Shown: one piece after another, positions 1-64,000 of the stretch | Position numbering within the stretch: position 1 is the first letter of the stretch | Layout: the number at the start of each line of letters is the position of its first letter | Origin: Parcubacteria group bacterium Gr01-1014_8 | GTDB taxonomy: Bacteria; Patescibacteriota; Minisyncoccia; Phycocordibacterales; UBA2100 | NCBI GenBank assembly: GCA_007376385.1 | Contig: VMGC01000004.1 | Coordinates: forward strand, 71,207-135,206 | Direction: 5' to 3' | Length of the DNA stretch: 64,000 nucleotides | Translations under genes and position numbers: made by a program | Notes under the pieces: model-generated | What the model saw: the letters and a program-made list of their open reading frames with translations, nothing else | What the model was told of the DNA's origin: nothing | Database searches by the model: none

Positions 1-393
1 AGCGTGCAAAATAAAGGAGGCAATAAATGGTACGTCGTTGACGGAAGTTTTATGAACGACCTCACTGATACGTGGGCGCTCAAACAGAAGTGGCACGTGA
101 TACCGATAAACAACTTACATCATCCGAAGTTGGAGCGGGTCTGGTTTGCCGGCAGTTCCTGCGACAGTGATGACAAGTACACTCACGGCGGCGTTCATGT
201 TTTAGTGCCTAAGTTGTCAGATATAGACGAGCTGTTTGTCGGTATCCTCGATACCGGTGCATACCAGGACTCGCTTGCCTCGCATCATTGTCTTCTTTCA
301 TCGCCTTTGAAACTTATGGCTGCAAACGGCGAGATAAAAGTTGTGCGCAAGAGGGAGACACCAGAAGAGGTTGGGCGTCAGTTCGGGTGGTAG
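1..393 (+). CDS. C-terminal fragment of a fold-type III PLP-dependent decarboxylase (Orn/DAP/Arg decarboxylase family); 5' end is outside the window
   Basis: Motifs FAGSSCDSDD (catalytic Cys region) and DTGAYQ (GAY motif) typical of the C-terminal beta-barrel domain of this family; ORF runs to the window edge. Confidence 0.55.
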   Translation, partial: SVQNKGGNKWYVVDGSFMNDLTDTWALKQKWHVIPINNLHHPKLERVWFAGSSCDSDDKYTHGGVHVLVPKLSDIDELFVGILDTGAYQDSLASHHCLLSSPLKLMAANGEIKVVRKRETPEEVGRQFGW

Positions 394-578
394 GACACAG
401 ACTAGGCATATGTTCGGTACCGTCGCTGTCTGTCGCTGCTGCGACAGCGCTGACTCTCGATCCGGTCGGCCTGCGAGACACGGCACCGAACACATGCCCA
501 CGCTCGTTAAGGGGTGAATACAAAATGCAAATTCCACAGACTCGCTTATGATATACTTCTCGCATTAGACAATAATTA

Positions 579-1538
579 TTGTATATGCCAAGTTCACCGA
601 AAGTCACGCCGAAAGATTTCTTCCTCTGGGCAGGAGCGATGGTTGCCCTCTATGGGGGAGTCATTTCCTTCGTCACCCTATTATTTCAATACATTGATTA
701 CGCGTATCCTGATCCTCTTTCCAACTATTCATACAGCGACCCGTTCTCAGGCAGCATGCGGTTTGCTATGGCGACTCTCATTGTGCTCGTGCCCGTAGCT
801 CTCGTCATCATGCGCTTCATACGCAAAGACATCGCGCGCATTCCTGAAAAAAATGAACTGTGGGTACGACGATGGGCGCTCGTACTCACCGTCTTTATCG
901 CTGGGGCTGCAGTAGTGGGGGACTCGATCGCGCTCATTAATTCGTTCCTGGGCGGTGATCTTACGACTCCATTTCTTCTCAAGGTTGTTGCGCTTCTTCT
1001 CGTTGCCGGTGCCGCATTCTTGCATTTTCTCGCTGACTTGCGTGGATACTGGACGGCAAATCGGGGACGGGCACAGATGGTCGGTTACGGAGCAGGAACC
1101 GTTGTACTTCTTACCGTCGTCGCAGGATTCTTCATCATGGGAACGCCGGGCGATGTGCGATTGATGCGTTATGACTCGCAAAAAGTGACTGACCTCCAGA
1201 ACATACAATGGCAAGTGGTGAACTATTGGCAACAGAAACAAATGCTCCCGACAGCATTATCGCAACTTGAGGATCCTATCTCTGGTTGGAAGGCACCGCT
1301 CGATCCAGAGGACAAGAGAGAGTATACGTATGAGAAAACAGGCGATATGTCTTTCAAACTCTGCGCGGAGTTCAACTTCGAAGTCACCGAAGAAATGAAT
1401 GGGGTGAAGGTTGCATATCCGGAATACGGCGTTAGTACGGACAATTGGCTGCATGGGCAGGGTGAGCACTGCTTTGACCGAACTATCGATCCGGACCTGT
1501 ATCCAGTCTATCCCAAAGGCGTTCCCATCCGCGAGTAA
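579..1538 (+). CDS. hypothetical membrane protein (N-terminal multi-TM region plus C-terminal soluble domain)
   Basis: Long ORF with 4-5 predicted hydrophobic helices in first ~190 aa; no recognisable catalytic motif. Confidence 0.5.
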   Translation: MYMPSSPKVTPKDFFLWAGAMVALYGGVISFVTLLFQYIDYAYPDPLSNYSYSDPFSGSMRFAMATLIVLVPVALVIMRFIRKDIARIPEKNELWVRRWALVLTVFIAGAAVVGDSIALINSFLGGDLTTPFLLKVVALLLVAGAAFLHFLADLRGYWTANRGRAQMVGYGAGTVVLLTVVAGFFIMGTPGDVRLMRYDSQKVTDLQNIQWQVVNYWQQKQMLPTALSQLEDPISGWKAPLDPEDKREYTYEKTGDMSFKLCAEFNFEVTEEMNGVKVAYPEYGVSTDNWLHGQGEHCFDRTIDPDLYPVYPKGVPIRE

Positions 1539-1541
1539 TTT

Positions 1542-1796
1542 CTACGAGTCTGACTCGTAATGATCGAGTCGCCAGCGTTGGTAGGCGAGTAGCGCCCACT
1601 CTGAGCCTAGGATGAGCGACGAGATGGTTGCCGACCACAGATCGAGTGTCGCGTAGGTCGCAGCAAACACAAATAGTCCGCCAGCAGAAGCAAGTGAGGT
1701 GAGTAGTGCTGGCTTTTGTGCTCGATCAAATATCGTCGGTAAGATCGTCAAAATAAATCCCCACTGAATGATCGAGATAGCCCAATCTTGCCACAT
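1542..1796 (-). CDS. small hypothetical membrane protein (84 aa)
   Basis: 2-3 hydrophobic helices; divergent from leuS. Confidence 0.35.
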   Translation of the reverse strand: MWQDWAISIIQWGFILTILPTIFDRAQKPALLTSLASAGGLFVFAATYATLDLWSATISSLILGSEWALLAYQRWRLDHYESDS

Positions 1797-1917
1797 GATT
1801 GTTAGTATATCGTATATAGTATATCGTATCTCGTATTATGAAGAGATACGATCATCGCAAAATTGAGAAAAAATGGGCCTCCTTCGCTAAGGCTACGGAC
1901 GGGCAAACAGCAGAAGT

Positions 1918-4875
1918 ATGAAAAGTTACGATCATAAACGTATAGAACGAAAGTGGCAGGCACGCTGGAAGAAATCGAAGCTGTACAAGACTGCCGATAC
2001 GGTAAAAGGTAAGAAAAATTATTATTTGCTAACTGAATTTCCGTATCCGTCTGGCAATTTGCACGTCGGACACTGGTACGCTTTTTCTGTACCGGACATT
2101 TTAGCAAGAGCGCTCCGCATGCAAGGCAAGAATGTGATGTATCCGTTCGGCTTTGATGCATTCGGATTGCCTGCGGAAAACGCAGCCATAAAAAATAAGT
2201 TGAATCCTCGAAAATGGACCCTCGGCAACATCAAGTACATGAAAAAACAGATAACCTCGATGGGTGCATCGTTTGATTGGTCTCGAGAACTCGCTACGTG
2301 CGATCCTGAATACTACAAGTGGACGCAGTGGCAGTTTTTGCAATTTTTTAAGGCAGGACTCGCATATCGAAAAGAGACAGCAGTCAATTGGTGCCCTTCG
2401 TGCAAGACAGTGCTTGCGAACGAGCAGGTAGTGGATGGAAAATGCGAACGATGCGGAACGGAAGTGATTCAGAAGCAAATGCTTCAATGGAACTTAAAAA
2501 TCACCGACTATGCGGACCGTCTTATTGACGATTTGAGCACGCTGGATTGGCCTGAACAGATAAAGGAATCGCAGAAAAATTGGATAGGACGTTCTGAAGG
2601 CGCCGAGATAGATTTCAGGCTCACAGGAAATGTAGGCGATGACTCACGGTATCTGATCCTCCACGGCAGAGAAGGGAAGCCCACGAGCGTCTTTATTCCA
2701 TGGCTCAAAGAAGAACTGGAAAAAGCTGGACATGAAGTGGAAGTGCCACAGCTTCCCAACACGAATGAACCGAATGCATATGAACAGGCAGAATACATCC
2801 TCAAGAACTGCACCGTAGATGAAAAAACAGTTGTGATAGGCCACTCGATAGGAGGAGTTACAGCGCTGCGTCTCTTGGAGAAGGGCGCAAAGGTTAGGCG
2901 CGTTATATTGGTCGCGACACCGTACTCAGGAAGATTTTTGGATGGTAAGAAACGGCCGAGCGTCACAGATTCCGTGAAGAAGGGGTTCGATTTCGAGACG
3001 ATACGGAACAATACAAAGAGCATCATTGTTATGCCGGATGTAAAAGATGACAGAGTTCCATTTTCCGACGCCGAGAGCTATGCGCAGAAACTGGCCGGGA
3101 TGCTGGTCCATGGCAGGGGAGAGGAGAAGCATTTTATGGGTAAGATAGAGCCGGATGTATTGATGTGCCTTTGCCCCACTATCCGCGTTTTTACGACGCG
3201 AGCCGACACGCTTTTCGGGGCGACCTACATGGTCTTGTCCCCGGAACATCCATGGGTACGGTTAGCGATAGATGATGATCACAAAGTTTTAGAAAATAAG
3301 GATGAGGTAAAGGAATACGTCACAGCGGCGAATAAAAAAACTGAGCTGGAACGCCTCACGGAACAAAAAGAAAAGACCGGGGTGAGGCTGAAAGGCGTTG
3401 AGGGAGTAAACCCCGCTACGGGCGAGAAGATACCGATATTCGTAGCAGACTACGTGCTTGCGCACTACGGGACAGGGGCCATCATGGCGGTCCCGGCGCA
3501 CGATGAGCGCGACTTTGCATTTGCCAAGAAATTTGAGCTGCCGATACGAGATGTGATCTCTACTGGAAAGATGGAATCCGGCGTGTTCGCAGGAGAAGGA
3601 GTGTTGGTGAATTCCGGCGCGTTCAATGGGCTAAAAAGTATCGAGGCTAAGAGCACGCTCACCGATAAATTTGGCCGCAGTAAAATCACGTACAAACTCC
3701 GCGATTGGATAGTTTCGCGCCAGCGTTACTGGGGAGTTCCAATACCCATCGTCCACTGCGAAAGGTGTGGAGACGTCGCTATTCCTGATCCACAGCTTCC
3801 CGTTACATTGCCGGAAATCAAAGATTATTTGCCAACCGGAGACGGAAAATCGCCTCTCGCAAAAGCCAAAAAGTGGGTCAAAGTGAAATGTCCGCAGTGC
3901 AAAGGGACGGCAGAAAGAGAAACAGATACTCTCGATACGTTCGTCGATTCATCCTGGTACTTTTTGCGGTACGCGGACACAATAAACAAAAAAAAGTTTG
4001 CCGATATGAAAAAGATGGATGCATGGATGCCGGTAGATCTCTATTCCGGAGGAGCAGAACACACAACGATGCACCTCCTCTATTCTCGCTTCTGGCAGAA
4101 GGCGCTCTACGATCTAAAGCTCGTTAAGGACAGCGAGCCGTACACGCGAAGGATGAATCGTTCCATCATTCTTGGTCCAGACGGGCAAAAGATGTCGAAA
4201 TCCCGAGGCAACGTGATAGACCCGGATGCTGTTGTCGCGAAACTCGGCGCAGACACCGTGCGTATGTACCTTGCCTTCATAGGTCCGTATAATGAGGTTT
4301 CGAACTATCCGTGGAATCCGGATGGTGTGGTAGGTATTCGCCGTTTTCTCGAGCGTGTTTGGCGCCTCCGCGACCGACTTACGATATCGGTCAAGAAAAG
4401 TGACGGACATACGATATCGAACATCGAACGGATGCTGCATGTAACGATTAAAAAGGTGGGGGACGATATCACTGCCCTGAAATTCAATACTGCCATCGCG
4501 CAGATGATGTCGTTTATGAACGAAGCAGAGAGTAAAGGGATCACAAAGGCGCAATACGAGACACTGCTTCGGCTTCTTGCCCCGTTCGCTCCTCATATTG
4601 CAGACGAACTTTGGAGCATGATGGGACACAAGAAGTCGGTTCATATTGAAAAATGGCCCGCATTCGATCCGCATAAACTCGCGTCGTCGTCGTTTACAAT
4701 TGCGGTACAAGTGAATGGCAAGACACGAACTCAAATCACCATACCTGCTGCAGTGAAGGAAGACGCCGTGAAGGAACAGGCTGAAACAGCTGCAGGAAAA
4801 TGGTTGGAGGGAAAGGCTATAAAAAAGATCATCTACGTGCCCGGCCGCATCGTCAACATCGTCGCGGGCGAATAG
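1918..4875 (+). CDS. leuS: leucyl-tRNA synthetase with embedded alpha/beta-hydrolase domain
   Basis: HVGH (HIGH), CPSC...CERC zinc knuckle, NWIGRSEGAEIDF, TTRADTLFGATY editing threonine-rich motif, KMSKS; 985 aa with an extra ~184-aa insert (aa 238-421). Confidence 0.95.
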   Translation: MKSYDHKRIERKWQARWKKSKLYKTADTVKGKKNYYLLTEFPYPSGNLHVGHWYAFSVPDILARALRMQGKNVMYPFGFDAFGLPAENAAIKNKLNPRKWTLGNIKYMKKQITSMGASFDWSRELATCDPEYYKWTQWQFLQFFKAGLAYRKETAVNWCPSCKTVLANEQVVDGKCERCGTEVIQKQMLQWNLKITDYADRLIDDLSTLDWPEQIKESQKNWIGRSEGAEIDFRLTGNVGDDSRYLILHGREGKPTSVFIPWLKEELEKAGHEVEVPQLPNTNEPNAYEQAEYILKNCTVDEKTVVIGHSIGGVTALRLLEKGAKVRRVILVATPYSGRFLDGKKRPSVTDSVKKGFDFETIRNNTKSIIVMPDVKDDRVPFSDAESYAQKLAGMLVHGRGEEKHFMGKIEPDVLMCLCPTIRVFTTRADTLFGATYMVLSPEHPWVRLAIDDDHKVLENKDEVKEYVTAANKKTELERLTEQKEKTGVRLKGVEGVNPATGEKIPIFVADYVLAHYGTGAIMAVPAHDERDFAFAKKFELPIRDVISTGKMESGVFAGEGVLVNSGAFNGLKSIEAKSTLTDKFGRSKITYKLRDWIVSRQRYWGVPIPIVHCERCGDVAIPDPQLPVTLPEIKDYLPTGDGKSPLAKAKKWVKVKCPQCKGTAERETDTLDTFVDSSWYFLRYADTINKKKFADMKKMDAWMPVDLYSGGAEHTTMHLLYSRFWQKALYDLKLVKDSEPYTRRMNRSIILGPDGQKMSKSRGNVIDPDAVVAKLGADTVRMYLAFIGPYNEVSNYPWNPDGVVGIRRFLERVWRLRDRLTISVKKSDGHTISNIERMLHVTIKKVGDDITALKFNTAIAQMMSFMNEAESKGITKAQYETLLRLLAPFAPHIADELWSMMGHKKSVHIEKWPAFDPHKLASSSFTIAVQVNGKTRTQITIPAAVKEDAVKEQAETAAGKWLEGKAIKKIIYVPGRIVNIVAGE

Positions 4876-4878
4876 TCC

Positions 4879-6405
4879 CTATTTTTGGGAGATACGAGGA
4901 CCTTTGGTCGAGTCTTCGAGGTTGAATCCATGCGCAGCGACCATGCTGCGTAATTCGTCGGCCCGTTTCCAATCTTTTGCACCTCGGGCCGTCTCGCGTT
5001 CATCGACAAGTGCGCGAACTTCCGGCGGCAGCTCATCAATAGATACGTTGTTCGCTGCGCTGCCGGATTCAAGTTTCAGTCCTAATACCGCATCAAAATC
5101 TTTGAGAGCGTTGTATTTTTTGACGGCACTGACGTTTGGGTCTTTTACAAGCTCCCACACAACTGCGAGCGCTCCAGGAGTGTCCACGTCATCATTAATT
5201 CGCTTTCTGAACATATCTATATATGGATCAGCGTTCTTGCCAGTGTCTTTATTATCCCTGAACGAACCATACAAATTGTATAGGCGATTCAAAGACGTCT
5301 GCGCTGCAGTCATTCCGTCCCACGAAAAACTTGCTGGCGTGCGGTAGTGAGCGCCGAGGAGAAGATATCGGAATACGAGGGGAGAGAACCCGCGTTCGAC
5401 GACATTTGATACATAGATGGTATTGCCTTCCGACTTTGCAATTTTGGCGCCCTCTATCTGTACGTGGGCGCGATGAAGCCAGAAGCGTGAAAATGGCTTT
5501 TTACCTGTCGCAGATTCAGATTGAGCTATTTCGTTATTGTGGTGAATTGGAATGTGCTCTATTCCACCAGTATGAATATCTATCTGGTCGCCTAAGAGCT
5601 CTCTACTCATCACTGAGCACTCGATATGCCAGCCGGGATAGCCCTTTCCCCATGGCGAATCCCAGCCCAACGTATCCTGACTGCTAAGTTTCCAAAGCAA
5701 AAAATCGGTGGGATTTTTTTTGTCCGAAGTCGATGAGACACGTGCGCCTTCGCGAATGCCAGATAGGTCGATGTTGCCCAATGTTCCGTACGCCGGGAAT
5801 TTCGACGAATCAAAATACATGCCTTGTTTCCCGCGATACGCGAATCCTTTTTTTTCGAGGGTTTTTACCATCTCTATCTGCTGCGGAATATAGTCTGACG
5901 CGCGCGGGAATGAAGTGCTGGCAGTATTGATGTTCAGAAGTTTTAGGTCCTCCAGAAACAAGTCAGCATATTTCTTGCCAAGTGCGCGCATGTTCTCGAG
6001 CGTGAGTTCCATGCCCTCTCGTTTCAATCCTTTTGTCATGCGGTCTTCTCCCTCGTCCGCATCGCCCTGGTTATCTCCGGTCAAATGGCCGACATCGGTA
6101 AAATTTATTGCTTGTTTGACCTTGTAGCCGTTGAATTCGAGAGTGCGCCGCAATAGATCTACGAATACGAACATAGACAAGTTTCCGATATGTTGAGGAC
6201 CGTAGACGGTCGGACCGCAGTTGTACATTTTTACTTCTCCTCTCTGCAGCATCGTAAACTCTTGCTTTTTACCGGTCAGCGTGTTGTAAAAGAAAAGCGG
6301 CATATTCGCCGATGCTGAACCGCTTCTGTTCATACGAAACGGAAATGCAGACAGGATGTCTGAGATCACCTGCCCGACGACATCAGCGAGAGACCGCATG
6401 ACCAA
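4879..6405 (-). CDS. cysS: cysteinyl-tRNA synthetase (probable true start at internal Met ~6303, MPLFFYNTLTGKKQEF)
   Basis: CGPTVYGPQHIGN (HIGH region), KIAKSEGN (KMSKS-like), overall CysRS collinearity. Confidence 0.9.
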   Translation of the reverse strand: MVMRSLADVVGQVISDILSAFPFRMNRSGSASANMPLFFYNTLTGKKQEFTMLQRGEVKMYNCGPTVYGPQHIGNLSMFVFVDLLRRTLEFNGYKVKQAINFTDVGHLTGDNQGDADEGEDRMTKGLKREGMELTLENMRALGKKYADLFLEDLKLLNINTASTSFPRASDYIPQQIEMVKTLEKKGFAYRGKQGMYFDSSKFPAYGTLGNIDLSGIREGARVSSTSDKKNPTDFLLWKLSSQDTLGWDSPWGKGYPGWHIECSVMSRELLGDQIDIHTGGIEHIPIHHNNEIAQSESATGKKPFSRFWLHRAHVQIEGAKIAKSEGNTIYVSNVVERGFSPLVFRYLLLGAHYRTPASFSWDGMTAAQTSLNRLYNLYGSFRDNKDTGKNADPYIDMFRKRINDDVDTPGALAVVWELVKDPNVSAVKKYNALKDFDAVLGLKLESGSAANNVSIDELPPEVRALVDERETARGAKDWKRADELRSMVAAHGFNLEDSTKGPRISQK

Positions 6406-6455
6406 AAGTATGCCTGCATTTGCTTCAGACTACAAGCGGAGAATGGCTCGTTGTC

Positions 6456-7367
6456 CTACAGCCATTTGCGCCGTTTGAAATACCACACCATAAGCGCGCC
6501 CGCAGTTGCGACTATGCCGACAATGATCCAGAAATCGTAGGGCAGACCTACGATCGGATTGGATCTCGCATTGATGTCGAAAATAGCAACGAAAAGCGAA
6601 AGAGGGAATGTAAGGAGTGCCATGATGGTAAGAACGCGCATTGTCTCGTTCTCTTTCGTCGAAAGAAGAGAGTTATTGGTTTCGCGCAATTCGTGGAGGA
6701 CCTCTGTAAGTCTCATGACATGATTGTGTACTCGATAATATTCGTTCGACAAGGCGCGCAAATAACTGACGAATTCTTCTCCAAAGAACATCTGACCGTC
6801 TTTATCGAGCGTGTGGAGTACGTCTCTGTGCGGTTCAATAGTTTGCCTTAAATTCAGCAGGTCTCTTGCGCTTCTTGAAAGCCGCTCGACCATGCCAACT
6901 TCGTGGCCGGAAAATATGTTCTCTTCAATATGCGAAAGGTCGCTTCGCACGAAATCAATTTCATGCTCAACGGCCTTATAGAGACGCTTGAGCATGTAGT
7001 AAAAAAGAAAGCCGGCATGATCTCCCATGACGCTTTTATCAAGAATTGAATTCACTTCAAAAAGCTTGGAAAATGTATGCAGCGGGTCAATGGTGTCGTA
7101 GTGAGTAGTGATGATGAATGACTTGCCTATGACAAAATCTATTTCTTGCTCGATGGTTCTGTGCGTGTGTCGTAGAGCAGGGAAGTGGAGAATAGCGTAG
7201 ATGTAATCGTTATAGAATTCGACTCGAGGTTTCGCAGTCGGTAGAAGAAGTTCTTCCGCGATAAGGTGGGCAAGGCCGAATTCATCCATAACAGCGCGGA
7301 CCTCTTCGCGGGTAGGGGATTCGAGGTCTATCCACACGAGCGATGAATGCTCATGGCGTGACAACAT
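6456..7367 (-). CDS. CorA-family divalent cation transporter with non-canonical GMN motif
   Basis: CorA-like N-terminal cytoplasmic domain (WIDLESPTREE...), two C-terminal TM helices, C-terminal YFKRRKWL; the YGMNF position reads FDINA. Confidence 0.75.
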   Translation of the reverse strand: MLSRHEHSSLVWIDLESPTREEVRAVMDEFGLAHLIAEELLLPTAKPRVEFYNDYIYAILHFPALRHTHRTIEQEIDFVIGKSFIITTHYDTIDPLHTFSKLFEVNSILDKSVMGDHAGFLFYYMLKRLYKAVEHEIDFVRSDLSHIEENIFSGHEVGMVERLSRSARDLLNLRQTIEPHRDVLHTLDKDGQMFFGEEFVSYLRALSNEYYRVHNHVMRLTEVLHELRETNNSLLSTKENETMRVLTIMALLTFPLSLFVAIFDINARSNPIVGLPYDFWIIVGIVATAGALMVWYFKRRKWL

Positions 7368-7430
7368 GTGCTGAATTCTAGCACAAAAGCGACGTCATTT
7401 TTTCATCGTCTATGATAGAATACTGCCACT

Positions 7431-8681
7431 ATGTTATTTCAAAGAGAGGGTCAGCCGAGTGGAACTGTACGCTTCGGAACGGCATTCGCCATCGCACTTG
7501 TGGTGGGTGCGCTCGGCTTCACCGGGGGTATTTTTGCAGGTAATCGTACCTATGCGAATGGACCCCTGCTCGGCGACTCTCCGCCAGAAGGGGTCGACAT
7601 GACCCCCGTATGGAAAGCGTGGCGCATCATTGATGAAAAATTCGTTCCCGCAGCCGTTGCTACCACGAGCATAGCTGCAGCATCAACAACCGATGCGGAG
7701 CAAAGACGAGTCTGGGGCATGATCGAAGGACTGGCCAATTCATTGGACGATCCCTACACATATTTCATGCCGCCCGCAGAGCAAAAGCAATTTTCAGAGG
7801 ACATGACTGGCGCATTCGAAGGAGTAGGGATGGAAATAGCCGTTCGAGACGAAGTGCTCGTTATCGTCTCGCCCCTTAAAGGCACGCCTGCTGAACGGGC
7901 AGGACTTCGAGCAGGAGACAAGATATTGAAAATAGACGGCGATGACACGCGTGGCGTAGATATTACGTCTGCAGTCCAGCGCATCCGCGGACCAAAGGGA
8001 AGTACCGTTACTTTCTCTATATTTAGAGATGGATGGTCCGAACCCAAGGATGTACAAGTCGTACGCGACGTCATCAACGTCCCGATCGTCACGACGGAAA
8101 TAAAAGAGGGAGTCTTCGTTATTGAGGTGGCAAGCTTTACGGCAAATTCGCCAGGACTATTTCGAAATGCTCTTCGTGAATTTGTGGATTCAGGCACGTC
8201 GAGACTCATCATTGACCTTCGTGGAAATCCGGGAGGATATCTGGATGCCGCCGTGGACATGGCAAGTTGGTTCCTTCCTTCTGGAAAAATCGTGGTTGTG
8301 GAAGATTATGCTGGGCACGAGACCAATATAACGCATCGCTCGCGCGGCTATAACGTATTCAACGATAATTTGCGCATGGTCATTCTCGTTGATAAAGGCT
8401 CTGCATCCGCCTCTGAAATTCTCGCACTCGCGCTTAATAGCCACGGCAAGGCTCGGCTCATCGGTTCTCCTACCTTCGGCAAAGGTTCAGTCCAGGAGCT
8501 GATAGACATAACGCCTGATACGGGTTTGAAGCTCACGGTCGCGAGGTGGCTCGGGCCTAACGGAGAGCATATACCGCACTCTGGCATCATTCCCGACATT
8601 CAAGTTGAAAGAACTGAAGACGATATTAAAAGCGACAAGGACCCGCAGATTGATGCGGCTATCAAGGCAGTCAATGAGTAG
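7431..8681 (+). CDS. ctpA: carboxyl-terminal processing protease (S41 family) with PDZ domain
   Basis: PDZ region (GLRAGDKILKIDG) and S41 motifs (VDKGSASASEILA, GKARLIGSPTFGKGSVQ); N-terminal TM anchor. Confidence 0.85.
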   Translation: MLFQREGQPSGTVRFGTAFAIALVVGALGFTGGIFAGNRTYANGPLLGDSPPEGVDMTPVWKAWRIIDEKFVPAAVATTSIAAASTTDAEQRRVWGMIEGLANSLDDPYTYFMPPAEQKQFSEDMTGAFEGVGMEIAVRDEVLVIVSPLKGTPAERAGLRAGDKILKIDGDDTRGVDITSAVQRIRGPKGSTVTFSIFRDGWSEPKDVQVVRDVINVPIVTTEIKEGVFVIEVASFTANSPGLFRNALREFVDSGTSRLIIDLRGNPGGYLDAAVDMASWFLPSGKIVVVEDYAGHETNITHRSRGYNVFNDNLRMVILVDKGSASASEILALALNSHGKARLIGSPTFGKGSVQELIDITPDTGLKLTVARWLGPNGEHIPHSGIIPDIQVERTEDDIKSDKDPQIDAAIKAVNE

Positions 8682-8687
8682 CGTATG

Positions 8688-8823
8688 CCCGCACACCAAT
8701 GGTGGCATAATGTTTTTGTTGCAAATATACTATCTGACATGTATCCAGATTCGGAAACTCGTACTGCGACTACGGATAATATTCTGAAAACACGTGGCAA
8801 CCATGCCACCATTGGTGTGCGGG
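8688..8823. repeat. 136-bp element bounded by 21-bp perfect inverted repeats CCCGCACACCAATGGTGGCAT / ATGCCACCATTGGTGTGCGGG, filling the ctpA-rplI spacer
   Basis: Read directly: 8688-8708 is the exact reverse complement of 8803-8823; left arm starts 7 nt after ctpA stop, right arm ends 1 nt before rplI ATG. Confidence 0.8.
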
Positions 8824-8824
8824 T

Positions 8825-9274
8825 ATGAAGGTCATCATGCTTCGTGATGTCGCAGGTGTGGGACAAAAGGGAACCATAGCGCGCGTATCGGATGGCTATG
8901 CCATGAATTTTCTTATTCCTCAAAAATTTGCAGAAATGGCTACAGAAGAGAAGGTCAATGAGACGCATAAACGAAAAGCCGAAGCTGAAGCCATGGTGGT
9001 GAAGCAGATGGCAGAATGGAAGGAGCAAGCAACACGGCTTGCTAATGCATCAGTGACAGTTCGCATGGAGGCAAATGAAAAGGGACAGCTGTATAGTCAG
9101 ATACCTCACGCCAAAATTCTTGAACGCATATCGAAGGAGCTCGGCATCAACGTTAAGGAGGAATGCCTGGTCGATGTAAGGCCGATAAAATCACTCGGCC
9201 GTACTGAAATAGACCTTACGCTGGGCGGGAAACGGATCCCATTCACTGTTTTTGTGGAGAGAAAAGAGGATTAA
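8825..9274 (+). CDS. rplI: 50S ribosomal protein L9
   Basis: [34 protein letters not shown]-terminal L9 signature. Confidence 0.9.
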
Positions 9275-9543
9275 ACAACCTCTGCCATTCGGCGGATATT
9301 TCTGCGACCGTCGAAATTTATCTTACGCACTGTGCGGAATTTTACGATCCCTTTGATGAGTGAAAAGATGGTGTGGTCTTTACCGAGTCCGACGTTCTTG
9401 CCGGCCATTATTTTTGTGCCTCTCTGGCGAACGATTATCTCGCCCGGATTTACCGAGCTTCCATCAGAACGCTTGATGCCGAGGTATTTCGGATTCGAAT
9501 CGTTCAGGTTTTTTGCTGTTCCAGCGGCTTTCGTTGTTGCCAT
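9271..9543 (-). CDS. rpmA: 50S ribosomal protein L27
   Basis: [27 protein letters not shown] matches the L27 core. Confidence 0.9.
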
Positions 9544-9594
9544 AGTTGTATCTTTAGAGCCTTCCTACGCCCTTTTCTAGGGTATTATTGAGGC

Positions 9595-9957
9595 ATGCAG
9601 AGTATACCGGAGATGACTGGTAGTATCAAGGGCTACGTTGACAAGGGGACAGGGGAGTGGGGTATTCCAGTTATCGTCATTTTGGTAGGCATCGCCTCAT
9701 TTGGATTAGGACGATTGTCGACGCTTGAAGGCTCTACATCCGCAGTATCGGTCAGTTCTATCCCTATGCAGGCAGCTTCCGCATCGCTTGCGGTAGGAGG
9801 GCTTGTGGTGGCTTCAAGAACGGGCACTGCATATCATTACCCATGGTGTGCCGGCGCGACGACAATAAAGGAGAGTAATAAAGTGTGGTTCAAAGATGAG
9901 GAGGCAGCCAGAAAAGCAGGCTATACCCCTGCTAAAAACTGTAGGGGATTGAAATAG
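9595..9957 (+). CDS. membrane-anchored hypothetical protein with Ser/Ala-rich linker and small C-terminal Ada-N-terminal-like domain
   Basis: One N-terminal TM helix; low-complexity linker; C-terminal YHYPWC...SNKVWFKDEEAARKAGYTPAKNC resembles the Ada metal-binding fold (ENVxF...EAxAAGFRPCKRC) but has only 2 Cys. Confidence 0.45.
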   Translation: MQSIPEMTGSIKGYVDKGTGEWGIPVIVILVGIASFGLGRLSTLEGSTSAVSVSSIPMQAASASLAVGGLVVASRTGTAYHYPWCAGATTIKESNKVWFKDEEAARKAGYTPAKNCRGLK

Positions 9958-9984
9958 GAAACATAACGGGGGCAACTGTGCTTC

Positions 9985-10020
9985 GTACCATAATGGTGCC
10001 GGTCGGCACCATTATGGTAC
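9985..10020. repeat. perfect 16-bp-stem palindrome GTACCATAATGGTGCC-GGTC-GGCACCATTATGGTAC (terminator-like or protein-binding site)
   Basis: Read directly; lies 28 nt after the stop of 9595..9957; no U-tract follows. Confidence 0.7.
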
Positions 10021-10097
10021 GCATATAAATCAAAAGGAGACAGAAAATCCCCGAAACAAACACGACAGCTGGTATATCATGGGATATACTTATCGTC

Positions 10098-10700
10098 ATG
10101 TTGGTCGTCGATGTTGAAGCCTCGGGGACAGAGGCGCATACACACTCCATTGTGAGTGTTGGCGCACTGGACCTTTCAAACCCGACCAATCGTTTTTATG
10201 AAGAGTGCCGCGTATGGGACGGCGCGCACATCATGGATGAGGCGCTTGTCGTTAATGGTTTTACGCGAGAACAGATAATCGACCCAAAAAAGTTATCGGA
10301 AGCAGACCTTGTCCATAAATTTCTGCATTGGAGTGAAGATTTGACTAACCGCACTCTAGCTGGACAGAACGTGTCATTCGACAGAGATTTCTTAAAATAT
10401 GCATCGCAAAGGGCGGGGCATACGGATTGGCCATTCGCATATCGCACCATAGACACTCATACGCTCTGCTGGGCTCATATGGTGAATCGGGGATTGAAAC
10501 CGCCAATAGACCCGAAGCACCGGCGCTCTGCGCTCGATTTGGACGCTGTACTGAACTATTGCGGGATTCCGAACGAGCCAGAACCGCATAATGCTCTTAC
10601 GGGAGCGTTGTCGCATGGAGAAGTAATCTCAAGATTGTTGTATGGAAGGAAATTACTGCCAGAATTCACGCAGTTCGATATTCCGTGGAAAAAAGTGTAG
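10098..10700 (+). CDS. DEDDh-family 3'-5' exonuclease (DnaQ/RNase T-like)
   Basis: VVDVEASG (Exo I), HNALTGALSHGEV (Exo III with His). Confidence 0.75.
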   Translation: MLVVDVEASGTEAHTHSIVSVGALDLSNPTNRFYEECRVWDGAHIMDEALVVNGFTREQIIDPKKLSEADLVHKFLHWSEDLTNRTLAGQNVSFDRDFLKYASQRAGHTDWPFAYRTIDTHTLCWAHMVNRGLKPPIDPKHRRSALDLDAVLNYCGIPNEPEPHNALTGALSHGEVISRLLYGRKLLPEFTQFDIPWKKV

Positions 10701-10709
10701 AGGGTTTAT

Positions 10710-11306
10710 ATGACTGATAATGGAAACTTCGGCGGTCCAGATAAAAATCATACACCAGACGATACAAAACGAATGATTGAGGAGGCAGTCCGCAGAGCTC
10801 AAGAGCGACTGCAAAAGAATTTGCAGAGAACGGTGGATCAAGCTGGCGCAGACGTACGGAAGCAAGATGCAGAAGAGAAGGCTCGTACAGAAGAAACGCT
10901 AAAAGCACCCATTGAGGAGCGCGTTGCATATGCTGCAGGTGCCGTCATGAATTATTTTTATTTTACGATGGGTTTTCAACCGGACAAAGCAAAGAGGGCG
11001 CAGGATAGCGTGAGTCTTATTTCTGCAGCGATCACGACGGCACAGCGCGCGTCTGAAGATCTCTTCAAGACAAACCCGCAAGGATACAAAACGCCAGAGG
11101 AGCAAATTCAGCGCGTAACAGAGATGGAGGAGGTTATATCAAATACAGTTCTTAAATGGTACGAACGCGAGCGCGATACTCTTGTCGCAAGCGGTCACAA
11201 GCCGAAGGGGTATGCCAGTATGGAGGGGGCGTGGGCGACATTTGTAGAAGGCTATAGAGATTCCTTTAACACCTACGCGTTCCCGAAAACGAAGCCCTCG
11301 AAGTAG
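10710..11306 (+). CDS. hypothetical protein (charged, likely helical N-terminus)
   Basis: ORF only; no recognisable motif. Confidence 0.4.
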   Translation: MTDNGNFGGPDKNHTPDDTKRMIEEAVRRAQERLQKNLQRTVDQAGADVRKQDAEEKARTEETLKAPIEERVAYAAGAVMNYFYFTMGFQPDKAKRAQDSVSLISAAITTAQRASEDLFKTNPQGYKTPEEQIQRVTEMEEVISNTVLKWYERERDTLVASGHKPKGYASMEGAWATFVEGYRDSFNTYAFPKTKPSK

Positions 11307-11345
11307 CTAGACTAGCCAGAAACTTGTGGCACACTGTGCCTATAT

Positions 11346-12095
11346 ATGTTTGAACTACTCGCAGGCGTTGTTGTACTCATCGTGGTCGCGGTTCTTGTTT
11401 TGCGCCAGGTAAACCAATACGAAGGGGGAGTGATGTTCACCATGGGCAAATTTGTCGGCGTAAAAGCGCCGGGCTGGAGAATTGTCGTCCCGATATTTCA
11501 GCAGATGAAGAAAGTGGACATGCGCGTGAAAGCCGTGGACGTGCCAGAACAAAAGGCGATAACGAAAGACAATATCGCAGTCGGAGTAAATGCAGTCATC
11601 TATTATCGCGTGATAGACGCCGCGAAAGCAATACTCGAAGTCGAGAATTTTATTTATGCGATGAGCCAGCTAGCGCAGACAACGATGCGAAATGCGGTTG
11701 GTGAAGTCGAACTCGACGACCTGCTTTCCCAACGCGACAAAATTTCAGAACGCATAAGCAATGTCGTGGATAGCGCGAGCGAGTTATGGGGCATCAAAGT
11801 TTCGAACGTGGAGTTGAAAGATATTGCGCTCCCGGCCGATATGGAACGAACCATCGCAAAGCAAGCAGAGGCAGAACGTGAGAAGCGCGCCGTTATCATC
11901 AAGGCAGAAGGGGAGGTAATGGCGGCAGAGAATATGGCAAAAGCAGCCACTATGCTGGCTGCGGCCCCTGGGGCATTGCATTTGCGAACGCTCCAGTCCA
12001 TTAACGATATTTCATCTGACCAATCCAACACTGTTGTATTCGCAGTGCCGCTTGAAGTTTTGCGTGCGCTTGATGTGTTGGGCAAGAAATCATAA
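11346..12095 (+). CDS. SPFH/band-7 (stomatin-like) membrane protein
   Basis: N-terminal TM helix followed by a stomatin-like core (KDNIAVGVNAVIYYRVID...LSQRDKISERI...AEAEREKRAVIIKAEGE). Confidence 0.85.
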   Translation: MFELLAGVVVLIVVAVLVLRQVNQYEGGVMFTMGKFVGVKAPGWRIVVPIFQQMKKVDMRVKAVDVPEQKAITKDNIAVGVNAVIYYRVIDAAKAILEVENFIYAMSQLAQTTMRNAVGEVELDDLLSQRDKISERISNVVDSASELWGIKVSNVELKDIALPADMERTIAKQAEAEREKRAVIIKAEGEVMAAENMAKAATMLAAAPGALHLRTLQSINDISSDQSNTVVFAVPLEVLRALDVLGKKS

Positions 12096-12209
12096 GGGGG
12101 ATAGGATCTATCCCAATAATGGCAATGTCGCACAATATATCTTTTGCGACACGTAGCCTGGGCAAACGGCTGCCCTGGGGTCTCCCCCGGGTTCCGGTAT
12201 AATTTCGAG

Positions 12210-12848
12210 GTGACGTATGCCATACGTGTCAGAGACGTTCTTTCAACATCTGAACGTCGGATATTTTCCCGCCTCTCTTCCCCGCGGAAGCTTCAGGATT
12301 TCTTAGAATCTATTCCGATCAATTTTGAGCAAAAAGGAGAAACCAACCACTCCCCCGAAAACGTCCTAAAAACCGGGGAAGCCCATTGTTTTGAAGCGGC
12401 TGTATTTGCCGCCGCGGTACTTGCCTACCATGGCCGGAAGCCTCTCCTCATGGATTTTGCGACTGCATATGACGATGAAGACCATACAGTTGCCCTTTTT
12501 CGAGAAAGCGGCCTCTGGGGCGCGATCAGTAAGACAAACCATGCAGTACTACGCTACCGAGATGCTGTTTATAGGACTCCGCGCGAACTCGCACTGTCTT
12601 ATTTCCACGAATACTATATGTGGGATGGCAGAAAGTCTTTGCGCGCTTTTTCTAAGCCGTTTGACGTATCTCGCTATGCGCCTGAAAAATGGATAACGAC
12701 GGAAACGAGCCTAGACTGGCTCATGGATAGAATTTCCAAGTCTCCCTATTATGCGATGGCGCCGGAAAAAGCTCTTAAAAAGCTTCGACCTGCCTCGCCT
12801 ATCGAACTTCGTGCGCTGAAACTGACAGAATGGAAAAAGAAAGTCTAG
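12210..12848 (+). CDS. transglutaminase-like (cysteine-peptidase fold) protein; GTG start at 12210 preferred over the annotated upstream ATG (12144)
   Basis: GEAHCFEAAVFAAAVLAYHG...DEDHTVALF resembles the Cys/His/Asp core of the transglutaminase-like superfamily; a TATAAT box at 12198-12203 lies inside the longer ORF. Confidence 0.4.
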   Translation: MTYAIRVRDVLSTSERRIFSRLSSPRKLQDFLESIPINFEQKGETNHSPENVLKTGEAHCFEAAVFAAAVLAYHGRKPLLMDFATAYDDEDHTVALFRESGLWGAISKTNHAVLRYRDAVYRTPRELALSYFHEYYMWDGRKSLRAFSKPFDVSRYAPEKWITTETSLDWLMDRISKSPYYAMAPEKALKKLRPASPIELRALKLTEWKKKV

Positions 12849-14110
12849 AGATAATCCAATGGATTCAAATACCCTCCTACAGCTGAAACCGGAATGGTTG
12901 CCTTCCCACATGGAGTATTCGTACCAAGCTGGCGTACCTGCACCGCGTCAGAAGCATATACGGTGAAGTGCAAGTGCGGGCCGGTCGCATATCCCGTATT
13001 GCCAGAGTACCCTATCGCCTGCCCGGTAGAAACGGATTGTCCTTGACTCACATTTATTTGCGACAGGTGCGCATAGAGCGTCGTAAGTCCGTTGCCATGT
13101 TTTATCAGCACCCATTTTCCATATGAGTAACAACCTCTTACAGCGTCAGAATTGCCAGTTCCGATAACGTCTCCCGAAAGAGCGGTTTTTACAGGCGTAC
13201 CGATAGATGCACGAAAATCCACACCGTTGTGGCCTTTTCCGCTGTATGCTCCGCTGCGTGCGAAATCCGTATTTCCGAAGTTTTGCGTGATTGTCACGCT
13301 ATCCAGGGGCCAGCGCAGGATTCCCTTCCCGGATGGTGGCAAAAGCTTCGGGTTCAGTGTGTATTGGAGTTTTGATTCCAGTTCGTTCAGAGATTTCTCG
13401 AACGTTGCTTTGGCTGTACGTTTTGCTTCCAGAATTGCTTGGTAGTTTGCCTCTTGTGATTTTGTTTGCGCGAGAAGCGCGTTCTGCTCGCGTCTCGTCA
13501 CGTCCAAGGATTCCTGTTGCGAGGCCAACGTCTCCTTCTGACTGACAAGTTGCTGACGTTTTTTGTCAGATTCATCACGCGATACAGTCAGTTCTTCCTT
13601 GGCTGCCATCATTGAATCAATATGTTCGTTCACGGCATCCTGGAACGAACGGTTGGTCTCCAAGTCGTCCCACAGAGCGGATATAGAGTCGCTCGTAAGC
13701 ACTTGTTCAATAAGCGTCACGTTTTCTTGTTGATTCATGGACTGAATGGCCTGAGTCAAACCCTCTTCATCCCGATGTATCGCGGTCTCTTTATCAACGA
13801 TAGAACCGTCGAGCCGTTTGATCTCCAACTCTGTCGTAGCAATGTTTGCCTTAGTAACGTTTATCTTTGCGTTTAATTGTTTACGCTGAAGGTCAAGGAT
13901 AGAGACTGTATTTTGCAGTGTTTGTTTCTTCGCACCGACTTCCTGCAGCTGCTTTTCAAAAGCGGCAATTTCTCTGTTGAGTTGTTGAATGTGCGAATTT
14001 TGCGAATTTATCTGGTTCTGCAATTGATCGGCCGTTTGAGCAGACAACACGAAAGGCGTACTGGCAAGTACCGCCAGTGCAAGCATGAAGATACCGCCTC
14101 GTACGTGCAT
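12845..14110 (-). CDS. M23 (LytM) peptidoglycan DD-metalloendopeptidase with N-terminal signal peptide and long coiled coil (EnvC-like)
   Basis: C-terminal GHNGVDFRA...YGKWVLIKHGNGLTTLYAHL...GYSGNTGYATGPHLHFTVY (HxxxD / HxH M23 motifs); Q/E-rich heptad N-terminal half. Confidence 0.85.
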   Translation of the reverse strand: MHVRGGIFMLALAVLASTPFVLSAQTADQLQNQINSQNSHIQQLNREIAAFEKQLQEVGAKKQTLQNTVSILDLQRKQLNAKINVTKANIATTELEIKRLDGSIVDKETAIHRDEEGLTQAIQSMNQQENVTLIEQVLTSDSISALWDDLETNRSFQDAVNEHIDSMMAAKEELTVSRDESDKKRQQLVSQKETLASQQESLDVTRREQNALLAQTKSQEANYQAILEAKRTAKATFEKSLNELESKLQYTLNPKLLPPSGKGILRWPLDSVTITQNFGNTDFARSGAYSGKGHNGVDFRASIGTPVKTALSGDVIGTGNSDAVRGCYSYGKWVLIKHGNGLTTLYAHLSQINVSQGQSVSTGQAIGYSGNTGYATGPHLHFTVYASDAVQVRQLGTNTPCGKATIPVSAVGGYLNPLDYL

Positions 14111-14112
14111 AA

Positions 14113-15444
14113 TTACGAAAGAGAAGCTATGGCTTTGCTGACGCGCCGCACTGTCTCATCCTTACCGAGGATCGAAGCAACAAGAAAAGGGTCCGGTGAC
14201 TGTTCTTTGCCGGTAAGAGAGTATCGAAAAGGCCAAAGAACTGCTCCCCTTCCCTCTTTAGTGGCGTAGGGCCAAAGCGCATCTTTTATCGAGGATACGT
14301 CGAATACATTCAACGCTTCAAGCAGAGTCTTGATATCCCTAAGATGCTCGGCAGTTTTTGCGGCGCTGATCTTCTTCATTGGAATGAGATGTGCCTCTAC
14401 TGAGGGCTGAACGAAGAAATAGTCGTATTCGCCGTTCATTGATTGTTCGTGAATGTCGCTCCATACAGAAATTCGCTCGCGAACAAGCGGAATGATCTTT
14501 TTTGCAATGGATTCGTTCCAGTTCAAATGCGTAAGTGAATTTTCAAGCCACGACAGAGCCTCTGATGCGAACGCACTATCTGATAGTTTCAACATATATT
14601 CGCGATTGAACCATCGCAATTTCTCAACATCGAAGACTGCTCCGCTTTTGTGCAGATCTGATAGTTCGAATTCCTGTACCATCTCATCGAGCGACAATAC
14701 TTCCCTTCCTGACGGCGCAGTCCACCCCAGCGTCGCTAGGTAGTTCAAGAGCGCTTGGGGCAGATATCCCTTTTCCCTGTAATTCTTTACAGCAACGTCG
14801 CCCTTTCGCTTGGATAATTTTGCCCGGTCGAGGCTCAGGTGCAGAGGATAATGGGCGTACATGGGTCTTTTCGCGCCGAGTGCTTCTTGAATGAGAATTT
14901 GACGCGGCGTATTAGATATATGGTCCTCCCCTCTGATAACGTGCGTAATTCCCATAGCCGCATCGTCAACCACGACGGCAAGATGATACAGCGGGTCGTC
15001 CTTGGAGCGAGCGATGACAAAGTCTTTAAGCTCCGTTGTGTCAAACGATATATCGCCGCGTATGACATCAGTAAACGTGATAGTTTTGCCGGAATTCCGC
15101 AATCGAATAACGCTCACCATTGTACCGGGGTCCTTCTTACTCTCTTCGTCCGATACGTATGCTTTATCTTCATCAATAAGTTTTTCTATTTCAGCGCGAT
15201 ACACGTCGATCCTCTCGGATTGTCTATGAAATTCGTCCCATGAAAGCCCAAGCCACGTGAGCGAATCTTTGATGTCATCCTCGAATTCTCGGGTACTTCG
15301 TTCTTTGTCCGTATCCTCTGAGCGAAAAATGATGGTGCCATTGTTTTTTCGCGCAAACAAATAATTCACGATGGCCATACGCGCAGTACCTACGTGGCAG
15401 AACCCGGTCGGGCTCGGCGGAAATCTAACCCGCACGGAATTCAT
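14113..15444 (-). CDS. gltX: glutamyl-tRNA synthetase
   Basis: VRVRFPPSPTGFCHVGTARMAIVNYLFAR (HIGH region), KLSKRKG (KMSKS). Confidence 0.92.
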   Translation of the reverse strand: MNSVRVRFPPSPTGFCHVGTARMAIVNYLFARKNNGTIIFRSEDTDKERSTREFEDDIKDSLTWLGLSWDEFHRQSERIDVYRAEIEKLIDEDKAYVSDEESKKDPGTMVSVIRLRNSGKTITFTDVIRGDISFDTTELKDFVIARSKDDPLYHLAVVVDDAAMGITHVIRGEDHISNTPRQILIQEALGAKRPMYAHYPLHLSLDRAKLSKRKGDVAVKNYREKGYLPQALLNYLATLGWTAPSGREVLSLDEMVQEFELSDLHKSGAVFDVEKLRWFNREYMLKLSDSAFASEALSWLENSLTHLNWNESIAKKIIPLVRERISVWSDIHEQSMNGEYDYFFVQPSVEAHLIPMKKISAAKTAEHLRDIKTLLEALNVFDVSSIKDALWPYATKEGRGAVLWPFRYSLTGKEQSPDPFLVASILGKDETVRRVSKAIASLS

Positions 15445-15547
15445 ACCCCGTGAGAGAGATTACGCGAGCTTATGCAACAAACTCTCGGGATATTGAATTG
15501 AATGAATAGTATTGTCATATCTATTATTTTTTCTCTCATGGGGTCAT
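15443..15547. repeat. MITE/REP-like inverted-repeat unit (ATACCCCGTGAGAGAGA ... TTCTCTCATGGGGTCAT) filling the murG-gltX spacer
   Basis: Inverted arms read directly; left arm overlaps the gltX ATG, right arm overlaps the murG stop; same ACCCCRTGAGA core as units at 30712, 47342 and 48245. Confidence 0.7.
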
Positions 15548-16683
15548 AGCGGCTCGTGGGAGAGCGCGGTCTCGAGAAGAATGGTCGCAAGCTTCCCTCC
15601 CGCATCGGGTCGTGCAAATTGTGCGGCCGCGGCGGACATCTTCGCCCGAGTCATCTCATCGTTCATTACTCTGTCTATTTCTGCAGCAAGGAGATGCGGC
15701 GTCAAATTCTTTTGATCAACGACAACAGATGCTCCCGTTCTTGCATATGAGAACGCATTCTCCGTCTGATCATTTGAGATCTCCTTTGGGAGAGGAATAA
15801 TGATGCTCGGCAATTTCCACGATGCTATTTCAAAAATGGTGCCGGACCCCGCTCGGGCAACAACGAGCGATGCAATTCCCGCTGTCATTCGCAGAGCAAG
15901 CGTGTTTAGCAGTCCGAATGTACGGTAGCGTTCTTTGTACGGCGAATCTTTGAGGATGACGTTAGCTATCCCATTCAATTCTTCAAGATTAGATTTTCCG
16001 GTTTGGTGAACGACATTATATTTAGAGAGCAAGTCGGGGAGAGCGTTGAGTACGGCCTCATTTATTGCCTGTGCTCCCTGCGAGCCTCCCATGATAAAGA
16101 CTGTCGCTCGCGGCTGAAGTTTGAGAAATTCATATCCGCCCTCTTTCGTCGGATTCTCTATCTCTTTTCGTATCGGGTGTCCAATGAGAGCAATGCGCGA
16201 CTTCACTTTCGATGAATATTGCGCAACAGCTTCTGGATGAGCAACGGCGACCCATTTGGCGAATTTCGATGACCACAACGAGACTCGTCCGGGCTTTGCG
16301 TCTGCGTCGTATATGACAACCGGAATGTTTAAGGTGCGCGCTGCGTAGAGAGTCGGAAACGCCGCGTAACCGCCGGTAGAAAAGACGACATCAGGATAGA
16401 TTGAAAATAATTGGAAAATTGATTTGATTATGCCGACGAACGTCTTGAAAACGTCAAACACGTTAAGAATGCTCGGATATGTGCGCAACTTTCCTGCAGG
16501 CGAAGGCCGATAGGAAATATCATGCTCGACAAGCGCTGCGTCATCAAACGCAGGCGGACCAATGTAGAAAAATTCAGGCGAAACAAGCCGCCGCGCATCC
16601 ACGAGATCCTCAATGTGCTCCGCAACTGCAATGAGGGGATAAAAATGTCCGCCAGAGCCCCCTCCCGTGAAGACGATGCGCAT
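15544..16683 (-). CDS. murG: UDP-GlcNAc:lipid I GlcNAc transferase
   Basis: MRIVFTGGGSGGHFYPLIAV N-terminal G-loop; full-length collinearity with MurG. Confidence 0.92.
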   Translation of the reverse strand: MRIVFTGGGSGGHFYPLIAVAEHIEDLVDARRLVSPEFFYIGPPAFDDAALVEHDISYRPSPAGKLRTYPSILNVFDVFKTFVGIIKSIFQLFSIYPDVVFSTGGYAAFPTLYAARTLNIPVVIYDADAKPGRVSLWSSKFAKWVAVAHPEAVAQYSSKVKSRIALIGHPIRKEIENPTKEGGYEFLKLQPRATVFIMGGSQGAQAINEAVLNALPDLLSKYNVVHQTGKSNLEELNGIANVILKDSPYKERYRTFGLLNTLALRMTAGIASLVVARAGSGTIFEIASWKLPSIIIPLPKEISNDQTENAFSYARTGASVVVDQKNLTPHLLAAEIDRVMNDEMTRAKMSAAAAQFARPDAGGKLATILLETALSHEPL

Positions 16684-16722
16684 AGTGGCTTAAAGTTTAC
16701 CACGTTCCTCTCTCCTGAGGAC

Positions 16723-17817
16723 TTATTTCTTTGGCCTATATCTGGATATACCGAGCAAAATGCCGGCACTGCCCAGAGAGACAAGCATGGCAGAACCACC
16801 CTGACTTATAAACGTCAACGGAATCCCGGTTAACGGGGCAAGACCAAGCATTGAACCAATATTTATAAATGCCTCGCTGACGAAATATGTTGAAATGCCG
16901 ACGGCAGCAAGCGCTCCGAAATAATCAGGCGCACGAGCAGCTACCGCAAAACCGCGCAGGGCGAGTAGTAAAAATACTCCTATGATGGCGCTTCCGCCGA
17001 TAAAACCGATCTCCTCGGCCGCAACAGCAAATATTGAATCCCCCATCGGTTCAGGCAGATACGTAAATTTCTGAACGCTCTGGCCAAATCCGCGTCCAAA
17101 GACGCCGCCCGAACCTATCGCAATGAGGGACTGTTTTATTTGATAGCCTTCCGCGAGAGGATTTTCAGCGGGATTAATGAATGTCGTAACCCTATCGAGC
17201 ATGTACGGTCTTAGGTATGCAAGGCCCCCGAGCATGATGACGCCGATTGCGCCGATAATCGCGATATCACGTAATCGTGCGCCTGCCGCTACATATACTG
17301 CAAGTGCAGCGATACAGATGACGCCGAGCGTGCCTATATCGGGCTGTATGACAAGCAATAGAGTCGGCGGCGCAAGTATCGCCGCAAACGCGGCAAGACC
17401 TCGCCATGAACCGCTCTCCCCTCTCAATGTCGAGAAGTAGGAAGCAACCATAAGAATAGTCGCAATTTTAAGCGCTTCCGAAGGTTGAAACGTGAAGCCG
17501 AGTATCTCAATCCACCGTCTCCCGCCGCCGTGCATAAAGCCGACGTGCGGCACGAAAACGAGTGCCGTCAGCAACAGCGCACATCCATACAGATATGGCG
17601 CCCATACCCGCCATCTGCGATATTCAATGAACGTGGTAGCCGCGAGCGCTGCGAGACCAAGACTCACCCCAAGAACTAAGTGGTTAAAAACGACTGACGA
17701 AATGTGCGATGCTCCGCGTGCGAGAAGACCGAACGCCGCTGATATGAATACGCCAGCGCCGCCGACTACGAGTACAGCAATAATACTAGCGAGAGGTTTG
17801 TCGATATGTGCTTTCAT
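16723..17817 (-). CDS. ftsW: SEDS-family cell-division/elongation protein FtsW/RodA (start taken at internal Met 17817 abutting the upstream stop; ORF track extends to 18012)
   Basis: 10-TM profile; FTYLPEPMGDSIFAVAAEEIGFIGG conserved SEDS loop. Confidence 0.88.
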   Translation of the reverse strand: MKAHIDKPLASIIAVLVVGGAGVFISAAFGLLARGASHISSVVFNHLVLGVSLGLAALAATTFIEYRRWRVWAPYLYGCALLLTALVFVPHVGFMHGGGRRWIEILGFTFQPSEALKIATILMVASYFSTLRGESGSWRGLAAFAAILAPPTLLLVIQPDIGTLGVICIAALAVYVAAGARLRDIAIIGAIGVIMLGGLAYLRPYMLDRVTTFINPAENPLAEGYQIKQSLIAIGSGGVFGRGFGQSVQKFTYLPEPMGDSIFAVAAEEIGFIGGSAIIGVFLLLALRGFAVAARAPDYFGALAAVGISTYFVSEAFINIGSMLGLAPLTGIPLTFISQGGSAMLVSLGSAGILLGISRYRPKK

Positions 17818-17818
17818 G

Positions 17819-19327
17819 TCATCCGAGTGATTTTCGATACTTTGCCGCTGCAAGAGCATCGTCAGCGAATTCACTATTACCTTTCCAGAGATGGTAGATG
17901 TTCGATGTGTGGTTTCGATGCAGGAAATGCCGCTGCTTCTCCGGGCCAAGATCTTTTTCCACATACTCTTCAATGAGGGAAATATCTTCCGCGAGTACAT
18001 TAAATCGAGCATCTCCGCCCATAAGCAGTTCTAAGTTTTCCTTATTCAAAAACTTACCCGCGTGGACGAGGTCCTTTTTAAGATTTACATACAACCGCTC
18101 TAATAAGTTCATGATGCCCATCTCACGAGCGATCTTTAGCGCTCTTCCCGTAGCTATCAGCTCTGGCGGAATACCAAGGGAATAGAATGCGCCGGTGAAT
18201 TTAATGGCTCTCGGCAGTTGAATCCCGCCAACACCGCGTGAATATCCGAAGAGTCCGATGTGCTGCGCCCTCTCACGATGACTCGGCAGTGCAGACGCTA
18301 CATCGTTTATGACATCCGCAAGCGGCGTTATTGTGTCAGTAAAAAAACGAGCTGCCCGAGCATTGAACAGAGAGATTTTTTCGCTGTCCTTCTCGTTCAC
18401 TTTTTCATACCTGTCGATATTCTTAGGGATTTCTTTGTTGAGTTTTCGTATGGCTTTTTTCACGTCATCCAGCGGGTAATCCGAGCGAAAGGCTGATTGG
18501 ATCGTCAACGACTGGGCACCTGTATACTGCTCTATGGTTTCGTCAACATATTCCGGGTTTATCCCTCCTCTGAACGGTAAGCTGCCGCCGCCAACCCACG
18601 GATACATGCGTATACCTCGTTTTTCTCCTAGCTCATGTGAATCTGCAATAAGTTTCTTGACTGCGAGCACGGTCGGCAAAAGCCCCGCGTTCATTGCCGG
18701 ATCGGAGCGCGCTATAAAGACGCGAAAGTACTCTGGGACAAGAGCATGAGTGTCTCGCAGATAATCGAGATAATCACTCATGATGCGGGGAGCCTCTTCC
18801 ATGGTCTCAACGCTTTCAAATAGCGGTATAACGTCGAGAAATTTGAATTCGCTTGGCATATCAAAAATACTTTCTGCAGCTTCCGCTATTCTATGGAATC
18901 GCTCCTGCATCTGTTTGAGTTGCTCTGCAGAAGTCGTCATGGGCAAGATGAGTTCAAATATCGGAGGAATATGGAAACCGTATTGCCTCGCGGCATGTTC
19001 GGCCGCAAATACGTTGATAAGGCTCCGCGGAAGCCGGTGTGTTTTCTCGACCCAAACATTTGGAATGCGAAACGTGAGAAATATGTTCTTGCCAATTTGA
19101 TGTTTCTTGAAATAGTCAAAATAGTTTTGGTACAGCCGGTCAATAACCGCCTCATCAACCAACTTTCCTTCCCAATCCCACATGTACTCGTGCACTCCGA
19201 GCTCGGAAAAACATCGGTAGCATTCATCAATTTCCTCACTTGACGCAACAAACCGCTTCCCCGTAAAGGGTGACGGGCATGCGTTATCAGGATGCTGGGT
19301 GGCCATCGTGACGGGGATAGTGCGCAT
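17819..19327 (-). CDS. archaeal-type phosphoenolpyruvate carboxylase (PepcA/atPEPC family)
   Basis: N-terminal IPVTMATQHPDN (TQHPDN signature of atPEPC), ARSDPAMNAG and VGGGSLPFRGG (counterparts of the PEPC GYSDSxKDxG and GRGGxxGRGG motifs); ~500 aa. Confidence 0.72.
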   Translation of the reverse strand: MRTIPVTMATQHPDNACPSPFTGKRFVASSEEIDECYRCFSELGVHEYMWDWEGKLVDEAVIDRLYQNYFDYFKKHQIGKNIFLTFRIPNVWVEKTHRLPRSLINVFAAEHAARQYGFHIPPIFELILPMTTSAEQLKQMQERFHRIAEAAESIFDMPSEFKFLDVIPLFESVETMEEAPRIMSDYLDYLRDTHALVPEYFRVFIARSDPAMNAGLLPTVLAVKKLIADSHELGEKRGIRMYPWVGGGSLPFRGGINPEYVDETIEQYTGAQSLTIQSAFRSDYPLDDVKKAIRKLNKEIPKNIDRYEKVNEKDSEKISLFNARAARFFTDTITPLADVINDVASALPSHRERAQHIGLFGYSRGVGGIQLPRAIKFTGAFYSLGIPPELIATGRALKIAREMGIMNLLERLYVNLKKDLVHAGKFLNKENLELLMGGDARFNVLAEDISLIEEYVEKDLGPEKQRHFLHRNHTSNIYHLWKGNSEFADDALAAAKYRKSLG

Positions 19328-19336
19328 ACAGATCGT

Positions 19337-20398
19337 TTATAGTGCTGATAGCGCCAAAATGACCCCAAGGAACGCAAATACGATGGAGAGTACCCAGTAA
19401 CGCATGGCAACCTTATAGCCCGGCCAACCGATGGCTTCAAAGTGATGATGGAGAGGCGCGACGCGGAATATCTTCTTTCCGAGAAAGTATTTCGAGGTAA
19501 CTTGGAGCACATTTGACCCCACAGTAATAACAAGAAGCCCTCCTATAATGGGAAGAACGGCGACGCCGACTCCTTCGCCCAAGCTATCTGTCATGAATAC
19601 GACAACAGCGAGCGCGAGTGTGAGCGCCATTGTTCCCGTATCGCTCATATAAAAACGCGCAGGCGGGATGTTGAACCACAAAAATGCGAGAAGTCCCCCG
19701 ACCACGGACGCCGTAAATGCTGCGAGGTCTATCTGATTTTGCGCAAAAGCGATGACCGAATACGCCGCAAACACAGACATAAAAACACCGCCCGAGAGTC
19801 CGTCAATGCCATCAATGACCCCCGAGGCAAACAGAGCGAGGGAAAGCAGAACGAAAAAAGGAATAACAAGCCAGCCGATCTCGAGTGGTGAAGAGAAAGG
19901 AATATTTATCGTGTGAACATCAAGTTTTGCAAAAAACCATACGCCTATCATGGTCGACATGATGAGTACGACAACAAGTCGCACATTGAGAGGCAGCCCA
20001 TCGCCAGACGGGCGTATGACAAGCACATCGTCGATGAATCCGGCGATACCGCCTATAACGAGCGCCGCGAGAGGTATCCACGTTTGATTTCGACTTAAGA
20101 AATTGAGACTCGTTGTCACCGAGTCTTGAAAAAGACCTGCGAGACCAGCAAGACCAAGTATGGTAATAACGACGCTCCCCCACACGACGAGCCCGCCCAT
20201 GCGCGGCGCTCTCTGTTCGTGGGCTTCGTGAAGCCTATTGAACTCAGATGCGACATTGCCATCAAGACCATTTTTCCCGGGTTTTTTTTTCCACATCCTG
20301 TGCTTGTAGAGATAGTGTGTCAGGATAGGTGTAATTGCCATCCCAACAACGAAGGTGGCGGCAGCCGGAACAAGAATGCGTACCGTATCGGACAACAT
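19337..20398 (-). CDS. mraY: phospho-N-acetylmuramoyl-pentapeptide transferase
   Basis: GFIDDVLVIRPS (DDxxD), PLHHHFEAIGW, 10-TM profile. Confidence 0.92.
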   Translation of the reverse strand: MLSDTVRILVPAAATFVVGMAITPILTHYLYKHRMWKKKPGKNGLDGNVASEFNRLHEAHEQRAPRMGGLVVWGSVVITILGLAGLAGLFQDSVTTSLNFLSRNQTWIPLAALVIGGIAGFIDDVLVIRPSGDGLPLNVRLVVVLIMSTMIGVWFFAKLDVHTINIPFSSPLEIGWLVIPFFVLLSLALFASGVIDGIDGLSGGVFMSVFAAYSVIAFAQNQIDLAAFTASVVGGLLAFLWFNIPPARFYMSDTGTMALTLALAVVVFMTDSLGEGVGVAVLPIIGGLLVITVGSNVLQVTSKYFLGKKIFRVAPLHHHFEAIGWPGYKVAMRYWVLSIVFAFLGVILALSAL

Positions 20399-20418
20399 AT
20401 TTTCATTGTACCTCGCTG

Positions 20419-21393
20419 CTACAAGCTTTGCGCGATGGCTTTCGTGGCCCGGTCAACGAGACTGCGCATATCCTTAAATCGACCATCGTAGGATGAGCCA
20501 AGCACCACAACAACAACGGGGTGACCCGGTCCCACCTCAAACACGACCACAACATTACCGCCTGCCAGATCCGTGTACCCTGTCTTGCCGAGCACCAGCC
20601 CAGGAATATCCGGCAGAGCGTCATTCGTGTTAATAGTGGCGCTCGGACTGCCATTGAGCGGCCCAAGATCAGCATTCGGGTCGCTTGTCCCGGAAAATAG
20701 GTCCTGATCCACGGCCACAGCATGAGCAAAAAGTGTTGCGACATCTCGTGCTGAACCCATAGCGCCTGGCTGTGTCGTACCGATGTCCAGTCCGCTTGGA
20801 TTAGCAAAGTATGTTTTTGCGAGGCCAAGTTCCTGAGCAAGTTTGTTCATCCTCCATACGGCGGTATTAGTATCCGGAGCGTCTGGATATTTTGCACGAA
20901 GCAGCGGCTCAGCGGCCTCCGCCAGGGCCTCTGCGCCCGCGTTCGATGAGCGTATAAGTGTAAAATCCACGAGGTCGCGAACTCTCCAGCTATCGCCCGT
21001 GCCGAGTCCGCCGCCCTCTCCTTTTTCCACTGCGTCTCGCGATATCGTAACCGTATCAAATGGCTGCAAGACTTCGGAAACTACAAGCATGAGGGGCACT
21101 TTCGTCAAAGACGCAAGCGGTAGCTGTGTCTCAGCATTTTTTTCGAAAAGCACGGCACGTTCATGCATGTCGTATACAAGAGCCGCCTTGGCCTCGAGCG
21201 AAACATCGCGAAATAGAGCGTGTGGCATCGCAACAGCTGCAGTTTGGTCAATACGAGTCTCTGAGGATCCAATTGACTGCATACCAACCAATATCACAAT
21301 GGTAGCCGTCAAAAAAAGAGATATGCTGGCAAGCCATTTCTCACGAGCTATTTCCATCGTTTTGCGAATGAGCGTTTTCATTGAAAATTTCAT
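20419..21393 (-). CDS. serine-type D-Ala-D-Ala carboxypeptidase (S11 family, PBP5/DacA-like)
   Basis: ASLTK (SxxK), SSN (SxN), KTGYT (KTG) motifs in the correct order and spacing. Confidence 0.8.
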   Translation of the reverse strand: MKFSMKTLIRKTMEIAREKWLASISLFLTATIVILVGMQSIGSSETRIDQTAAVAMPHALFRDVSLEAKAALVYDMHERAVLFEKNAETQLPLASLTKVPLMLVVSEVLQPFDTVTISRDAVEKGEGGGLGTGDSWRVRDLVDFTLIRSSNAGAEALAEAAEPLLRAKYPDAPDTNTAVWRMNKLAQELGLAKTYFANPSGLDIGTTQPGAMGSARDVATLFAHAVAVDQDLFSGTSDPNADLGPLNGSPSATINTNDALPDIPGLVLGKTGYTDLAGGNVVVVFEVGPGHPVVVVVLGSSYDGRFKDMRSLVDRATKAIAQSL

Positions 21394-21967
21394 TCTTGCT
21401 CTTAAAAGCCTTTAGTTCGCGAGCGATTGTATCATAGTCGGGTAATTTTTCCGTGTTTGCTACACCGAGATGGGCAAGAAGCTCGACTGTCGGCCGATAC
21501 AGGTATTCTCTGCCGTCCTCGGGATTTCCTGCTCGTTCGGCAAGGCCCCGCGAAAGCAGCGTTCGGAGTGTTGACGAAGAATTCACGCCTCGAATGTAAT
21601 CAATGTCGGCTCGGGTGGACGGACCGTCGTATAAAAGGATCGTCAATACTTCGAGCCCCGCATCGCCTATTTCTCGTTCCTGCTCTTTCAGCTGGGCAGC
21701 AGCTACGGTGTCACGTATGCCGGCAGAAACGGCCAGCGCGACTTCTTTGTCAGTCCTGACGACAGTGAGCGGCGTATTCTTGAGCGTCTGTTCAAGTACG
21801 TTCAATGCACCAAGAAGCTCAGCCTGATCGCAGTCTAAGAATTGTGCCAATTTCTTCAGCGTCAGGGAATCGCCTTCTGCAAACAATAGTGCGTGAATTT
21901 TAGAAGCAAGGTCCATATGTTCAATATTTTGGCGCGCCAAGAGCTTCGGTTTCGAGAAGAATATCAC
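21341..21967 (-). CDS. scpB: segregation and condensation protein B
   Basis: IHALLFAEGDSLTLKKLAQ...winged-helix repeats typical of ScpB; operon with scpA. Confidence 0.85.
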   Translation of the reverse strand: MIFFSKPKLLARQNIEHMDLASKIHALLFAEGDSLTLKKLAQFLDCDQAELLGALNVLEQTLKNTPLTVVRTDKEVALAVSAGIRDTVAAAQLKEQEREIGDAGLEVLTILLYDGPSTRADIDYIRGVNSSSTLRTLLSRGLAERAGNPEDGREYLYRPTVELLAHLGVANTEKLPDYDTIARELKAFKSKNEIFNENAHSQNDGNSS

Positions 21968-22697
21968 TAAAAAGCTTCTCCTGCGTTGCGCTAATGCTGC
22001 CGCTGCGTATTAGTTCCAAGACCGCGAGAAAATGGACTATCATTTCGTGCCTTCCGGATGCCTTGGTTAATTCGCTCCACTTTGTGCGGATAGAGGATGC
22101 CAAACGGCGTCGCAGAGTCCCGATGACCTCTTCGAGTTGGAGAATGGGGACGACAGTCGCTTCTGCCAGGCGTTCGGGTTTTGGAAGAGTATTTACCAGT
22201 CTTTTTGCGGCGCCGAGCAGCATGGCAAGCGTCGTTTCTCCAGGATTGAAGGCCACCGCACGTCCTCCCGTATGCTCCGGCGTAGGCTGTCGTTTTGCGA
22301 ATTGCAGAGGCTTTTTCCTCCATATCTGCCGCAATGACTTTGACGACTTTCGTACCAACGCATACGCGGCAAGTCTCCTTTCCAATTCTCCGATGCTTTG
22401 CGATTCCTCTTCGGACAAATCGACCGACGGAAGCAATGTTCTGGACTTGATAAGCAGCAGAGTGGATGCAATGAGTATGAACTGCGCGGTCTCCGCGAGA
22501 GGCAATTGCGGCAAACTCTCAACGTATGCGAGGTATGCGTCGGTTACTTCCGCAAGAGAAACTTCGGATATCGAAAGCTTTCTCTCTTCTATCAAGCTAA
22601 GAAGAGCATCAAGCGGTCCAGAATATGTATGTGTAGCTACGGCAAAGGCGCTCATGCCCGCCACTCGAAATGGCATCGCAAGAGAGAACATTGCCAT
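21921..22697 (-). CDS. scpA: segregation and condensation protein A (kleisin)
   Basis: GPLDALLSLIEERKLSISEVSLAEVTDAYLAYV N-terminal ScpA signature; overlaps scpB start. Confidence 0.85.
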   Translation of the reverse strand: MAMFSLAMPFRVAGMSAFAVATHTYSGPLDALLSLIEERKLSISEVSLAEVTDAYLAYVESLPQLPLAETAQFILIASTLLLIKSRTLLPSVDLSEEESQSIGELERRLAAYALVRKSSKSLRQIWRKKPLQFAKRQPTPEHTGGRAVAFNPGETTLAMLLGAAKRLVNTLPKPERLAEATVVPILQLEEVIGTLRRRLASSIRTKWSELTKASGRHEMIVHFLAVLELIRSGSISATQEKLFSDILLETEALGAPKY

Positions 22698-22786
22698 TTA
22701 TTACGTCCTGCTGATAATTGCTCGATCATATATTTGTTCTGTATTTTATATCTGCTAAATTCCAAATGCCATTTCGCATGCTCGGA

Positions 22787-24181
22787 TTACACTTTCTTCT
22801 TTTTTATCTCAATGCCCAGTTCATTCAGCTGTTTGCCCTGAAGCGGCTTAGGTGCGTTCATAACTGCGGTTTGGCCGCCCCTCGTCATCGGGAATGCCTG
22901 CACCTCGCGAAGATAGCTCTCCCCCGTCAGGTTCATCAGAACGCGTTCAATGCCGATTGCGATGCCTCCGTGCGGCGGGGCGCCATAGGTAAAGGCTTTC
23001 AACATGTGCCCGATGCTATCTTCGATGCGTTCATCGCTGTAGCCCATTGTCTTATACACAGCACGTAATATGCCTGGTCTATGGGCGCGAATAGAACCCC
23101 CAGCGGTCTCGAAGCCGTTACAAACAAGATCATATTGCGCTGTCAAAATGTGTTCGATATTGCGGCCGTGCAACAGGTCATCCGCATGCTCTGGAAGCGG
23201 CGCAGAAAATGGATTGTGAGTGAACGTCCAACCGCCCTCAGGCGTTTTCTCAAAGAACGGGAATTTGTGGACCCACGCATACGCAAGAACCCCGGTTTTC
23301 TTCTCATCGTCTGTTCGAAGGTCGAATTTATCAGCGCCGAATTTTTCCATTGCTTCAGCATAGGTAAATCGCGGAAATGGTTTTTCACGAACTTTAAACC
23401 CGAGCTTTTCCACCGTCTCAGTCATCATGTCCTCCACGATGGCCATCACATCTTCTTGTTCGACGAATGACATCTCTATATCGATCTGCGAGTGTTCAAA
23501 GCCCCGGTCAGCCCGCAGGTCTTCATCGCGGACGGCGCGCGCAATCTGAAAATATCGCTCCATGCCTGCAACCATCAGAAGCTGCTTGTACTGCTGTGGG
23601 GACTGCGGAAGAGCATAAAATGAGCCTGGATGGAGCCGCGATGGAACGACAAAATCCCTCGAACCTTCCGGTGTTGACTCTGTGAGGAGAGGTGTTTCAA
23701 TTTCGGTGAATTTCTTTGCAAATAAATACTCTCTGCACGCTCTGACAAATTCGCTCCGCAATCGAATATTCTTTTGCATTCGTTCACTTCGAAGATCTAA
23801 ATAGCGGTACTGCAATCGAGTTTTCTCATCGACCATTGAGGTATCTTCAGTAATTTCAAATGGCGGCACATCGGATGCACCGAGAACATCGAGTGATCCA
23901 ACTGATACTTCTATATCGCCGTTCTCTACCCCGACGGTTATATTTTTTCCAGGTCGTTTGTTAACAGTGCCCATGATGGAGATAGCCGACTCGCGTGTCG
24001 TCGTCTTAGCGACTTCAAGAGCAGGACTTTTGGTCAAGACAACGGTTTGGACCGATCCGGTCATGTCTCGCACGTCAAAAAAGACCATTTTACCTTGGTC
24101 TCTCCGTACTGATATCCAGCCGCGTATGCAAACGCTTTCCCCGACATGATCTTTAAGATCTTTAATGTAGGTACGTTCCAT
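22787..24181 (-). CDS. aspS: aspartyl-tRNA synthetase, compact form lacking the large bacterial insertion domain (start at MERTYIKDL)
   Basis: N-terminal OB fold, QSPQQYKQLLMVAGMERYFQIARAVRDEDLRADR (class II motif 2 region), GFETAGGSIRAH motif 3. Confidence 0.9.
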   Translation of the reverse strand: MERTYIKDLKDHVGESVCIRGWISVRRDQGKMVFFDVRDMTGSVQTVVLTKSPALEVAKTTTRESAISIMGTVNKRPGKNITVGVENGDIEVSVGSLDVLGASDVPPFEITEDTSMVDEKTRLQYRYLDLRSERMQKNIRLRSEFVRACREYLFAKKFTEIETPLLTESTPEGSRDFVVPSRLHPGSFYALPQSPQQYKQLLMVAGMERYFQIARAVRDEDLRADRGFEHSQIDIEMSFVEQEDVMAIVEDMMTETVEKLGFKVREKPFPRFTYAEAMEKFGADKFDLRTDDEKKTGVLAYAWVHKFPFFEKTPEGGWTFTHNPFSAPLPEHADDLLHGRNIEHILTAQYDLVCNGFETAGGSIRAHRPGILRAVYKTMGYSDERIEDSIGHMLKAFTYGAPPHGGIAIGIERVLMNLTGESYLREVQAFPMTRGGQTAVMNAPKPLQGKQLNELGIEIKKKKV

Positions 24182-24185
24182 AGTG

Positions 24186-25121
24186 CTAGATCGAAACTCC
24201 AATCTTTTCACGAACGTCATACATCTTCTTGGATGCATATTCTCGCGCGTTCGCGCTCCCCTTTTCAAGTATTGTTGCTACATCTGAATCGCTGATCGAT
24301 GCATATTTCTCTCTCATCGGTTTTACAACGGCATCAATGTCCTCGATAAGCGCCTCTTTCAGGACCTTGTATTTTCCTTTATGTGCGCTATAGAGCGACT
24401 CAAGTTCTGCCTCAGCGCGAAAATGCCGGTGTACTTGGTACACATTCTCAGGTCTTTCTCCGGATGAGTCAGTGACAATGGACATCACCGCTTTTACGAG
24501 AACATCCTTTGGCTCAAAGAGAGGTATCGTATTTCCATAGCTCTTGCTCATTTTCTTGCCATCCGTGCCTGGAACGATAGCGACAGAATCCAATATCTTT
24601 GCTTGCGGTTCTTTAAATGTTTGGCCGAACGCAATGTTGAATTTCGACGCCGCTTCACGCGCGTACTCGAGATGCTGCCGCTGGTCAGCGCCCACTGGTA
24701 CAACATCGGTATCGTACAGCAAAATATCTGCGGCCATAAGCATCGGATAGTTAAAAAGTCCCACGTTCGCTTCGAGTCCTTTCGCAAGTTTGTCCTTGTA
24801 CGCATGCGACAGTTCGAGGAAAGGAACAGTGACAAGACATTCAAATATCCACGCGAGTTCTGTGTGCTCCTGGACACGCGACTGCTGGAATATGACCGCT
24901 TTATTGGGGTCAATACCGGCTGCAACGTAACTCTTGACGATATCGCGTATGTTGCTCCGAAGTTCATCCTTCTGGCGCAGAGTAGTAAGCGCGTGATAAT
25001 CAGCAACCATCAAAAAGCTTTCGAAGCTGAAATAGAGTTCGGAAAACGGCTTTAATGCGCCCAAGTAATTCCCAATATGCAATACACCAGAAGGCTGGAG
25101 TCCCGTCAAAAGTCGCTGCAC
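24186..25121 (-). CDS. trpS: tryptophanyl-tRNA synthetase
   Basis: TGLQPSGVLHIGNYLGA (HIGH region), KKMSKSYGN (KMSKS). Confidence 0.92.
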   Translation of the reverse strand: MQRLLTGLQPSGVLHIGNYLGALKPFSELYFSFESFLMVADYHALTTLRQKDELRSNIRDIVKSYVAAGIDPNKAVIFQQSRVQEHTELAWIFECLVTVPFLELSHAYKDKLAKGLEANVGLFNYPMLMAADILLYDTDVVPVGADQRQHLEYAREAASKFNIAFGQTFKEPQAKILDSVAIVPGTDGKKMSKSYGNTIPLFEPKDVLVKAVMSIVTDSSGERPENVYQVHRHFRAEAELESLYSAHKGKYKVLKEALIEDIDAVVKPMREKYASISDSDVATILEKGSANAREYASKKMYDVREKIGVSI

Positions 25122-25164
25122 CCCGCCACTATATCAGAAAACCAAGCCCAAAACACGCACTTTT

Positions 25165-26652
25165 TTACACGCCTGTCGGCAATTCAACGATGAACATAGA
25201 TCCCTTTCCCCTTCCTTCTGATTCAGCCCATATCTTTCCCTTATGCGCGTCAGCGATCTGCTTCGCAATGTAGAGGCCATAGCCAGTGGAATCAACATTG
25301 ACCTTCAGCGAATCTTTGCCCTTCCCCCCTTCTGTGAACAGCATTTTTTTATCATCTGCTGTCAGCCCAACGCCCGTATCTTTCACCATAAATCGCGCCC
25401 AGTTGCGTTTGCGCTCGAGCGACACATGTACCGATCCTTTTGGCGAATATTTTATCGCATTATCAATAAGATTTCTTATCAAGTGTTCAGCGACCTTCTT
25501 CTTGTCTCCAACAATGTTGCACTCATTTGCGGGAAGTGAGGCTTCTATCCTCACGCTCCTGTCTTCAGCCACTTTTGCCAGCGCCGCTAACTCTTCGCGA
25601 ACGGTCGCTGCTAAGTCAAACGTGCCCATAGTGTAGTCAACAGTCCCCTTCTGCATGTCTGAGGCAGAAAGTATCTCCATCACCGTTGCGACACCTTTGC
25701 GGGTATCTATCAGTTCCGCTCCAGCGGCGGCTCGAAGTGTATCCGTAACGTCTCCGAAATCTCCCTCCAGTATTCCAGCGAATGCCGCCTCGCTCTTCGT
25801 AAGGTATCCCTTAACTTCATGGCTGATGAAATGCAGGAGACTTTCTTGTTGCTTGTTCGCCGCTTCGAGAGCGAGTGAGAGTTTCGCAAGCATCACTGCG
25901 CGCCGGTCCCAGATAAATATCAGGGTGATGGACAAAATTGCTATGATGAGAGTAAGTACACCGATGAAAATCAGGAACGGATAGAGTGTCTGTCTTGTGA
26001 CTGTGAAAAAGTCACCAGCTTTTATGTCCGTTGCCAGGATTGCGACCACCCTCCCCTCTGAATCAGTAATAGGAGCATAGCCGGTCAGTACTTGTCCGTA
26101 TGAATCTTCATATAGCTCCGCAGCTGTAAGCGGTCCGTTATACGCTTCGTATGCTTCCGGGATATCGACTGCCTCGGGATAATCCTGACCGGGCCACTGA
26201 AGTTTATCCGCGCCATCCGCTTCCACCAGACCGTCACCGTTCGCGTCAACATCGTTACGTGGATTGTCATCAGTATTCGCGTACGGATTTATGGACTCTG
26301 CGTCGGCCACGAATTCCATCTGCAACGGGTCAGAGCTTTTCTTGCGGAAAATGTACATGAACACGATGCTCTCGTTCTGATCCTTGGCTTTTTTAAGATC
26401 CGATACCACTTCCCTCCATTCTGGCTTTACCCAATCCTCCTCGATCTGTAATTCCTGGAGCGCTTTGGCATCTATGTTGGCGGCCTGCGTGATCGAGATA
26501 GAAAGCAATCTTTCGCGTAGATTTTCCGTCAGCAAACTGATGGTTTGCGTATACAGGATCCACGCTGCTCCTACGGCGAGTCCAACAGCCACAGCTGCAA
26601 CGACGCCGCCTCCTACTACAAGCGCACGCAATTTTGTAGTTCTCGATTCCAT
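25165..26652 (-). CDS. sensor histidine kinase (two TM helices, periplasmic/extracytoplasmic sensor domain, HisKA + HATPase_c); no cognate response regulator in window
   Basis: HFISHEVKGYL (H-box), VEHLIRNLIDNAIKYS (N-box), DTGVGL / GTGYGLYIAKQI (G-boxes). Confidence 0.85.
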   Translation of the reverse strand: MESRTTKLRALVVGGGVVAAVAVGLAVGAAWILYTQTISLLTENLRERLLSISITQAANIDAKALQELQIEEDWVKPEWREVVSDLKKAKDQNESIVFMYIFRKKSSDPLQMEFVADAESINPYANTDDNPRNDVDANGDGLVEADGADKLQWPGQDYPEAVDIPEAYEAYNGPLTAAELYEDSYGQVLTGYAPITDSEGRVVAILATDIKAGDFFTVTRQTLYPFLIFIGVLTLIIAILSITLIFIWDRRAVMLAKLSLALEAANKQQESLLHFISHEVKGYLTKSEAAFAGILEGDFGDVTDTLRAAAGAELIDTRKGVATVMEILSASDMQKGTVDYTMGTFDLAATVREELAALAKVAEDRSVRIEASLPANECNIVGDKKKVAEHLIRNLIDNAIKYSPKGSVHVSLERKRNWARFMVKDTGVGLTADDKKMLFTEGGKGKDSLKVNVDSTGYGLYIAKQIADAHKGKIWAESEGRGKGSMFIVELPTGV

Positions 26653-26660
26653 ATAGCGTC

Positions 26661-28526
26661 TTACACGTCCAATAATGGTAGCATGACTTCCGCCTCGGTT
26701 TCCCGCAGGAATTGTGCGAGTCGCGGACCATGATCTTTCGCGAACAGCAATTGGTACACGTGTTGGAAGAATCGCAATTGAGCGGCGCGGTTCCGGCGTT
26801 CGGTTTGACCACTCTTGTTGGGGAGAGCGTACAGTGCAAAGGAGAATTCCTCAAGACTTTTTGAACCCTTGCGCTTCAGGAGAGTTCGCAATTTTCTAAG
26901 CAGGATCATGTCGCGCGACTCAAGTTTGGCAGCATGCTCGACGTTCGGTTTATCCAGCAAATGGTATGTATGCTTATCATCAATTCTGATGTATCGTCGG
27001 CCTTTTGGCCGCGCAATTGTCCGCACGTCTATATAAGAAATTTCCGCAGACGAAACGACCGATTGCCCTTGAATTTCCTGATTCATTAATCGCAAAAGCT
27101 TCGGAACATTTTTCTCCTTCACCTGCCTGAACTCATGCAATTTTGCTCTGAGCTTTTCCCCCTGCTTCTTTTCTAGAAGTGGCTTGGCAACGTGTTCATA
27201 GATATCCCGCTGGGGCAAAGTCGGTTTGCATACGATCTTGCCATGGATGGAGAGGCTTGATGCCCCGCTTCCGTAACCTCCGTAGGGCTGCGTGCCGCGT
27301 TCTATTCCGCGTGCGTGCAGATGAGTGTTGTGCAGTATCGTCCCTGCATCATGTATTTTTTTTCCGCTTATTACTTTTCCGACAAGCCCCGAAACGTAGG
27401 CACTCGTACCATAGACGGTCACATACATGGCATTATGGGCGTAACGTGGATCCTCAAAATATAGTGCGAGTTCGCGATCACCCCGATATTTCTGCAAATA
27501 GATAATAGGTGCAAATATCTCATTGAAATTACCTCCCTCGTTTAGCGGCTTGTTGACTATGGTCGGCTGCAAGATGGCATCGCGCGTGGTTACAGTGCCC
27601 GGCGTTTGCGGATCTATCCATTTCAGATTATGCGTGAGTAGGTCTTCTATCCGGACCAGATCTCTCGGGTCGCTGATAGGTCCCACGCGATTCGTACGAT
27701 CGCGGTAGTGCCCTACGTCCACCTCTCGAAGCTTCTCCCGTAACGCACCCAAAAAAACCTCAAAAATATCCTTGTGCACAAGAATAGTGTTTGGAGCTGC
27801 GCAGTCCTGTCCTTGATTGTACAGTTGCAGAGTGAGCACGGCATCGAGTGCCGCGGGAAGGTCGGCGTCCTTGCTGATGACTACCGGATTATGTCCCGCT
27901 CCGTTGGTGATGAACAGCGTACGGTTGTCGAATATGATGCGCAACTGATCAGCGTGCGCTGGCGTGCCTGTAAAAATAACGGCATCGGTTACGGGAAGAC
28001 TCTCTCCGGTTGAAGGATCAACGCGGAGTGCAGAGTGCTCTGTAAGAAAATCCAAACGGCCCTGATGGGAGACAGCGATGTTGGGGAAAAGGGTCCGTAT
28101 GTCGAGAAGTTCGAGGAGTTTAGGAAAGAATTGGCGCATGCTATGCGGAATACGGAAATGCACCTTATGTGCCATGAACGAAGGAATGATAACAAAGCAC
28201 GTAAACGCGTACAGAGGCTGATTTCTAGGTAGAAATGACGCCACTTCATTCACGCGTAGCTGAAAGTATTTTTTGTTCTCCCGGAGATTTCGCAGAATGT
28301 CGAGCGTGCGGAACGTCTCATCCTGAACGACTTCGTAACTCTCGTACTCAAGCAATATGTTGGTCAGTTCTTCAAATTGGCCTTCTATCTTATCCGCGAG
28401 CAATTTCGCACGATGCGCTATCTCGTCAAAAGAAAGAATTGAATACGGCGCAAAGTCCGCCGCAGGAACGGCCTTCATCGGCATGGCAGGCTCTCGAACA
28501 GAGACGATCGTCGTGTCGCCTTTCAT
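26661..28526 (-). CDS. divergent aldehyde-dehydrogenase-superfamily protein with ~170-aa C-terminal extension of unknown function
   Basis: ALDH-like blocks PRNQPLYAF..., FTGTPAHADQL, ITNGAGHNPVVISKDADLPAAL, NQGQDCAAPNTILV (catalytic Cys) and EIFAPIIYL; the general-base Glu of ELGGK reads TNGAG. Confidence 0.6.
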   Translation of the reverse strand: MKGDTTIVSVREPAMPMKAVPAADFAPYSILSFDEIAHRAKLLADKIEGQFEELTNILLEYESYEVVQDETFRTLDILRNLRENKKYFQLRVNEVASFLPRNQPLYAFTCFVIIPSFMAHKVHFRIPHSMRQFFPKLLELLDIRTLFPNIAVSHQGRLDFLTEHSALRVDPSTGESLPVTDAVIFTGTPAHADQLRIIFDNRTLFITNGAGHNPVVISKDADLPAALDAVLTLQLYNQGQDCAAPNTILVHKDIFEVFLGALREKLREVDVGHYRDRTNRVGPISDPRDLVRIEDLLTHNLKWIDPQTPGTVTTRDAILQPTIVNKPLNEGGNFNEIFAPIIYLQKYRGDRELALYFEDPRYAHNAMYVTVYGTSAYVSGLVGKVISGKKIHDAGTILHNTHLHARGIERGTQPYGGYGSGASSLSIHGKIVCKPTLPQRDIYEHVAKPLLEKKQGEKLRAKLHEFRQVKEKNVPKLLRLMNQEIQGQSVVSSAEISYIDVRTIARPKGRRYIRIDDKHTYHLLDKPNVEHAAKLESRDMILLRKLRTLLKRKGSKSLEEFSFALYALPNKSGQTERRNRAAQLRFFQHVYQLLFAKDHGPRLAQFLRETEAEVMLPLLDV

Positions 28527-28541
28527 TGTAGTGTCACGATA

Positions 28542-28877
28542 TTATGAAAATTGTAGAAAAACGATACCGGAAAGCACTAATGCCAGTCCGAAATATTGAA
28601 AAACGGATATCTTGCTCCATTCTTGGAATAGAAACAAACCCATAATGATAGTGCAGACGGTAAGCAAGGCATCTATCGTACCCGAGCCTATGGCGACGCC
28701 AAGTCTCGAGGTAACGAGTCCGAACGTAATAAAAACGAACGGCGAGACGGCAATGACAGCCAGCAACAGCAGGGAAAACTTATCATCTTTGCTTGCCCAC
28801 GTAGCCCCCAAATAGTTCCCAAGAAGCGCAACCGCCACGGCCAATACAACAAAAAGCCATGCCCCAAGTCTTTCCAT
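28542..28877 (-). CDS. small 4-TM membrane protein, SMR/DMT-like
   Basis: 111 aa, four hydrophobic helices. Confidence 0.5.
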   Translation of the reverse strand: MERLGAWLFVVLAVAVALLGNYLGATWASKDDKFSLLLLAVIAVSPFVFITFGLVTSRLGVAIGSGTIDALLTVCTIIMGLFLFQEWSKISVFQYFGLALVLSGIVFLQFS

Positions 28878-28944
28878 ATATTGCTCATCACACTAGCACA
28901 TAAACCCCTATTGGGAAGAGTTCGCTGTTTAGAAACGCAGGGTG

Positions 28945-29439
28945 CTACACGTTCCGTTCAAACGCCAAGGCTGCGAAAGAGCCGATGATCCACCAAAAGC
29001 GATATGCTTCACCGAAGATCGTTTGTATTTGTCCATTGAAGTTCCATACAGACGAAAGCGCTGGTACCTGAAGCCAAGTGACGATCAGCAAAATAGCCAC
29101 GGCCACCCCGGCAAAAATAGCCTGTATGGGCTGCCCACCCATCTCACTGTAATCAATCGTTAGACGGCGTACAAAAATGAACATCAAGACCAGAATGAGG
29201 CCGAATTGAAGCGCCTGAAGGACAGGCGTTGAAAACGTCCTCGACAGTGAGCCGAGGAATGCAGCGTTCGTGAGCGACGTAGACGCGAGGAGCGCAAGAA
29301 GCATACCGATGCCGAGCGAGGATATACGCCCGACCCCGACGCGTATGGCGTCAATGGTGAGCAGTAGCGCAACCGCCCCTAAAATTATCCAGTCCGCCGG
29401 TACCGTTGAAACATAGCTGGTGACTGAGCCTATATCCAT
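28945..29439 (-). CDS. hypothetical membrane protein
   Basis: ORF with 4-5 TM helices, no motif. Confidence 0.4.
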   Translation of the reverse strand: MDIGSVTSYVSTVPADWIILGAVALLLTIDAIRVGVGRISSLGIGMLLALLASTSLTNAAFLGSLSRTFSTPVLQALQFGLILVLMFIFVRRLTIDYSEMGGQPIQAIFAGVAVAILLIVTWLQVPALSSVWNFNGQIQTIFGEAYRFWWIIGSFAALAFERNV

Positions 29440-29521
29440 AACTTCTTAGACGCATTCTCAGTCTACCACTGAACAACTTCCGATTTATATGCTGCTGTTG
29501 AAAAACTTGTCAACCAGTATG

Positions 29522-30616
29522 CTACAGGCCTTCAGCGCGCAAGTTCTCAATGAGAATTTTCGCGCTTTTCGAAAGTTTTTTCGGAAATTCAATATTCACC
29601 CTAACCAATAGATCTCCTCGACTCCCTCGTCCTGATGGCACACCTTTTCCGCGTACTCGAATGAACTCTCCATGCGTAACGCCGGCAGGAACAGTGACCG
29701 TCGTCTCACCGTCCAGCGATTGTATCGTGTAGTCTCCGCCAAGCAGTGCGTCAGTAAGTTTTATCGGCAGCACCATAACGAGATTGCTCCCGTCGCGCGT
29801 AAATACTTTGTCTGCTTTTACGTGCAATTTCACATAGAGGTCTCCCGCTGATACTCCAGGAGCAGCCTCCCCCCTCCCCGGCATTCGTATCATCTCGCCA
29901 TTTTCAACACCAGCAGGAACACTCACGCGGATCTCTTCCTCTCTCTTTGCTACGCCTTCGCCGTTGCATGCCGTGCATGGCTGATCCGGCACTTCCCGTC
30001 GGCCATGGCACTGCGGGCATGTCCTCACTGATGTAAACGAACCGAAAAACGAGTTGCGGCTTTCGTGTATCTGACCTTTGCCATTGCACATCGTACACTC
30101 TGTCATCCGGGAACCCTTCTTGGCACCAGTACCAGTGCAGACGTCGCATGTTGTAACTTTTGAGATCAGAACTCGTCTCTCCGTCCCAAAGATAGCGTCT
30201 TTGAATGGTATTTCTATATCTATCGAGATGTCGCGGCCTCTTTTTTGCTTTCGGCCCGTAGCGCCGCCGAAAAATTCGCCAAAAATATCACCGAGGTCGA
30301 ATTCAACTCCCTCTCCGCTGAAACCGCTTCCTCCTGCACCGGAAAATCCAGCAAATTTAGAGAAATCAAATCCGCCGAATCCTCCCGCGCCTCCGCCGCC
30401 TGAAAATGTCTTCCCGTACGCGTCATACTCTGCCCGTTTCTTCTTATCAGACAAGACGGCGTATGCCTCACTGACCTCCTTGAACTTCGCTTCGTCTCCG
30501 CCTTTTTTATCCGGATGAAATTTATGTGCAAGCGAGCGAAAGGCTTTTTTAATATCCTCCTCCGTCGCAGTTTTCTGTATACCCAATATTTGGTAGTAGT
30601 CTTTCATATGGATCAC
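29522..30616 (-). CDS. dnaJ: chaperone DnaJ
   Basis: J-domain with HPD, Gly-rich linker, four CxxCxGxG zinc-finger repeats. Confidence 0.93.
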
Positions 30617-30711
30617 TTTAAGGAATATCTTTCGAAACTCCGTGCATTAGCGCTGGTAATACTTCGTTATCTCATGCGTACCTCCCGTACTCCAGAACCC
30701 TCTACATCGCA

Positions 30712-30817
30712 GTATACCCCATGAGATAATATCGCAACAAGTGCAACAATGCTGTTGATAATTTGATGCATTTCGAGTTTGATGTGTACGTGATTCATTC
30801 TATCTCACGGGGTATAC
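30712..30817. repeat. MITE/REP-like inverted-repeat unit (GTATACCCCATGAGATA ... TATCTCACGGGGTATAC) in the dnaK-dnaJ spacer
   Basis: 17-bp arms read directly with 16/17 complementarity; 73-bp interior contains CAACA-atgc-TGTTG mini-hairpin shared with the degenerate copy at 36818. Confidence 0.75.
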
Positions 30818-30902
30818 ATCCATGCTTCGTCACCCTACAAGCGATGGATACATGTGGATAGTGCGCCGCTTTGCACCTGCGCGGCACACGCTACCGACCC
30901 GC

Positions 30903-32759
30903 TCAATCTTTTTTTGGTTCTTGGCCATCCGCAGGAGGCGTCTCGCCGCCTTGGGCGGGACCCTTCGACATGGCTTCGCCGATGGCACTCATCGCGGCAG
31001 AAAGCGCATCTACTGCATTTTTTATGGCGACCGCATCATTCCCCGCTCTGGCCGTTTTTAGCGCATCTATCTTCTCCTGAACATTTTTCTTCACATCAGA
31101 ACCGATCTTCTCTCCATGCTCGCGCAGAGCTTTCTCCGCGGCGTACACAAGTTGGTCAGCGGCGTTCTGTGCCTCCACCAATTCCTTCTTTTTCTTGTCA
31201 GACTCGGCGTTGGCATCAGCATCCGAGCGCATTTTTTCAACGTCCGCATCAGTTAATCCGGAACGCGCCTCTATCCGTATTGATTGCTCCTTACCAGACG
31301 TTTTTTCCTTCGCTTTGACAGAGAGAATGCCGTTTGCATCTATATCGAAACTGACCTCGATTTGCGGCATGCCTCGTGGCGACGGCGGAATACCGTCCAG
31401 GTTGAACCGTCCCAAAGACTTATTGTCTGCAGCCATCGGTCTCTCGCCTTGTACGACATGTATCTCGACGGACGGTTGGTTGTCCGCCGCCGTCGAAAAC
31501 ACCTGCGATTTTGAAGTAGGAATAGTCGTGTTTCTTTCAATTAATTTTGTTGCAACCCCTCCGAGTGTCTCTATGCCGAAAGAAAGAGGTATGACATCGA
31601 GAAGAAGCACATCCTTTACGTCGCCCTGCAAAATTCCTCCCTGGATAGCCGCACCGATGGCAACGACCTCGTCCGGGTTTACTCCCATGTGCGGCTTTTT
31701 TCCGAAAAAATCCTCAACTGCCTTTTGAAGCGCCGGCATTCGTGTTTGTCCTCCCACGAGAATAACTTCATTGATATCTCCTATTTTGAACGGCGAGGCT
31801 TCCATTGCGCGTTTTGTTATAGCAATAGCTCTATCAACAAATTCGCGAGAAAGGTCCTCAAGCTTCCCGCGCGTCATCTTAATAAGGAGATGCCGGGGGC
31901 CGGACGAATCCGACGTGATGAACGGAATATTGATCTCAGTTTCTAGCGCGCTTGAGAGTTCTATTTTGGCTTTCTCTGCACCTTCATCAAGTCGTTGCCG
32001 TGCCAAGGGATCATTACGAACATCAATGCCTGACTCTTTTTTGAATTCATCAGCTATCCAATTCATGATATTCTGGTCCAGATCTTTTCCTCCAAGATGG
32101 GCATCGCCATCGGTTGAACGGACTTCTATCACGTCGTCACCCACTTCCAGAACGGAGATGTCGAACGTGCCTCCGCCAAAGTCGAACACAACGATTTTTT
32201 CGTTCTTTTTTTTGTTAAAACCATATGCTAAGGCAGCTGCAGTCGGTTCATTGATGATGCGCTTCACATCAAGTCCCGCTATCTTGCCCGCATCACGCGT
32301 TGCCTGACGCTGTGAATCGTTGAAATATGCGGGAACGGTAATGACCGCTTCCGTGATCGTCTCGCCCAGCTTCGCTTCAGCGTCCTGTTTTAACTTTTGC
32401 AGGATCATGGCAGAGATCTCCTCTGGCCGGTACCACTTAGAACCCATGTGCACCTCTATGCCGCCATTCGAGCTTTTCTGCATCTCAAAAGGCACCGCTT
32501 TCCTATCCTTTTCTACTGCAGCTTCGTCGAACGAGTGTCCGATGAAGCGCTTTATTTGATAAATTGTGTTTTTCGGATTCGTAACCGCTTGTCTTTTTGC
32601 AAGAAGTCCGACAAGCCGCTCCCCTGTCTTTGAGGTGGCGACAACGGACGGCGTCGTCCGAGCGCCCTCAGCATTTTCTATGATGTCAGGCTCGCCTCCT
32701 TTCACTATTGCAATCGCTGAATTCGTCGTTCCAAGATCTATGCCGAGTATTTTTCCCAT
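30903..32759 (-). CDS. dnaK: chaperone DnaK (Hsp70)
   Basis: [17 protein letters not shown], full-length Hsp70 collinearity. Confidence 0.97.
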
Positions 32760-32809
32760 ATTTTTATAATATATGTTTTAACCTGCATCATTTTATCCCT
32801 ACGCTGAGA

Positions 32810-33626
32810 TTGTGCAAGTCAGACTTGCACAAACATGACATATTTATGAGCTGTCGTCAAAATCCATTGCCAAACGGACAAATTCATTGTCAAACGCATA
32901 CACACCATTTAATACGTCCTTTGCTGAATTTAAGAATTTCCGTTCGTCGGTTTCAACGACCTCATCAAGAGCGTCGTAGTCGAGTATCTGGGATCGCCGC
33001 GAGCCTAGAACGTCTATAAGGCTCGCGAATGGATATGCTCGTGCCTGCTGTAATGCCTCATCGTATTTCTGAAAAGCACTATCTAAGCCGCCGGGGAATC
33101 TCTCGAACGGATTTTTGACGGTAATGTATGCAAGTAAATATTGCAGATATTCATCATCATGGACGGTGCGAGCTTTGTACGAACTCTGAAACAGAGTTCC
33201 CTCTTCGCTGTACTTGGCGTTGAAATATGCTGCCATACTCGTGCATAGTCTCTGCATAAAAGCGCTGATACCATTTTCTACGTTCTCGCGTACGAGCAAA
33301 TGGAAGTGATTATCCATAAGACAGAACGCTAAGATTGACACGTATGGCTTTTGCTTTCGCCAATGTTCAGGACGTGAAAATCCGGCACGAATATTGTCTG
33401 GGCCGATATCGCGCTCCCAATTCCGCGGCGTGTTGTCGTCGTTTAGGTAACGTAGGAGTTTAAGAAATCGCCACCGGTCGTCATCGTCTCGGATTATGCT
33501 CATGCCGCGTGTACCTCTCTTCATTACATGCACGTACGAGCCGACGGAATACGGTTCTCTTCTCATACTTGACAGATTACATTATTCTTCTGCACTTGTG
33601 CAAGTCAGACTTGCACAACGCATGAC
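32810..33626 (-). mobile_element. IS200/IS605- or RAYT-like unit: HUH Y1 transposase gene bracketed by two direct copies of a 30-nt motif containing the perfect palindrome TTGTGCAAGTC-A-GACTTGCACAA
   Basis: Copies at 32810-32839 and 33596-33626 are near-identical; the only gene between them is the Y1 transposase homolog; the unit sits between grpE and dnaK. Confidence 0.65.
32844..33566 (-). CDS. IS200-like / REP-associated tyrosine transposase (HUH Y1 superfamily)
   Basis: YVHVMKRGTRGMSIIRDDDDRWRFLKLL, LMDNHFHLLV (HUH motif), YKARTVHDDEYLQYLLAYITVKNP (catalytic Tyr region). Confidence 0.75.
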   Translation of the reverse strand: MRREPYSVGSYVHVMKRGTRGMSIIRDDDDRWRFLKLLRYLNDDNTPRNWERDIGPDNIRAGFSRPEHWRKQKPYVSILAFCLMDNHFHLLVRENVENGISAFMQRLCTSMAAYFNAKYSEEGTLFQSSYKARTVHDDEYLQYLLAYITVKNPFERFPGGLDSAFQKYDEALQQARAYPFASLIDVLGSRRSQILDYDALDEVVETDERKFLNSAKDVLNGVYAFDNEFVRLAMDFDDSS

Positions 33627-33636
33627 TTTTCCAGTT

Positions 33637-34242
33637 TCAACCCTCTAATTTGTACATTGTGATATGCGCCGGACGAAGAATGCGACCCCCTAACTTCCAA
33701 CCTCGCCTCACGATACGAGCAACAGTACCAGGCTCGCCCTCTTCATCAACTTCTTGCACGATGTCATGCATTGTCGGATCGTATTTCTCGCCCGGCTTTC
33801 CAAAAGGCACCACACTGGCACTTTCAAGAGCACTTTCGAGCTGTGCCTTTATCCCTTCCAAGCCTGCCCTCCACGTCGCATCCACAGTCTGCCAGGATGG
33901 TGAGAGGGATGCCATGTCAAAACTATCGAGTGCTGGGATGAGAGCCTCGATAAGGCGAGCTACCCTTGCAGTACTTGCCCTTTCGACCATACTCTCGGCT
34001 TCCTTTTTTTGGTTTACCGCATCAGCTTTGCATCTTTGCCATCCATCCAAGAATTCCTGCCGTTCCTTTTTTGCCTGCGCAAGTTCATCGCGCAACTTTT
34101 TCAACTTCGCTTTTGCGGCATCAAGATCGCTGAGCTCCGCCTCGTCGTCGACAAGTCGAGACGGATAGTCCTCGGGTTCGAAATCGATATCTTCCTTTAG
34201 GTCATCGTCATCCATCGCGCAAAGTATATCAAAATTGTGCAA
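33637..34242 (-). CDS. grpE: nucleotide exchange factor GrpE
   Basis: Coiled-coil N-terminal half; C-terminal GEKYDPTMHDIV GrpE signature; gene order grpE-dnaK-dnaJ. Confidence 0.9.
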   Translation of the reverse strand: MHNFDILCAMDDDDLKEDIDFEPEDYPSRLVDDEAELSDLDAAKAKLKKLRDELAQAKKERQEFLDGWQRCKADAVNQKKEAESMVERASTARVARLIEALIPALDSFDMASLSPSWQTVDATWRAGLEGIKAQLESALESASVVPFGKPGEKYDPTMHDIVQEVDEEGEPGTVARIVRRGWKLGGRILRPAHITMYKLEG

Positions 34243-34264
34243 CTTCGGAGAATGTCAGAGATAT

Positions 34265-34648
34265 TTAATGAATATAAAGAGTTGCATCGACGTACGATTG
34301 GAAAAAGCTGTAGATGATAAAGATCACAAATACAATCAGGGGCAACGCCGTCACAAGTGTGGTCCACATGTAGTATCGACGTGATATCCCGGCTCGTTTC
34401 ATCGCGAATAATATGATCACGCCGATGAGCGTCATCACGCCACTGGGAATAACAGCAAAAAAGATAAACATGACGGCAAAGACTAAAGGTATAACCAATC
34501 CTTCTAAACCCGTGTGTATCTTCTGTGCTTCAAGAAGGCTTCTGAACGTCAAAATTGTTCCAAGTATGGGAACAGCGGCACAAAGACCAAAGAGGATTTT
34601 GTAGGAGCGCGATATAAATTTCTCGCCCATGCTTATCGCTTCGACCAT
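34265..34648 (-). CDS. hypothetical small membrane protein (4 TM)
   Basis: ORF with hydrophobic helices. Confidence 0.4.
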   Translation of the reverse strand: MVEAISMGEKFISRSYKILFGLCAAVPILGTILTFRSLLEAQKIHTGLEGLVIPLVFAVMFIFFAVIPSGVMTLIGVIILFAMKRAGISRRYYMWTTLVTALPLIVFVIFIIYSFFQSYVDATLYIH

Positions 34649-35028
34649 TGCGGCGCACGTCGTGCAGCTTTAAGTCCGAATTTCTTTCTTTCTTTTGCTC
34701 GCGGATCGCGCTTCAGAAAGCCTCTTTGTTTTAGGTCTTTTCGGAACGATGCCTCTATATCAACCAGTGCGCGTGCAATGCCATGTCTCAGGGCATCTGC
34801 CTGCGCCTTTTTGCCTCCGCCCTTCACTTTGGCTGTAACCGCATATGTACCGCCTACCGCTTTGAGGGGAGAAGTCACGGTATCTACCATGAGAGGGATC
34901 TGAAAGTAATCGATAGCATCCTTGTCGTTCACCTGTATCGAAATATTCTTTGCACTCACGAGCCTTACCCGCGCCGTTGCTGTTTTGCGACGTCCGACTG
35001 CCTCCGTGTACGATGTGATTTTGCTCAT
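34633..35028 (-). CDS. rpsI: 30S ribosomal protein S9
   Basis: C-terminal GGGKKAQADALRHGIARAL...KFGLKAARRAPQWSKR. Confidence 0.93.
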   Translation of the reverse strand: MSKITSYTEAVGRRKTATARVRLVSAKNISIQVNDKDAIDYFQIPLMVDTVTSPLKAVGGTYAVTAKVKGGGKKAQADALRHGIARALVDIEASFRKDLKQRGFLKRDPRAKERKKFGLKAARRAPQWSKR

Positions 35029-35050
35029 GACAAGTTGGTGAGTGTAAAGA

Positions 35051-35404
35051 TTATTCCGTGATGTGCAAGCGCTTCATCCTGTTCGTTCGCGAAGCATTGC
35101 GCGGCAGCATTCTTTCTATTGCACGCTTTAATGCTTCGCCTCTGCCTTTTCGCGCAATAAGAGAACCGAGTGTTTCGCGCTTTAATCCGCCCGGATGCCC
35201 TGAATATGTGTGATACATTTTTTTCTGTCTCTTTTTTTCAGGTAGGTACAACTTTGCCGCGTTTGTGATGGAAACTTTGACTGCCGATAAGATATGCCTT
35301 GTATACGAAGGATCCGTCTTCCCCATAAGCGCCTTGGCGGCCTGCGATGCTACACGTCCAAGTTTTTTTCCCGCAGCATCGATGGTGTATTCAGTATGGG
35401 TCAT
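35051..35404 (-). CDS. rplM: 50S ribosomal protein L13
   Basis: IDAAGKKLGRVASQAAKAL...YHTYSGHPGGLK. Confidence 0.9.
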   Translation of the reverse strand: MTHTEYTIDAAGKKLGRVASQAAKALMGKTDPSYTRHILSAVKVSITNAAKLYLPEKKRQKKMYHTYSGHPGGLKRETLGSLIARKGRGEALKRAIERMLPRNASRTNRMKRLHITE

Positions 35405-35406
35405 AG

Positions 35407-35763
35407 TTATTGTACGAATTCAATGCGTGCAGACTCGCTGACTCGTTTGCCAATCCTGCCTAATTTTATGACCCGTGTGTACCCCCCGGCACGGGACATG
35501 TATCGCGGCGCGATGGTATCGTGAAGTCTCTTTACAGCATCTGCCGCGTTCCCCAATCGCTCCGATATGATCCTTTTTGATTGCAATGTATTCACCTTGC
35601 TTGCTGTGACAAGACGCTCCATGTACGGGCGAAGCTCCTTGGCTTTTGCGGCAGTTGTCGTAATACCTCCCTCAAGAACGAGCGAGCGTGCAAGGCCGCG
35701 AAGCAGCGCAACGCGCTGGCGCTTCGTGCGGCCGAGTGTTCGTGTGTTCTTGTGATGACGCAT
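35407..35763 (-). CDS. rplQ: 50S ribosomal protein L17
   Basis: MRHHKNTRTLGRTKRQRVALLRGLARSLV. Confidence 0.92.
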   Translation of the reverse strand: MRHHKNTRTLGRTKRQRVALLRGLARSLVLEGGITTTAAKAKELRPYMERLVTASKVNTLQSKRIISERLGNAADAVKRLHDTIAPRYMSRAGGYTRVIKLGRIGKRVSESARIEFVQ

Positions 35764-35766
35764 ATT

Positions 35767-36735
35767 TTATTGCGTGCGAAGAGTCAGTCCCAAATTAGAG
35801 AGGGCGCGCTTTATGTCCTGCAAGCCCTTCTGACCCAGTCCTTCGATCGAAAGCAGGTCGTCTTCTCGCTTCCTGACAAGACCTCCGACTGTTCGAATGG
35901 ATGCATTATCAAGCGCAGCTTCAACGCGAGGGGGAAGCTTGAGTTCAGATATTCGTGTCTTGAGCATTTCTGCGTCTGCACCCTGCAGCTTATCGTCGCG
36001 GTGCGCCGATTCATCCGCATCCTCATCCGTTGCTTCTGCTTTTTCTTCCTTGAACCCGACGATCGCACGCAGCTGATGTATCATCGTCTCCACCGAACGC
36101 TCGAGAGCCTCGTGAGGAGATATCGTACCGTCCGTTTCTATCACCATGCGAAGGCGGTTAAAATCAGTTCGGTCACCGACACGCATGTTCTCTACTTCAT
36201 AGTTGACGCGGCGGATAGGAGAAAAAATGGCGTCGAGTGCAATGGAACCGACTTCAACGCGTTCCTTTTGATGAATTTCTTTCGGTACGTATCCGAGACC
36301 CCTCTCTGCATGAACTTCCATCTCAAGCGTTGTTTTCGAAATTATTTCCGCGATATGCTGCTCTGGATTCAAGATTTCCACCTGCCCCGGCAGCTTAAAA
36401 TCAGCGGCGGTAACGGTATGAGGACCTTTTACAGAGAGCGTCAGTGTTTGCGGCTCATCAGTAAGGAATTTCAACCGCACACGGCGAAGATTGAGGAGCA
36501 TCGTGACCATATCTTCTCGAACTCCCTCGACCGTGGAAAACTCATGCGGTACACCGGGGATTTTTACGTGCGTTACTGCCGCCCCAGGAAGAGAGGAAAG
36601 AATGATGCGTCTGAGCGAGTTGCCGAGTGTATACCCATACCCCGGATACAGGCCATCTATTTCATAGACGCCGCTTCGCTCGTCTTCCGAGACAATACGT
36701 GGCTTACTGGGAAGAGCTATGTGATAGTCCAACAT
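35767..36735 (-). CDS. rpoA: DNA-directed RNA polymerase subunit alpha
   Basis: N-terminal dimerisation domain and C-terminal alpha-CTD (GLGQKGLQDIKRAL) collinear with RpoA. Confidence 0.95.
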   Translation of the reverse strand: MLDYHIALPSKPRIVSEDERSGVYEIDGLYPGYGYTLGNSLRRIILSSLPGAAVTHVKIPGVPHEFSTVEGVREDMVTMLLNLRRVRLKFLTDEPQTLTLSVKGPHTVTAADFKLPGQVEILNPEQHIAEIISKTTLEMEVHAERGLGYVPKEIHQKERVEVGSIALDAIFSPIRRVNYEVENMRVGDRTDFNRLRMVIETDGTISPHEALERSVETMIHQLRAIVGFKEEKAEATDEDADESAHRDDKLQGADAEMLKTRISELKLPPRVEAALDNASIRTVGGLVRKREDDLLSIEGLGQKGLQDIKRALSNLGLTLRTQ

Positions 36736-36817
36736 AAAAAAATGGCGCGTTAGGCGAAAGGAGGCTTAAAATCTGGATAAAAAAGCGATTAATAAAAGAT
36801 ACGAAAAACGCGAAACA

Positions 36818-36849
36818 GTATACCCCAACATAATGCTGTTGGCAATATT
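36818..36849. repeat. degenerate half-copy of the GTATACCCC... MITE family in an unusually long (189-bp) rpsD-rpoA spacer
   Basis: GTATACCCCAACATAATGCTGTTG shares the left arm start and the CAACA..TGTTG interior hairpin with the unit at 30712-30817; no right arm. Confidence 0.5.
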
Positions 36850-36924
36850 TACGTCCGTGGATAAGTTATGTTCATAAAGCTCGTTGGCATATGTAAAGGT
36901 AGGAATATATTCAAGATATACATT

Positions 36925-37530
36925 CTACCTGCTGTAAAACTCGAACACCGAAGGATAATCGAGAGCAGACTCCGTTGGTGAGTATTGTGCCTCGCCGGTA
37001 ATCTCTCCTTTCATCAACGACACGTCAACAGAAAGCCATGCAGGTATAGGACGAGAAGCAGTCTCAGGGTTTCCAAGATGCGCGAAAAGTGCGCTTTTGC
37101 GCGAGCCCTCTCGAACGGCAAAAACATCGCCCTTTTTTAGTCTGTGCGATGGGACCATTGTGCGAATGCCGTTCACTGTAATGTGGCCATGAGAGACCAT
37201 TTGGCGGCCTGCACGGCGTGTCAGAGCAAAGCCGGCACGATATACAACGCTATCAAGGCGCTCTTCCAGAGCGCGATGCAATGCAAGAGATGGGTTCTCG
37301 TTCTCGTATGCTTTCTTTGCATAATTTGAAAGACTCTTTTCAGTTAATCCATATGTATAGCGCACTCGCTGTTTTTCTATAAGCTGTCTTCCGTAATCGG
37401 AACCTCCGCCTCTCTTCTGTTTCTTTACCGTGCGCGCTTCCGAGAGAGCGAATTTTTGTGTTTGGCATTGTTCGAACACCGCAGGTCCAAGGCGCTTTCC
37501 GATCTTGTATTTTGATCTTACAGGCAGCAT
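36925..37530 (-). CDS. rpsD: 30S ribosomal protein S4 (start at internal Met 37530)
   Basis: SDYGRQLIEKQRVRYTYGLTEKSLSNYAKKAY...S4 domain. Confidence 0.92.
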   Translation of the reverse strand: MLPVRSKYKIGKRLGPAVFEQCQTQKFALSEARTVKKQKRGGGSDYGRQLIEKQRVRYTYGLTEKSLSNYAKKAYENENPSLALHRALEERLDSVVYRAGFALTRRAGRQMVSHGHITVNGIRTMVPSHRLKKGDVFAVREGSRKSALFAHLGNPETASRPIPAWLSVDVSLMKGEITGEAQYSPTESALDYPSVFEFYSR

Positions 37531-37531
37531 A

Positions 37532-37966
37532 TTATATTCGTCTTGGTTTTGGCGCTCGCGGCCCGTTGTGAGGCACTGGTGTATCATCCGCTATTCTCGA
37601 TACTTCTATCCCCTTGCTTGCAAATGCCCGAAGGGCCGATTCCCGTCCTGCACCCACTCCGCGAATGACAACATCCACTTCTTTCACGCCTATCATACCT
37701 GCCTTCTCGCCGACAAGTTCTCCGACCTTTGCAGCGGCAAACGGCGTTCCCTTCTTTGCTCCTGAAAAGCCAAGCGCGCCTGAAGACGACCATGCAACGG
37801 TATTCCCCTCTTTGTCGGACAGAAGTACTTTCGTATTGTTGTAGGTAGCATGAATGTGCAACGTTCCCGCTGTCATGACGCGTTTGGCTGTGCGCGAAAG
37901 CGAGCGCGATTTTAGCCCCTGATCGACAGTACCGCCTGATTTTCGAATGATGCGTTTTTTTCCCAT
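37532..37966 (-). CDS. rpsK: 30S ribosomal protein S11
   Basis: GVAHIHATYNNTKVLLSD...PHNGPRAPKPRRI. Confidence 0.95.
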   Translation of the reverse strand: MGKKRIIRKSGGTVDQGLKSRSLSRTAKRVMTAGTLHIHATYNNTKVLLSDKEGNTVAWSSSGALGFSGAKKGTPFAAAKVGELVGEKAGMIGVKEVDVVIRGVGAGRESALRAFASKGIEVSRIADDTPVPHNGPRAPKPRRI

Positions 37967-37969
37967 ATG

Positions 37970-38350
37970 CTATGTTTTCTCCAACTTACGCCTTCCGGAT
38001 GTCATCGTCTTTCGTACGTTGCCCCGGATAGTTCGAGAGTTTGTTTTTGTGCGCTGGCCTCTGACCGGCAATTTTTTCGCATGACGATTACCTCGATGCG
38101 CCTTAATGTCCTTGAGACGCCTGATATTCGAAGATATCGAGCGGCGAAGCTCACCCTCGACTTGAAATTGCTCTATTGCTTCTCGAAGCGACGACTCCTC
38201 TGCGGCTGTCAGGTCCTTTGGGTGTTTGCCTGGATCAATGCCTAGTTTCCCCAGCGCGGCGAGAGCACGGGGCCGTCCGACGCCGTAAATAGCCGTAAGC
38301 GCTATCTCAAGGCGCTTTGTGTCTGGAATTGTTATACCTGCGATACGCAT
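37970..38350 (-). CDS. rpsM: 30S ribosomal protein S13
   Basis: MRIAGITIPDTKRLEIALTAIYGVG. Confidence 0.95.
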   Translation of the reverse strand: MRIAGITIPDTKRLEIALTAIYGVGRPRALAALGKLGIDPGKHPKDLTAAEESSLREAIEQFQVEGELRRSISSNIRRLKDIKAHRGNRHAKKLPVRGQRTKTNSRTIRGNVRKTMTSGRRKLEKT

Positions 38351-38366
38351 GAAATATTGGGAAAAA

Positions 38367-38480
38367 TTAACCTTGCCGTTGCTTATGCCGAGGATTTTTA
38401 CAAATGACGCACAACCTACCGCGTCTCCTGACGTGGCGACAGTGAATGCACATCTTTTTTAGAGACGATTTGACTCGCAT
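38367..38480 (-). CDS. rpmJ: 50S ribosomal protein L36 (37 aa; absent from the ORF track because it is too short)
   Basis: Hand translation of the minus strand gives [37 protein letters not shown] (C..C..C..H zinc ribbon) in the canonical infA-rpmJ-rpsM position. Confidence 0.85.
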
Positions 38481-38490
38481 GACTCTGGGA

Positions 38491-38697
38491 CTAACTCCTC
38501 CTTGTAATACGAGCTCGTCCGCCATAGGGGTCAAGTTGTAGTGTCACCCTATCTCCGACGAGCACTTTTATTCTGTGCAGACGCATCTTTCCGGCCAGGT
38601 ACGCAAGCGTAACCTCGCCATTTTCCAGCTTCACCCGAAAGAGGGCATTTGGGAGCGCCTCATCGACAACTCCTTCAGCCATCTCTGGTTCTGCCAT
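38491..38697 (-). CDS. infA: translation initiation factor IF-1
   Basis: [50 protein letters not shown]. Confidence 0.93.
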
Positions 38698-38752
38698 ATG
38701 ATCCTGCGCGCAAAAGAGTATCAGTGTTTTAGCCCTAAGTCAACTAGACTAC

Positions 38753-40132
38753 TTAGGGGTTAGCCGGCTCGACCACGGTTATCTTGATATTGTTGGGATC
38801 GTTCGGGAAAGAATTCTTCCAGAACGGGGCGATGCTCGCTTCTGCCTTTTCCACCGATGAGAACGAGCCTATTATCGTCTCAAAAGCGCCCTGGTCCTTG
38901 CCAGCTAATGCCTGCGCGAGGGAGGAGGCATCCACATGCCATACCAATTGTGCACTGCCATTCAGGGTGAATGTGAGCGGATCTTTCCCGAGAACTTTCT
39001 CATCGCCCGCACGTTTCGCGCTCAAAACAATCTTGGGCTTCAGAGAAACCGCACTGTCGGACGCATCCGCACTCACGGCAGATGCTATTGAACGCGAAAA
39101 GGTTGATGCAGAAAATATTGGGATTATGACCGTCGCCCTCTCATTAACTTTCGCACTCCCCGCAGAGTCCGGCGTTGTCGGCAATGATTCAAAACGTACG
39201 CTTTCTAGATCCGGAAATGCGAACGCGTCAGCGGTGTTTCTTTCAGCCACAGTTACTTTGACCGCTTCCTGCAGTCGCGCGCGGATCTCGAAACGAGCCT
39301 TCTCTAAAGCCTCTTTGGAAACTGCCGGCTTTGTACCACTAAACCCTCCTTTGAAAGAATCTGTCGATCGGCCCCATACGCCTGCATACATATCAGCAGT
39401 TGACTTTAATCCCGGCAGGGTAAATTTATCCGCAGGCGCTATGTTATACGCTTCTCCCGGTTGGTCAGCGATGACCGTGATGCTGACTTGCCCCGGCGTC
39501 GAACCTTTTTTTCCAGGAATTTCGACTGACGCAGGTACGCGAAATATCATCCCTCCCGGAGATTGAAAACGCGTGTTCTTGATGAGCCGTACCGATGCCG
39601 TCGAGTAATCATTATAGACGGTGATAGTGCCAGTCGCCTTATCCTCCGCTTTTTCGCTTCCTGTTGCAGGCACCACGGCGGAATTCTCTAGGACTACGGT
39701 CTCAGTCTTATACGAAATAGTTCCGGTGGCGCTTGTGCCTTCTGGATACGCTGTGAATTGCGTTGAATCATCGAACGTCATCTGGTGTGTCCGTGGAGTT
39801 ACAGTCACCGTCGTATTCCCGAGGAAGAAGTACACCAAAGCCCCGACAAGAACAAGAACGGCCGCGACTGCGCCTATCCAAATGTATAAGCGCGAGCGCC
39901 GGCGGGGCGACTCCGCATAGCCTCCGAGAGTTGCTTGAGGTGCTGCCTCCGGTTTGATATCGCCGGCACCGATGCGCGCTGGCGCGGCAGTTATTGGAAC
40001 CCGGCGGACGGGAACCGCAATATTCCGTATTGAACGATCTCCCGGGGGATTGCTTGGCACAGGTGCAGGCGGTGTCTGCCCAGAGGAAGGCGGTTTTGGA
40101 GGCTGAATATCTGCAAAAAAATCTTTCGCCAT
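38753..40132 (-). CDS. hypothetical protein: Pro-rich cytoplasmic N-terminus, one TM helix, large extracytoplasmic domain
   Basis: ORF; TM segment LYIWIGAVAAVLVLVGALVYFFL; no known motif. Confidence 0.5.
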   Translation of the reverse strand: MAKDFFADIQPPKPPSSGQTPPAPVPSNPPGDRSIRNIAVPVRRVPITAAPARIGAGDIKPEAAPQATLGGYAESPRRRSRLYIWIGAVAAVLVLVGALVYFFLGNTTVTVTPRTHQMTFDDSTQFTAYPEGTSATGTISYKTETVVLENSAVVPATGSEKAEDKATGTITVYNDYSTASVRLIKNTRFQSPGGMIFRVPASVEIPGKKGSTPGQVSITVIADQPGEAYNIAPADKFTLPGLKSTADMYAGVWGRSTDSFKGGFSGTKPAVSKEALEKARFEIRARLQEAVKVTVAERNTADAFAFPDLESVRFESLPTTPDSAGSAKVNERATVIIPIFSASTFSRSIASAVSADASDSAVSLKPKIVLSAKRAGDEKVLGKDPLTFTLNGSAQLVWHVDASSLAQALAGKDQGAFETIIGSFSSVEKAEASIAPFWKNSFPNDPNNIKITVVEPANP

Positions 40133-40174
40133 ATGCCTGCTCAGTATATCACTTTTGACGTAGCACTCCTTGTA

Positions 40175-41362
40175 TTATGTGGATTGAGCATTCAGGTTCA
40201 GAAACGCTGATGCAATGCCGAGGCCTGTGTCCCCTTTTACTCCTGGATCCCACGTAACAGAGTTTGAAATATGTTCTGGCGTTATTGATTCAACCTTCAA
40301 AGGCTGCGTGGTCATTGTAAACGGTGAAAAATCGAGCCGCGAAAAGAAATGCTCGTACCACGGTGCAAAATCTTGTGCAACATGCAGAATGCACGAATTC
40401 GGCACGCGGCGAGGAGTTGCGAGCACGGAAAATGTCTCTCCAAATAGCTTAGTAAGTTCTGGTTCTGTTTTTGCAAGACCAGCTTTTAATTCGTCGCACG
40501 CCGCAGTGACACATGTATCGCTGAGGAGCATACGCATCAACGATACACTCTCTTCCGGAAGGCCCTTTTCACCAGCAACCCGGCGCGTCAACGTAGAAGT
40601 GCCTTCGGGCACACTCGCGTGTTCGGCTATCTCGTCTTTTCGAATTGCGATGCAATCAGTCGATTCACTGCCAACCGTTATCACAAAATACTGCCTCAGT
40701 GCTGAATGCTCGTGCAATACAGTTTGGAGCGCCCGCATATGGGAGCGGAAGTCTATCAACCTTCCAGGGAGATGTTTACCGAGTGCTCCTTCTATTCCCT
40801 GCTTCATCTGCGGCTCAATGTCACTCTGAAAGGCAGTAACGCCAACGCTTTTCGCTTTTTTCCCGAGCGGTTTTGCAGTTGGATATCCGTTGAGATATAC
40901 GCGTACCACGTTCGTCTCGAATAGCGAACTCACATTCAACTCACTGGGCTGCTCCAGCGCTTGCTTTGCCAAACCTTGGATGACGTCATTATTTATCGCT
41001 TGGACTCCTTCGAATATCTTTTCTGCATGCGCTGTGCGAGAACGAACCCATGGAGAACCGACGATGGCATGCACGGTCTTGGGGATGCCGAATGCTTTAA
41101 ATGTGTCTCCCTCTGCATATTTTTTGAGAACACGCTCTGAAGCCTCACCAAGGAGCGTCGGCAATCCGGCAAGGACTTGCTCCCTCGTACGCTGTTCAAG
41201 CGGCAATGACGCGCGTTCAGCAGATAGAACGCGCGCCGCGCTAGCCGAGTGCAGCACTACAACGGCTGCGGCTACAGAACCGCTTTCCACTTCACACACA
41301 AAGACTGGCTTCCCTTTTGATGCCCGCCCAAAGAACGACAGCATTAATGCCCAGAATAACAT
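40175..41362 (-). CDS. hypothetical protein, possibly actin-like ATPase (ASKHA) fold (FtsA/PilM-like)
   Basis: VFVCEVESGSVAAAVV and YFVITVGSESTDCIAI resemble ASKHA phosphate-1 / phosphate-2 loops; weak. Confidence 0.4.
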   Translation of the reverse strand: MLFWALMLSFFGRASKGKPVFVCEVESGSVAAAVVVLHSASAARVLSAERASLPLEQRTREQVLAGLPTLLGEASERVLKKYAEGDTFKAFGIPKTVHAIVGSPWVRSRTAHAEKIFEGVQAINNDVIQGLAKQALEQPSELNVSSLFETNVVRVYLNGYPTAKPLGKKAKSVGVTAFQSDIEPQMKQGIEGALGKHLPGRLIDFRSHMRALQTVLHEHSALRQYFVITVGSESTDCIAIRKDEIAEHASVPEGTSTLTRRVAGEKGLPEESVSLMRMLLSDTCVTAACDELKAGLAKTEPELTKLFGETFSVLATPRRVPNSCILHVAQDFAPWYEHFFSRLDFSPFTMTTQPLKVESITPEHISNSVTWDPGVKGDTGLGIASAFLNLNAQST

Positions 41363-41402
41363 ACGTTTTTCAAGATAACTTGAAAGTTATACAATTCACG
41401 CA

Positions 41403-41759
41403 ATGACAGATGACATTAAGAATGTGGGAAGGATAAAACCAGCTCCTCTGTTTTCACGCGCCGGATTGATATTCGACCCGACAAAGCTATCAATCACTTC
41501 GGAGACAGAAACCGCCATACTGTCGCTGTACGAGTGGAGGCTGCTAAACGCGCTTGTAGAGCAAGAAGGAAAAGCTGTCAGCTATGACGAATTGGGAATT
41601 GCGATGAGCGAGGACAGGCGACCCAGGTCCAAAAATCAACTTGCGAACCACGTCTTTGAGCAGCGCGAAAAACTCGCTCGTCTATCGCCTTTTCTGAATA
41701 TTCGAAACGTCGAAAATATTGGTTACGGTTTAAATTCCGGCTCGAATGACCGGACATGA
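41403..41759 (+). CDS. stand-alone OmpR/PhoB-type winged-helix DNA-binding protein (no receiver domain)
   Basis: SLYEWRLLNALVEQEGKAVSYDELGIAMS...NQLANHVFEQREKL...IRNVENIGYGL matches the trans_reg_C pattern. Confidence 0.55.
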   Translation: MTDDIKNVGRIKPAPLFSRAGLIFDPTKLSITSETETAILSLYEWRLLNALVEQEGKAVSYDELGIAMSEDRRPRSKNQLANHVFEQREKLARLSPFLNIRNVENIGYGLNSGSNDRT

Positions 41760-41763
41760 CCCT

Positions 41764-43677
41764 TTACTGAATTGTAGCCTTTATTCTTCGAACACCCGCT
41801 GCGACAGCTTCCTCCTTTTGGATCTTGAAACTTCCAACGATGTCGCCGGTGTTCTCGACATGGGGCCCGCCGCAGAATTCGAGTGAGAACGCCTGCTCAA
41901 ACTGAGGTTTCTCAAGCGTTGCATCCTTCGGACCGACTGAATACACCGATACCATATCCGGATACTTTGCGCCAAACTCGTGCTCTGCGCCCAACTGCTC
42001 TGCCCTATCTTTCGGGAGAATGCTTCTCGTCACTGGAAGCTGCTCACGGATTTTCTCATTCACTATGTTTTCCACTTCCGATATCTGTTCGGGAGTCATT
42101 TTCGCGGTATGCGAAAAATCGATACGAAGGCGCTCTTGCGTAATATTGCTGCCGCGTTGCTTTACGTGTCCGCCAAGAACCACCTGCAACGCCTTCAACA
42201 GCAGGTGGTGCGTCGTGTGCAGTCGCGTTGTCTTTTCCGAGTGATCGGCAAGACCACCCTTGAATTTCTGCTCGGAACTCGCTCGTGAAAGTTCCTGGTG
42301 CTTTTTCATGTACTCTCTGAAGCCCGCCTCATCTATCGCATGTCCTCTTTCTTTTGCTATCTCGAACGTCATCTCGAACGGGAAGCCGTACGAGGTGAAC
42401 AATACATATGCCTGTTCTCCCGTAATGTCCCCGGACACCATTCGTTCGAATTCACGCATCCCCTGTTCGAGCGTGTGCCAGAATTGTTTTTCTTCTTTCC
42501 AGATCTCGTCTTTTATATTGCTCCATTCCCGTTCATCGTTCAGTTCAGGATACGGTTCGGAATAATTTTCCGTGAACAACGTCGCGCATTTTACCAGCAT
42601 GCTCTCGTCCGATGCGCTCTCGGCAACCCCGAGTTTGTTGGCATGCTGAACGGCGCGGCGAATGAGACGGCGCAACACATATCCTCGTTCCGTATTTGAG
42701 GGTCTGATTCCATCGGCGAGCATGAATGTAGCCGCGCGTATATGGTCTGCGATAATGCGAAAAGAACGAATGTATCTTGCATCGGAATATGATTTCCCGG
42801 AGAAACGCTCTAAGAGCGAAATGACATTCTCAAATACATCCGTTTTAAAAACATCTGGGTCGTTATTGGATGCAGCCGCAATTCTCTCGAGCCCTCCGCC
42901 AAAATCGACATTTTGCTTCGGGAGCAGGCCGAACGTACCGTCTTTTTTCTTTATGTATTGCATAAACACCGAATTCCCTATCTCTAAAAAACGGCCGCAA
43001 TCGCAATTCGGATGGCACTCGTTGCCGAATTTTGTGTCGTGAGGTAGTCCGAAATCGTAAAAAACTTCTGAGTCTGGACCGCCGGGTTCACCGACAGGCA
43101 TATTTTCCGGCACCCCGGCACGAGACCACCAGTTCTTTTTCGCATCATAGAAAAAAATTCGTCCGCCTTGCATGCCCTTCTTGTAGCCTTCTTCTTCGGA
43201 GCCAACGAGGACATCCTTTGCGTCAATACCGACGGTTGAAAATATTTCTTTCCAAATGACGGCAGATTCAGTGTCCCTCGGCACATTATTTTTTTCATCC
43301 CCGATGAACACCGTGACGTAGAGCTTCTCCGGATCAAGTCCTATTTCTTTTGTAAGGAATTCAAAGAACCACGGCAGCTGTTCTTTTTTGAAATAGTCCC
43401 CGAGCGACCAATTGCCGAGCATCTCGAAGAACGTCGTGTGCCGGTTGTCCCCCACCTCCTCAATGTCCATGGCACGAAAACTTTTTTGAGAATTCACGAG
43501 CCGCTTCCCGGACGGATGATCTTTCCCGAGAAGATACGGAACGAGCGGCTGCATGCCGCTTCCGGTGAAAAGCGTCGTCGGATCGTTCTCCGGAACGACA
43601 GGAGCCGAAGGAATTACTACGTGTCCTTGCGCTTTAAAAAACGCCAAGTATTTCGAACGAATATCGTTGAGAGTCAT
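41764..43677 (-). CDS. alaS: alanyl-tRNA synthetase, short form (catalytic + editing domains, no C-Ala domain); start at internal Met 43677
   Basis: FFEMLGNWSLGDYFK, class II core, editing HTTHHLLLKALQ (HxxxH) and CGGPHV (CxxxH). Confidence 0.92.
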   Translation of the reverse strand: MTLNDIRSKYLAFFKAQGHVVIPSAPVVPENDPTTLFTGSGMQPLVPYLLGKDHPSGKRLVNSQKSFRAMDIEEVGDNRHTTFFEMLGNWSLGDYFKKEQLPWFFEFLTKEIGLDPEKLYVTVFIGDEKNNVPRDTESAVIWKEIFSTVGIDAKDVLVGSEEEGYKKGMQGGRIFFYDAKKNWWSRAGVPENMPVGEPGGPDSEVFYDFGLPHDTKFGNECHPNCDCGRFLEIGNSVFMQYIKKKDGTFGLLPKQNVDFGGGLERIAAASNNDPDVFKTDVFENVISLLERFSGKSYSDARYIRSFRIIADHIRAATFMLADGIRPSNTERGYVLRRLIRRAVQHANKLGVAESASDESMLVKCATLFTENYSEPYPELNDEREWSNIKDEIWKEEKQFWHTLEQGMREFERMVSGDITGEQAYVLFTSYGFPFEMTFEIAKERGHAIDEAGFREYMKKHQELSRASSEQKFKGGLADHSEKTTRLHTTHHLLLKALQVVLGGHVKQRGSNITQERLRIDFSHTAKMTPEQISEVENIVNEKIREQLPVTRSILPKDRAEQLGAEHEFGAKYPDMVSVYSVGPKDATLEKPQFEQAFSLEFCGGPHVENTGDIVGSFKIQKEEAVAAGVRRIKATIQ

Positions 43678-43987
43678 AAAAAGGTGTATGGCGTATAGGG
43701 TATAGCGTATTGCGGAAAAAACCAAATCATGCGACACGCAAAATAGCTCATCCCTCGTCCCAACAGCCAAAGCTCATTGTTTCGAGGGATGCTGGAGTGC
43801 CCGACCTTTCGGCCGTTTTTGTCTGTTCCGAAACATACCCCAGATCAGGTTCACTGCCAGAAATACTAGCAGTATCCCGAACCAGAAGTCGTAGGAACTG
43901 ACCGCGCTCCATACGCTTGTCAGCGTCATGCTGCGTCCACGCTACCACCTTTTTTGACTTTGCAACACGTGAAGGTACGATGCCCTG

Positions 43988-45259
43988 ATGCAATACAATG
44001 TACATACCCTCAAAAACGGCCTGCGCATCGTTCTCGTTCCGATGCCGGGCACTGAGACCGCGACTGTGATCGCAATGACCGGTACCGGCTCACGTTACGA
44101 GGATACACGCGAGAACGGCCTCGCACACTTCCTCGAGCACATGTTTTTCAAAGGAACTAAGGAACGGCCGAGTGCGCGCGCTATCAGTGAAGAGCTGGAT
44201 TCTGTAGGAAGCGTTTACAATGCCTTCACCTCCAAAGAACGCACTGCTTACTACGCGAAAGTCTCAAGCCGATACCTCGACACCGCGCTCGACGTCATCA
44301 GTGACATCTTTCTCAACTCAGCGCTTCCGAGCAAAGAAATAACGAAAGAGCGCGGCGCCATCATTCAGGAGATTGATATGTACGAAGACATGCCGATGCG
44401 CACGGTAGACAACGTGTTTGACGCGCTTATCTTCGGTGAAGAACACCCGCTCGGCCGCACTATTCTAGGACCGAAGGAAAATATCCGTGCTTTCACGCGC
44501 AAAGATTTCGCTGCATACCTCAAGCGCAACTACACGCCTCTGAACACCGTCGTGTGCGTTGCAGGCGCATTTTCTGGATCAAAAGTCCTTGCAACATTGG
44601 AAAAAGCCTTCGGTTCTCTCAAGCACGGCAATCCGCCTAATTACATTACGTTTACATCAGAGCAAAGCGCACCGCGCATTTCAATTAAGCACAAAAACAC
44701 AGACCAAACGCATGTCATGCTCGGCGTACCCGCCTATCCATATCTTCACAAGGATGAATTCGCGCTCGCTGTCCTTGCGACTATTCTTGGCGGGGGTATG
44801 TCCAGCCGGCTGTTTCTTGAAGTGCGCGAGAAGCGGGGCTTGGCCTATTCAGTGCGAGCAACAGTAGAGAATTACCCGGACACCGGGTATCTTGCGGTTC
44901 AGGCGGGCGTCGAACATGGAAAATTGGAAAAGACAGTCAAAACGATTCTTGCCGAATTTAAAAAGATCAAACGAGAAAAAGTATCTTCCACCGAACTCGA
45001 CAAGGCCAAAAACTACATCAAAGGCACAATGACACTGCATCTTGAAACAAGCGATGCGGTAGCTGAGCATGCGGCTTCGACAATGATTAACATCGGCAGA
45101 GTCCGGCCCCTTGATGAAATCCTAGCTGGTATCGACACTGTGCGAATTGATGATATCCAACGCGTCGCCAGCGACCTATTGCAGACGGACAAACTGAACC
45201 TCGCCGTCATCGGCCCACATACCAATGCAGAAGTATTGCAAACAGCGATGCGCCTTTGA
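43988..45259 (+). CDS. M16-family (insulinase-like) zinc peptidase
   Basis: HFLEHMFFKGT (HxxEH inverted zincin motif) and downstream Glu; two-domain M16 architecture. Confidence 0.85.
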   Translation: MQYNVHTLKNGLRIVLVPMPGTETATVIAMTGTGSRYEDTRENGLAHFLEHMFFKGTKERPSARAISEELDSVGSVYNAFTSKERTAYYAKVSSRYLDTALDVISDIFLNSALPSKEITKERGAIIQEIDMYEDMPMRTVDNVFDALIFGEEHPLGRTILGPKENIRAFTRKDFAAYLKRNYTPLNTVVCVAGAFSGSKVLATLEKAFGSLKHGNPPNYITFTSEQSAPRISIKHKNTDQTHVMLGVPAYPYLHKDEFALAVLATILGGGMSSRLFLEVREKRGLAYSVRATVENYPDTGYLAVQAGVEHGKLEKTVKTILAEFKKIKREKVSSTELDKAKNYIKGTMTLHLETSDAVAEHAASTMINIGRVRPLDEILAGIDTVRIDDIQRVASDLLQTDKLNLAVIGPHTNAEVLQTAMRL

Positions 45260-45850
45260 TCAAGCCGTTCGCAGGATTTGAAAATCTTTCTTGAGTGTCT
45301 CTTTTAGAGACTGATTGTAAATCGCTGCCGCTGGATGATAGAGCGGCACAACTTTGACAGTTCCGTACGACGCGGTTCCATCATACGACTTGCCGTGTGC
45401 GCGACTGATAGTTTCTATTTCCAGTGAAAGTCCGAGTCTCCTCATAATGTAGTCCATTGAAAACCTACCAAGAGTAGCAATGACTTTTGGCTGAATGACG
45501 TCTATCTGCCTGTCGAGAAACGGCGCATACAATTCAATTTCCGACGGAAGCGGGTCGCGATTTTCAGGGGGCCTGTCTTTGACAATGTTCGTGATGTATA
45601 CCTCTTTCCGAGGAACACCAATTGATTCCAAGAGAGAGTCTAGAATTTTGCCGGCAGCTCCGCAGAAAGGTCTCCCCGTCAGTGCCTCATTCTTCCCCGG
45701 CGCCTCGCCAATGAACATTATTTTCGAGTCGTGGCTGCCCTCTCCAAGAACGGCGTGGTTATTATTTTTCTTGCGATACTCAGCCAACCCGCCATCTATT
45801 GCGATGACTTCATCCCGTATCTGCTTCATCTTTTCGAATTTATCGCTCAT
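45260..45850 (-). CDS. family-4 uracil-DNA glycosylase
   Basis: MFIGEAPGKNEALTGRPFCGAAGKILD (GEAPG motif with Cys ligands of the 4Fe-4S cluster), C-terminal HPAAA. Confidence 0.85.
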   Translation of the reverse strand: MSDKFEKMKQIRDEVIAIDGGLAEYRKKNNNHAVLGEGSHDSKIMFIGEAPGKNEALTGRPFCGAAGKILDSLLESIGVPRKEVYITNIVKDRPPENRDPLPSEIELYAPFLDRQIDVIQPKVIATLGRFSMDYIMRRLGLSLEIETISRAHGKSYDGTASYGTVKVVPLYHPAAAIYNQSLKETLKKDFQILRTA

Positions 45851-47073
45851 GGTGCGTGTTGTATCTGCTCAATGAGAATATGCAAGCCCTCATCTAACTG
45901 CTCTTCTGAGATAGTGAGCGGCGGCATGAGCTGCATATTGTCTCCGCTTCCTACAACAACGTGCAGGCCTCCCGAGAGCGCTGATCGCTGGACGCGCACG
46001 CACGTTTCTGCATCCTTGAATTGAACTCCTATTTCCATTCCTTTCCCCCGAACAGCAACGACGACACCGCCGAGATCCTTTTTGATCGTTTTCATGATAT
46101 ATGCTCCTTTTTTCTCTGCCATGTCCCACGTCTTATCACGTTGATGAACCTGCAGAGTTTTTAATGCTGCCGCACACGCAAGCGGCGTCCACCCAAACGT
46201 TGAAATGAGCATCGCGTCCGGAAACGCTTTTTCAAAAATATCTCTCCTGCCCACCGATGTCCCTATAGCTACCGAGCCATTTGAGATCCCTTTTGCGAGC
46301 ACTATCATATCTGGGATGACGCTTTCGTGCTCTATTGCAAACAATTTTCCCGTCCGCGAGAATCCCGTTCCCACTTCGTCGATGATGAGCAACGTGCCGT
46401 ATGCAGCCGTCAGCTGTCGAACGCTTTTGAGAAAACCTGGGTACGCAATAGCGGTAGACCCCCAACCCGTAACAATTCCCGGCTCAGTTACTATTGCAGC
46501 GATATCTTCACCAGCGAGCAATTCTTCCAAGTCTGAAAGAAATTTCTCGAAAACTTCATTCCCGAGGTTTTCTTCGGGAAATTGTATCGGCGTTATTTCA
46601 GGCACAAGAGGTGCAAGTCTCTCTCTTGCCGCTCCAGAAGCGCCGAGCGCAAGTGAAGCGAATAGCTGTCCATGATAGTGCTCATTGAAACCGAGGATTT
46701 TCTTTCGTCCTGTGTAGGCGCGCGCCACTTTTATTGACATTTCTATCGCTTCAGTGCCGCCTGTCGCTTTCATGCATGCGTTAAGCTCTTTGGGCAGTGA
46801 CGCGGTGAGCGCTTTAGCATATTCTTCCTGAATGACATCACTGCCCCACAAGAGCCCTTGCACGTTCTTTTCAACCTGCTCGATGATCGCCTCAGATATT
46901 TCTGGATGATTCCAACCAAGATTTGTAACGTTCCAGCCAGAAGTAAAATCGATGAATCGTTTTCCTTCTCGATCCCAAATCTCCCCGCCACGCGCTTTCC
47001 CGAATGAGAAAAACTTTATTGGACCGCCCGTACCGTCCTTTGAGGCGCGGTAGACGATACTATTTTCTATCAT
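45847..47073 (-). CDS. class-III PLP-dependent aminotransferase (ArgD/GabT-like)
   Basis: LIIDEVGTGFSRTGKLFAIEH...VLAKGISNG (Lys for PLP Schiff base). Confidence 0.85.
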   Translation of the reverse strand: MIENSIVYRASKDGTGGPIKFFSFGKARGGEIWDREGKRFIDFTSGWNVTNLGWNHPEISEAIIEQVEKNVQGLLWGSDVIQEEYAKALTASLPKELNACMKATGGTEAIEMSIKVARAYTGRKKILGFNEHYHGQLFASLALGASGAARERLAPLVPEITPIQFPEENLGNEVFEKFLSDLEELLAGEDIAAIVTEPGIVTGWGSTAIAYPGFLKSVRQLTAAYGTLLIIDEVGTGFSRTGKLFAIEHESVIPDMIVLAKGISNGSVAIGTSVGRRDIFEKAFPDAMLISTFGWTPLACAAALKTLQVHQRDKTWDMAEKKGAYIMKTIKKDLGGVVVAVRGKGMEIGVQFKDAETCVRVQRSALSGGLHVVVGSGDNMQLMPPLTISEEQLDEGLHILIEQIQHAP

Positions 47074-47079
47074 AGGTAA

Positions 47080-47334
47080 CTAGATACGGGCTCCTTCACC
47101 CCTCAATAGAGCACGCTTACGTCTCTCTCCGCCGCGGTTATAATTGCCTAAGCTACCGTCAGAACGAACTACTCTGTGACACGGAATAGTCGGGTCATAG
47201 TTCGTCCGCATAATCGCGCCGACTCCTCGCGCCGCTTTGGAATTTCCCGCCTTTGTAGCAACCTGTTTATAGGTCATAGAACCCCCCTTTGGGATCGTGC
47301 GTACGATATCGAGGACTTTCTCACGAAACGTCAT
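47080..47334 (-). CDS. methylated-DNA-protein-cysteine methyltransferase, DNA-binding/catalytic domain only (start at MTFREKVL)
   Basis: IPCHRVV active-site motif (PCHR), preceding helix-turn-helix YKQVATKAGNSKAARGVGA. Confidence 0.8.
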   Translation of the reverse strand: MTFREKVLDIVRTIPKGGSMTYKQVATKAGNSKAARGVGAIMRTNYDPTIPCHRVVRSDGSLGNYNRGGERRKRALLRGEGARI

Positions 47335-47341
47335 GCACGCA

Positions 47342-47447
47342 TTATACCCCATGAGATAGATCTCAAGATATGCATTCTGAATCAAATCATTCGCAGACGG
47401 ATTTCTAAAACATCAAGTCAGAGAATGTATCTCACGGGGTTATATAC
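47342..47447. repeat. MITE/REP-like inverted-repeat unit (TTATACCCCATGAGATAGA ... GTATCTCACGGGGTTATATAC) between MGMT start and nuclease stop
   Basis: Arms read directly; right arm overlaps the stop codon of 47440..48237. Confidence 0.7.
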
Positions 47448-48237
47448 CCAGAGTACCCTGAACTTTCTTCGAGTTTTTGGGCGCAAATGCGAGCATTTTT
47501 TTGCCGACTGCTTCTCGATATCGGCAATAGTCGCACTCTTCTGATGCAGATGGCAACTCATCACGTTCCAGACACAATTTTATTTCTTTGAGCGTTCCTT
47601 CGACCCACGAATCGTCACCTTTATAAGGGACGAGAGTTACCTCGAACTCCAGCAGAGCATCAAATGCCTTTTTGTCCCTATCCGCGTTCGCATACACGAA
47701 GTACCCAGTGTCAGAGACCTTGAATCCGTTCTGCCTAAAGAGCCACTGGTATATTTCCATTTGCCGTTTGTATCCATCGTGCCACTCTTGGTCCAATTCT
47801 TTTATCGTTTCGTCTTTACTCGTCGCCTTGTAATCAACGATGATAAGTTCGCCCTTTGGATCTATCCATATGTCATCCACGCCGCCGCACACCATGAATC
47901 CTGTGCTGTGGCGATGGCAGATACCCCGCTTCAATGAGTCACGCCATTCATCTATGCGCGAGTCATCGAACGGAACCGCATCAACACCGTATTCTTTCAA
48001 GAGCGGATGCGTTGTCTTTTCTGTCCGATGAATATCGAATTCCTTTTTTAACAGCGCATCAACTGCACTATTCAGATTGAACGGAAAGCCCGGCGGACGA
48101 GCTGTCCCAAGCTTGTTATCAATATAAAAACACCTGGGGCACTCAAGAAAAAGCCCTATTTTCGAGCGAGAAAGACGGAACCTATCTCCGCCATAGTTCC
48201 AATTTGGATTTCTGTCTGGCTTGTAGTAGCCGCTCAT
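47440..48237 (-). CDS. RecB-family PD-(D/E)XK nuclease, Cas4-like (stand-alone)
   Basis: GGVDDIWIDPKGELIIVDYKATSK (RecB nuclease motifs II/III), N-terminal CPRC and C-terminal CDYC (possible Fe-S cysteines as in Cas4/AddB). Confidence 0.75.
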   Translation of the reverse strand: MSGYYKPDRNPNWNYGGDRFRLSRSKIGLFLECPRCFYIDNKLGTARPPGFPFNLNSAVDALLKKEFDIHRTEKTTHPLLKEYGVDAVPFDDSRIDEWRDSLKRGICHRHSTGFMVCGGVDDIWIDPKGELIIVDYKATSKDETIKELDQEWHDGYKRQMEIYQWLFRQNGFKVSDTGYFVYANADRDKKAFDALLEFEVTLVPYKGDDSWVEGTLKEIKLCLERDELPSASEECDYCRYREAVGKKMLAFAPKNSKKVQGTLGI

Positions 48238-48244
48238 GGGACGA

Positions 48245-48314
48245 GTATACCCCGTGAGATCAAGAAATCTAAATATTTCGAACGACGTATGGGAACTTAT
48301 CTCACGGAATATAC
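48245..48314. repeat. MITE/REP-like inverted-repeat unit (GTATACCCCGTGAGAT ... TTATCTCACGGAATATAC) directly upstream of the nuclease start codon
   Basis: Arms read directly; same family core; begins 8 nt upstream of the nuclease ATG. Confidence 0.7.
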
Positions 48315-48451
48315 CACCGCCTCTGTCTGGAACATCGCCTCTGATATTCAGGTTGGAGAATATCGGAGGCGATGCATTTTTTTGCGTCGACGGAGCCGAC
48401 TAACTTCCAGCAAGCCGACCCAGGTGCCCTCGTGTTAGCGAAGGATCGGCT

Positions 48452-48934
48452 TTACAAACTTCGCGAATCGCCTCGTTCTTTAACCTCGATGAACCAATGC
48501 TTGAATGTATTTTCCACGTACCACATGCCAAAAAAGATGGCGAGTGTCAGCAACGTCGAGAAAATAGCGATCTGATACATACCAAACGCGACTACGGCTC
48601 CTACAGCAGCCGCAACCCACAATCCCGCGGCAGTTGTTACGCCATGTAGCGAGTCGCCTTTGAAAATAATAAGCCCTGCACCAAGAAAACCTATGCCCTG
48701 CACCACGGAAGCTAAGACACGGGCCGGATCGAAATTAACCAATCCTATGAATTGCGAGTCAACTGACATACCAGTCAGCACGAAGAGGCACGAGCCGAGC
48801 GAGACTAATCCGAACGTGCGGCTGCCTGCCGCTTGATTTGCCATCAATGCCCGTTCAGTACCGACGATGACACCCAAGAAAGCTGCAAGCAACAACTTGA
48901 GCATCAGCGTGCTCGTCGGATCTACGAAATCCAT
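48452..48934 (-). CDS. MgtC/SapB-family membrane protein
   Basis: LLAAFLGVIVGTERALMANQAAGSRTFGLVSLGSCLF typical MgtC N-terminal region, 4-5 TM. Confidence 0.8.
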   Translation of the reverse strand: MDFVDPTSTLMLKLLLAAFLGVIVGTERALMANQAAGSRTFGLVSLGSCLFVLTGMSVDSQFIGLVNFDPARVLASVVQGIGFLGAGLIIFKGDSLHGVTTAAGLWVAAAVGAVVAFGMYQIAIFSTLLTLAIFFGMWYVENTFKHWFIEVKERGDSRSL

Positions 48935-48938
48935 AGGC

Positions 48939-49817
48939 TCATTTTAGAGTACTGTTACCGTGCGTCAAAACGGAAGTGGGTACATCCGACATGTCGGCCG
49001 TGCAGAGATTTCGCGCTTCATCAAGTACGGCAGGAATATGACTCGGCCTGATGCCAAATTCCTCCAATAAATGTCCGTTCTTTACGTCTTTGCAGAGCAC
49101 GATCTTGTTATCCATGAGCCGGCGCTTTTCACCTTCGGATAATGTCGTAAGGCACGTAAGCGGATGAACTTTTGCTTCCTCTATCATCGAAAGAAGCCCC
49201 TTCTCGTGCGGATAGTCCCACCCGATGAGCTTCAGATCCGAACATTGGGCGTATCGAATGGCATTGCGCGTAAATCGAGTATTCGTCACCAGCCAACCTT
49301 CGTCCACGCGCGAATGCGCTTCTGGAGACTTTGCGAGGTCCTCATATCGTGCATGCACGTAGAGCGCGTCTTTGATGTCAGTTCGCCCGCCCGGATCGTT
49401 ATGGAACTTCGCCTCGACCCCTATGCGCTTCCCGTCTTTTTCAGCAAGAACGTCCACCTCGTGAGGCGCGCATCGTCCGTTCAGAGCAACTCCAGTCCAC
49501 GTTCTCCAGCCATGAGCTTTCAGAACTTCCGCAAAGAATTGCTCGAAAGGAAACCCCGACGGTCCTAAAGCAAACAGTGCGCGTTTTATGGAATACCGTG
49601 CCGCAACAGCTGGAACATTTTGATGACGGAGCATGTCGAATGCATGCCGATATATCTCCTCTGTTGATGAACCGTCGCGTACTTCGCGAACGACGTGCTC
49701 GATGATGCGCTCCCTCGCATCCTTAGCGGCTCCAGCTCGTTGAAGGGATGAATCCAGCTTCGAACGCTCGAACAATTCACGCTCTCCATCCGCTTTTGTA
49801 ATAAATAACTTGGTCAT
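48939..49817 (-). CDS. ATP-cone domain fused to Mrr-like PD-(D/E)XK restriction-endonuclease domain (start at MTKLFITK)
   Basis: N-terminal ATP-cone (KLFITKADGERELFERSKLDSSLQRAG...); C-terminal HEVDVLAEKDGKRIGVEAKFHND (D...EAK nuclease motif). Confidence 0.7.
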   Translation of the reverse strand: MTKLFITKADGERELFERSKLDSSLQRAGAAKDARERIIEHVVREVRDGSSTEEIYRHAFDMLRHQNVPAVAARYSIKRALFALGPSGFPFEQFFAEVLKAHGWRTWTGVALNGRCAPHEVDVLAEKDGKRIGVEAKFHNDPGGRTDIKDALYVHARYEDLAKSPEAHSRVDEGWLVTNTRFTRNAIRYAQCSDLKLIGWDYPHEKGLLSMIEEAKVHPLTCLTTLSEGEKRRLMDNKIVLCKDVKNGHLLEEFGIRPSHIPAVLDEARNLCTADMSDVPTSVLTHGNSTLK

Positions 49818-49818
49818 G

Positions 49819-50220
49819 CTATTTCGTAAATTCCTCCAAGACTTGGATGTTAAGAGGCTTCCCGTCCAAGGTTGCGATAAAAGAAACACCAACGGAAGGC
49901 GCAAATACCACGGTCTCAAATTGCCGAACTGCCGACTCTTTTGAGCAATCGCGGTTTGGTTCTACCCACGTCTTGAAATCCACGAGATAGACAAATCTCG
50001 ATGGCTCTTGGATCGTGACGTGCAGCGTATGGCACTGAGATGGAACCATAAGCGCTCCTTTCAGATGATGTTGGCCTTGGCTTACATTTGAAAAGATCAT
50101 GAGCGGCTGTTCTACTTTTGTATACGTACTTAAGATGCTCCCAACGAACACAAATGTCGCGAACGCCACAAAGACGGATATTGTCGATATCCACAGGAGG
50201 CGCCACATCACCTCTGTCAT
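49819..50220 (-). CDS. hypothetical protein with N-terminal TM anchor
   Basis: ORF only. Confidence 0.35.
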   Translation of the reverse strand: MTEVMWRLLWISTISVFVAFATFVFVGSILSTYTKVEQPLMIFSNVSQGQHHLKGALMVPSQCHTLHVTIQEPSRFVYLVDFKTWVEPNRDCSKESAVRQFETVVFAPSVGVSFIATLDGKPLNIQVLEEFTK

Positions 50221-50303
50221 GTTCTGACATTATAGCCCGCCTGAAGATCGCCAGCACTCCGCGACTGCTATACAGTGGATTGCCGAGGGGCGTATCAGAT
50301 GCG

Positions 50304-51344
50304 TTACATCGCTATCCCGCCGCCAAGAACGCAAGACGAATCATAGAAGACGACAGATTGCCCGGGAGCGATAAGCTGCGGAGTATCGAATTGAATTGAA
50401 GTGCTGTTCGTTTTCATTACTGTCGCGCTCACAGGTTCCTCTCTATATCTGACCTGCGCCTCAACAGAAATCTCATTAGCAGGAGATGTTCGATGCCACT
50501 GCGTATCTGACAGTTGCACCTTGGTTCGCATTGCCTTTTTCCTGTCCGACGACACAACCAGAGTATTCGAGATAACATCAACCCGAATGCAATAGTACGT
50601 CGCGCCGCCCGAACTGTGTATTGAGAACCCGTGTCTTTGACCAACAGTGTACAGTGCGGCTCCCCTATGCCTGCCAATGACCTTTTCGCTTTCATCAAGA
50701 ACGTCTCCCGGCTTCATAGGAATATAATTGCTTAAGAATTCTGGCATCGATATATCGCCCACAAAGCAAAGGCCCTGGCTATCGGGCTTTTGCGCGACAG
50801 GGAGCGAAAAACGCGCAGCGAGCGAGCGAACCTCGGATTTTAAAAGAGCACCAACGGGAAAAAAGATCTTTCCGAGATCATTGCTCGACAACTGCCATAA
50901 AAAATACGACTGGTCTTTCTCTTTGTCTCTACCGCGATGTAATTCGAACTCATGTCCTTTCTGTTTGACTTGCGCATAATGGCCAGTCGCTATCATCTGC
51001 GCGCCCTCCTCCCAAGCCCACCCCGCAAAAGCGCCGAATTTGATCACTCTATTGCAGAGTACGTCAGGATTCGGCGTCACCCCCCGCGTGTATCCCTCTA
51101 TCATGTCGCCAATTACTTCTCGCTTGTATTCATCGGAAAGGTCAACTTCTTTGAACGGAATACCGAGCGTGGCACAGATGCGCATTGCGTCGAGTCTATC
51201 TCTCGCCCACGTACATTCTGTAAATTCAGGCTGCCAAATTTTTATGAACGCGCCGACAACAGTGAAACCCTGCTCTTTGAGTAGAGCTGCCGATACGGCG
51301 CTATCAACGCCGCCGGAGAGACCGACAAATACTACCTTTCCCAT
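50304..51344 (-). CDS. mnmA: tRNA-specific 2-thiouridylase
   Basis: VFVGLSGGVDSAVSA (PP-loop SGGxDS), catalytic Cys region, MnmA collinearity. Confidence 0.92.
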   Translation of the reverse strand: MGKVVFVGLSGGVDSAVSAALLKEQGFTVVGAFIKIWQPEFTECTWARDRLDAMRICATLGIPFKEVDLSDEYKREVIGDMIEGYTRGVTPNPDVLCNRVIKFGAFAGWAWEEGAQMIATGHYAQVKQKGHEFELHRGRDKEKDQSYFLWQLSSNDLGKIFFPVGALLKSEVRSLAARFSLPVAQKPDSQGLCFVGDISMPEFLSNYIPMKPGDVLDESEKVIGRHRGAALYTVGQRHGFSIHSSGGATYYCIRVDVISNTLVVSSDRKKAMRTKVQLSDTQWHRTSPANEISVEAQVRYREEPVSATVMKTNSTSIQFDTPQLIAPGQSVVFYDSSCVLGGGIAM

Positions 51345-51365
51345 TTACGGCACAATATACCTATC

Positions 51366-52400
51366 TTATGTGCCAAGGTACAATGCCTTTTTTCTCAGGT
51401 GCTCTTCGTAGGTCGTGCTGTAATACGTAACGCCATTGCGATCCGCGAGGTAATAGAGATATTTATGCTGCACAGGGGTCACCGCGGCTTTCAACGATGA
51501 CAAACTAGGAGAACCAATAGCACCCGGCGGAAGTCCTTTGTTGCGATAGGTGTTATACGGCGAATCACTTTTCAGATCCTCCATGGTCAGCTGAAATGTA
51601 CTTCTTCCTATCGTGTATAGAAATGCAGCGTCTACTTGAAGCAGCATGTTCTTGTGTATCCTGTTCCAGAGCACTCCCGCTATCATTTGGCGGTCGCGAA
51701 ACGTGTGTGCCTCCCTCTCTAAGAGCGATGCCATGATGACAACATCCTTAAGCGGCTTTCCGAATGATGCGACTTCCCCGGCTATCTGTTCCATGTGTTC
51801 TTCAAAGTTCTGGCCCATCGCTTGTATCACAATATCTTCGGTCGCGTTCGGCAAAAAGAAATATGTATCAGGGAACAGGAATCCTTCGATTGGCTGGGCC
51901 TTTTCGTAAAATGTCTTTTCGTTGACACGTTTTAGACGATTTGAGAATATCTTTGCCATCTCCCTCGTCGTTGCGCCCTCTGGGATGCGAACTCTTGTCG
52001 GCTCCAGTCCATATGCGCCTGTCGAGATCGCTCGCGCGACAGCAAAAAGACTTTTAGGTTCTTTGAAAAGATAGTCACCGGCTTTTACCGCCGTATCGCG
52101 TCCAAGCATAGTCACAACGATGCGAAGCGCCGCAGAGTTCTGCACAACGTGAGCATCTTTAAGAAGCGTGGCAACTTCATCAAGGGCGGCTCCCTGCGGG
52201 ACTGTGACAAGCTCATCGATAGGAAATTCTTGCGGAGGCGCGAACCACCTTGAGTATGCATACAGAACAACAAAACCGACAACGATGATGATAAGTATGG
52301 TCCTTTGATTGGCGCCCCGCCGCCACTGTTCGCTGAGCCTGGCCTGCACGACGCCAAACCGAGCATAAAATTTCTCTAAATAACGTGAGATCTGAGGCAT
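51366..52400 (-). CDS. mltG: endolytic murein transglycosylase MltG (YceG family); start at internal Met giving an N-terminal TM helix
   Basis: YceG-like domain (RVRIPEGATTREMAKIF...), single N-terminal TM. Confidence 0.85.
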   Translation of the reverse strand: MPQISRYLEKFYARFGVVQARLSEQWRRGANQRTILIIIVVGFVVLYAYSRWFAPPQEFPIDELVTVPQGAALDEVATLLKDAHVVQNSAALRIVVTMLGRDTAVKAGDYLFKEPKSLFAVARAISTGAYGLEPTRVRIPEGATTREMAKIFSNRLKRVNEKTFYEKAQPIEGFLFPDTYFFLPNATEDIVIQAMGQNFEEHMEQIAGEVASFGKPLKDVVIMASLLEREAHTFRDRQMIAGVLWNRIHKNMLLQVDAAFLYTIGRSTFQLTMEDLKSDSPYNTYRNKGLPPGAIGSPSLSSLKAAVTPVQHKYLYYLADRNGVTYYSTTYEEHLRKKALYLGT

Positions 52401-52414
52401 GAAGTTGCAGAAAT

Positions 52415-53884
52415 CTATTTCGGCAGATTCGAAGGCGGAGGGGCTTTGGTGAACGGTATTCTCTGGAGCCCTGGCGATTTGATGGCAGTCGTCGGCGGGT
52501 GGAAGAGCGACGCGATGCACTCAGCGCACATGATCATGCCGGGACTTATCCATGGAGCGTGAAAATAACTGCGTCTTCGGTACGCGTCAAGAAATCTTCT
52601 AATTGTCAGTATCCACCGAACTCCGTGAAAATCTTGCCACGGATAGTCGAAGTCTCCGTGCCATCGTTTCGGGCGCAGCCGATTCAAATACCACGAGTTG
52701 TACCCCTGCCAGAGCCATCGCATCGAGTTACGGTTCGGCGGGCTGTAGTCTTCGTACTTCGCAATGTAGGCAATTCGTATCCCAACCTCGAATAAACGCT
52801 TGCCCGCATGGCGCTCAATAGCTTGTATCTGCTCAGTCTGCTTCCACGTTCCCCTGGCACGAGCAGTTCGCTGTTCCTCTTCAGTCAGGTGCTTTCTGAA
52901 TGTTGCAGATTCGAATCGCAGTTCCTCAACAACAGCCTGCGCTGCAGCTTGAAAAGTTGTGCCGCCAATTTTGCCTATGTGTGCGCGAAATATGATCTGC
53001 GTCCACGCCTGTTCACTTTTCTTGAGATTGCTCATTCTCTCAACTATAAGAGCCAGTGGATCTGTTTTGTATTCTTCCTTTGGGTCCCTGTCCATTTCGA
53101 AGTCCAGGTAGGAGCGTATCGGATAAATACCCATGATGGGTGGCGCGCGGCCTGGAATATCATTGGCTACTCCCAAAGGATTGGGGTCCTTCTCTAAAAG
53201 CATTTGGTTAGCAAAGAGGTCTGTTACTTGAGGATCGAAGTGGAATTTCGTCGCATAATCCTCCACTTCTATCAACTCTATTTCCGGGTACTGCGCATAT
53301 ATGAATGTTTCGGTGCGGCTTCTGAATTTTTCCCAGCACCAAATGTAAAAGTGCACTTCTCCCTCGAAACCTGCTATCTCGAACGAATACCATGTTCGGA
53401 TACCGCCGTCCCAATAGCGGTCAATGAACGTTGTTTCTCCGTTTATATCCCAAAATCCAGCGAGGGCCGCCTCCATGGCTCTCGGCGATTTCACAACATT
53501 TGCCGGAAATTTCATCTCAAGCACAACAGTCTTTTGCTTACTTATGTTATATGCCCGGACATACCACACCCACGCTTTCCACATGCCGGTTATGAGCGCT
53601 GCAGGAAGCCCCAAAGGAGACAAAGCCAGCAGCCAGGAGGCGGAGATCTTTAGAAAGCTCGGCAGCATATACGAAGCAACCGAGGTGAGTATCACCAGAA
53701 ATACAAGGAGAAGACCTCCCCTTGAGACGCCAAATTCACCCATGAGATCTATGAATTCTTGAAAATATGTCGCATGGCCGCTATGGCCGCTGTGAGTGCC
53801 TCCTTTTCCTGTACTTAAGTCGGCAAGAACCTGAGCAACATCGCCGACGGGATCGAATCCGCCAGATTCTTTTTCTTCCGCCAT
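52415..53884 (-). CDS. large hypothetical membrane protein (N-terminal TM helices plus ~350-aa soluble domain)
   Basis: Long ORF; no recognisable motif. Confidence 0.5.
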   Translation of the reverse strand: MAEEKESGGFDPVGDVAQVLADLSTGKGGTHSGHSGHATYFQEFIDLMGEFGVSRGGLLLVFLVILTSVASYMLPSFLKISASWLLALSPLGLPAALITGMWKAWVWYVRAYNISKQKTVVLEMKFPANVVKSPRAMEAALAGFWDINGETTFIDRYWDGGIRTWYSFEIAGFEGEVHFYIWCWEKFRSRTETFIYAQYPEIELIEVEDYATKFHFDPQVTDLFANQMLLEKDPNPLGVANDIPGRAPPIMGIYPIRSYLDFEMDRDPKEEYKTDPLALIVERMSNLKKSEQAWTQIIFRAHIGKIGGTTFQAAAQAVVEELRFESATFRKHLTEEEQRTARARGTWKQTEQIQAIERHAGKRLFEVGIRIAYIAKYEDYSPPNRNSMRWLWQGYNSWYLNRLRPKRWHGDFDYPWQDFHGVRWILTIRRFLDAYRRRSYFHAPWISPGMIMCAECIASLFHPPTTAIKSPGLQRIPFTKAPPPSNLPK

Positions 53885-53944
53885 GGAGGCATTCTAACAG
53901 CTCCGCTGAATCGGTCTCTTACTTACTCACAGAAACGAACAAGA

Positions 53945-54964
53945 TTAATTCAGAGCGTATTTTCCGTCCGCCATGCGCGTGAACGAACCGTTCTGGAGAT
54001 TGACCATCACCGTCGCATCTTTTACATAGCGCTCGCGCTTTACGCGCTCCACTATCTCACTTCGCGTAAGCGGTCCTTCTCGTTCCAAAATATTGCGTAT
54101 CACCTCTCTGACGACCCCCGGCGCATAACCCCACTCCTTCAGAGCGTACAATCCGCGACCAACCAGTACGAACCGCTGGTCTTTGATGAGCTCATTGTGC
54201 GTAGTCGCCGGATGCGCATTGCGTCGGAACAGTTTTTCGATGCCGCTCGCTACTTCCGTAAAGTGCATCGGAGAGCCGTGGCGCTTCAGCGTCAAGTAGG
54301 CAAAGTCGCGTGTGTTTCGAATGCGGACGTGCGGCGATTCGGTGCGTCCCCATTCTCCGAGCGGATTTTTACTGATGCGCTTCGAAATCATGAGCCACCT
54401 CTCCATGTGGTCATTTGGTCTCGACTTTATGCCTTCTTCTTTTAGAAATTTCTCAAAAAGCGCCAAAAACTCATCTTGCGGGATAAGATTCTCAAGTTCG
54501 ACTGCCTCGTACAGTCTGATAAGTGCTCGTTCAATGGAATCGGAGAGACTTTCGTCCACATGCCACCTGGCGTGAAAATTGTTGTTCTCTCGCTCGTAAT
54601 TGAAATGATGCCCGACGGTGAGCAAAAATATGATGTGGTTCTTATCCGTCTCACTTTTTGGCACTTCCTTCAAGAGAACGTGTTCGGCAAGCACCCCGCC
54701 AAGTTCGTGGATTGCCCGCTTAAGGTCGTCAATTGCCTTAGTATGCGACGTATACGCCTCGGATCCCCGAATGCTTCCGAGTCCATGGCTCTCTATCTGG
54801 CGGATGCGCTCTCTGGTGATGCCGTATTCCTTGCCGATAGCATCCAACGTGCGCCTCTCTCCAGTATTCCCGAGCCCAAAACGGTGCGTCAGCACCTTAC
54901 GGGAACGGTCGGGAAGATTGGCCAAGAGATCCTTTGTTACTGCTTTTGGGGCGAAGGACAACAT
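53945..54964 (-). CDS. hypothetical protein with N-terminal sigma-70 region-4-like HTH
   Basis: RKVLTHRFGLGNTGERRTLDAIGKEYGITRERIRQIESHGL closely follows the sigma-70 region 4 pattern; remaining ~270 aa unknown. Confidence 0.5.
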   Translation of the reverse strand: MLSFAPKAVTKDLLANLPDRSRKVLTHRFGLGNTGERRTLDAIGKEYGITRERIRQIESHGLGSIRGSEAYTSHTKAIDDLKRAIHELGGVLAEHVLLKEVPKSETDKNHIIFLLTVGHHFNYERENNNFHARWHVDESLSDSIERALIRLYEAVELENLIPQDEFLALFEKFLKEEGIKSRPNDHMERWLMISKRISKNPLGEWGRTESPHVRIRNTRDFAYLTLKRHGSPMHFTEVASGIEKLFRRNAHPATTHNELIKDQRFVLVGRGLYALKEWGYAPGVVREVIRNILEREGPLTRSEIVERVKRERYVKDATVMVNLQNGSFTRMADGKYALN

Positions 54965-55107
54965 GTTTTTGGTTTTTGAACCATTTGACGGAACAAACTG
55001 GTTATGGCGTATGTTTTATCAGAATCTGAGAGGTGTGTCAATTTATTACTTGCGCAGAATACCCCGTAGCTCTGCTGCGGGGATAAATGCGCAAGAGCGG
55101 AGGGGGT

Positions 55108-55131
55108 CGGGGAACCGCGTTCGGTTCCCCG
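55108..55131 (+). promoter_or_regulatory. perfect 10-bp GC-rich hairpin CGGGGAACCG-cgtt-CGGTTCCCCG immediately 5' of the dnaB Shine-Dalgarno (GGAGGAG)
   Basis: Read directly; a second smaller hairpin CCCCG..CGGGG at 55062-55082. Confidence 0.6.
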
Positions 55132-55144
55132 TGGAGGAGAGCAG

Positions 55145-56491
55145 ATGGAGAAGGCTCTCCTTGGAGCCTTAATGCTTAGCCAAAACTCTATCTACGAGGT
55201 CGCAGACGTCGTCACGATCGAGTCTTTTTACGCTGGAAAACATCGCGAGATATTTGATGCAATGCTCGCCCTCCATGCAAAGGGTGAACCTATAGATCTC
55301 GTCACCGTCTCTGGCAAACTTAAGGAGCGCCAGAAGTTGCAGGACATAGGCGGAGGCTCATATCTATCTGAACTGGTTGCTTCCGCAGCCTCTCCAGGAA
55401 GCGCACGGCACTACGCTGAATCTGTTCAGACCAAATTCGTCTTGCGTACCCTCATAGACGCTGCTGCAAAAATAGGAGAATTGGGCTTTCAGGAAGACAG
55501 AGAGATAGAAGAGATACTGGACGAGGCCCAAGCAGCCGTATTTACCGTTTCGAATGCTCCCAGCCTCCGAAATTTCACGACTATCAAAGAGAGTTTGACA
55601 GAAGCGTGGGAACGACTCGAGCATTTGCAGAAACACGAATCCGCTCTTCGCGGCATCCCGACCGGTTTTCCACAACTCGACAATTTGCTGGCAGGGCTTC
55701 AGAAATCCGACCTCATAATCCTAGCCGCACGACCTTCAATGGGTAAAACCGCCCTTGCACTTGATATGGCGCGGCTGACCGCTACGAAGCATCAGACCGC
55801 TGTCGGCATCTTTTCTCTTGAAATGAGTTCGCAGCAGCTTGTGGATAGAATGCTTGCTGCTGAAGCGCGTGTTGACTCATGGCAGCTTCGAACGGGAAAG
55901 ATACGAAAAGACGAAGATTTTGGCCGTTTGCAAGAAGCAATGTCGCGGCTCTCTGAGGCGCCTATCTACATAGACGACAAAGCATCAAGTACCGTACTCG
56001 GCATGCGCTCAATTGCGCGCCGTTTAAAAATGGAAAAATCCCTGGGCCTCATTATCGTTGATTATCTGCAACTCATCACACCAGGCGCATCGAGAGGCAG
56101 CGATTCATTGGTTCAACAGATAACTGAAATATCGCGTTCTCTGAAGGCCATGGCCCGCGAGTTAGACGTTCCTGTTCTGGCGCTTTCGCAGCTTTCGCGC
56201 GCTGTTGAGCAACGACGCGGTCGCCCGCGTCTCTCTGACCTTCGCGATTCCGGCTCGATCGAGCAGGATGCGGATGTCGTGATGTTTATCCACAGAGAGG
56301 ACAAAATGAGCGACAACACTGATAGGCCCGGTATAGCCGAAATTCTTGTCGAGAAACATAGAAACGGTCCTGTTGGAAAAATTGAACTTCAATTCCAGGA
56401 CAAAATGGCAACCTTCGACACGCTCGCAACCGCAGATTTCGGCGATTTCACCACGGAAGCGCAGGTTTCGTCAGACGAGTCGCCGTTCTAA
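55145..56491 (+). CDS. dnaB: replicative DNA helicase DnaB (no intein)
   Basis: N-terminal DnaB domain, Walker A ARPSMGKTALAL, Walker B/arginine finger; normal length 448 aa. Confidence 0.95.
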   Translation: MEKALLGALMLSQNSIYEVADVVTIESFYAGKHREIFDAMLALHAKGEPIDLVTVSGKLKERQKLQDIGGGSYLSELVASAASPGSARHYAESVQTKFVLRTLIDAAAKIGELGFQEDREIEEILDEAQAAVFTVSNAPSLRNFTTIKESLTEAWERLEHLQKHESALRGIPTGFPQLDNLLAGLQKSDLIILAARPSMGKTALALDMARLTATKHQTAVGIFSLEMSSQQLVDRMLAAEARVDSWQLRTGKIRKDEDFGRLQEAMSRLSEAPIYIDDKASSTVLGMRSIARRLKMEKSLGLIIVDYLQLITPGASRGSDSLVQQITEISRSLKAMARELDVPVLALSQLSRAVEQRRGRPRLSDLRDSGSIEQDADVVMFIHREDKMSDNTDRPGIAEILVEKHRNGPVGKIELQFQDKMATFDTLATADFGDFTTEAQVSSDESPF

Positions 56492-56525
56492 AACAGGTTA
56501 GGCGTAGAGGGTCCGATTCGTTACA

Positions 56526-57146
56526 ATGTCACCCATGCCAGGGGATCCTATCGAGAGATTAAGCGCGCTTTTTGAACGCTTCCCCGGGATCGGACCGCGA
56601 CAAGCGCAACGATTCGTGCAATTCCTTCTGAGGTCCTCCCTAGCGACAAGAAGAGAGCTGATAGATTCTGTACAAGAATTGTCAAAAAGTGTTCACCAAT
56701 GCGTCTCTTGTATGCGTTATTCTACCGGAGCAAAGGGAGAGTGCTCTATGTGCGTCAGTACTGATCGTGAAAATTCGCTTCTCGCAGTTGTCGCATCAGA
56801 TGCCGATATCGCTGCACTCGAGAGAAGCGGAACATTTAAAGGAAAATATTTCGTTATGGGCACAACGATCTCTCTCGCATCGGAAAAAAAGAATGGACTA
56901 AGGGAGCGCGAATTACTTTCATCTCTGTCGAAGCGCGCAAGACTGGGACTTCAAGAATTGATACTTGCCTTCCCTGCAAATCCCGAAGGCGATTTTACCG
57001 CACTGCATCTTCGCGACTCGCTGAGATCATATGCCAAAGAACATGGCTTTAAGATAACGACACTGGGACGCGGTCTCTCCACCGGAAGCGAACTCGAATA
57101 TGCAGATCCTGACACCATCAAAAATGCTCTTGAGAGCAGAAAGTAG
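56526..57146 (+). CDS. recR: recombination protein RecR
   Basis: RLSALFERFPGIGPRQAQRFVQFLL (HhH), C4 zinc finger CVSC...CSMC, Toprim domain. Confidence 0.92.
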   Translation: MSPMPGDPIERLSALFERFPGIGPRQAQRFVQFLLRSSLATRRELIDSVQELSKSVHQCVSCMRYSTGAKGECSMCVSTDRENSLLAVVASDADIAALERSGTFKGKYFVMGTTISLASEKKNGLRERELLSSLSKRARLGLQELILAFPANPEGDFTALHLRDSLRSYAKEHGFKITTLGRGLSTGSELEYADPDTIKNALESRK

Positions 57147-57152
57147 CATGGA

Positions 57153-57587
57153 TCAATCCGTACGCCCTTTCTCAATTCCTGAAATTAATTTGAAGAATGG
57201 CTGACAGCGCTCTAACCAGCCAATTGCATTTTTTTCTGCTCGCGTGGCGCGGGATCGCAAAAGCATCTCCGCAATCCCTTCATGCGATCGCTGAGCGCAT
57301 TCCATCGCGGCAGATGCGAATTCTTCCGCTTGCCGCAGAGACGATCTCACGTTGTAAAGTGCGCCGGCTAATTGTAAATATGTTGTCATCGTGTTTCCTG
57401 CAATATTGCCACCTCGTTCCTGCAAAGTGAGGAACGTATTGCGCCCTCGTTCAAAGATCTTGTCGGGATCCGGCACAGAATATTTTCTCCCAAATACCTC
57501 AAAGTCTTCCTGTTCTATCCCGGGAACATTGAATTCAAGAATGTTGTCGTTGCTTGCATTCCGAACTACATCTGGAGACCTGTCCAT
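57153..57587 (-). CDS. hypothetical protein
   Basis: ORF only. Confidence 0.35.
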   Translation of the reverse strand: MDRSPDVVRNASNDNILEFNVPGIEQEDFEVFGRKYSVPDPDKIFERGRNTFLTLQERGGNIAGNTMTTYLQLAGALYNVRSSLRQAEEFASAAMECAQRSHEGIAEMLLRSRATRAEKNAIGWLERCQPFFKLISGIEKGRTD

Positions 57588-57591
57588 GTCA

Positions 57592-57912
57592 CTACGGTAG
57601 TGCAGTTATGCGCACTTTCGCATATGGTTGTCTGTGGCCTTTTTTGACGAAGTGACGGCTTTTCGGCCTGTACCGAATGATAGTAACTTTATCGTCCCTG
57701 CCCTCTTCTATCAGTTCCGCAGTGACTTTCGCCCCGGAAATGTGCGGCGCGCCGACTTTCGTCGAACTGCCATCATCAATGAGGAGCACTTTATCGAATG
57801 TCAGCTTATCGCCGACTTTGCCGGAATCGCTCAATTTTTCAATATCAAGAACGCTATCCTCTGTGACAACATACTGTTTGCCTCCGGTTTCAATAACTGC
57901 GATCTTAGCCAT
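57592..57912 (-). CDS. rplU: 50S ribosomal protein L21 (start at MAKIAVIE; alternative upstream ATG at 57933)
   Basis: MAKIAVIETGGKQYVVTEDSVLDIEKL ... KGHRQPYAKVRI. Confidence 0.9.
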   Translation of the reverse strand: MAKIAVIETGGKQYVVTEDSVLDIEKLSDSGKVGDKLTFDKVLLIDDGSSTKVGAPHISGAKVTAELIEEGRDDKVTIIRYRPKSRHFVKKGHRQPYAKVRITALP

Positions 57913-57937
57913 AAGTGAGGGGAGTATACTCATATTT

Positions 57938-58007
57938 GCCGAAAAATCAATTAAGAGGGGAAAGGAGAGGTCGCCAAGGAGCAACAAAGTCGGCAACCTC
58001 TCCCCCC
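57938..58007 (-). terminator. rho-independent terminator/attenuator-like hairpin (GGGGGGAGAGGT...ACCTCTCCTTTCCCCTC) followed by TTAATTGATTTTT, located between a 32-codon ORF and rplU
   Basis: Stem and T-tract read on the minus strand. Confidence 0.55.
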
Positions 58008-58027
58008 TTGTACGCAGCTACTTACGC

Positions 58028-58126
58028 TTATACCAGAGCCCAGACGAGCACTCCGAAGCCTCCACCTACAACCGCCACTAGACCGGCACATTGTAAATAG
58101 AAACGTCGGATCTCTTTCTTGGTCAT
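58028..58126 (-). CDS. candidate 32-aa hydrophobic peptide (MTKKEIRRFYLQCAGLVAVVGGGFGVLVWALV) with GAGG Shine-Dalgarno, upstream of the rplU terminator
   Basis: Hand translation; SD GAGG 5 nt upstream of ATG. Confidence 0.35.
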   Translation of the reverse strand: MTKKEIRRFYLQCAGLVAVVGGGFGVLVWALV

Positions 58127-58188
58127 GGTAGCCTCGTAAGGTCTAACGCGCGCACTAGTTGCAGTATACCACGTAGAGACTGGCCTGT

Positions 58189-59259
58189 CTACCCCTCCAT
58201 TTGAGGCTTGTCTAGAGCCATTTGTTCGAACCCTACGGTTTCATCCGTGATCCGAAGCACGTCCTTGTCAATTTTCCCCAATTCCTTGTACCCGGCATTG
58301 TAATGGTTTACTGTTGTCGATAGCGAAGTCCCCACTTTCCTGTAGAAATCCTCGTACGCCTTGAGGTGCCGAGAGAGACTTTCGACGTTCTTTGCGATGT
58401 CTTTCGCTGTCTCCTCTATCTTGAAAGCCTTGAATCCGTACAACACAGACTGCAGATATGCAGCAAAGGTTGTCGGAGAGACGATGATGACCTTCTTTTC
58501 GTTATAGGCGTAGTCAATCAGGTTACGAGTATTCACTTTGACCGAACCCACTTCATTGATAAGCAGGTCGTAATAAATCCCCTCTGCCGGTATATACATG
58601 AAAGCGAACGGGAGCGTACCGTCTTTCGGTCGTACATACTTCGCGGTCTCGTCTATGCGAAGCTTAAGATCGTTCTTGAAATCGCGTTCGAGTTCGGCCT
58701 TCCGAGATTCATCGTTTTCGTTGACGACGCGATTGTAATTATCGAGTGAGAACTTGGCATCAATGGGAATCAGTCCTTCTTTGGTCACGATAACTGCATC
58801 CACTGTTTCGCCGCCTGGAAACTGGTACTGCATTTTATAACTTCCTGGCGGCAAAATGTTTGCAAGCGTGAGCTCGAGAACTCTTTCACCCAAGTTTCCC
58901 CGTTGTTTCTGATGTTTCAGGACTTTTTCAAGATTCTGCAATTGCTCGGCAAGCGTAAATACTTGCTTTGTTGATTCTTTCGTCTCGGCGACTCCTTTTG
59001 CTACTTCTGTCAGCTGCGTATGAACAAGATCTCGGATGTCCGTGGCTAAACGTTGCGATTCTCCAAATTGTGTCTTCATTGACTCAAACATCCTATCAGT
59101 CCCTTGTCCGAGCTTTGACTCCATCGCGCGCTCAAAATTCTCGATACGCTGCATAAGCATCAGCATTGCCTGCGTATCCTCCGGCGTTCGGCGCGCCCAT
59201 AAAAGATACGCGAGAATGCCGACGATCGCTACAAGAAGCAGGATAGTTACCCATTCCAT
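58189..59259 (-). CDS. rmuC: DNA recombination protein RmuC
   Basis: N-terminal TM + coiled coil, C-terminal RmuC nuclease-like domain; family collinearity. Confidence 0.85.
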   Translation of the reverse strand: MEWVTILLLVAIVGILAYLLWARRTPEDTQAMLMLMQRIENFERAMESKLGQGTDRMFESMKTQFGESQRLATDIRDLVHTQLTEVAKGVAETKESTKQVFTLAEQLQNLEKVLKHQKQRGNLGERVLELTLANILPPGSYKMQYQFPGGETVDAVIVTKEGLIPIDAKFSLDNYNRVVNENDESRKAELERDFKNDLKLRIDETAKYVRPKDGTLPFAFMYIPAEGIYYDLLINEVGSVKVNTRNLIDYAYNEKKVIIVSPTTFAAYLQSVLYGFKAFKIEETAKDIAKNVESLSRHLKAYEDFYRKVGTSLSTTVNHYNAGYKELGKIDKDVLRITDETVGFEQMALDKPQMEG

Positions 59260-59292
59260 TGCAGCAGTATACCGCAGCCTGCACTTTGCGAG

Positions 59293-60183
59293 CTACGAGA
59301 GTACTTTCAGGAGAAACATGAGACCGACCGCAACGACTATAAGACCGATCTGGAATTTCGTGAGATGTTCTTTGTAAATTATCCAACCCATTATGACAGC
59401 AACGAATGTGGTCATTGTAGTGAGCCCCGACGCGAGCGCATACGGCCCTAGGTTGAACGCGAGCGCACTGCACGATGTGCCAAGGATGGTAAGTAGAGCG
59501 ATGCCAAGGATCTTTGCGGCATCAGAAAACGGGATTTTCGCAGGCGCTTTGTATGTTCCGGAGGCGGACAGAATAAGAAAATAAGCCAGCGCAAAAACTC
59601 CCACGCCAACTTCCCAAAAATAGCCCGCAACTAGTGGGTTCACCGCGCGCGAAAGCACGCTAAAGAAATAAAATGAATGCGCCACGATCAACCCCGCTAC
59701 GATGGTGAGTCCAAGGCCCTTCCACACCATGCGCGGGTCAAGGTGCGGGAAATCAGCTCGTGAGAGCGCGAGAGCGATAGCAGAAAAAACGATGCCGAGA
59801 AGCAGGAGGAACTGGTGGAATGTGAGCCATTCATTGAGAAGCACTATGCCGAGCATGAGTGATACGGACACCTGGATGACTTGCCGGAGCGCTGTCGAGA
59901 CCCCGATTGGCAGATATTTTGAAGAAGAGAGCGCGAGGAGCAAACTTATTGCACCAAGCCCAGAGGCGAGCATAAGCGTCCCCAGATGTTCTCGTATCGC
60001 TATTATCTGAGAGGGAGGCACAAGAAGGAGGACAGGCGCCATTGTGATGATGAGAGAAAGATTTCTGTAGAGAGTAACGACAAACGCGTCATATTTGCGC
60101 GCAAAGGTGGTCTGCAGCGACCCTTGAATGCCGTACGACAGAACTGCGATGACTATAAAAAAGAAAAAAGCCCCGCTGAGCAT
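59293..60183 (-). CDS. DMT/EamA-family transporter (10 TM)
   Basis: Two EamA-like 5-TM repeats. Confidence 0.65.
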   Translation of the reverse strand: MLSGAFFFFIVIAVLSYGIQGSLQTTFARKYDAFVVTLYRNLSLIITMAPVLLLVPPSQIIAIREHLGTLMLASGLGAISLLLALSSSKYLPIGVSTALRQVIQVSVSLMLGIVLLNEWLTFHQFLLLLGIVFSAIALALSRADFPHLDPRMVWKGLGLTIVAGLIVAHSFYFFSVLSRAVNPLVAGYFWEVGVGVFALAYFLILSASGTYKAPAKIPFSDAAKILGIALLTILGTSCSALAFNLGPYALASGLTTMTTFVAVIMGWIIYKEHLTKFQIGLIVVAVGLMFLLKVLS

Positions 60184-60368
60184 ACCCGTACACTAAATTT
60201 GCCTTAATTTCTGTCGTAACAATTCCAACAGCCACTGGAACTGTAATACTTTTGAGTAGGGCTCTATAGTTTGTCTGAACGTCTTCATGGTAAGAGACAA
60301 AGGCAAAATTAGTGTGCGGGCATATGGACAGTTTACACTAAAACCTATAACCTATTCCCTATACGCTG

Positions 60369-60842
60369 GTGGCTAATGGTACTGTTTTTATGTTAGTTCA
60401 AAACATCAGAGAAGAAATGAAGGTTGCGATGAAAGCGCGGGACGATCTTCGTGTGCAGACACTGCGGGGAGCACTTGCAGCATTCACCAATGAACTCGTT
60501 GCGAAGGGAAAAAAACCGACAGAGGAACTCGACGACGCGGGTGCAATCGTTGTCTTGAAGCGGCTTGCAAAGCAAAGAAAAGAGGCGGCGGTGCAATATG
60601 AAAAAGGAGGGCGCGCTGAACTTGCAAAAAAAGAAGCTGATGAACTAAAAATAATCGAATCGTATCTGCCTCAAACTGCAGGCCGTGAAGATATTGAGAA
60701 AGTCGCTCGCGCAAAGAAAGATATGCTTGGTATCACCGACGCATCCGGGAGCGGCAAACTTGTCGGAGCAGTCATAAAGGAACTCGGCGGAAGTGCCGAT
60801 GGCAATGACGTAAAGGCAGTGGTAGCGGCTCTTTTTGGCTAG
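60369..60842 (+). CDS. GatB/YqeY-domain protein (start probably at MLVQNIREEMK, 60390)
   Basis: REEMKVAMKARDDLRVQTLRGALAAF ... matches the YqeY family N-terminus. Confidence 0.8.
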   Translation: MANGTVFMLVQNIREEMKVAMKARDDLRVQTLRGALAAFTNELVAKGKKPTEELDDAGAIVVLKRLAKQRKEAAVQYEKGGRAELAKKEADELKIIESYLPQTAGREDIEKVARAKKDMLGITDASGSGKLVGAVIKELGGSADGNDVKAVVAALFG

Positions 60843-62011
60843 CGCACGGACGCTGAGCGCATTATCGAAACGATAGAAGCAAGCGCAGAAACAAAAAGCG
60901 CGCCCCCAAGGGCGATCAAGGGCGACGCATAGAATGCAAAAACCATCACAATGAGCGCGAGAAGCGCGCGCCCGGTCGCAAAGCCCATTTCCTTCAAGGC
61001 GGTTCGCTCATCGACAAAATGCGAACCATCGGCGGCTTGTTCATGAGCAATGTGGTCAATGCCGAACTTTTTCGTAGGGACACACGTATGGTAGAGCACA
61101 TCCGCGATAACTATCGTTGTCGGCGAAATGACCGCGAGCCGAAGTATCCACGAAGATGCAGCAAAAGCCGCTGTTACTGGCGCAGACCGATGAACGTCCA
61201 GAACACGCAAAAGAGTGCGTACAATTTTTCTCCCGAACACTGTCAAGAGAAGCGTGACCGTCATCACCAAGCCAAGAAGCTCATACGACCAGTCGAGGAG
61301 AAGAAATATCGTGAGCGGCCAAAGAAAAAGAAGCCCCGCTCCCTGTATTCCGTCGCGAATGGAGGCTGCAAACAGTCCTCTATTAATTGGCGAGAACAAC
61401 TGCTGCAGTGTCTGGCCGTAGGTCCACGCATATGGCTCGTACGCTTCTGAAACTGCTGTCAGCGGGATAGAGGCAAGAAAGGCCAGCGTTGCGACGCCGA
61501 CAAGCATCACCCATGCGCCTCCAGGATAGCCCGTAATCACAATGCTCGCAGAGAGCGGCAACAAAGCAAGAAACACCTCGAGTAGAAACGTTGTACCGGG
61601 AACCGTAGATGGCGCTGAAGACGCACGATACGGTATCCAGTAGAACGCCCGGTACACACCGGTAAGGATCGCAAAACCAACGATACCCCACCAAAGATTC
61701 TCGACATCGGGACCAAATACGCCGGCTGACGACGCTGCAAGCCAGAGATACGCGACTGAAATCGCAAGCGTCGCGTAAAGGATTGAGCGTTGCGTTCCGT
61801 GTCCTAGATTTTGCGCCGAGAGCGGCGTCAAAATGAACGTGAGAACCTGAGAAATGATATACAAAAAAGTTGTTACTACGAGAGCGCCCGTTTTTGATTC
61901 GCCGCTGAAATAAAGAGCGTGGTAGATAAGTATCCATGCAAAGACAGTACCAGCCGCGAGCGCGGCTCTCAGCAGAAATCTATGCGTTGCAAGTGCCGAA
62001 AGATTTGTCAT
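60839..62011 (-). CDS. hypothetical polytopic membrane protein (10-12 TM, possibly transporter-like)
   Basis: ORF with many hydrophobic helices. Confidence 0.45.
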   Translation of the reverse strand: MTNLSALATHRFLLRAALAAGTVFAWILIYHALYFSGESKTGALVVTTFLYIISQVLTFILTPLSAQNLGHGTQRSILYATLAISVAYLWLAASSAGVFGPDVENLWWGIVGFAILTGVYRAFYWIPYRASSAPSTVPGTTFLLEVFLALLPLSASIVITGYPGGAWVMLVGVATLAFLASIPLTAVSEAYEPYAWTYGQTLQQLFSPINRGLFAASIRDGIQGAGLLFLWPLTIFLLLDWSYELLGLVMTVTLLLTVFGRKIVRTLLRVLDVHRSAPVTAAFAASSWILRLAVISPTTIVIADVLYHTCVPTKKFGIDHIAHEQAADGSHFVDERTALKEMGFATGRALLALIVMVFAFYASPLIALGGALFVSALASIVSIMRSASVR

Positions 62012-62015
62012 TGAA

Positions 62016-62516
62016 TTAATTGTCCGCGTCCCTGGGCGATGGCAGCCATTTCACTGAAAGAATAGGAACGAGTGCGACGAGCGCATATCCAAGCCAGACT
62101 CGCCACTTGTAATAAATGCTCCATCCCGCGAACGGCACAGAAAAGACCATATCTAAAAGTGCGACCAATACAGACCAACTTAATGAATAGAGCAGCATAT
62201 CCTGCCAGGTAACGGCCCCAAGTGAACGCGCTGCTATCGTAGTAACGATGACGAGCGTTCCTATTTGCAGGAGCCATGCCCACGGAGCGCCAGCCACGCC
62301 ATAGATGACAAAACCCGACCACAGCAAAAACATGACCGCATAAATAACAACTGCCCAGCCGAATATCGAAAAATATTTCATGGCGAGATTGCCAATTGGA
62401 TACATGTAATCATACACCCCCGCAGAGCCGAAGCTCTGCGGGGGTGTAGATAGCCGGCTACGCCGACTTTTACGTCTTCGCTCGTGGATCAAAAAGCCAT
62501 GCTTTCGCGATTCCAC
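62016..62516 (-). CDS. hypothetical membrane protein (4 TM)
   Basis: ORF only. Confidence 0.4.
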   Translation of the reverse strand: MESRKHGFLIHERRRKSRRSRLSTPPQSFGSAGVYDYMYPIGNLAMKYFSIFGWAVVIYAVMFLLWSGFVIYGVAGAPWAWLLQIGTLVIVTTIAARSLGAVTWQDMLLYSLSWSVLVALLDMVFSVPFAGWSIYYKWRVWLGYALVALVPILSVKWLPSPRDADN

Positions 62517-62548
62517 TCGCTAGACGTGATAAATCTCCGAGTAGGAAA

Positions 62549-62893
62549 TTACCAGCGTCCGCCGCCTCCACCGCCACCTCGGTTACCTCCGTATCCACCG
62601 CCACCTCCTCCACCACCACCGCGGAAATCGCGGCGCGGGCGGTCTTCTAACGGACGTGCCTCGTTGACTGTAATGCTGCGACCACCGAAGTCCTTGCCAT
62701 TGAATTGGTCAATTGCCTTCTGTGCGTCCTCATCGGAAGCGAACTCTACGAAACCGAAGCCCTTTGAACGGCCAGTCATCTTATCCATGATGACGACTGC
62801 CGATGTTACGGCGCCAGCTTGCGAAAACGCATCCTTGAGCTCTGCGTCGGTAGTGCTGTAAGGCAACCCACCGACATATAGCTTCTTTGCCAT
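62549..62893 (-). CDS. RRM-type RNA-binding protein with C-terminal Gly/Arg-rich tail (start at MAKKLYVGGL)
   Basis: RNP-2 LYVGGL and RNP-1 KGFGFVEF motifs; C-terminal RGGGGGGGGGYGGNRGGGGGGGRW. Confidence 0.85.
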   Translation of the reverse strand: MAKKLYVGGLPYSTTDAELKDAFSQAGAVTSAVVIMDKMTGRSKGFGFVEFASDEDAQKAIDQFNGKDFGGRSITVNEARPLEDRPRRDFRGGGGGGGGGYGGNRGGGGGGGRW

Positions 62894-63162
62894 GAATGTA
62901 TACCCAATCACGAAAAATGGCATTCAATTGCGCTGTCATCCGTTACGTACATATGCACGAAAGGGAACGTGAACGCCATGCCATTATTTTAGTGCTGGGC
63001 TTGTCCTTTTTTCTATTCCTTTAAAAATGTAAACCAACCTTTCCTTTCCTCTCGTGCGGTCTACGGTTCGCGTATCCCCTCCTCAAGTATGGAAAACTTA
63101 CATTACGCGGGCAGTGTACAACTGCGCTGTATAATTGCAAGCCTGCATAACGTAGGCCGAAT

Positions 63163-63801
63163 TTAGTATTTTGGCAGGACTCCATCAATGGCATGATATA
63201 AGGGACTGTCCACGAATCTCGAACGCGTGACGAAATACGCGACAATAACGGCAAGTACAAAGGAAAGTATTATGCCCAGTCTGAAAACGGCAAGCGCAGC
63301 GCCTTCCCGCGCCGGGGCGCCCGACTTCTGAACACCGCCTTCTTGCACCGGAGAACTTGATTTCTCCTCACTATCGATCCATTGTCCGCTTATTGCCTTT
63401 ATTACAAACCATCCGGTAAGAAGAGTAATTTGGTGAAAGACAAGAAAGAACGCGTACAGGACGATCTCAGCGAGACCGACCAATCGCTTTAGAATGATGC
63501 GGGCGTTGTTGGTTCTCCTTTTTTTCTCATTTTCATTCGAGTCTTTATATACATCCAGATCTGTGTCACTCCAGTTATGGAGCCACTTCGTGATCACGCC
63601 GATGAGGAAATTTCCTAACGCTATAACCAATAATGCAAGAGAGAACGAATTGCCCCAGTTTGTAAACCTCAAACAGAGTTCCCCGACAAGCACCGCGAAT
63701 GCAATGATGGCTAGATCAGGAAGCCATTTGACATACCGATTCATGTGGTGTTTGTTTGAGAAAGTTAGAACCCATTTCGAGCAGAACCCCTGACTTCGCA
63801 C
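63163..63801 (-). CDS. hypothetical membrane protein
   Basis: ORF with 4 TM helices. Confidence 0.4.
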   Translation of the reverse strand: MRSQGFCSKWVLTFSNKHHMNRYVKWLPDLAIIAFAVLVGELCLRFTNWGNSFSLALLVIALGNFLIGVITKWLHNWSDTDLDVYKDSNENEKKRRTNNARIILKRLVGLAEIVLYAFFLVFHQITLLTGWFVIKAISGQWIDSEEKSSSPVQEGGVQKSGAPAREGAALAVFRLGIILSFVLAVIVAYFVTRSRFVDSPLYHAIDGVLPKY

Positions 63802-64000
63802 GCGCGGAGCGCGTGGTGGCTATGTACTGCATTGTACGCTCCGATTGCGTGGTGATGCGAACCAATGCGCCTCGGACACGCTCGCGGACTCGCGTGTGCA
63901 AAACCCAAAAATTTTCCTTACCTTTCTTATTTTCTTCGGCGGGGGGTGTGGGGGGAGCCGACAAAAAATGGAAAGGAAATTTTTGGTTTTGCTTCGCCGT

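Follow-up and report, generated by a model that had tools for sequence, protein, structure and literature searches.

An archaeal-type phosphoenolpyruvate carboxylase gene inserted between mraY and ftsW in a Kaiserbacteria-like Parcubacteria genome

In a Parcubacteria bacterium we found a gene for an archaeal-type phosphoenolpyruvate carboxylase (atPEPC; PEPC below) as a derived insertion that separates mraY from ftsW within a conserved block of cell-wall genes. The gene lies in a 64-kb stretch of DNA that was analysed as a whole and is called the window here. The explanation that we favour, and hold to be likely as a whole, is that the gene was acquired laterally long ago, was inserted at this junction, is expressed with the operon and has an oxaloacetate/aspartate role. 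The recipient would have been a small subclade of Kaiserbacteria-like Parcubacteria, and the donor would have carried a PEPC of the Peregrinibacteria/Peribacteria/Gracilibacteria type; the point of insertion would have been precisely the short mraY-ftsW spacer, these two genes being directly adjacent throughout the lineage. Read in this way, the locus would illustrate, cleanly and in a datable form, how genes flow from one CPR class to another: a central-metabolism enzyme passed between ultra-small bacteria and was taken up into an essential, highly syntenic operon. It would also show that reduced genomes can gain metabolic capability without extra regulatory DNA.

An intact member of the archaeal-type PEPC family

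The original prediction of an archaeal-type PEPC of about 500 aa was borne out by the 502-aa product of the gene: its N-terminus in the ORF translation reads MRTIPVTMATQHPDN, as had been stated, and the motifs ARSDPAMNAG and GGGSLPFRGG lie at residues 206-215 and 246-255. The HMM search proposed at the time, with the Pfam profile PF14010 (PEPcase_2), returned a full-length match (E 9.8e-129; 430.5 bits, cutoff 25) that spans residues 4-502 and profile positions 1-493 of 493. The best NCBIfam model was TIGR02751 (PEPCase_arch) with 462 bits (curated cutoff 146) and profile positions 1-506 of 506 covered, and the bacterial PEPC model NF000584 gave a local match of 21 bits (cutoff 815). Judged by these profiles, the window PEPC is a genuine full-length member of the archaeal-type family, and it resembles typical atPEPCs both in its length of about 500 aa and in its full-length match to the family model. 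Public databases already name the protein phosphoenolpyruvate carboxylase; it reveals no new enzyme, pathway or mechanism, the family being ordinary and the context mildly interesting.

Alignment to the C. perfringens atPEPC structure (PDB 3ODM; E 3e-52, two aligned stretches) brought QHPDN, RIPN, ARSD.AM, GSLPFRG and PRAI.FTGA.Y.LG.PPEL into register, although the homology, while clear, is distant and the window PEPC falls in a CPR-specific branch. In an alignment of 20 homologs, the motif residues of QHPDN, FRIPN, PLFE, ARSD, LPFRG and LPRAI and the C-terminal Gly were invariant, and residues H12, R87, E171, D209, R253, R373 and G502 showed no variation. We take the His of QHPDN, the Arg of RIPN, the Glu of PLFE, the Asp of ARSD, the Arg of LPFRGG and the C-terminal Gly to have catalytic or metal-binding roles. 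The predicted reaction is the conversion of PEP and bicarbonate to oxaloacetate and phosphate. Four orthologous genes each have exactly 502 codons, and their pairwise divergence (pN 0.10-0.17; pS 0.80-0.86, which is saturated) demonstrated that PEPC is kept under purifying selection in four genomes.

It has been previously reported that atPEPCs have a subunit of about 55-60 kDa, without the regulatory regions of the 90-110 kDa bacterial and plant enzymes (PMC8100219), and the 502 residues found here agree with this small subunit. The C. perfringens and archaeal enzymes are homotetramers with PEP carboxylase activity that are inhibited by aspartate, in competition with PEP (PMC8100219).

The mraY-ftsW junction and the absence of murD

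The predicted gene order murG-ftsW-PEPC-mraY-dacA-like on one strand was confirmed with Pfam and NCBIfam models (Table 1). The SEDS ORF next to PEPC scored 299 bits with the ftsW model TIGR02614 and 279 bits with the rodA model, each under its own cutoff (NCBIfam). Gene calls in locus L001 place PEPC at 10001-11509 and FtsW at 11511-12605.

Table 1. Features at the PEPC insertion, in window coordinates
Feature	Position	Strand	Basis or remark
Conserved block trpS-aspS-scpA-scpB-S11-mraY-[PEPC]-ftsW-murG-gltX-M23	12845..25121	-	order common to relatives
murG	15544-16683	-	PF03033 + PF04101; best NCBIfam TIGR01133
SEDS protein, ftsW/rodA family, downstream neighbour of PEPC	16723-17817	-	PF01098 E 2.4e-84
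Spacer, PEPC stop (TGA) to ftsW start (ATG), downstream insertion junction	17818	-	1 bp, read from sequence
Archaeal-type phosphoenolpyruvate carboxylase (atPEPC)	17819..19327	-	502 aa, intact; PF14010, TIGR02751, 3ODM, four 502-codon orthologs
Spacer, mraY stop (TAA) to PEPC start (ATG), upstream insertion junction	19328..19336	-	9 bp, read from sequence
mraY (phospho-MurNAc-pentapeptide transferase), upstream neighbour of PEPC	19337-20398	-	PF00953 E 8e-23; best NCBIfam TIGR00445
S11 D-Ala-D-Ala carboxypeptidase (dacA-like)	20419-21393	-	PF00768 E 1.2e-27

The window MraY is 70-83% identical to MraY proteins of which several are labelled Kaiserbacteria, and by this resemblance the host, a small groundwater Parcubacteria bacterium with a reduced (CPR) genome, is Kaiserbacteria-like. 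The block was kept in the seven contigs that we reached via MraY homologs (L085-L087, L169, L170 and two further contigs), and the same order was seen in the longer of 80 metagenome loci (MraY 54-76% identity) and in the covered part of the shorter ones. PEPC occupies the mraY-ftsW junction solely in the window, L002, L082 and L083, and in none of 83 informative related loci. In 78 of these 83, mraY is followed directly by ftsW with a gap of at most about 170 bp and with neither murD nor PEPC, in keeping with the predicted insertion into a conserved cell-wall operon of a reduced genome. The junction ORFs of the five exceptions are not Mur-ligase-sized, and none of the five junction ORFs scanned with Pfam was a Mur ligase.

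The dcw cluster of E. coli and B. subtilis has the textbook order mraZ-rsmH-ftsL-ftsI-murE-murF-mraY-murD-ftsW-murG-murC-..., and the site had been described as the place where murD normally sits. Like the canonical cluster, the window has mraY, ftsW and murG on one strand in the same relative order, and its flanking cell-wall enzymes are the S11 carboxypeptidase and an M23 peptidase; unlike it, the cluster of this lineage is a fragment with no mur ligases, ftsI, ftsQ, ftsA or ftsZ nearby, in which mraY abuts ftsW and the block is set among scpAB and tRNA synthetase genes. The stated absence of murD from the window held among the ORFs scanned: a Mur-ligase domain was found in none of the 29 window ORFs scanned with Pfam. 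These cover all but six of the 31 called window ORFs of at least 300 aa, and five of those six have precomputed Pfam matches to other families. The sixth, at 55145-56491, resembles DnaB by eye. Polyamine genes, but again no Mur ligase, were found in the 8 kb that lie beyond the start of the window, and a literature search on murD in Kaiserbacteria returned nothing relevant.

Together with the textbook order, these results might suggest that PEPC displaced or replaced murD, the genome having lost or moved murD because of the insertion. We regard this as highly improbable, and it is already contradicted by the PEPC-less relatives, among them a complete 859-kb genome, which also run from mraY to ftsW (spacers quoted as 1-100 bp) with no murD. 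Their arrangement means that the absence of murD at the site predates the insertion. The ancestral order of this lineage is therefore not the canonical one: murD was never at the mraY-ftsW site, and PEPC neither replaced nor displaced it. This corrects an easy misreading, since mraY and ftsW with no murD between them are the norm in these lineages and not a disruption.

The two spacers around PEPC are too short to hold a separate promoter. PEPC would therefore most likely be transcribed together with the housekeeping mraY-ftsW-murG operon through read-through, and its translation would be coupled to that of its neighbours; in L082 the start of PEPC overlaps the stop of mraY (ATGA), and the spacer behind PEPC measures 4 bp. 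A promoter and terminator scan of the block gave counts not above those of shuffled sequence. No mobility genes, repeats or tRNA gene flank the window PEPC, where the spacers likewise leave no room for them. MITE-like repeats and a GIY-YIG gene are present in the spacers of L002 but are not specific to PEPC, because the same elements occur at the S11-mraY spacer, and a search of these longer spacers found no donor remnants. We also considered an assembly or binning chimera, with a Peregrinibacteria gene joined to a Kaiserbacteria contig. This would agree with the assembly of the source genome from a metagenome and with the fact that the relatives of PEPC belong to another CPR class, but the arrangement recurs in four independent assemblies from different projects, with PEPC and host genes all clearly diverged, and the spacers of 1-9 bp show no break in composition; the probability of a chimera is accordingly negligible.

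Other members of the lineage carry other genes at junctions of the block, namely a Tsp45I restriction-modification pair, a toxin-antitoxin gene, a GIY-YIG gene, a cyclopropane-synthase-like methyltransferase and a surface protein. An amino-acid-kinase gene occupies the same mraY-ftsW junction in L136, a class-I/II aminotransferase lies between ftsW and murG in a close relative, and in the complete Kaiserbacteria genome L087 dapB-dapA-aminotransferase-lysA stands just upstream of the same block.

Origin, age and patchy distribution of PEPC

We placed PEPC in an NJ tree of 84 PEPCs that was built from corrected p-distances and contained no archaeal or Firmicutes references, and this tree gave a CPR placement. 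All four dcw-embedded PEPCs group together (100% bootstrap), with L084+L003+L007 as the sister group (99.5%), and their clade nests, with 100% bootstrap, in a larger one labelled Peribacteria, Peregrinibacteria or Gracilibacteria by several independent submitters. These donor names are the submitters' record titles, at least one of which is evidently wrong, as L002 is titled Saccharibacteria and carries the Kaiserbacteria-type block. The nearest relatives outside the clade come from the same three groups (57-63% identity); Nitrospirota and other bacteria come next (~45%), and the PEPCs of other Parcubacteria-type lineages are ~45-47% identical to the window PEPC. In-frame UGA, the code-25 marker of Gracilibacteria, was not seen in the neighbouring PEPCs, except for one in-frame stop in L037. 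The placement of PEPC conflicts with the taxonomy of its Kaiserbacteria-like host, and these comparisons support the predicted horizontal acquisition of PEPC into the conserved cell-wall block of a CPR genome.

An archaeal origin, at which the earlier wording had hinted, found no counterpart in the nearest relatives, all of which are CPR bacteria. Direct acquisition from an archaeon is scarcely probable: archaea yielded the first described members of the family, and the best NCBIfam model bears an archaeal name, but no source-named member of the best 120 protein clusters (51-100% identity) is archaeal, and the best 80 genome loci (44-83% identity) are all bacterial and mostly CPR. The sequence comparisons point to a donor that was not an archaeon, "archaeal type" being the name of the family and not an origin.

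A contrast in composition with the flanks, suggested beforehand as a sign of transfer, was absent. The GC content of PEPC is 0.478 against a window mean of 0.498 (z -1.2), its GC3 has a z of -0.4 against the rest of the window, and its codon-usage log-likelihood has a z of +0.85 (rank 39 of 48 from the worst); by none of the three did we detect a signature of transfer. Since composition and codon usage are native and synonymous sites are saturated, the insertion is not recent: the transfer is old and PEPC is fully ameliorated. Native-like composition combined with an arrangement widespread in the lineage had been named as evidence against an insertion; the first half of this pair holds and the second does not, with four genomes carrying the arrangement and 83 loci lacking it.

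We weighed in this light whether PEPC is ancestral at its position in Kaiserbacteria, inherited vertically and lost from nearly all of them, and consider this very unlikely. It would agree with the native composition and codon usage, and presence and absence interleave in the closest subclade, so that some losses are plausible. Against it, the 83 informative loci without PEPC, 78 of them with a compact mraY-ftsW junction, would demand dozens of precise deletions, and the PEPC clade is nested in the Peribacteria/Peregrinibacteria type and not beside the other Parcubacteria PEPCs. Furthermore, not one of 5.8 billion proteins fills the gap in identity between 76% and 63%; only four PEPC clusters in the protein database exceed 63% identity, as compared with 120 or more MraY clusters that reach at least 67%.

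The insertion is patchy: PEPC is carried by 4 of about 12 of the closest host relatives, so that at one fixed site closely related genomes differ in having or lacking it. The close relatives that lack it are L085, L086, L156, L169, L170 and two further contigs (MraY 73-79% identical to that of the window), and NJ trees place the five named loci in the host subclade. PEPC-bearing and PEPC-less genomes interleave in the host tree, and the PEPC tree joins L001 with L002 (97.8%) while host genes join L001 with L082 (100%). Given this interleaving and this conflict between trees, the distribution fits no single simple gain. The flanks of L083 stay similar to those of L086, its sister without PEPC, as far as the junction itself, and sliding-window MraY/FtsW identity between PEPC-bearing and PEPC-lacking relatives revealed no switch near the junction that would mark a recombination tract. 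The closest pairs are ~23% diverged at the nucleotide level, and none is a very recent presence/absence pair showing exact indel boundaries.

Location in the operon and putative metabolic role

A different reading of the location is that PEPC was functionally recruited to the cell-wall operon, coupling PEP and aspartate supply to peptidoglycan synthesis: oxaloacetate would lead through aspartate and aspartate semialdehyde to meso-diaminopimelate for the stem peptide, and the PEP pool would be held in common with MurA. The tight, probably translationally coupled packing in mraY-ftsW-murG and the purifying selection in four genomes argue for it, as do the dap and lysA genes upstream of the block in L087, the amino-acid-kinase gene of L136 and the aminotransferase between ftsW and murG. 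We nevertheless think recruitment unlikely. The block junctions also accept unrelated cargo (the restriction-modification pair, toxin-antitoxin, GIY-YIG, methyltransferase and surface-protein genes), so the location looks permissive and not functional; in addition, most close relatives are without PEPC, the donor lineages have it without cell-wall neighbours, and the window contains no dap genes. Under the lateral acquisition that we favour, the position in the cell-wall operon is probably a permissive, constitutively expressed landing site and does not reflect a cell-wall function.

There is also a small chance that the mraY-ftsW junction of Kaiserbacteria-type genomes is an exchangeable cassette site, at which related lineages repeatedly gain and lose PEPC by homologous recombination, with a highly conserved essential gene on either side of the cassette. 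Cells that depend on their own synthesis of aspartate and diaminopimelate for peptidoglycan would keep it. PEPC would then be a metabolic addition open to selection and fixed within the cell-wall operon of a symbiotic bacterium that has no TCA cycle.

To return to lateral acquisition, the enzyme would most likely provide the oxaloacetate that is transaminated to aspartate, its host probably having no TCA cycle. Against this role, the 64-kb window itself holds no aspartate aminotransferase, malate dehydrogenase or aspartate-family pathway genes, and its sole aminotransferase is of class III. The Peregrinibacteria and Peribacteria PEPCs, which are the closest outside its own clade and among which it nests, presumably share the role of supplying oxaloacetate in a TCA-less CPR cell. 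They differ in that they stand beside an aminotransferase or unrelated genes and never in a cell-wall block, and the host here belongs to a different CPR class. Both PEPC and aspartate aminotransferase have been reported from complete Peribacteria genomes (Ca. Peribacter riflensis; PMC4736985). Among the 80 best genome loci, 37 have a class-I/II aminotransferase within three ORFs of PEPC, usually as the adjacent gene (28 of the PRK06855 type and 9 of the AspC/TyrB type), and these neighbours in the donor lineages suggest a route from PEP through oxaloacetate to aspartate.

PEPC within the cell-wall block

The gene for an archaeal-type PEP carboxylase (atPEPC, here PEPC) lies in a block of cell-wall genes that reads, on the minus strand, trpS, aspS, scpA, scpB, S11, mraY, PEPC, ftsW/rodA, murG, gltX and M23, with spacers of 9 bp to mraY and 1 bp to ftsW. 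This confirms in full the gene order of the original prediction, which placed PEPC between ftsW and mraY, with murG and a dacA-like gene (S11) as the outer neighbours. The claimed lack of murD in the window was also borne out: no Mur-ligase domain was found in the 29 window ORFs scanned against Pfam (most large ones included), and no Mur ligase in the 8 kb beyond the window start.

The N-terminus and two motifs cited for the archaeal type are present in the ORF, and profile searches upheld the assignment: the 502-aa protein covers the whole of Pfam PF14010 (PEPcase_2; E 9.8e-129) and scores 462 bits, against a cutoff of 146, with the NCBIfam equivalog TIGR02751 (PEPCase_arch). Its sole solved relative is 3ODM, the archaeal-type enzyme of Clostridium perfringens (E 3e-52), with which the conserved motifs align. 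Motif residues H12, R87, E171, D209, R253 and R373 and the C-terminal G502, which we take to be catalytic, are invariant in an alignment of 20 homologs. Judged by its sequence, the protein qualifies as an atPEPC on every testable point.

PEPC has been documented before in genomes of the CPR, the reduced-genome group that includes both host and donor lineages, and the protein itself has a public annotation: GenBank lists an identical 'phosphoenolpyruvate carboxylase' from the MAG 'Parcubacteria group bacterium Gr01-1014_8' (131-135 kb contig). What is new is only the context, namely an inter-class CPR transfer fixed within an essential, strongly syntenic operon, and the patchy spread of the inserted gene in a small Kaiserbacteria-like subclade.

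Elsewhere in the window, the transposase ORF listed below lies amid chaperone and ribosomal-protein genes. Weak Ser_hydrolase/Abhydrolase_5 Pfam matches between the catalytic-domain halves of the aminoacyl-tRNA synthetase may mark an inserted domain. Five ORFs had no Pfam match at E ≤ 0.001, as is typical of CPR 'dark' protein content.

Features of the window and of related loci
Feature	Position	Strand	Remarks
PEPC	17819-19327	-	502 aa; N-terminus MRTIPVTMATQHPDN; motifs ARSDPAMNAG, GGGSLPFRGG
mraY	19337-20398	-	one side of PEPC
SEDS protein, ftsW/rodA family	16723-17817	-	other side of PEPC
murG	15544-16683	-	after ftsW/rodA gene
S11 D-Ala-D-Ala carboxypeptidase		-	between scpB and mraY
gltX, M23 peptidase		-	after murG
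Class-I aminoacyl-tRNA synthetase, probably LeuRS	1918-4875	+	985 aa
dnaK	30903-32759		
IS200-like Y1 transposase-domain ORF	32844-33566	-	240 aa; PF01797, E 2.7e-11; directly downstream of dnaK
Pfam-less ORFs	38753-40132, 40175-41362, 52415-53884, 60839-62011, 35581-36753		390-489 aa; the first, at least, with proline-rich, low-complexity N-terminus
Arginase/decarboxylase cluster	4-393 and L168 (8 kb beyond window start) 1-8476		
MITE-like element, L002	1528-1664, 2727-2869, 4379-4686		S11|mraY, mraY|PEPC, PEPC|ftsW spacers
Match to L002 repeat end, L160	890-912		23 nt; just after mraY
Inverted repeat, L085	11081-11138		85-bp mraY|ftsW spacer

The mraY|ftsW junction in host relatives

At 67-83% identity, the databases contain at least 120 relatives of the window's MraY, and most of those with an organism name are Candidatus Kaiserbacteria or Paceibacterota. 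We compared the neighbourhoods of seven relatives (MraY 71-79% identical to that of the window), among them CP066682.1, a complete genome of 859 kb. As far as each contig extends, the block trpS-aspS-scpA-scpB-S11-mraY-ftsW-murG-gltX-M23 is kept in all of them, and in each mraY is followed directly by ftsW (spacers 1-86 bp), with neither murD nor PEPC between them. A metagenome scan with MraY yielded 80 further loci (54-76% identity), 76 of them long enough to inform. In 71 of the 76, ftsW was at most about 170 bp from mraY. Four of the five exceptions carried other cargo at the junction, namely an amino-acid-kinase gene in L136, a Tsp45I restriction-modification pair in L107, a 1321-aa Ig-like surface protein in L140 and, in the fourth, an unknown 237-aa ORF; the fifth was unclear. 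None of the 76 had PEPC at the junction, and no junction ORF in the five exceptions was of Mur-ligase size, and the five ORFs scanned against Pfam are not Mur ligases. Since mraY directly adjoins ftsW across relatives, murD is not normally at this site in the lineage, contrary to the original prediction. The direct junction is the ancestral state here, and PEPC an addition.

Among the best 80 genome loci with PEPC relatives, the mraY-PEPC-ftsW arrangement was seen only in L002 (PEPC identity 83%). PEPC also occupies this junction in the two next-closest protein matches, L082 (76%) and L083 (77%; its contig reaches only the final 54 codons of mraY), but in neither the following match (63%) nor any below it. 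In neighbour-joining trees of MraY, FtsW and MurG, the window's locus (L001) joins L082 (100%), L002 groups with the PEPC-less L085 and L170 (L002 with L085, 98-100% before L170 was added), and L083 groups with the PEPC-less L156 and L086 (L083 with L086, 100% before L156 was added). L169, also PEPC-less, lies within this host subclade, at a placement that differs between two trees; subclade bootstrap was 91% for six of these genomes with FtsW alone and 98-99% in five-taxon versions. PEPC is absent from two further close relatives as well. The cassette is present in 4 of about 12 genomes; its distribution is therefore patchy, and not the wide occurrence in the lineage that, combined with native-like composition, had been named as speaking against an insertion. 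The PEPC tree pairs L001 with L002 (97.8%), in conflict with the host genes, a discrepancy that could stem from a number of precise losses or from relatives having exchanged the cassette. Neither a recombination signal in the flanks of the junction nor a recent presence/absence pair came to light.

Origin and age of the transfer

A neighbour-joining tree of 84 PEPCs, built without archaeal or Firmicutes references, shows the four junction PEPCs as monophyletic (100% bootstrap), with L084, L003 and L007 together as their sister group (99.5%). The four nest (100%) in a clade to whose members several independent submitters gave the titles Peribacteria, Peregrinibacteria, Gracilibacteria or Altimarinota; donor taxonomy here is that of record titles, and the L002 title, 'Saccharibacteria', is evidently wrong. 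PEPCs of Falkow-, Buchanan- and Jacksonbacteria (Parcubacteria-type), Wirthbacteria and Nitrospirota are only about 45-47% identical. Among the best 120 protein clusters every source name given was non-archaeal, and the best 80 genome loci included no archaeon. The nesting among CPR sequences and the lack of archaeal best matches point to another CPR bacterium, not an archaeon, as the donor. Horizontal insertion into a conserved cell-wall operon of a reduced genome, as originally predicted, is supported; the archaeal acquisition is not.

A GC and codon-usage check, suggested alongside that prediction, revealed no deviant composition (GC z -1.2, GC3 z -0.4, codon usage z +0.85). Among the four orthologs, pS is 0.80-0.86 (saturated) and pN 0.10-0.17, and the ORF is exactly 502 codons in all four. 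Native composition and saturated synonymous differences show that the transfer is old, and constant length with saturated pS and low pN indicates purifying selection on a working gene.

Expression, metabolic role and junction cargo

In L082, the PEPC start overlaps the mraY stop (ATGA). Because of this overlap and the lack of promoter space before PEPC in the window, expression by read-through of mraY-ftsW-murG seems most likely; a consensus promoter/terminator scan of the block was uninformative. The enzyme should carboxylate PEP irreversibly to oxaloacetate (atPEPC mechanism summarised in PMC8100219). A class-I/II aminotransferase lies at most three ORFs from PEPC in 37 of 80 genome loci, usually as the adjacent gene (PRK06855-type in 28, AspC/TyrB-type in 9). 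Complete Peribacteria genomes are reported to hold PEPC and aspartate aminotransferase with few other oxaloacetate uses (PMC4736985), and aspartate inhibits atPEPC competitively with PEP (PMC8100219). From these observations we infer that aspartate supply, from PEP through oxaloacetate, is the best-supported role.

It is conceivable that PEPC was recruited to peptidoglycan supply, through aspartate to diaminopimelate, and dap genes do adjoin the block in one related genome; however, block junctions also accept restriction-modification, toxin-antitoxin, GIY-YIG and methyltransferase genes, and we consider such recruitment improbable. Given this unrelated cargo, we rate the mraY|ftsW location as a permissive landing site.

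In Kaiserbacteria-type genomes, where the block is otherwise rigid, lineage-specific cargo is frequent at its intergenic junctions, at ftsW|murG (L088, L089, L094, L098, L101, L115, L163, L164, L167, L083) or at mraY|ftsW (L127, L136, L107, L140). It includes a Phd/YefM antitoxin (L089) and a CMAS-like methyltransferase (L083, also in L156); one close relative (JGI 3300043331 contig) carries, between ftsW and murG but on the other strand, a class-I/II aminotransferase of 535 aa. The MITE-like element in three successive spacers of L002 has imperfect terminal inverted repeats (CCCGCACACTAAATTTG ... CAAAATTAGTGTACGGG), and its 308-bp copy encodes an 88-aa GIY-YIG protein (PF01541, E 1e-17). Its repeat end is matched in the PEPC-less L160. 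The spacer of L085, a PEPC-less sister genome, carries a perfect 22-bp inverted repeat (CGCCGCAGGGTATTTTGACGG...CCGTCAAAATACCCTGCGGCG) and showed no similarity to PEPC or to the spacers of L002.

At and beyond the window start lie an arginase-family gene, two Orn/DAP/Arg decarboxylase-family genes and a saccharopine-dehydrogenase-like gene (PF03435/PF16653). This cluster looks like a polyamine pathway of the carboxy(nor)spermidine type; such a pathway would use up aspartate semialdehyde, so that aspartate derived from PEPC could drain into it.

Follow-up and report, generated by a model that had tools for sequence, protein, structure and literature searches.

Short inserted units with inverted termini at gene boundaries of candidate-phyla bacteria share their ends with a small element carrying a GIY-YIG nuclease gene

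Results

Four spacers between minus-strand genes in the window, i.e. the whole 64 kb stretch of DNA analysed here, each hold a short unit bounded by a pair of inward-facing arms: unit A (15441-15549) lies between murG and gltX, unit B (30712-30817) between dnaK and dnaJ, unit C (47342-47447) between a gene for a PD-(D/E)XK nuclease and a gene for an MGMT-like DNA-binding protein, and unit D (48245-48314), a short copy of 70 bp, between the MgtC gene and the PD-(D/E)XK gene. These four complete units and one solo arm make up the family in the window. The window is a stretch of a 131-kb metagenome contig, and proteins identical to its own are recorded under Parcubacteria group bacterium Gr01-1014_8. 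The units are 70-109 bp long and have no gene-sized ORF in their interiors. The 15-mer GTATAMCCCRTGAGA, with at most two mismatches, is matched eight times in the window compared to 0.18 matches expected, and none of 100 shuffles reached eight.

In unit A, the arms CCCCGTGAGAGA (15446-15457) and TCTCTCATGGGG (15532-15543) are flanked by a 5-bp direct repeat, TCATA (15441-15445 and 15544-15548). On the minus strand, the murG stop codon TGA (15546-15544) is contained in the right copy of this repeat and the gltX ATG (15444-15442) in the left copy. Unit B has the arms CCCCATGAGATA (30717-30728) and TATCTCACGGGG (30801-30812) and the duplication TATA (30713-30716 and 30813-30816); it touches neither a start nor a stop codon, the order being the dnaK stop codon, 86 nt, the unit, approximately 105 nt and the dnaJ ATG. 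The same two arm sequences, CCCCATGAGATA (47347-47358) and TATCTCACGGGG (47428-47439), bound unit C within a 5-bp direct repeat, TTATA (47342-47346 and 47440-47444). Read on the minus strand, the upstream copy, TATAA, ends with the stop codon TAA (47442-47440) of the upstream gene, and the downstream copy forms the beginning of a TATAAT -10 box. Unit D has the arms CCCCGTGAGATC (48250-48261) and TATCTCACGGAA (48298-48309, degenerate) and again a TATA duplication (48246-48249 and 48310-48313). The solo arm TATATCATGGGATATACT (10072-10090, plus strand) differs from TATCTCATGGGGTATACT at two positions, has no partner arm and is followed by TATCGTC-ATG of an RNase T-like gene (ATG at 10098). A further match to the motif, at 24312, probably arose by chance.

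An earlier note on this DNA had listed these copies, and the four complete units as well as the solo arm, with its two mismatches, stand. Two other stretches on that list do not belong to the family: 36818-36849 has only GTATACCCC in common with it and is for the rest an unrelated small hairpin, and 55058-55085 is a short, likewise unrelated ACCCCG...CGGGG hairpin that has only a few outer bases in common. The observation that units abut or overlap start and stop codons is correct for the units at 15441, 47342 and 48245 and incorrect for the unit between dnaK and dnaJ.

We scanned one genome per GTDB species (596 Gb) for the pattern ACCCCRTGAGA-N55-85-TCTCAYGGGGT. With 20 fixed and two two-fold positions, 31 gap lengths and 596 Gb, the chance expectation is approximately four matches; more than 113 stretches with these termini were found. 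The motif is enriched both in the window and across species, and the family is real and not a chance pattern. Split by record title, the matches listed comprise 76 stretches from metagenome-assembled genomes (MAGs) of the candidate phyla (Patescibacteria/CPR), nine from Verrucomicrobiota, eight from Planctomycetota, 10 from other phyla (Omnitrophota, KSB1, Bacteroidota, Nitrospirota and others) and 10 that are unclassified.

From the GTDB loci listed and the window, 143 units were extracted. Their termini are nearly invariant inverted repeats of 12-13 bp, CCCCRTGAGATA and TATCTCAYGGGG, and the block conserved on each side reads A-CCCC-R-TGAGA-TA. The two arms are 89-98% complementary within this block and 23-30% complementary, as in random sequence, directly inward of it. 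The arms had been taken to be 16-20 bp long; with complementarity at approximately 25% directly inside, the conserved arm is 12-13 nt, CCCCRTGAGA followed by TA, and the outer GTATAC that had been included in it is mostly the duplicated target, TATA. There is no stem within a single arm, which pairs only with the other arm some 75 nt away. At the R/Y position, the combinations in the two arms are G/C in 50 units, A/C in 47, G/T in 45 and A/T in one, i.e. two arms of the A type almost never occur together.

Only 16 of 304 exact arms lack a partner within 140 nt, so that approximately 95% are paired. The length between the outer arm bases has a sharp mode at 95-100 nt (134 pattern matches), and the filler between the termini is usually about 70 nt. 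Except for a few within-genome families and tandem duplicates, the interiors have no sequence in common; they are richer in A+T than their own loci (43% versus 51% G+C), give no fold signal (mean z -0.10) and, in the ORF-less units, contain no remnant of the GIY-YIG ORF described below. The proposal that the units fill gaps between co-directional genes holds in the window; elsewhere, they also occupy divergent (31) and convergent (14) spacers. One locus, L063, is a tandem array of units. Such arrays have palindromic junctions, which suggested a site-specific recombination site or a CRISPR-like array; this idea was dropped because target duplications and empty sites are seen. The phage collection IMG/VR contained only two units and no ORF-bearing copy. 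There was no Rfam match at gathering thresholds across the window, only chance-level matches were obtained at E up to 10 around two of the units, and no tRNA or tmRNA was found.

The bases directly outside CCCC...GGGG form a direct and not an inverted repeat. Perfect direct repeats of 4 bp flank 66 of the 143 units and repeats of 5 bp flank seven, compared to 17.8 and 0.5 in shuffles, and non-palindromic dinucleotides are directly repeated 30 times compared to 3.2 times expected. TATA is the commonest duplicated word; others include TGTA, TACA, TCTA, TAGA and TGAA.

We retrieved orthologues of the PD-(D/E)XK gene and compared the spacers on both sides with those in the window. In the window, the spacer from MgtC to PD-(D/E)XK reads ggTATA[CCCC...GGGG]TATACT-N6-ATG. 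It is filled in the same way in L216 (87% amino acid identity to the window), with a recognisably homologous interior, and reads ggTATACT-N7-ATG, with the unit absent and TATA present as a single copy, in L215 (86%) and L217 (79%); filled and empty sites can be aligned over their left flanks. At the position of unit D, L024 contains a unit of 98 nt. Of the spacers between PD-(D/E)XK and the MGMT-like gene, only that of the window contains a unit; in L216, L217 and L218 this spacer is empty and consists of 12-17 nt or of a stop/start overlap. L218 also has a variant-arm unit that is inserted after ATGAG and has duplicated TGAG. The murG/gltX spacers of two relatives (78-79% amino acid identity) are empty but diverged from the spacer in the window. 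In L066, a corA-like gene is preceded by a unit that is missing at the corresponding place in the window. The comparison of orthologous spacers recommended in the earlier note yielded unit-free spacers on at least one side of the PD-(D/E)XK gene in L215, L216, L217 and L218, as well as at murG/gltX. Moreover, near-identical interiors are found at different loci with different flanks within MAGs (L009/L027/L068, L028/L034 and L012/L065). The units are, therefore, insertions with inverted termini and target duplications. In orthologous units, the arms are perfectly conserved and the interiors have diverged; such intact arms next to drifted interiors could reflect a host-level constraint rather than recency.

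In typical genes of the window, the ATG follows G(G)TAnnnT at a distance of 6-7 nt, and a Shine-Dalgarno-like run is rare. Judged by the established spacing between -10 box and start site, G(G)TAnnnT-N6-7-ATG is the geometry of leaderless transcription, and the window genes look leaderless. At unit D, the duplicated TATA and the following CT form the -10-like hexamer TATACT (48244-48249, minus strand) 6 nt before the PD-(D/E)XK ATG at 48237; this hexamer is also present in the empty sites and was paired with TTTAGA at 18 nt in a promoter scan. The TATAAT at unit C (47341-47346, minus strand) precedes the MGMT-like gene, 6 nt from its ATG at 47334, and at the solo arm TATACT (10085-10090, plus strand) is 7 nt before the ATG at 10098. 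Across all loci, TAnnnT directly follows GGGG on 73 of 267 unit sides, and in 48 of these 73 (66%) the start codon of a long ORF is located 10-17 nt from the first base of the hexamer, compared to 6.3% when random TAnnnT of these loci are taken and 6.7% for unit sides that lack the hexamer. The -10 geometry is present on exactly one side in 45 of 124 fully assessable units and on both sides in none; approximately two thirds of the units have no gene start adjoining either arm. Promoter-side interiors have a slightly better -35-like score (3.16 versus 2.64, p = 0.001). The usual layout is GGGG-TAnnnT-N6-7-ATG, and a GGGG stretch 1-3 nt before the ATG, as had been noted at gltX, is not the general rule. 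A function of GGGG as a Shine-Dalgarno sequence was rejected, the usual spacing being 12 nt with the TAnnnT hexamer in between; so was a function of the ATG in the arm as a general in-frame start codon, which is in frame at the MGMT-like gene and not at 10098.

At gene ends, long ORFs read inward stop at the TGA inside CCCCGTGAGA (17 cases), at TA[AG] after GAGA (19 cases) or just before CCCC (11 cases), and the arm and flank read inward contain stop codons in all three frames. Because insertion duplicates the TATA of a -10 hexamer, the downstream gene keeps its -10 box, and because arm and flank provide stops in three frames, the upstream ORF is closed. In CPR genomes, units at -10 boxes and at gene ends preserve both. 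The geometry suggests that the rebuilt hexamer works as a promoter. Unit A appears to have duplicated a stop/start overlap, TATGA, which would make the ancestral arrangement an ATGA overlap. This duplication, whose two copies contain the murG TGA and the gltX ATG, respectively, explains why the gltX ATG had been taken for the end of an arm: the ATG is part of the duplicated target TCATA. Similarly, unit C would have duplicated TATAA, a stop codon TAA embedded in TATAAT.

In L063, a long unit encloses an ORF of 86 codons, and ORFs of the same kind abut arms in L055, L094 and L042. The 86-residue product is a GIY-YIG domain protein (PF01541 matches) of the UPF0213/Slx1-like type. The proteins of the ORF-bearing copies consist of 85-90 residues, contain the catalytic domain only and share Y, Y-G, R, H and E as invariant residues. 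Among solved structures, the UPF0213 proteins 1ywl (E = 9e-7) and 1zg2 and, weakly, SLX1 come nearest. A protein search gave 1543 matches, and 91 of the best 120 have a C-terminal Y-L-T/M-G. Y-L-T-G is the translation of TATCTCAYGGGG, i.e. the right terminus encodes the last four codons of the ORF and its stop codon; some other homologues run into the following arm (-GFTP). In a profile search with 3071 clusters (50% identity) at E up to 1e-10, only a part end in YLTG. In every ORF of three clusters, CCCCGTGAGATA is found 3-16 nt before the ATG and TATCTCACGGGG spans the four C-terminal codons, after which comes the stop codon; overall, the start codon is 3-16 nt inside the left terminus in 83% of cases.

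Metagenome loci from JGI were found by protein profile and thus independently of the arm search. Among the 78 that were assessable, 65 have both arms around the ORF, seven only the left arm, two only the right arm and four neither. The arms also occur as a sub-family, CCCCGTTAGATA and TATCTAACGGGG; in the comparison of GAGA/TCTC with TAGA/TCTA, 51 and 40 pairs are concordant and 16 mixed, and the Leu codon change between the sub-families is synonymous. The ORF-bearing element, which occurs in many phyla, is 266-298 bp long, roughly 280 bp. The window units are the ORF-less form of this nuclease-gene element of about 280 bp, with which they share their termini.

The ORF-bearing copies often interrupt genes at conserved motifs, e.g. 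tyrosine recombinases between RHSF and ATHLL and Y1/RAYT-like transposases between WQRxF and ..DHIIR. Their flanks are mostly TTCA...TAAA (25) or TTTA...TGAA (15), which are one arrangement in two orientations, and no clear target duplication is evident in these flanks; judged from the interrupted host genes, the ends are ambiguous by 1-4 nt. As the flanks have no evident duplication, the ORF-bearing copies and the ORF-less CPR copies may have been inserted by different chemistries. One ORF cluster, represented by 18 contigs, has identical neighbours throughout and appears to be a single locus (one case). There is no GIY-YIG gene in 72 kb from this genome. A DDE transposase between distant arms was also considered and rejected: none is recognisable in the five wider-spaced arm pairs among 113 loci, one of which contains a GIY-YIG gene and the others ordinary genes or other ORFs.

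Discussion

Combining the target duplications, the empty sites and the shared termini, we suggest that the units are probably copies of a miniature non-coding mobile element and MITE-like relatives of the GIY-YIG element. The MITE-like behaviour proposed for them in the earlier note is supported by the inverted repeats at their ends, the target duplications of 4-5 bp, the empty sites in relatives and, in other genomes, near-identical copies at separate sites. In this genome, the targets of insertion are T-rich/A-rich words of four or five bases at gene boundaries, and insertion into the TATA of a -10 hexamer with duplication of this word generates GGGG-TATACT-N6-ATG, with the downstream -10 box retained. 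In the model that we propose, the GIY-YIG protein, supplied in trans, would recognise the termini, or a hairpin or cruciform that they may form, and make the breaks that move the element. In this way, the GIY-YIG nuclease would move the units in trans. The narrow mode of 95-100 bp despite unrelated interiors is not accounted for by this model. To our knowledge, the GIY-YIG domain only hydrolyses DNA, and we know of no joining activity; the characterised GIY-YIG enzymes known to us leave 2-nt overhangs, and these are compatible with the model only if the element itself includes the outer T and A of T-NN-A.

More tentatively, the unit of about 280 bp could itself be the autonomous element, moved by staggered breaks made by the nuclease, with the ORF-less copies having spread in trans and being tolerated or used in the candidate phyla; we consider this possible rather than likely. 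If true, no known insertion sequence would be as small as this element, which would lack a transposase, and its ORF-less copies would be tolerated or even used, since leaderless -10 promoters are rebuilt and upstream frames closed. A search of the literature on the sequence, on GIY-YIG proteins with inverted repeats, on MITEs and on UPF0213/YhbQ, of incomplete coverage, gave no description of such elements, and the family looks undescribed and unusual.

Alternatively, the inverted-repeat unit may be the basic entity, moved by another enzyme or kept by the host, and the GIY-YIG ORF a selfish coloniser of its loop similar to a homing endonuclease gene. In agreement with this idea, only one of the several tandem units in L063 holds the ORF, the sole ORF-bearing copy examined in this respect is single-locus, target duplications surround the ORF-less copies and are absent around the ORF-bearing ones, and SLX1 and UPF0213, the nearest relatives with solved structures, are structure-specific nucleases that could cut an extruded hairpin. 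However, one terminus itself supplies the last codons and the stop codon of the ORF, the start codon is for the most part just inside the other terminus, and changes in one terminus go together with changes in the other and in the coding sequence. The shared codons and this covariation point to a long co-evolution as one element and not to occasional invasion; moreover, no other candidate enzyme was seen between the arms in the 113 loci. We regard it as rather unlikely that the ORF is a latecomer. The units might also be kept for a hairpin in mRNA that stabilises the message between cistrons, is a site of processing or terminates transcription; two of these functions had been put forward in the earlier note. 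REP and Correia elements are known to act as mRNA hairpins, several units begin exactly where the upstream gene has its stop codon, and both strands fold with a stem of 13-17 bp and z-scores of -1.3 to -4.0, in line with the hairpin predicted for transcripts of the units. While either strand can form this stem, nothing points to selection at the level of RNA. The stem ends with the conserved arm and is not extended into the interior, the sequence of the arm is conserved beyond what pairing would account for, and of the G.U-compatible strands 20 are sense and 25 antisense, i.e. without a preference for sense. In addition, units are present between divergent and convergent genes, the -10 box at the outer end places the unit outside the downstream leaderless mRNA, and no Rfam family was matched. 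A role as mRNA stabiliser is accordingly without support; for a terminator, the T-run after the units is absent and a scan of 47000-48500 called none at the units. A function in mRNA is thus improbable.

Several observations would fit arms that are operator sites of a conserved DNA-binding regulator, in which case the units would be promoter modules of the host and not mobile: an arm is directly upstream of a -10 box in about one third of the units, orthologous units keep their arms unchanged as their interiors drift, the solo arm at 10072 is retained before a -10 box, and promoter sides score slightly better for a -35-like hexamer. Against this stand the partnering of 95% of exact arms, nearly always as inward-facing pairs, the target duplications and empty sites by which insertion is shown, the two thirds of units that have no gene start beside either arm, and the same termini around a nuclease gene inserted inside other genes; we judge such an operator function to be quite improbable. 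Even less credible, and in our opinion very improbable, is that the units are REP/BIME elements, as the earlier note had also considered, or REPINs moved by a RAYT (Y1 HUH) transposase. A hairpin-forming inverted doublet of about 100 bp in spacers, together with an enzyme gene that is elsewhere flanked by the same repeats, recalls these systems, but a single arm is not a palindrome, the GTAG or CGTC tag is absent, target duplications are present, and the flanked gene codes for a GIY-YIG protein, RAYT-like genes being found only as insertion targets. The features that define such elements contradict this reading.

If the link between the mobile units and the nuclease gene holds, it defines a class of prokaryotic mobile DNA with a minimal GIY-YIG nuclease as its only protein and suggests a testable role for the widespread, unexplained small GIY-YIG genes of the UPF0213-like type. 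The terminus of 12-13 nt provides a cross-phylum marker by which horizontal spread can be followed in uncultivated lineages. For CPR bacteria, the units illustrate how very short spacers absorb insertions: with a -10 box or a stop/start overlap duplicated, both neighbouring genes remain intact. They also provide sequence-level support for a leaderless promoter architecture in these bacteria, and a warning for annotation in that start and stop codons beside units can be products of target duplication.

Among known systems, intrinsic terminators have a T-run after a G+C-rich stem, and the units differ from them in that the sequence outside the arms is T-N-N-A and then random. The UPF0213 (YhbQ-like) proteins and the SLX1 domain are the nearest sequences with solved structures to the protein of the element. 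SLX1 is a structure-specific nuclease, which would suit a hairpin or cruciform as substrate. Unlike the protein of the element, UPF0213/SLX1 proteins are treated as cellular repair factors; we know of no report linking them to flanking inverted repeats or to mobility, and our literature search found no such link. The GIY-YIG homing endonucleases (I-TevI and T4 Seg) resemble the ORF-bearing copies in their catalytic core and selfish behaviour, and like homing endonuclease genes these copies reside inside conserved motifs of other genes. They differ from I-TevI and Seg in that the protein has only 86 residues and no separate DNA-binding domain, that there is no intron, that inverted repeats bracket the ORF and overlap its stop codon, and that ORF-less derivatives with target duplications exist.

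REPIN/RAYT systems are similar to the units in comprising many inverted doublets of about 100 bp that form hairpins, with spacers less conserved than the repeats, and similar to the ORF-bearing copies in having a low-copy enzyme gene bracketed by the same repeats. In contrast to these systems, the enzyme has the GIY-YIG fold and not the HUH Y1 fold, the arms are neither palindromic nor tagged by GTAG, the outer bases T-N-N-A, mostly TATA, act as duplicated target, and the spread is cross-phylum and not lineage-specific. Close parallels are found in bacterial MITEs such as the Correia elements of Neisseria, RUP and ERIC. Like these, the units are short and non-coding (<300 bp), with terminal inverted repeats, A/T-rich target duplications, multiple copies and presence/absence differences between relatives; they are scattered in spacers beside gene starts and ends, their transcripts could form hairpins, and their outer ends can contribute promoter elements. 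The partner element with the same termini encodes a GIY-YIG nuclease, which is not a recognised transposase, and not a DDE or IS transposase, and unlike MITEs the units have interiors that are unrelated between copies at a length near 97 bp and termini of 12-13 nt that are identical across several phyla.

Arm pairing and tandem arrays of units

Across the 143 units from the fetched loci and the window, the purine/pyrimidine position 5 of the arms occurs as G/C in 50 units, as A/C in 47 and as G/T in 45, and the A/T combination is nearly absent (1 unit versus approximately 15 expected). Apart from this single A/T unit, at least one arm of every unit retains CCCCGTGAGA. Units are also found in tandem arrays in loci from other genomes (L063:1726-2295, L052:2700-3300, L068:2053-2267 and L089:3213-3334), and in one Saccharibacteria-labelled MAG three loci each contain a tandem pair of the same unit. 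In the arrays, neighbouring units have one flank word in common (GGGG-Txy A-CCCC), and this sharing generates a palindromic junction of 28-30 nt every 60-100 bp.

Insertion of the ORF-bearing elements into other genes

Conserved motifs in genes for tyrosine recombinases and Y1/RAYT-like transposases are interrupted by ORF-bearing GIY-YIG elements (loci L116, L119, L122-L131, L136, L154, L179, L191, L209 and L210). The reading frame of the interrupted genes is still discernible on either side of the element, and in L122 the interrupted Y1 gene has an undamaged paralogue directly upstream.

Small hairpins and gene starts in the window

Two short, perfect or near-perfect hairpins, at 62413-62448 (TACACCCCCGCAGAGC-cgaa-GCTCTGCGGGGGTGTA) and at 55062-55078 (ACCCCGTAGC..GCTGCGGGG), are similar to the ends of units in their outer bases (TACA-CCCC / GGGG-TGTA) and may represent mini-elements related to the units, remnants of excision, or a coincidence. 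A perfect palindrome of 18 nt with a 2-nt loop (CGTACCATAATGGTGCCG / CGGCACCATTATGGTACG) at 9984-10021 has the Ada-like gene on one side and the solo arm on the other. At 48333-48374, the + strand carries a 17-bp hairpin and, directly after it, a T-run, yet the adjoining genes are both on the - strand; read on the - strand, the hairpin is preceded by an A-run.

At most gene starts in the window, G(G)TAnnnT is present 6-7 nt upstream of the ATG (G(G)TAnnnT-N6-7-ATG, for example at 7367, 53884, 59259, 51344 and 41403) and Shine-Dalgarno-like runs are rare, which, at the level of sequence, suggests that leaderless mRNAs are the norm in this organism.

Other repeat families in short spacers

The spacer between the S41 peptidase stop codon and the rplI ATG is taken up entirely by an inverted-repeat unit that is unrelated to the main family (8685-8826), with 24-nt arms (ATGCCCGCACACCAATGGTGGCAT and ATGCCACCATTGGTGTGCGGGTAT) that are 96% complementary and separated by 94 nt; the end of the right arm overlaps the rplI ATG. 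Compared across the fetched loci, this arm is present only on the contig of the window. In two relatives, spacers that carry units in the window are occupied by unrelated inverted-repeat elements, at L215:4801-4938 with AATAACCAA / TTGGTTATT repeats and at L230:2430-2557 with GTATCAAGTA / TACTTGATAC repeats. These short spacers seem to be colonised by several repeat families.

Follow-up and report, generated by a model that had tools for sequence, protein, structure and literature searches.

Features already described for the superfamily of Y1/HUH transposases are REPtrons, an over-representation of intragenic REPs in genes for replication and repair, REPs situated at most 20 nt past ORFs, and cleavage at a short motif close to the foot of the hairpin (PMC6006769, PMC3733652, PMC5581495). 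REPs are normally species-specific, the IS200/IS605 elements act on the lagging-strand template, and the TnpAY1 classification of Quentin et al. 2018 left out the Patescibacteria (PMC6006769). The host role of domesticated transposases of the RAYT type is a long-standing open question, of which the Parcubacteria locus described here constitutes an unusually clean case. The literature searched contained no dnaK operon with a RAYT and no mention of the 23-nt palindrome flanking the present gene.

The window, i.e. the whole 64-kb stretch of DNA that was analysed, contains grpE, a gene for a Y1/HUH protein and dnaK on the same strand, as seen in the ORF list and the Pfam matches (Table 1). The unit is compact: a hairpin, about 30 nt, the ORF, about 11 nt and a second hairpin, the first of these being separated by 18 nt from the grpE stop codon. 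The neighbours of the HUH gene are grpE and dnaK, and no tnpB accompanies it. No hrcA adjoining grpE was present in the ORF list of the window; the organisation of the heat-shock genes in the Parcubacteria departs here from the textbook hrcA-grpE-dnaK order.

Table 1. Features of the grpE-dnaK region (positions in the window).
Feature	Position	Strand	Remarks
grpE	33637..34242	minus	upstream operon neighbour; PF01025 GrpE, E 1.7e-30
Palindrome copy 2	33596..33618	no strand	grpE/HUH intergenic; TTGTGCAAGTC-A-GACTTGCACAA; kept at that position in relatives
Weak -10-like hexamer TGTAAT	33576..33581	minus	16 nt past TTGCAC, 9 nt ahead of the HUH ATG
GTCAA	33569..33573	minus	23 nt past palindrome copy 2, 2 nt ahead of the HUH start codon
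Y1/HUH (RAYT-like) gene	32844..33566	minus	240 aa; H87/H89, candidate catalytic Y147, N152
GTCAA	32856..32860	plus	24 nt past copy 1; antisense, within the final codons of the HUH reading frame, inward-pointing
Palindrome copy 1	32810..32832	no strand	HUH/dnaK intergenic; 11 nt past the HUH stop codon
Putative dnaK promoter	32790..32817	minus	-35 TTGCAC 32817-32812, 16-nt spacer, -10 TAAAAT 32795-32790
dnaK	30903..32759	minus	downstream neighbour; PF00012 HSP70, 813.8 bits
dnaJ	29522-30616		next after dnaK; ORF list

The original prediction had recognised an HFHLL motif and a YITVKNP tyrosine region in the protein encoded between grpE and dnaK, and both were located, within DNHFHLL (residues 85-91) and AYITVKNP (residues 146-153). 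Its assignment to the Y1/HUH family held as well. Residues 75-149 matched PF01797 (Y1_Tnp) with 44.1 bits (E 2.7e-11, cut-off 23), and H87-F88-H89, Y147 and the NP pair (N152-P153) were invariant across 27 homologues. This invariance of the HUH and Tyr residues argues for retained catalysis, beyond binding alone. The fold comparison indicated a TnpA-type fold, nearest to TnpA-REP (4er8), and a helical C-terminal extension covers approximately residues 155 to 235. The score against the NCBIfam RAYT equivalog REP_Tyr_transpos was 35.2 bits, below the cut-off of 80, and that against transpos_IS200 was 14 bits, below the cut-off of 55. A PDB sequence-profile search with the HUH protein returned no solved relative, the sole match (E-value 0.3) being spurious, and a PADLOC search for anti-phage defence genes returned no match.

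The sequences flanking the gene were two identical copies of TTGTGCAAGTCAGACTTGCACAA, a perfect 23-nt palindrome with an 11-1-11 structure, as had been predicted. They were the only matches in the 64-kb window when up to three mismatches were allowed, for none expected by chance (100 shuffles). As single-stranded DNA, copy 2 formed a 10-bp stem of -11.7 kcal/mol (z -4.0) and copy 1 a hairpin of -9.8 to -10.1 kcal/mol (z about -4). On the minus-strand reading of copy 2, the HUH-side arm is TTGCAC. The two copies had been described as having the same orientation, a statement resting on the central base only because the palindrome is otherwise symmetric; the motif GTCAA, located 23-24 nt away, marks them on the contrary as inverted, both facing inward to the ORF. 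CATGAC, said to follow both copies, is indeed present at both, but out of register, after 1 nt at 32834-32839 and after 2 nt at 33621-33626. Among the relatives, strings of the form (C/T)ATGAC occurred near the grpE-side copy in a few genomes, with neither the offset nor the side constant, and CATGAC was rejected as a consistent feature. The search of Rfam over 32500-34400 at a permissive threshold (E up to 1) gave no match, and no CIRCE element was found within three mismatches in the 64-kb window.

The order grpE-palindrome-HUH-palindrome-dnaK was observed in 12 Parcubacteria genomes, with identities of 54-73% for the HUH protein, about 80-87% for DnaK and about 45-69% for GrpE. Outside the palindromes, the intergenic DNA was unalignable among these relatives. 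Distances between HUH proteins correlated with those of DnaK (r = 0.50) and of GrpE (r = 0.10) over seven genomes, a comparison uninformative on vertical inheritance because the seven are nearly equidistant. Among the loci retrieved, each genome had one HUH locus and each protein cluster lay on one or a few contigs. The comparison of the junction in relatives, proposed initially as a search for an empty site, provided one (L146), in which grpE and dnaK are 24 nt apart with no palindrome ahead of dnaK. At every homologue locus examined, in at least six genomic contexts, the palindrome flanked the HUH gene, and it accompanied the gene beside gap, scpB, TPR genes and others. The homologues in other contexts (L008, L105-L108, L168) each had their own palindrome on both sides, and so did L135, a 35%-identical paralogue which represents a second HUH in one metagenomic lineage. 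Eight lineage-specific versions of the palindrome were distinguished, with both-side changes in nine of the 10 stem pairs and 98.8% of the cells paired. The palindromes belong with the HUH gene, not with dnaK, and covary with the HUH lineage. The hairpin foot, canonically GT[AG]G, is GTGC in the window, GTAG...CCAC in the lineage of L106 and GTAA in L107. With all sites pooled, strong covariation was seen at the outer two base pairs (z 6.2 and 5.2), a signal removed by a within-genome shuffle (z 0.4 and 1.5). This covariation is therefore lineage-level, and the sequence alone consequently cannot separate the recognition of a hairpin from that of a symmetric double-stranded site.

The census of REP copies, also foreseen in the original prediction, covered 12 Patescibacteria MAGs, each with 3-9 copies matching the exact pattern. 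The part of the window's genome that was read (64 kb) contained the two flanking copies only. Based on crude gene calls in genomes which were all MAGs, the 92 sites were distributed as follows: 20 at HUH genes, 28 in frame within genes, 19 at most 25 nt past a stop codon, nine near a gene 5' end only and 16 unclear. The in-frame cases were checked one by one by translation and Pfam. Their hosts were LeuRS, MurB, ValRS, DnaE, UvrB and others, those of replication or repair being UvrB, DnaE, LigA and a MutY-like gene; copies inside or just after tuf, map, aspS and carB were also seen. In orthologues from different genera many in-frame copies shared their position and the DNA sequence was preserved, the 21-mer being 100% identical within LeuRS (flanks 64%) and 93% identical within MurB (flanks 61%). 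Many of them overlay native segments without lengthening the protein, such as the L.IPG.HN motif of MurD and a strand of MurB. UvrB and DnaE of one genome, LaPlata_bin-2928, had in common a longer insert, missing in the orthologues and resembling a recent spread. One copy lay between a groES-like gene and groEL (L094). Identifying the genes that face solo copies revealed no functional coherence; the idea of a heat-shock regulon was rejected, as these genes form no coherent regulon. A second palindrome family showed the same dispersal behaviour.

GTCAA was found 23-24 nt from the palindrome at 43 of the 92 sites; counted by flank, 40 of 184 had it at this offset, for about 0.18 expected per offset. 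The offset +24 was observed 32 times and +23 eight times, any other offset occurring at most twice. Around the HUH gene, both motifs face inward, and the same inward arrangement was present at L012, L014, L018, L020, L036, L042, L048, L055, L072, L099 and L104. The spacer between palindrome and GTCAA was unconserved, and the reading frame of GTCAA differed from gene to gene. The intragenic motifs were on the sense strand in 19 of 19 cases, from nine independent genes. GTCAA is thus a candidate recognition or cleavage site. The second palindrome family had no fixed-offset motif, in a set dominated by MurD orthologues. For this family, only GGTAT at +12 was seen, beside two HUH genes.

The dnaK-side arm of palindrome copy 1 corresponds to the -35 hexamer of the putative dnaK promoter, for which the transcription start was predicted at about 32783. 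TTGCAC followed after 16 or 17 nt by a hexamer matching TATAAT at five or more of six positions was present at the dnaK-side copy in 10 of 10 genomes, and also in L166 and L167, and the sequence of the spacer was unconserved across the 10 genomes. The proposal that dnaK gained an upstream signal of its own is supported by this pattern, and one palindrome arm appears to form part of a dnaK promoter of predicted activity. On the other side of the HUH gene, the relatives had hexamers of the form xAxxAT, comparable to TGTAAT, 6-8 nt ahead of the HUH ATG. This suggests a leaderless or nearly leaderless HUH transcript, from the position of TGTAAT, with a predicted start at about 33567-33569.

We propose that the locus is probably a REPtron-like module, composed of a single-copy, vertically inherited RAYT-like Y1/HUH gene and two inverted cognate palindromes, and co-opted locally. 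The layout of a RAYT with its cognate REPs, one of the two architectures originally put forward, agrees with palindromes that follow the HUH gene into other contexts, covary and are dispersed in the genomes. In this model, the module would have entered the grpE|dnaK junction in the ancestor of a Parcubacteria (Paceibacteria/Kaiserbacteria) clade, to be then retained. By homology with TnpA-REP and the TnpA of IS200/IS605, the HUH protein would bind the palindrome as a single-stranded DNA hairpin, most likely on the lagging-strand template, and Tyr147 together with the HUH-bound metal would nick the DNA, and rejoin it, at a short sequence whose distance is fixed; GTCAA, 23-24 nt 3' of the hairpin, is the candidate for this sequence. 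The activity of the enzyme may have seeded, or may maintain, the handful of extra copies past stop codons and in frame in housekeeping genes. A conserved dnaK promoter of the sigma-70 type would have as its -35 the outward arm (TTGCAC) of the dnaK-side palindrome, so that dnaK could be transcribed independently of grpE. The HUH gene would have a weak, nearly leaderless promoter, with its -35 in the inward arm of the copy next to grpE. As the palindromes overlap both putative promoters, HUH binding or hairpin extrusion is expected to modulate both genes, which would include autoregulation. Counting against the REPtron-like reading, the RAYT cut-off was missed, the tyrosine motif is Y-x4-N-P and the PDB sequence-profile search gave no solved relative. 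The GTGC foot, the far lower copy number and the conservation of the repeat across genera also count against it.

The other architecture originally considered, a minimal IS200/IS605 element or recent mobile insertion, supposes an active insertion sequence recently transposed between grpE and dnaK. The Y1_Tnp domain and the compactness of the unit fit such an element, as do homologues in several different genomic contexts, from which it follows that the module moved on evolutionary time scales. This reading is nevertheless largely refuted, and we regard it as hardly credible: a single HUH locus was seen per genome and each cluster is on one or a few contigs, 12 genomes with HUH proteins only 54-73% identical carry the gene at this one junction, the DNA between the genes is unalignable outside the palindromes, the hairpins are identical instead of forming distinct LE and RE ends, tnpB is absent, and the transpos_IS200 score is far below its cut-off. 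The protein itself, with 240 aa, a C-terminal domain and Y...NP, differs from IS200 TnpA, of approximately 150 aa with Y...Q (PMC6006769). The palindrome might alternatively be the operator of a separate heat-shock repressor (CIRCE/HrcA- or HAIR/HspR-like), the HUH gene being merely a member of the regulon. We consider this very improbable since the palindromes stay with the HUH gene beside gap, scpB and TPR genes, their sequence changes with the HUH lineage, and most other copies are in or just after unrelated housekeeping genes. In its favour, both window copies are upstream of genes and overlap -35-like hexamers, the L094 copy lies between a groES-like gene and groEL, hrcA does not adjoin grpE and CIRCE is absent from the window. 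HUH-less relatives keeping the palindrome upstream of dnaK, the case named beforehand as speaking for a heat-shock operator, were looked for, and none was found among the loci examined, nor any keeping it upstream of groES or clpB; the empty junction of L146 has no palindrome upstream of dnaK.

An RNA function, in which the palindromes would act mainly as 3' stem-loops stabilising or terminating the grpE and HUH transcripts, is known for REPs (PMC3733652). It would account for the window copies beginning 11-18 nt past a stop codon, for the 19 solo copies at most 25 nt past an ORF end and for the G-T(U) wobble kept on the sense strand by imperfect copies (e.g., L167). We find this function improbable as the main one: no U-tract follows the palindromes and no terminator-like site was found, Rfam gave no match, the sequence itself is conserved within a lineage beyond its pairing, the dnaK-side composite is antisense to transcription, and the link with a DNA-acting HUH enzyme is left unexplained. 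It is possible, although unlikely in our opinion, that the HUH protein now serves mainly the host, whether by regulating its own transcription and that of dnaK or as a housekeeping enzyme of single-stranded DNA, and that its sites are host-selected, not selfish. The combination palindrome+N24+GTCAA would then mark host-selected sites at fixed chromosomal positions, some of them within essential genes, and the protein, co-expressed with the chaperones, would act at them either as a regulator or as a housekeeping factor that nicks and joins single-stranded DNA. Possible tasks would be, for instance, the processing of hairpins on the template of the lagging strand, or a link between the state of the DNA and the transcription of dnaK. 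The -35 overlap conserved in 10 of 10 genomes points in this direction, together with the long retention of the gene within an essential operon, its slow evolution, similar to that of domesticated RAYT groups (PMC5581495), the 93-100% identity of the 21-mer at orthologous in-frame positions compared to about 60-64% in the flanks, the motif spacing fixed despite unconserved spacers, and the sense-strand bias of the intragenic copies (19 of 19). The invariant HUH and Tyr residues argue on the other hand for retained catalysis, not binding alone, the longer insert shared by UvrB and DnaE in one genome looks like recent spread, and the genes beside solo copies are functionally incoherent. If true, host selection of the sites would mean that, in bacteria with reduced genomes, a domesticated transposase has taken on a novel function in the cell.

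The REPtron-like module favoured here is found in tiny genomes as a small system of few copies, with its enzyme gene held in an essential chaperone operon across genera, a hairpin that doubles as a putative conserved dnaK promoter element, and cognate sites preserved as DNA at the same positions inside essential genes. GTCAA is a previously unnoticed second motif and predicts where the HUH enzyme would cut. For annotators, this "transposase" between grpE and dnaK is neither an assembly artefact nor a recent insertion.

Like CIRCE (HrcA) and HAIR (HspR), the palindromes are inverted repeats overlapping promoters, putative in the present case, of dnaK/groE operons. They differ from both in sequence, in being tied to the HUH gene and in the location of most of the 92 sites away from chaperone genes. 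The IS200/IS605 elements (TnpA of IS608 and ISDra2) would have in common with this system the HUH/Tyr chemistry, hairpins of about 20 nt and a short cleavage motif at a fixed distance. The cleavage motifs of IS608 are TTAC and TCAA. In contrast to these elements, only one locus of the gene was seen per genome, its two hairpins are inverted copies of one sequence, tnpB is absent, the protein is longer, the metal-binding residue after the Tyr is N and not Q, and there is no sign that the gene transposes at present. As with intragenic REPs and the Rickettsia palindromic elements (Di Nocera et al. 2013, PMC3733652), short palindromic repeats occur in frame in known genes, many of them for replication or repair, and at most 20 nt past ORF ends. 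Here, many copies do not lengthen the protein and occupy the same position in orthologues across genera.

Judged from the published descriptions of the subclasses, the system resembles the TIRYT-like TnpAY1 subclass 2.1 (NH[YF]H, FQ, median 238 aa) in its NHFH, FQ and length, and subclass 2.4 ("double-foot" REPs, in-frame insertions) in the symmetric 5' GTGC...GCAC 3' hairpin and the in-frame copies (PMC6006769). Subclass 2.1 was reported without REPs, whereas the present family has them, and the subclass 2.4 proteins, of about 194 aa with YIxNNP, are unlike the 240-aa HUH protein (PMC6006769). The tyrosine motif Y147-I-T-V-K-N152-P153 is, as Y-x4-N-P, one residue longer than the Y-x3-N-P of class 2 RAYTs (PMC6006769). 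The E. coli REPtron (TnpA-REP, i.e. RAYT or YafM, PDB 4ER8, with REP/BIME) also consists of a gene, single-copy there and apparently so here, bracketed by inverted hairpin-forming repeats, with a repeat that is found elsewhere in the genome and covaries with the protein lineage. Compared to TnpA-REP, the HUH protein is about 12% identical, falls below the NCBIfam RAYT cut-off and has, at 240 aa, an additional helical region at its C terminus. The hairpin foot is GTGC instead of GTAG, and the repeat, with 3-9 copies per genome compared to hundreds in E. coli, is conserved across genera. Unlike its E. coli counterpart, the module is fixed in the grpE-dnaK operon, where it probably supplies a promoter element, and it has GTCAA as a second motif 23-24 nt away.

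The locus between grpE and dnaK is best read as a divergent, low-copy REPtron of Patescibacteria, that is, a RAYT-like gene with flanking cognate REP hairpins, fixed within the grpE-dnaK operon. The original prediction of a Y1/HUH ORF with two 23-nt palindromes at this place was upheld. A search of the window retrieved the perfect palindrome TTGTGCAAGTC-A-GACTTGCACAA on either side of the HUH gene, when no copies were expected by chance, and no further copy was present in the 64 kb with up to three mismatches allowed. Folded as single-stranded DNA, each copy formed a 10-bp stem with a 3-nt loop (-9.8 to -11.7 kcal/mol, z about -4). The CATGAC said to trail both copies is out of register between them, and the copies, thought to have the same orientation, are inverted repeats pointing inward when oriented by the GTCAA marker described below. 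An imperfect palindrome within the HUH ORF, TGCAAGTAAATATTGCA, agrees to 76% with the core of the flanking one and overlies the codons of the catalytic-tyrosine helix (LQYLLAYI); it is probably due to chance.

Features of the window, the genes around grpE and dnaK being given in their order
Feature	Position	Strand
rpsI		-
Small membrane-protein ORF		-
grpE	33637-34242	-
Palindrome, grpE/HUH gap	33596-33618	
GTCAA, grpE side	33573-33569	-
HUH ORF (240 aa)	32844-33566	-
Imperfect palindrome	33129-33145	
GTCAA, dnaK side	32856-32860	+
Palindrome, HUH/dnaK gap	32810-32832	
Putative -10 for dnaK (TAAAAT)	32795-32790	
dnaK	30903-32759	-
dnaJ	29522-30616	-
LeuRS gene	about 1918-4875	
Insert in LeuRS	2632-3177	+

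The profile check with PF01797 (Y1_Tnp) placed the HUH ORF above the cut-off (44.1 bits, cut-off 23). The matches to the NCBI profile REP_Tyr_transpos (35 bits, cut-off 80) and, weaker, to transpos_IS200 (14 bits, cut-off 55) fell under theirs. A search at E <= 0.001 gave 318 homologues, nearly all 209-274 aa long, the best 120 of the 318 being 48-73% identical; they clustered by one or a few contigs apiece, and the few with a named source came from Parcubacteria, Kaiserbacteria, Paceibacterota or Taylorbacteria. One entry, identical to the window's protein, belongs to 'Parcubacteria group bacterium Gr01-1014_8'. N86-H87-F88-H89, Y147, I148, K151 and N152 were invariant in a 27-member alignment, so that the catalytic apparatus is intact. 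The AlphaFold model was confident (pLDDT 90.3, pTM 0.88), and its top structural match was the E. coli REP-associated tyrosine transposase with a REP hairpin bound (4er8_A; Foldseek E 1.5e-5). The sequence-profile search of the PDB with the same protein gave no match, indicating that the family is remote in sequence.

The original prediction left the choice between an IS200/IS605 element, possibly a mobile insertion, and a RAYT with its REPs, with a heat-shock operator of dnaK as the alternative. Of these, the RAYT/REP reading is correct, and the other two were not supported. Five homologues (P0020, P0025, P0081, P0042 and P0052; 54-62% identical) lay in the order rpoA-rplQ-rplM-rpsI-grpE-HUH-dnaK-(x)-dnaJ, as in the window, with the window's palindrome, or one closely similar to it, in both gaps around the HUH gene. 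Including the loci of the genome scan, the grpE-HUH-dnaK arrangement was found in 12 genomes, and pairwise identities among seven of these were 56-69% for HUH, 80-87% for DnaK and 45-69% for GrpE. Such synteny, shared across diverged HUH genes, does not fit a recent insertion at this junction. Apart from the palindromes, the intergenic DNA around the HUH gene was unconserved. Two loci with the dnaK synteny carried the variants ...AAGCT-N-AGCTT... (L166) and ...AGGCT-T-GGCTT... (L167). The imperfections of the latter (L167:2880-3810, TGTGCAGGCT-T-GGCTTGCACA) were strand-specific: the sense strand has two G-T wobble pairs where the opposite strand has two A-C mismatches, and a full hairpin is thus possible on one strand only. 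The A-to-G variant of this palindrome recurred at several other sites.

The heat-shock-operator reading was removed by L146, a relative whose DnaK is 77% identical to that of the window: its 24-nt grpE-dnaK gap is an empty site without HUH gene, and no palindrome was seen upstream of its dnaK. Six further HUH homologues lay between a TPR protein gene and an unknown gene (L105), an NTP-transferase gene and a DUF1761 gene (L108), or scpA and scpB (L168), or adjoined the gene gap (L106), a LamininG gene (L107) or a ComEA-like gene (L008). All six had a palindrome on each side, of common design and different sequence: TGTGCATACC-N-GGTATGCACA in L105 and L168, TGTACATACC-N-GGTATGTACA in L108, TGTAAGAGTC-N-GACTCTTACA in L107 and GTAGGAAGTC-N-GACTTCCCAC in L106. 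By this sequence comparison, the palindromes go with the HUH gene rather than with dnaK. A RAYT with cognate REPs is what remains of the prediction, the palindromes bracketing the HUH gene in every context and also being dispersed in genomes. A paralogue (34-36% identical; L135, 1400-2170, and L119) stood directly downstream of thrS with its own palindrome, TAGCAAGGC-NNN-GCCTTGCTA, in two copies upstream and one downstream. The adjoining thrS holds a palindrome of a second family in frame, and one lineage thus has two distinct modules. Across eight lineage versions of the palindrome, both-sided changes occurred at 9 of 10 stem positions, and 98.8% of cells were still paired; the set consisted of sequences picked as palindromes, so covariation is informative and pairing is not. 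None of 500 shuffles reached the observed covariation on four of five measures (22 of 500 for further pair types). Complementarity of the outer two base pairs was lineage-specific and not significant within genomes, a pattern that fits a site read as a hairpin as well as one read as a symmetric duplex.

The search for further palindrome copies, made with the pattern TGYGMARGTYNRACTTGCACA in one genome per species, gave 98 stretches. Almost all both-strand matches came from Patescibacteria MAGs, those in other phyla being mostly single, one-strand and imperfect, and 12 genomes contained 3-9 copies each. In a census of 92 Patescibacteria sites, for which gene calls were crude and intragenic cases checked one by one, 20 flanked a HUH gene, 28 were in frame within coding genes, 19 lay <=25 nt after a stop codon, nine were near a 5' end only and 16 were unclear. 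For classical REPs, the literature describes intragenic copies, often in replication or repair genes, and copies <=20 nt past ORF ends (PMC3733652, PMC6006769). The in-frame copies of LeuRS (identical position, encoding CASQTCT) and MurB (encoding VQVRLAQ) were each found in six genomes. The 21-mer was 100% identical among LeuRS orthologues vs 64% in the flanking 90 nt, and 93% vs 61% in MurB, so that the constraint acts on DNA. Other hosts were ValRS, Dus, DnaE, UvrB, TruB, SMC, TrmD, thioredoxin-reductase-like and MutY-like genes, a nuclease and a reverse transcriptase (PF00078), the latter with the copy directly after the YADD motif (L054:1180). In LaPlata_bin-2928, UvrB and DnaE shared a longer element, GTTGTGCAAGTTAAACCTGCACAAC-RAGGACACG, adding about 14-16 residues that the orthologues lack; it looks like recent intragenomic spread. 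In metagenomes the second family was distributed likewise: 19 of its 68 sites were at HUH genes, and the others were in frame in MurD (over the L.IPG.HN motif; at least 13 contigs), ThrRS, LigA and a NifS-like gene. One 693-kb contig held five copies.

The window's own LeuRS had no palindrome at the orthologous position. Directly before the start of its editing domain (TIRVFTTRADTLFG) stands an insert in frame, about 180 aa long, whose translation resembles a small alpha/beta serine hydrolase (..YLILHGREGKP.., ..VVIGHSIGG..); the LeuRS of L052 (62-79% identical) lacks it and has a Nudix-like insert further downstream. The genes facing solo intergenic copies formed no heat-shock regulon, and included tuf, map, aspS, carB, a LAGLIDADG gene and, in one Kaiserbacteria genome, groEL. 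This last copy (L094:7684, MFLL01000011), 15 nt past a 92-aa groES-like ORF and 33 nt before groEL, was the sole one seen in a chaperone operon other than grpE-dnaK. The copy at L017:6509 (Kaiserbacteria) lay 138 nt upstream of an ORF whose translation resembles a LAGLIDADG-type homing endonuclease. At L056:403, L070:6085 and L076:1431 solo copies lay within far longer perfect palindromes (stems of 15-20 bp); these occurred mostly in a Wildermuthbacteria genome, and their outer parts varied from copy to copy.

When the in-frame copies were aligned, GTCAA stood exactly 24 nt past the 21-mer in five unrelated genes. Over 184 flanks, the motif occurred 32 times at offset 24, eight at 23, two at 25, one at 22 and 0-1 times at each other offset (about 0.18 expected by chance per offset). 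It was present at 43 of 92 sites, and at least 10 further sites had GCAAG, GCAAC or TCAAG at +24/25. As its reading frame varies from gene to gene and the 24-nt spacer is unconserved, GTCAA is explained neither by a constraint on the protein nor by belonging to a mobile unit of 50 nt. Read with GTCAA downstream, the central base was A in 37 of 43 cases. Around the HUH gene, the minus strand reads palindrome-N23-GTCAA-GT-ATG and the plus strand palindrome-N24-GTCAA, in the last codons of the ORF; eleven other loci had the same inward-pointing pair. The cut of IS200/IS605 and RAYT enzymes falls at a short motif whose place is set by the foot of the hairpin (PMC6006769); by analogy, GTCAA may be where the HUH enzyme recognises or cleaves DNA. 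Intragenic composites of palindrome and GTCAA lay on the sense strand at 19 of 19 sites (nine independent genes). Plus-strand GC skew in the window was positive over 1-16 kb and negative over 16-64 kb, and most genes beyond about 16 kb are on the minus strand, so that the sense strand is probably the lagging-strand template, the substrate strand of such enzymes. The sign change near 16000 could reflect a terminus or origin of replication, or the edge of a rearrangement. In L105 (10013-10017) and L168, the five bases that open the right arm of the family-2 palindrome, GGTAT, stood again 12 nt past the HUH-side copy, about 10 nt ahead of the start codon of the HUH gene; they may be the family-2 counterpart of GTCAA.

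In the direction of dnaK, the palindrome of the HUH/dnaK gap has TTGCAC as its outer arm, followed in 10 of 10 genomes, after 16-17 unconserved nt, by a TATAAT-like hexamer (at least 5/6 match); the same was seen in L166 and L167. No terminator-like site, Rfam family or CIRCE was seen at the locus. The module very probably gives dnaK its own promoter, in line with the predicted palindrome-containing upstream signal. At the HUH-side copy the -10-like hexamers were weaker; in most relatives they stood 6-8 nt ahead of the ATG, suggesting an HUH transcript with almost no leader. Binding or extrusion of the palindrome could influence dnaK and the HUH gene jointly.

Our literature search found no report of a RAYT in a dnaK operon, nor of this palindrome. 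New in this REPtron are the co-opted promoter arm, the in-frame copies conserved across genera and the second motif at a fixed distance, which makes the action of the HUH enzyme directly testable. The family shares NH[YF]H, FQ and a length of about 238 aa with TnpAY1 subclass 2.1, whereas its tyrosine motif is Y-x4-NP, compared to the Y-x3-NP that defines class 2 (PMC6006769).
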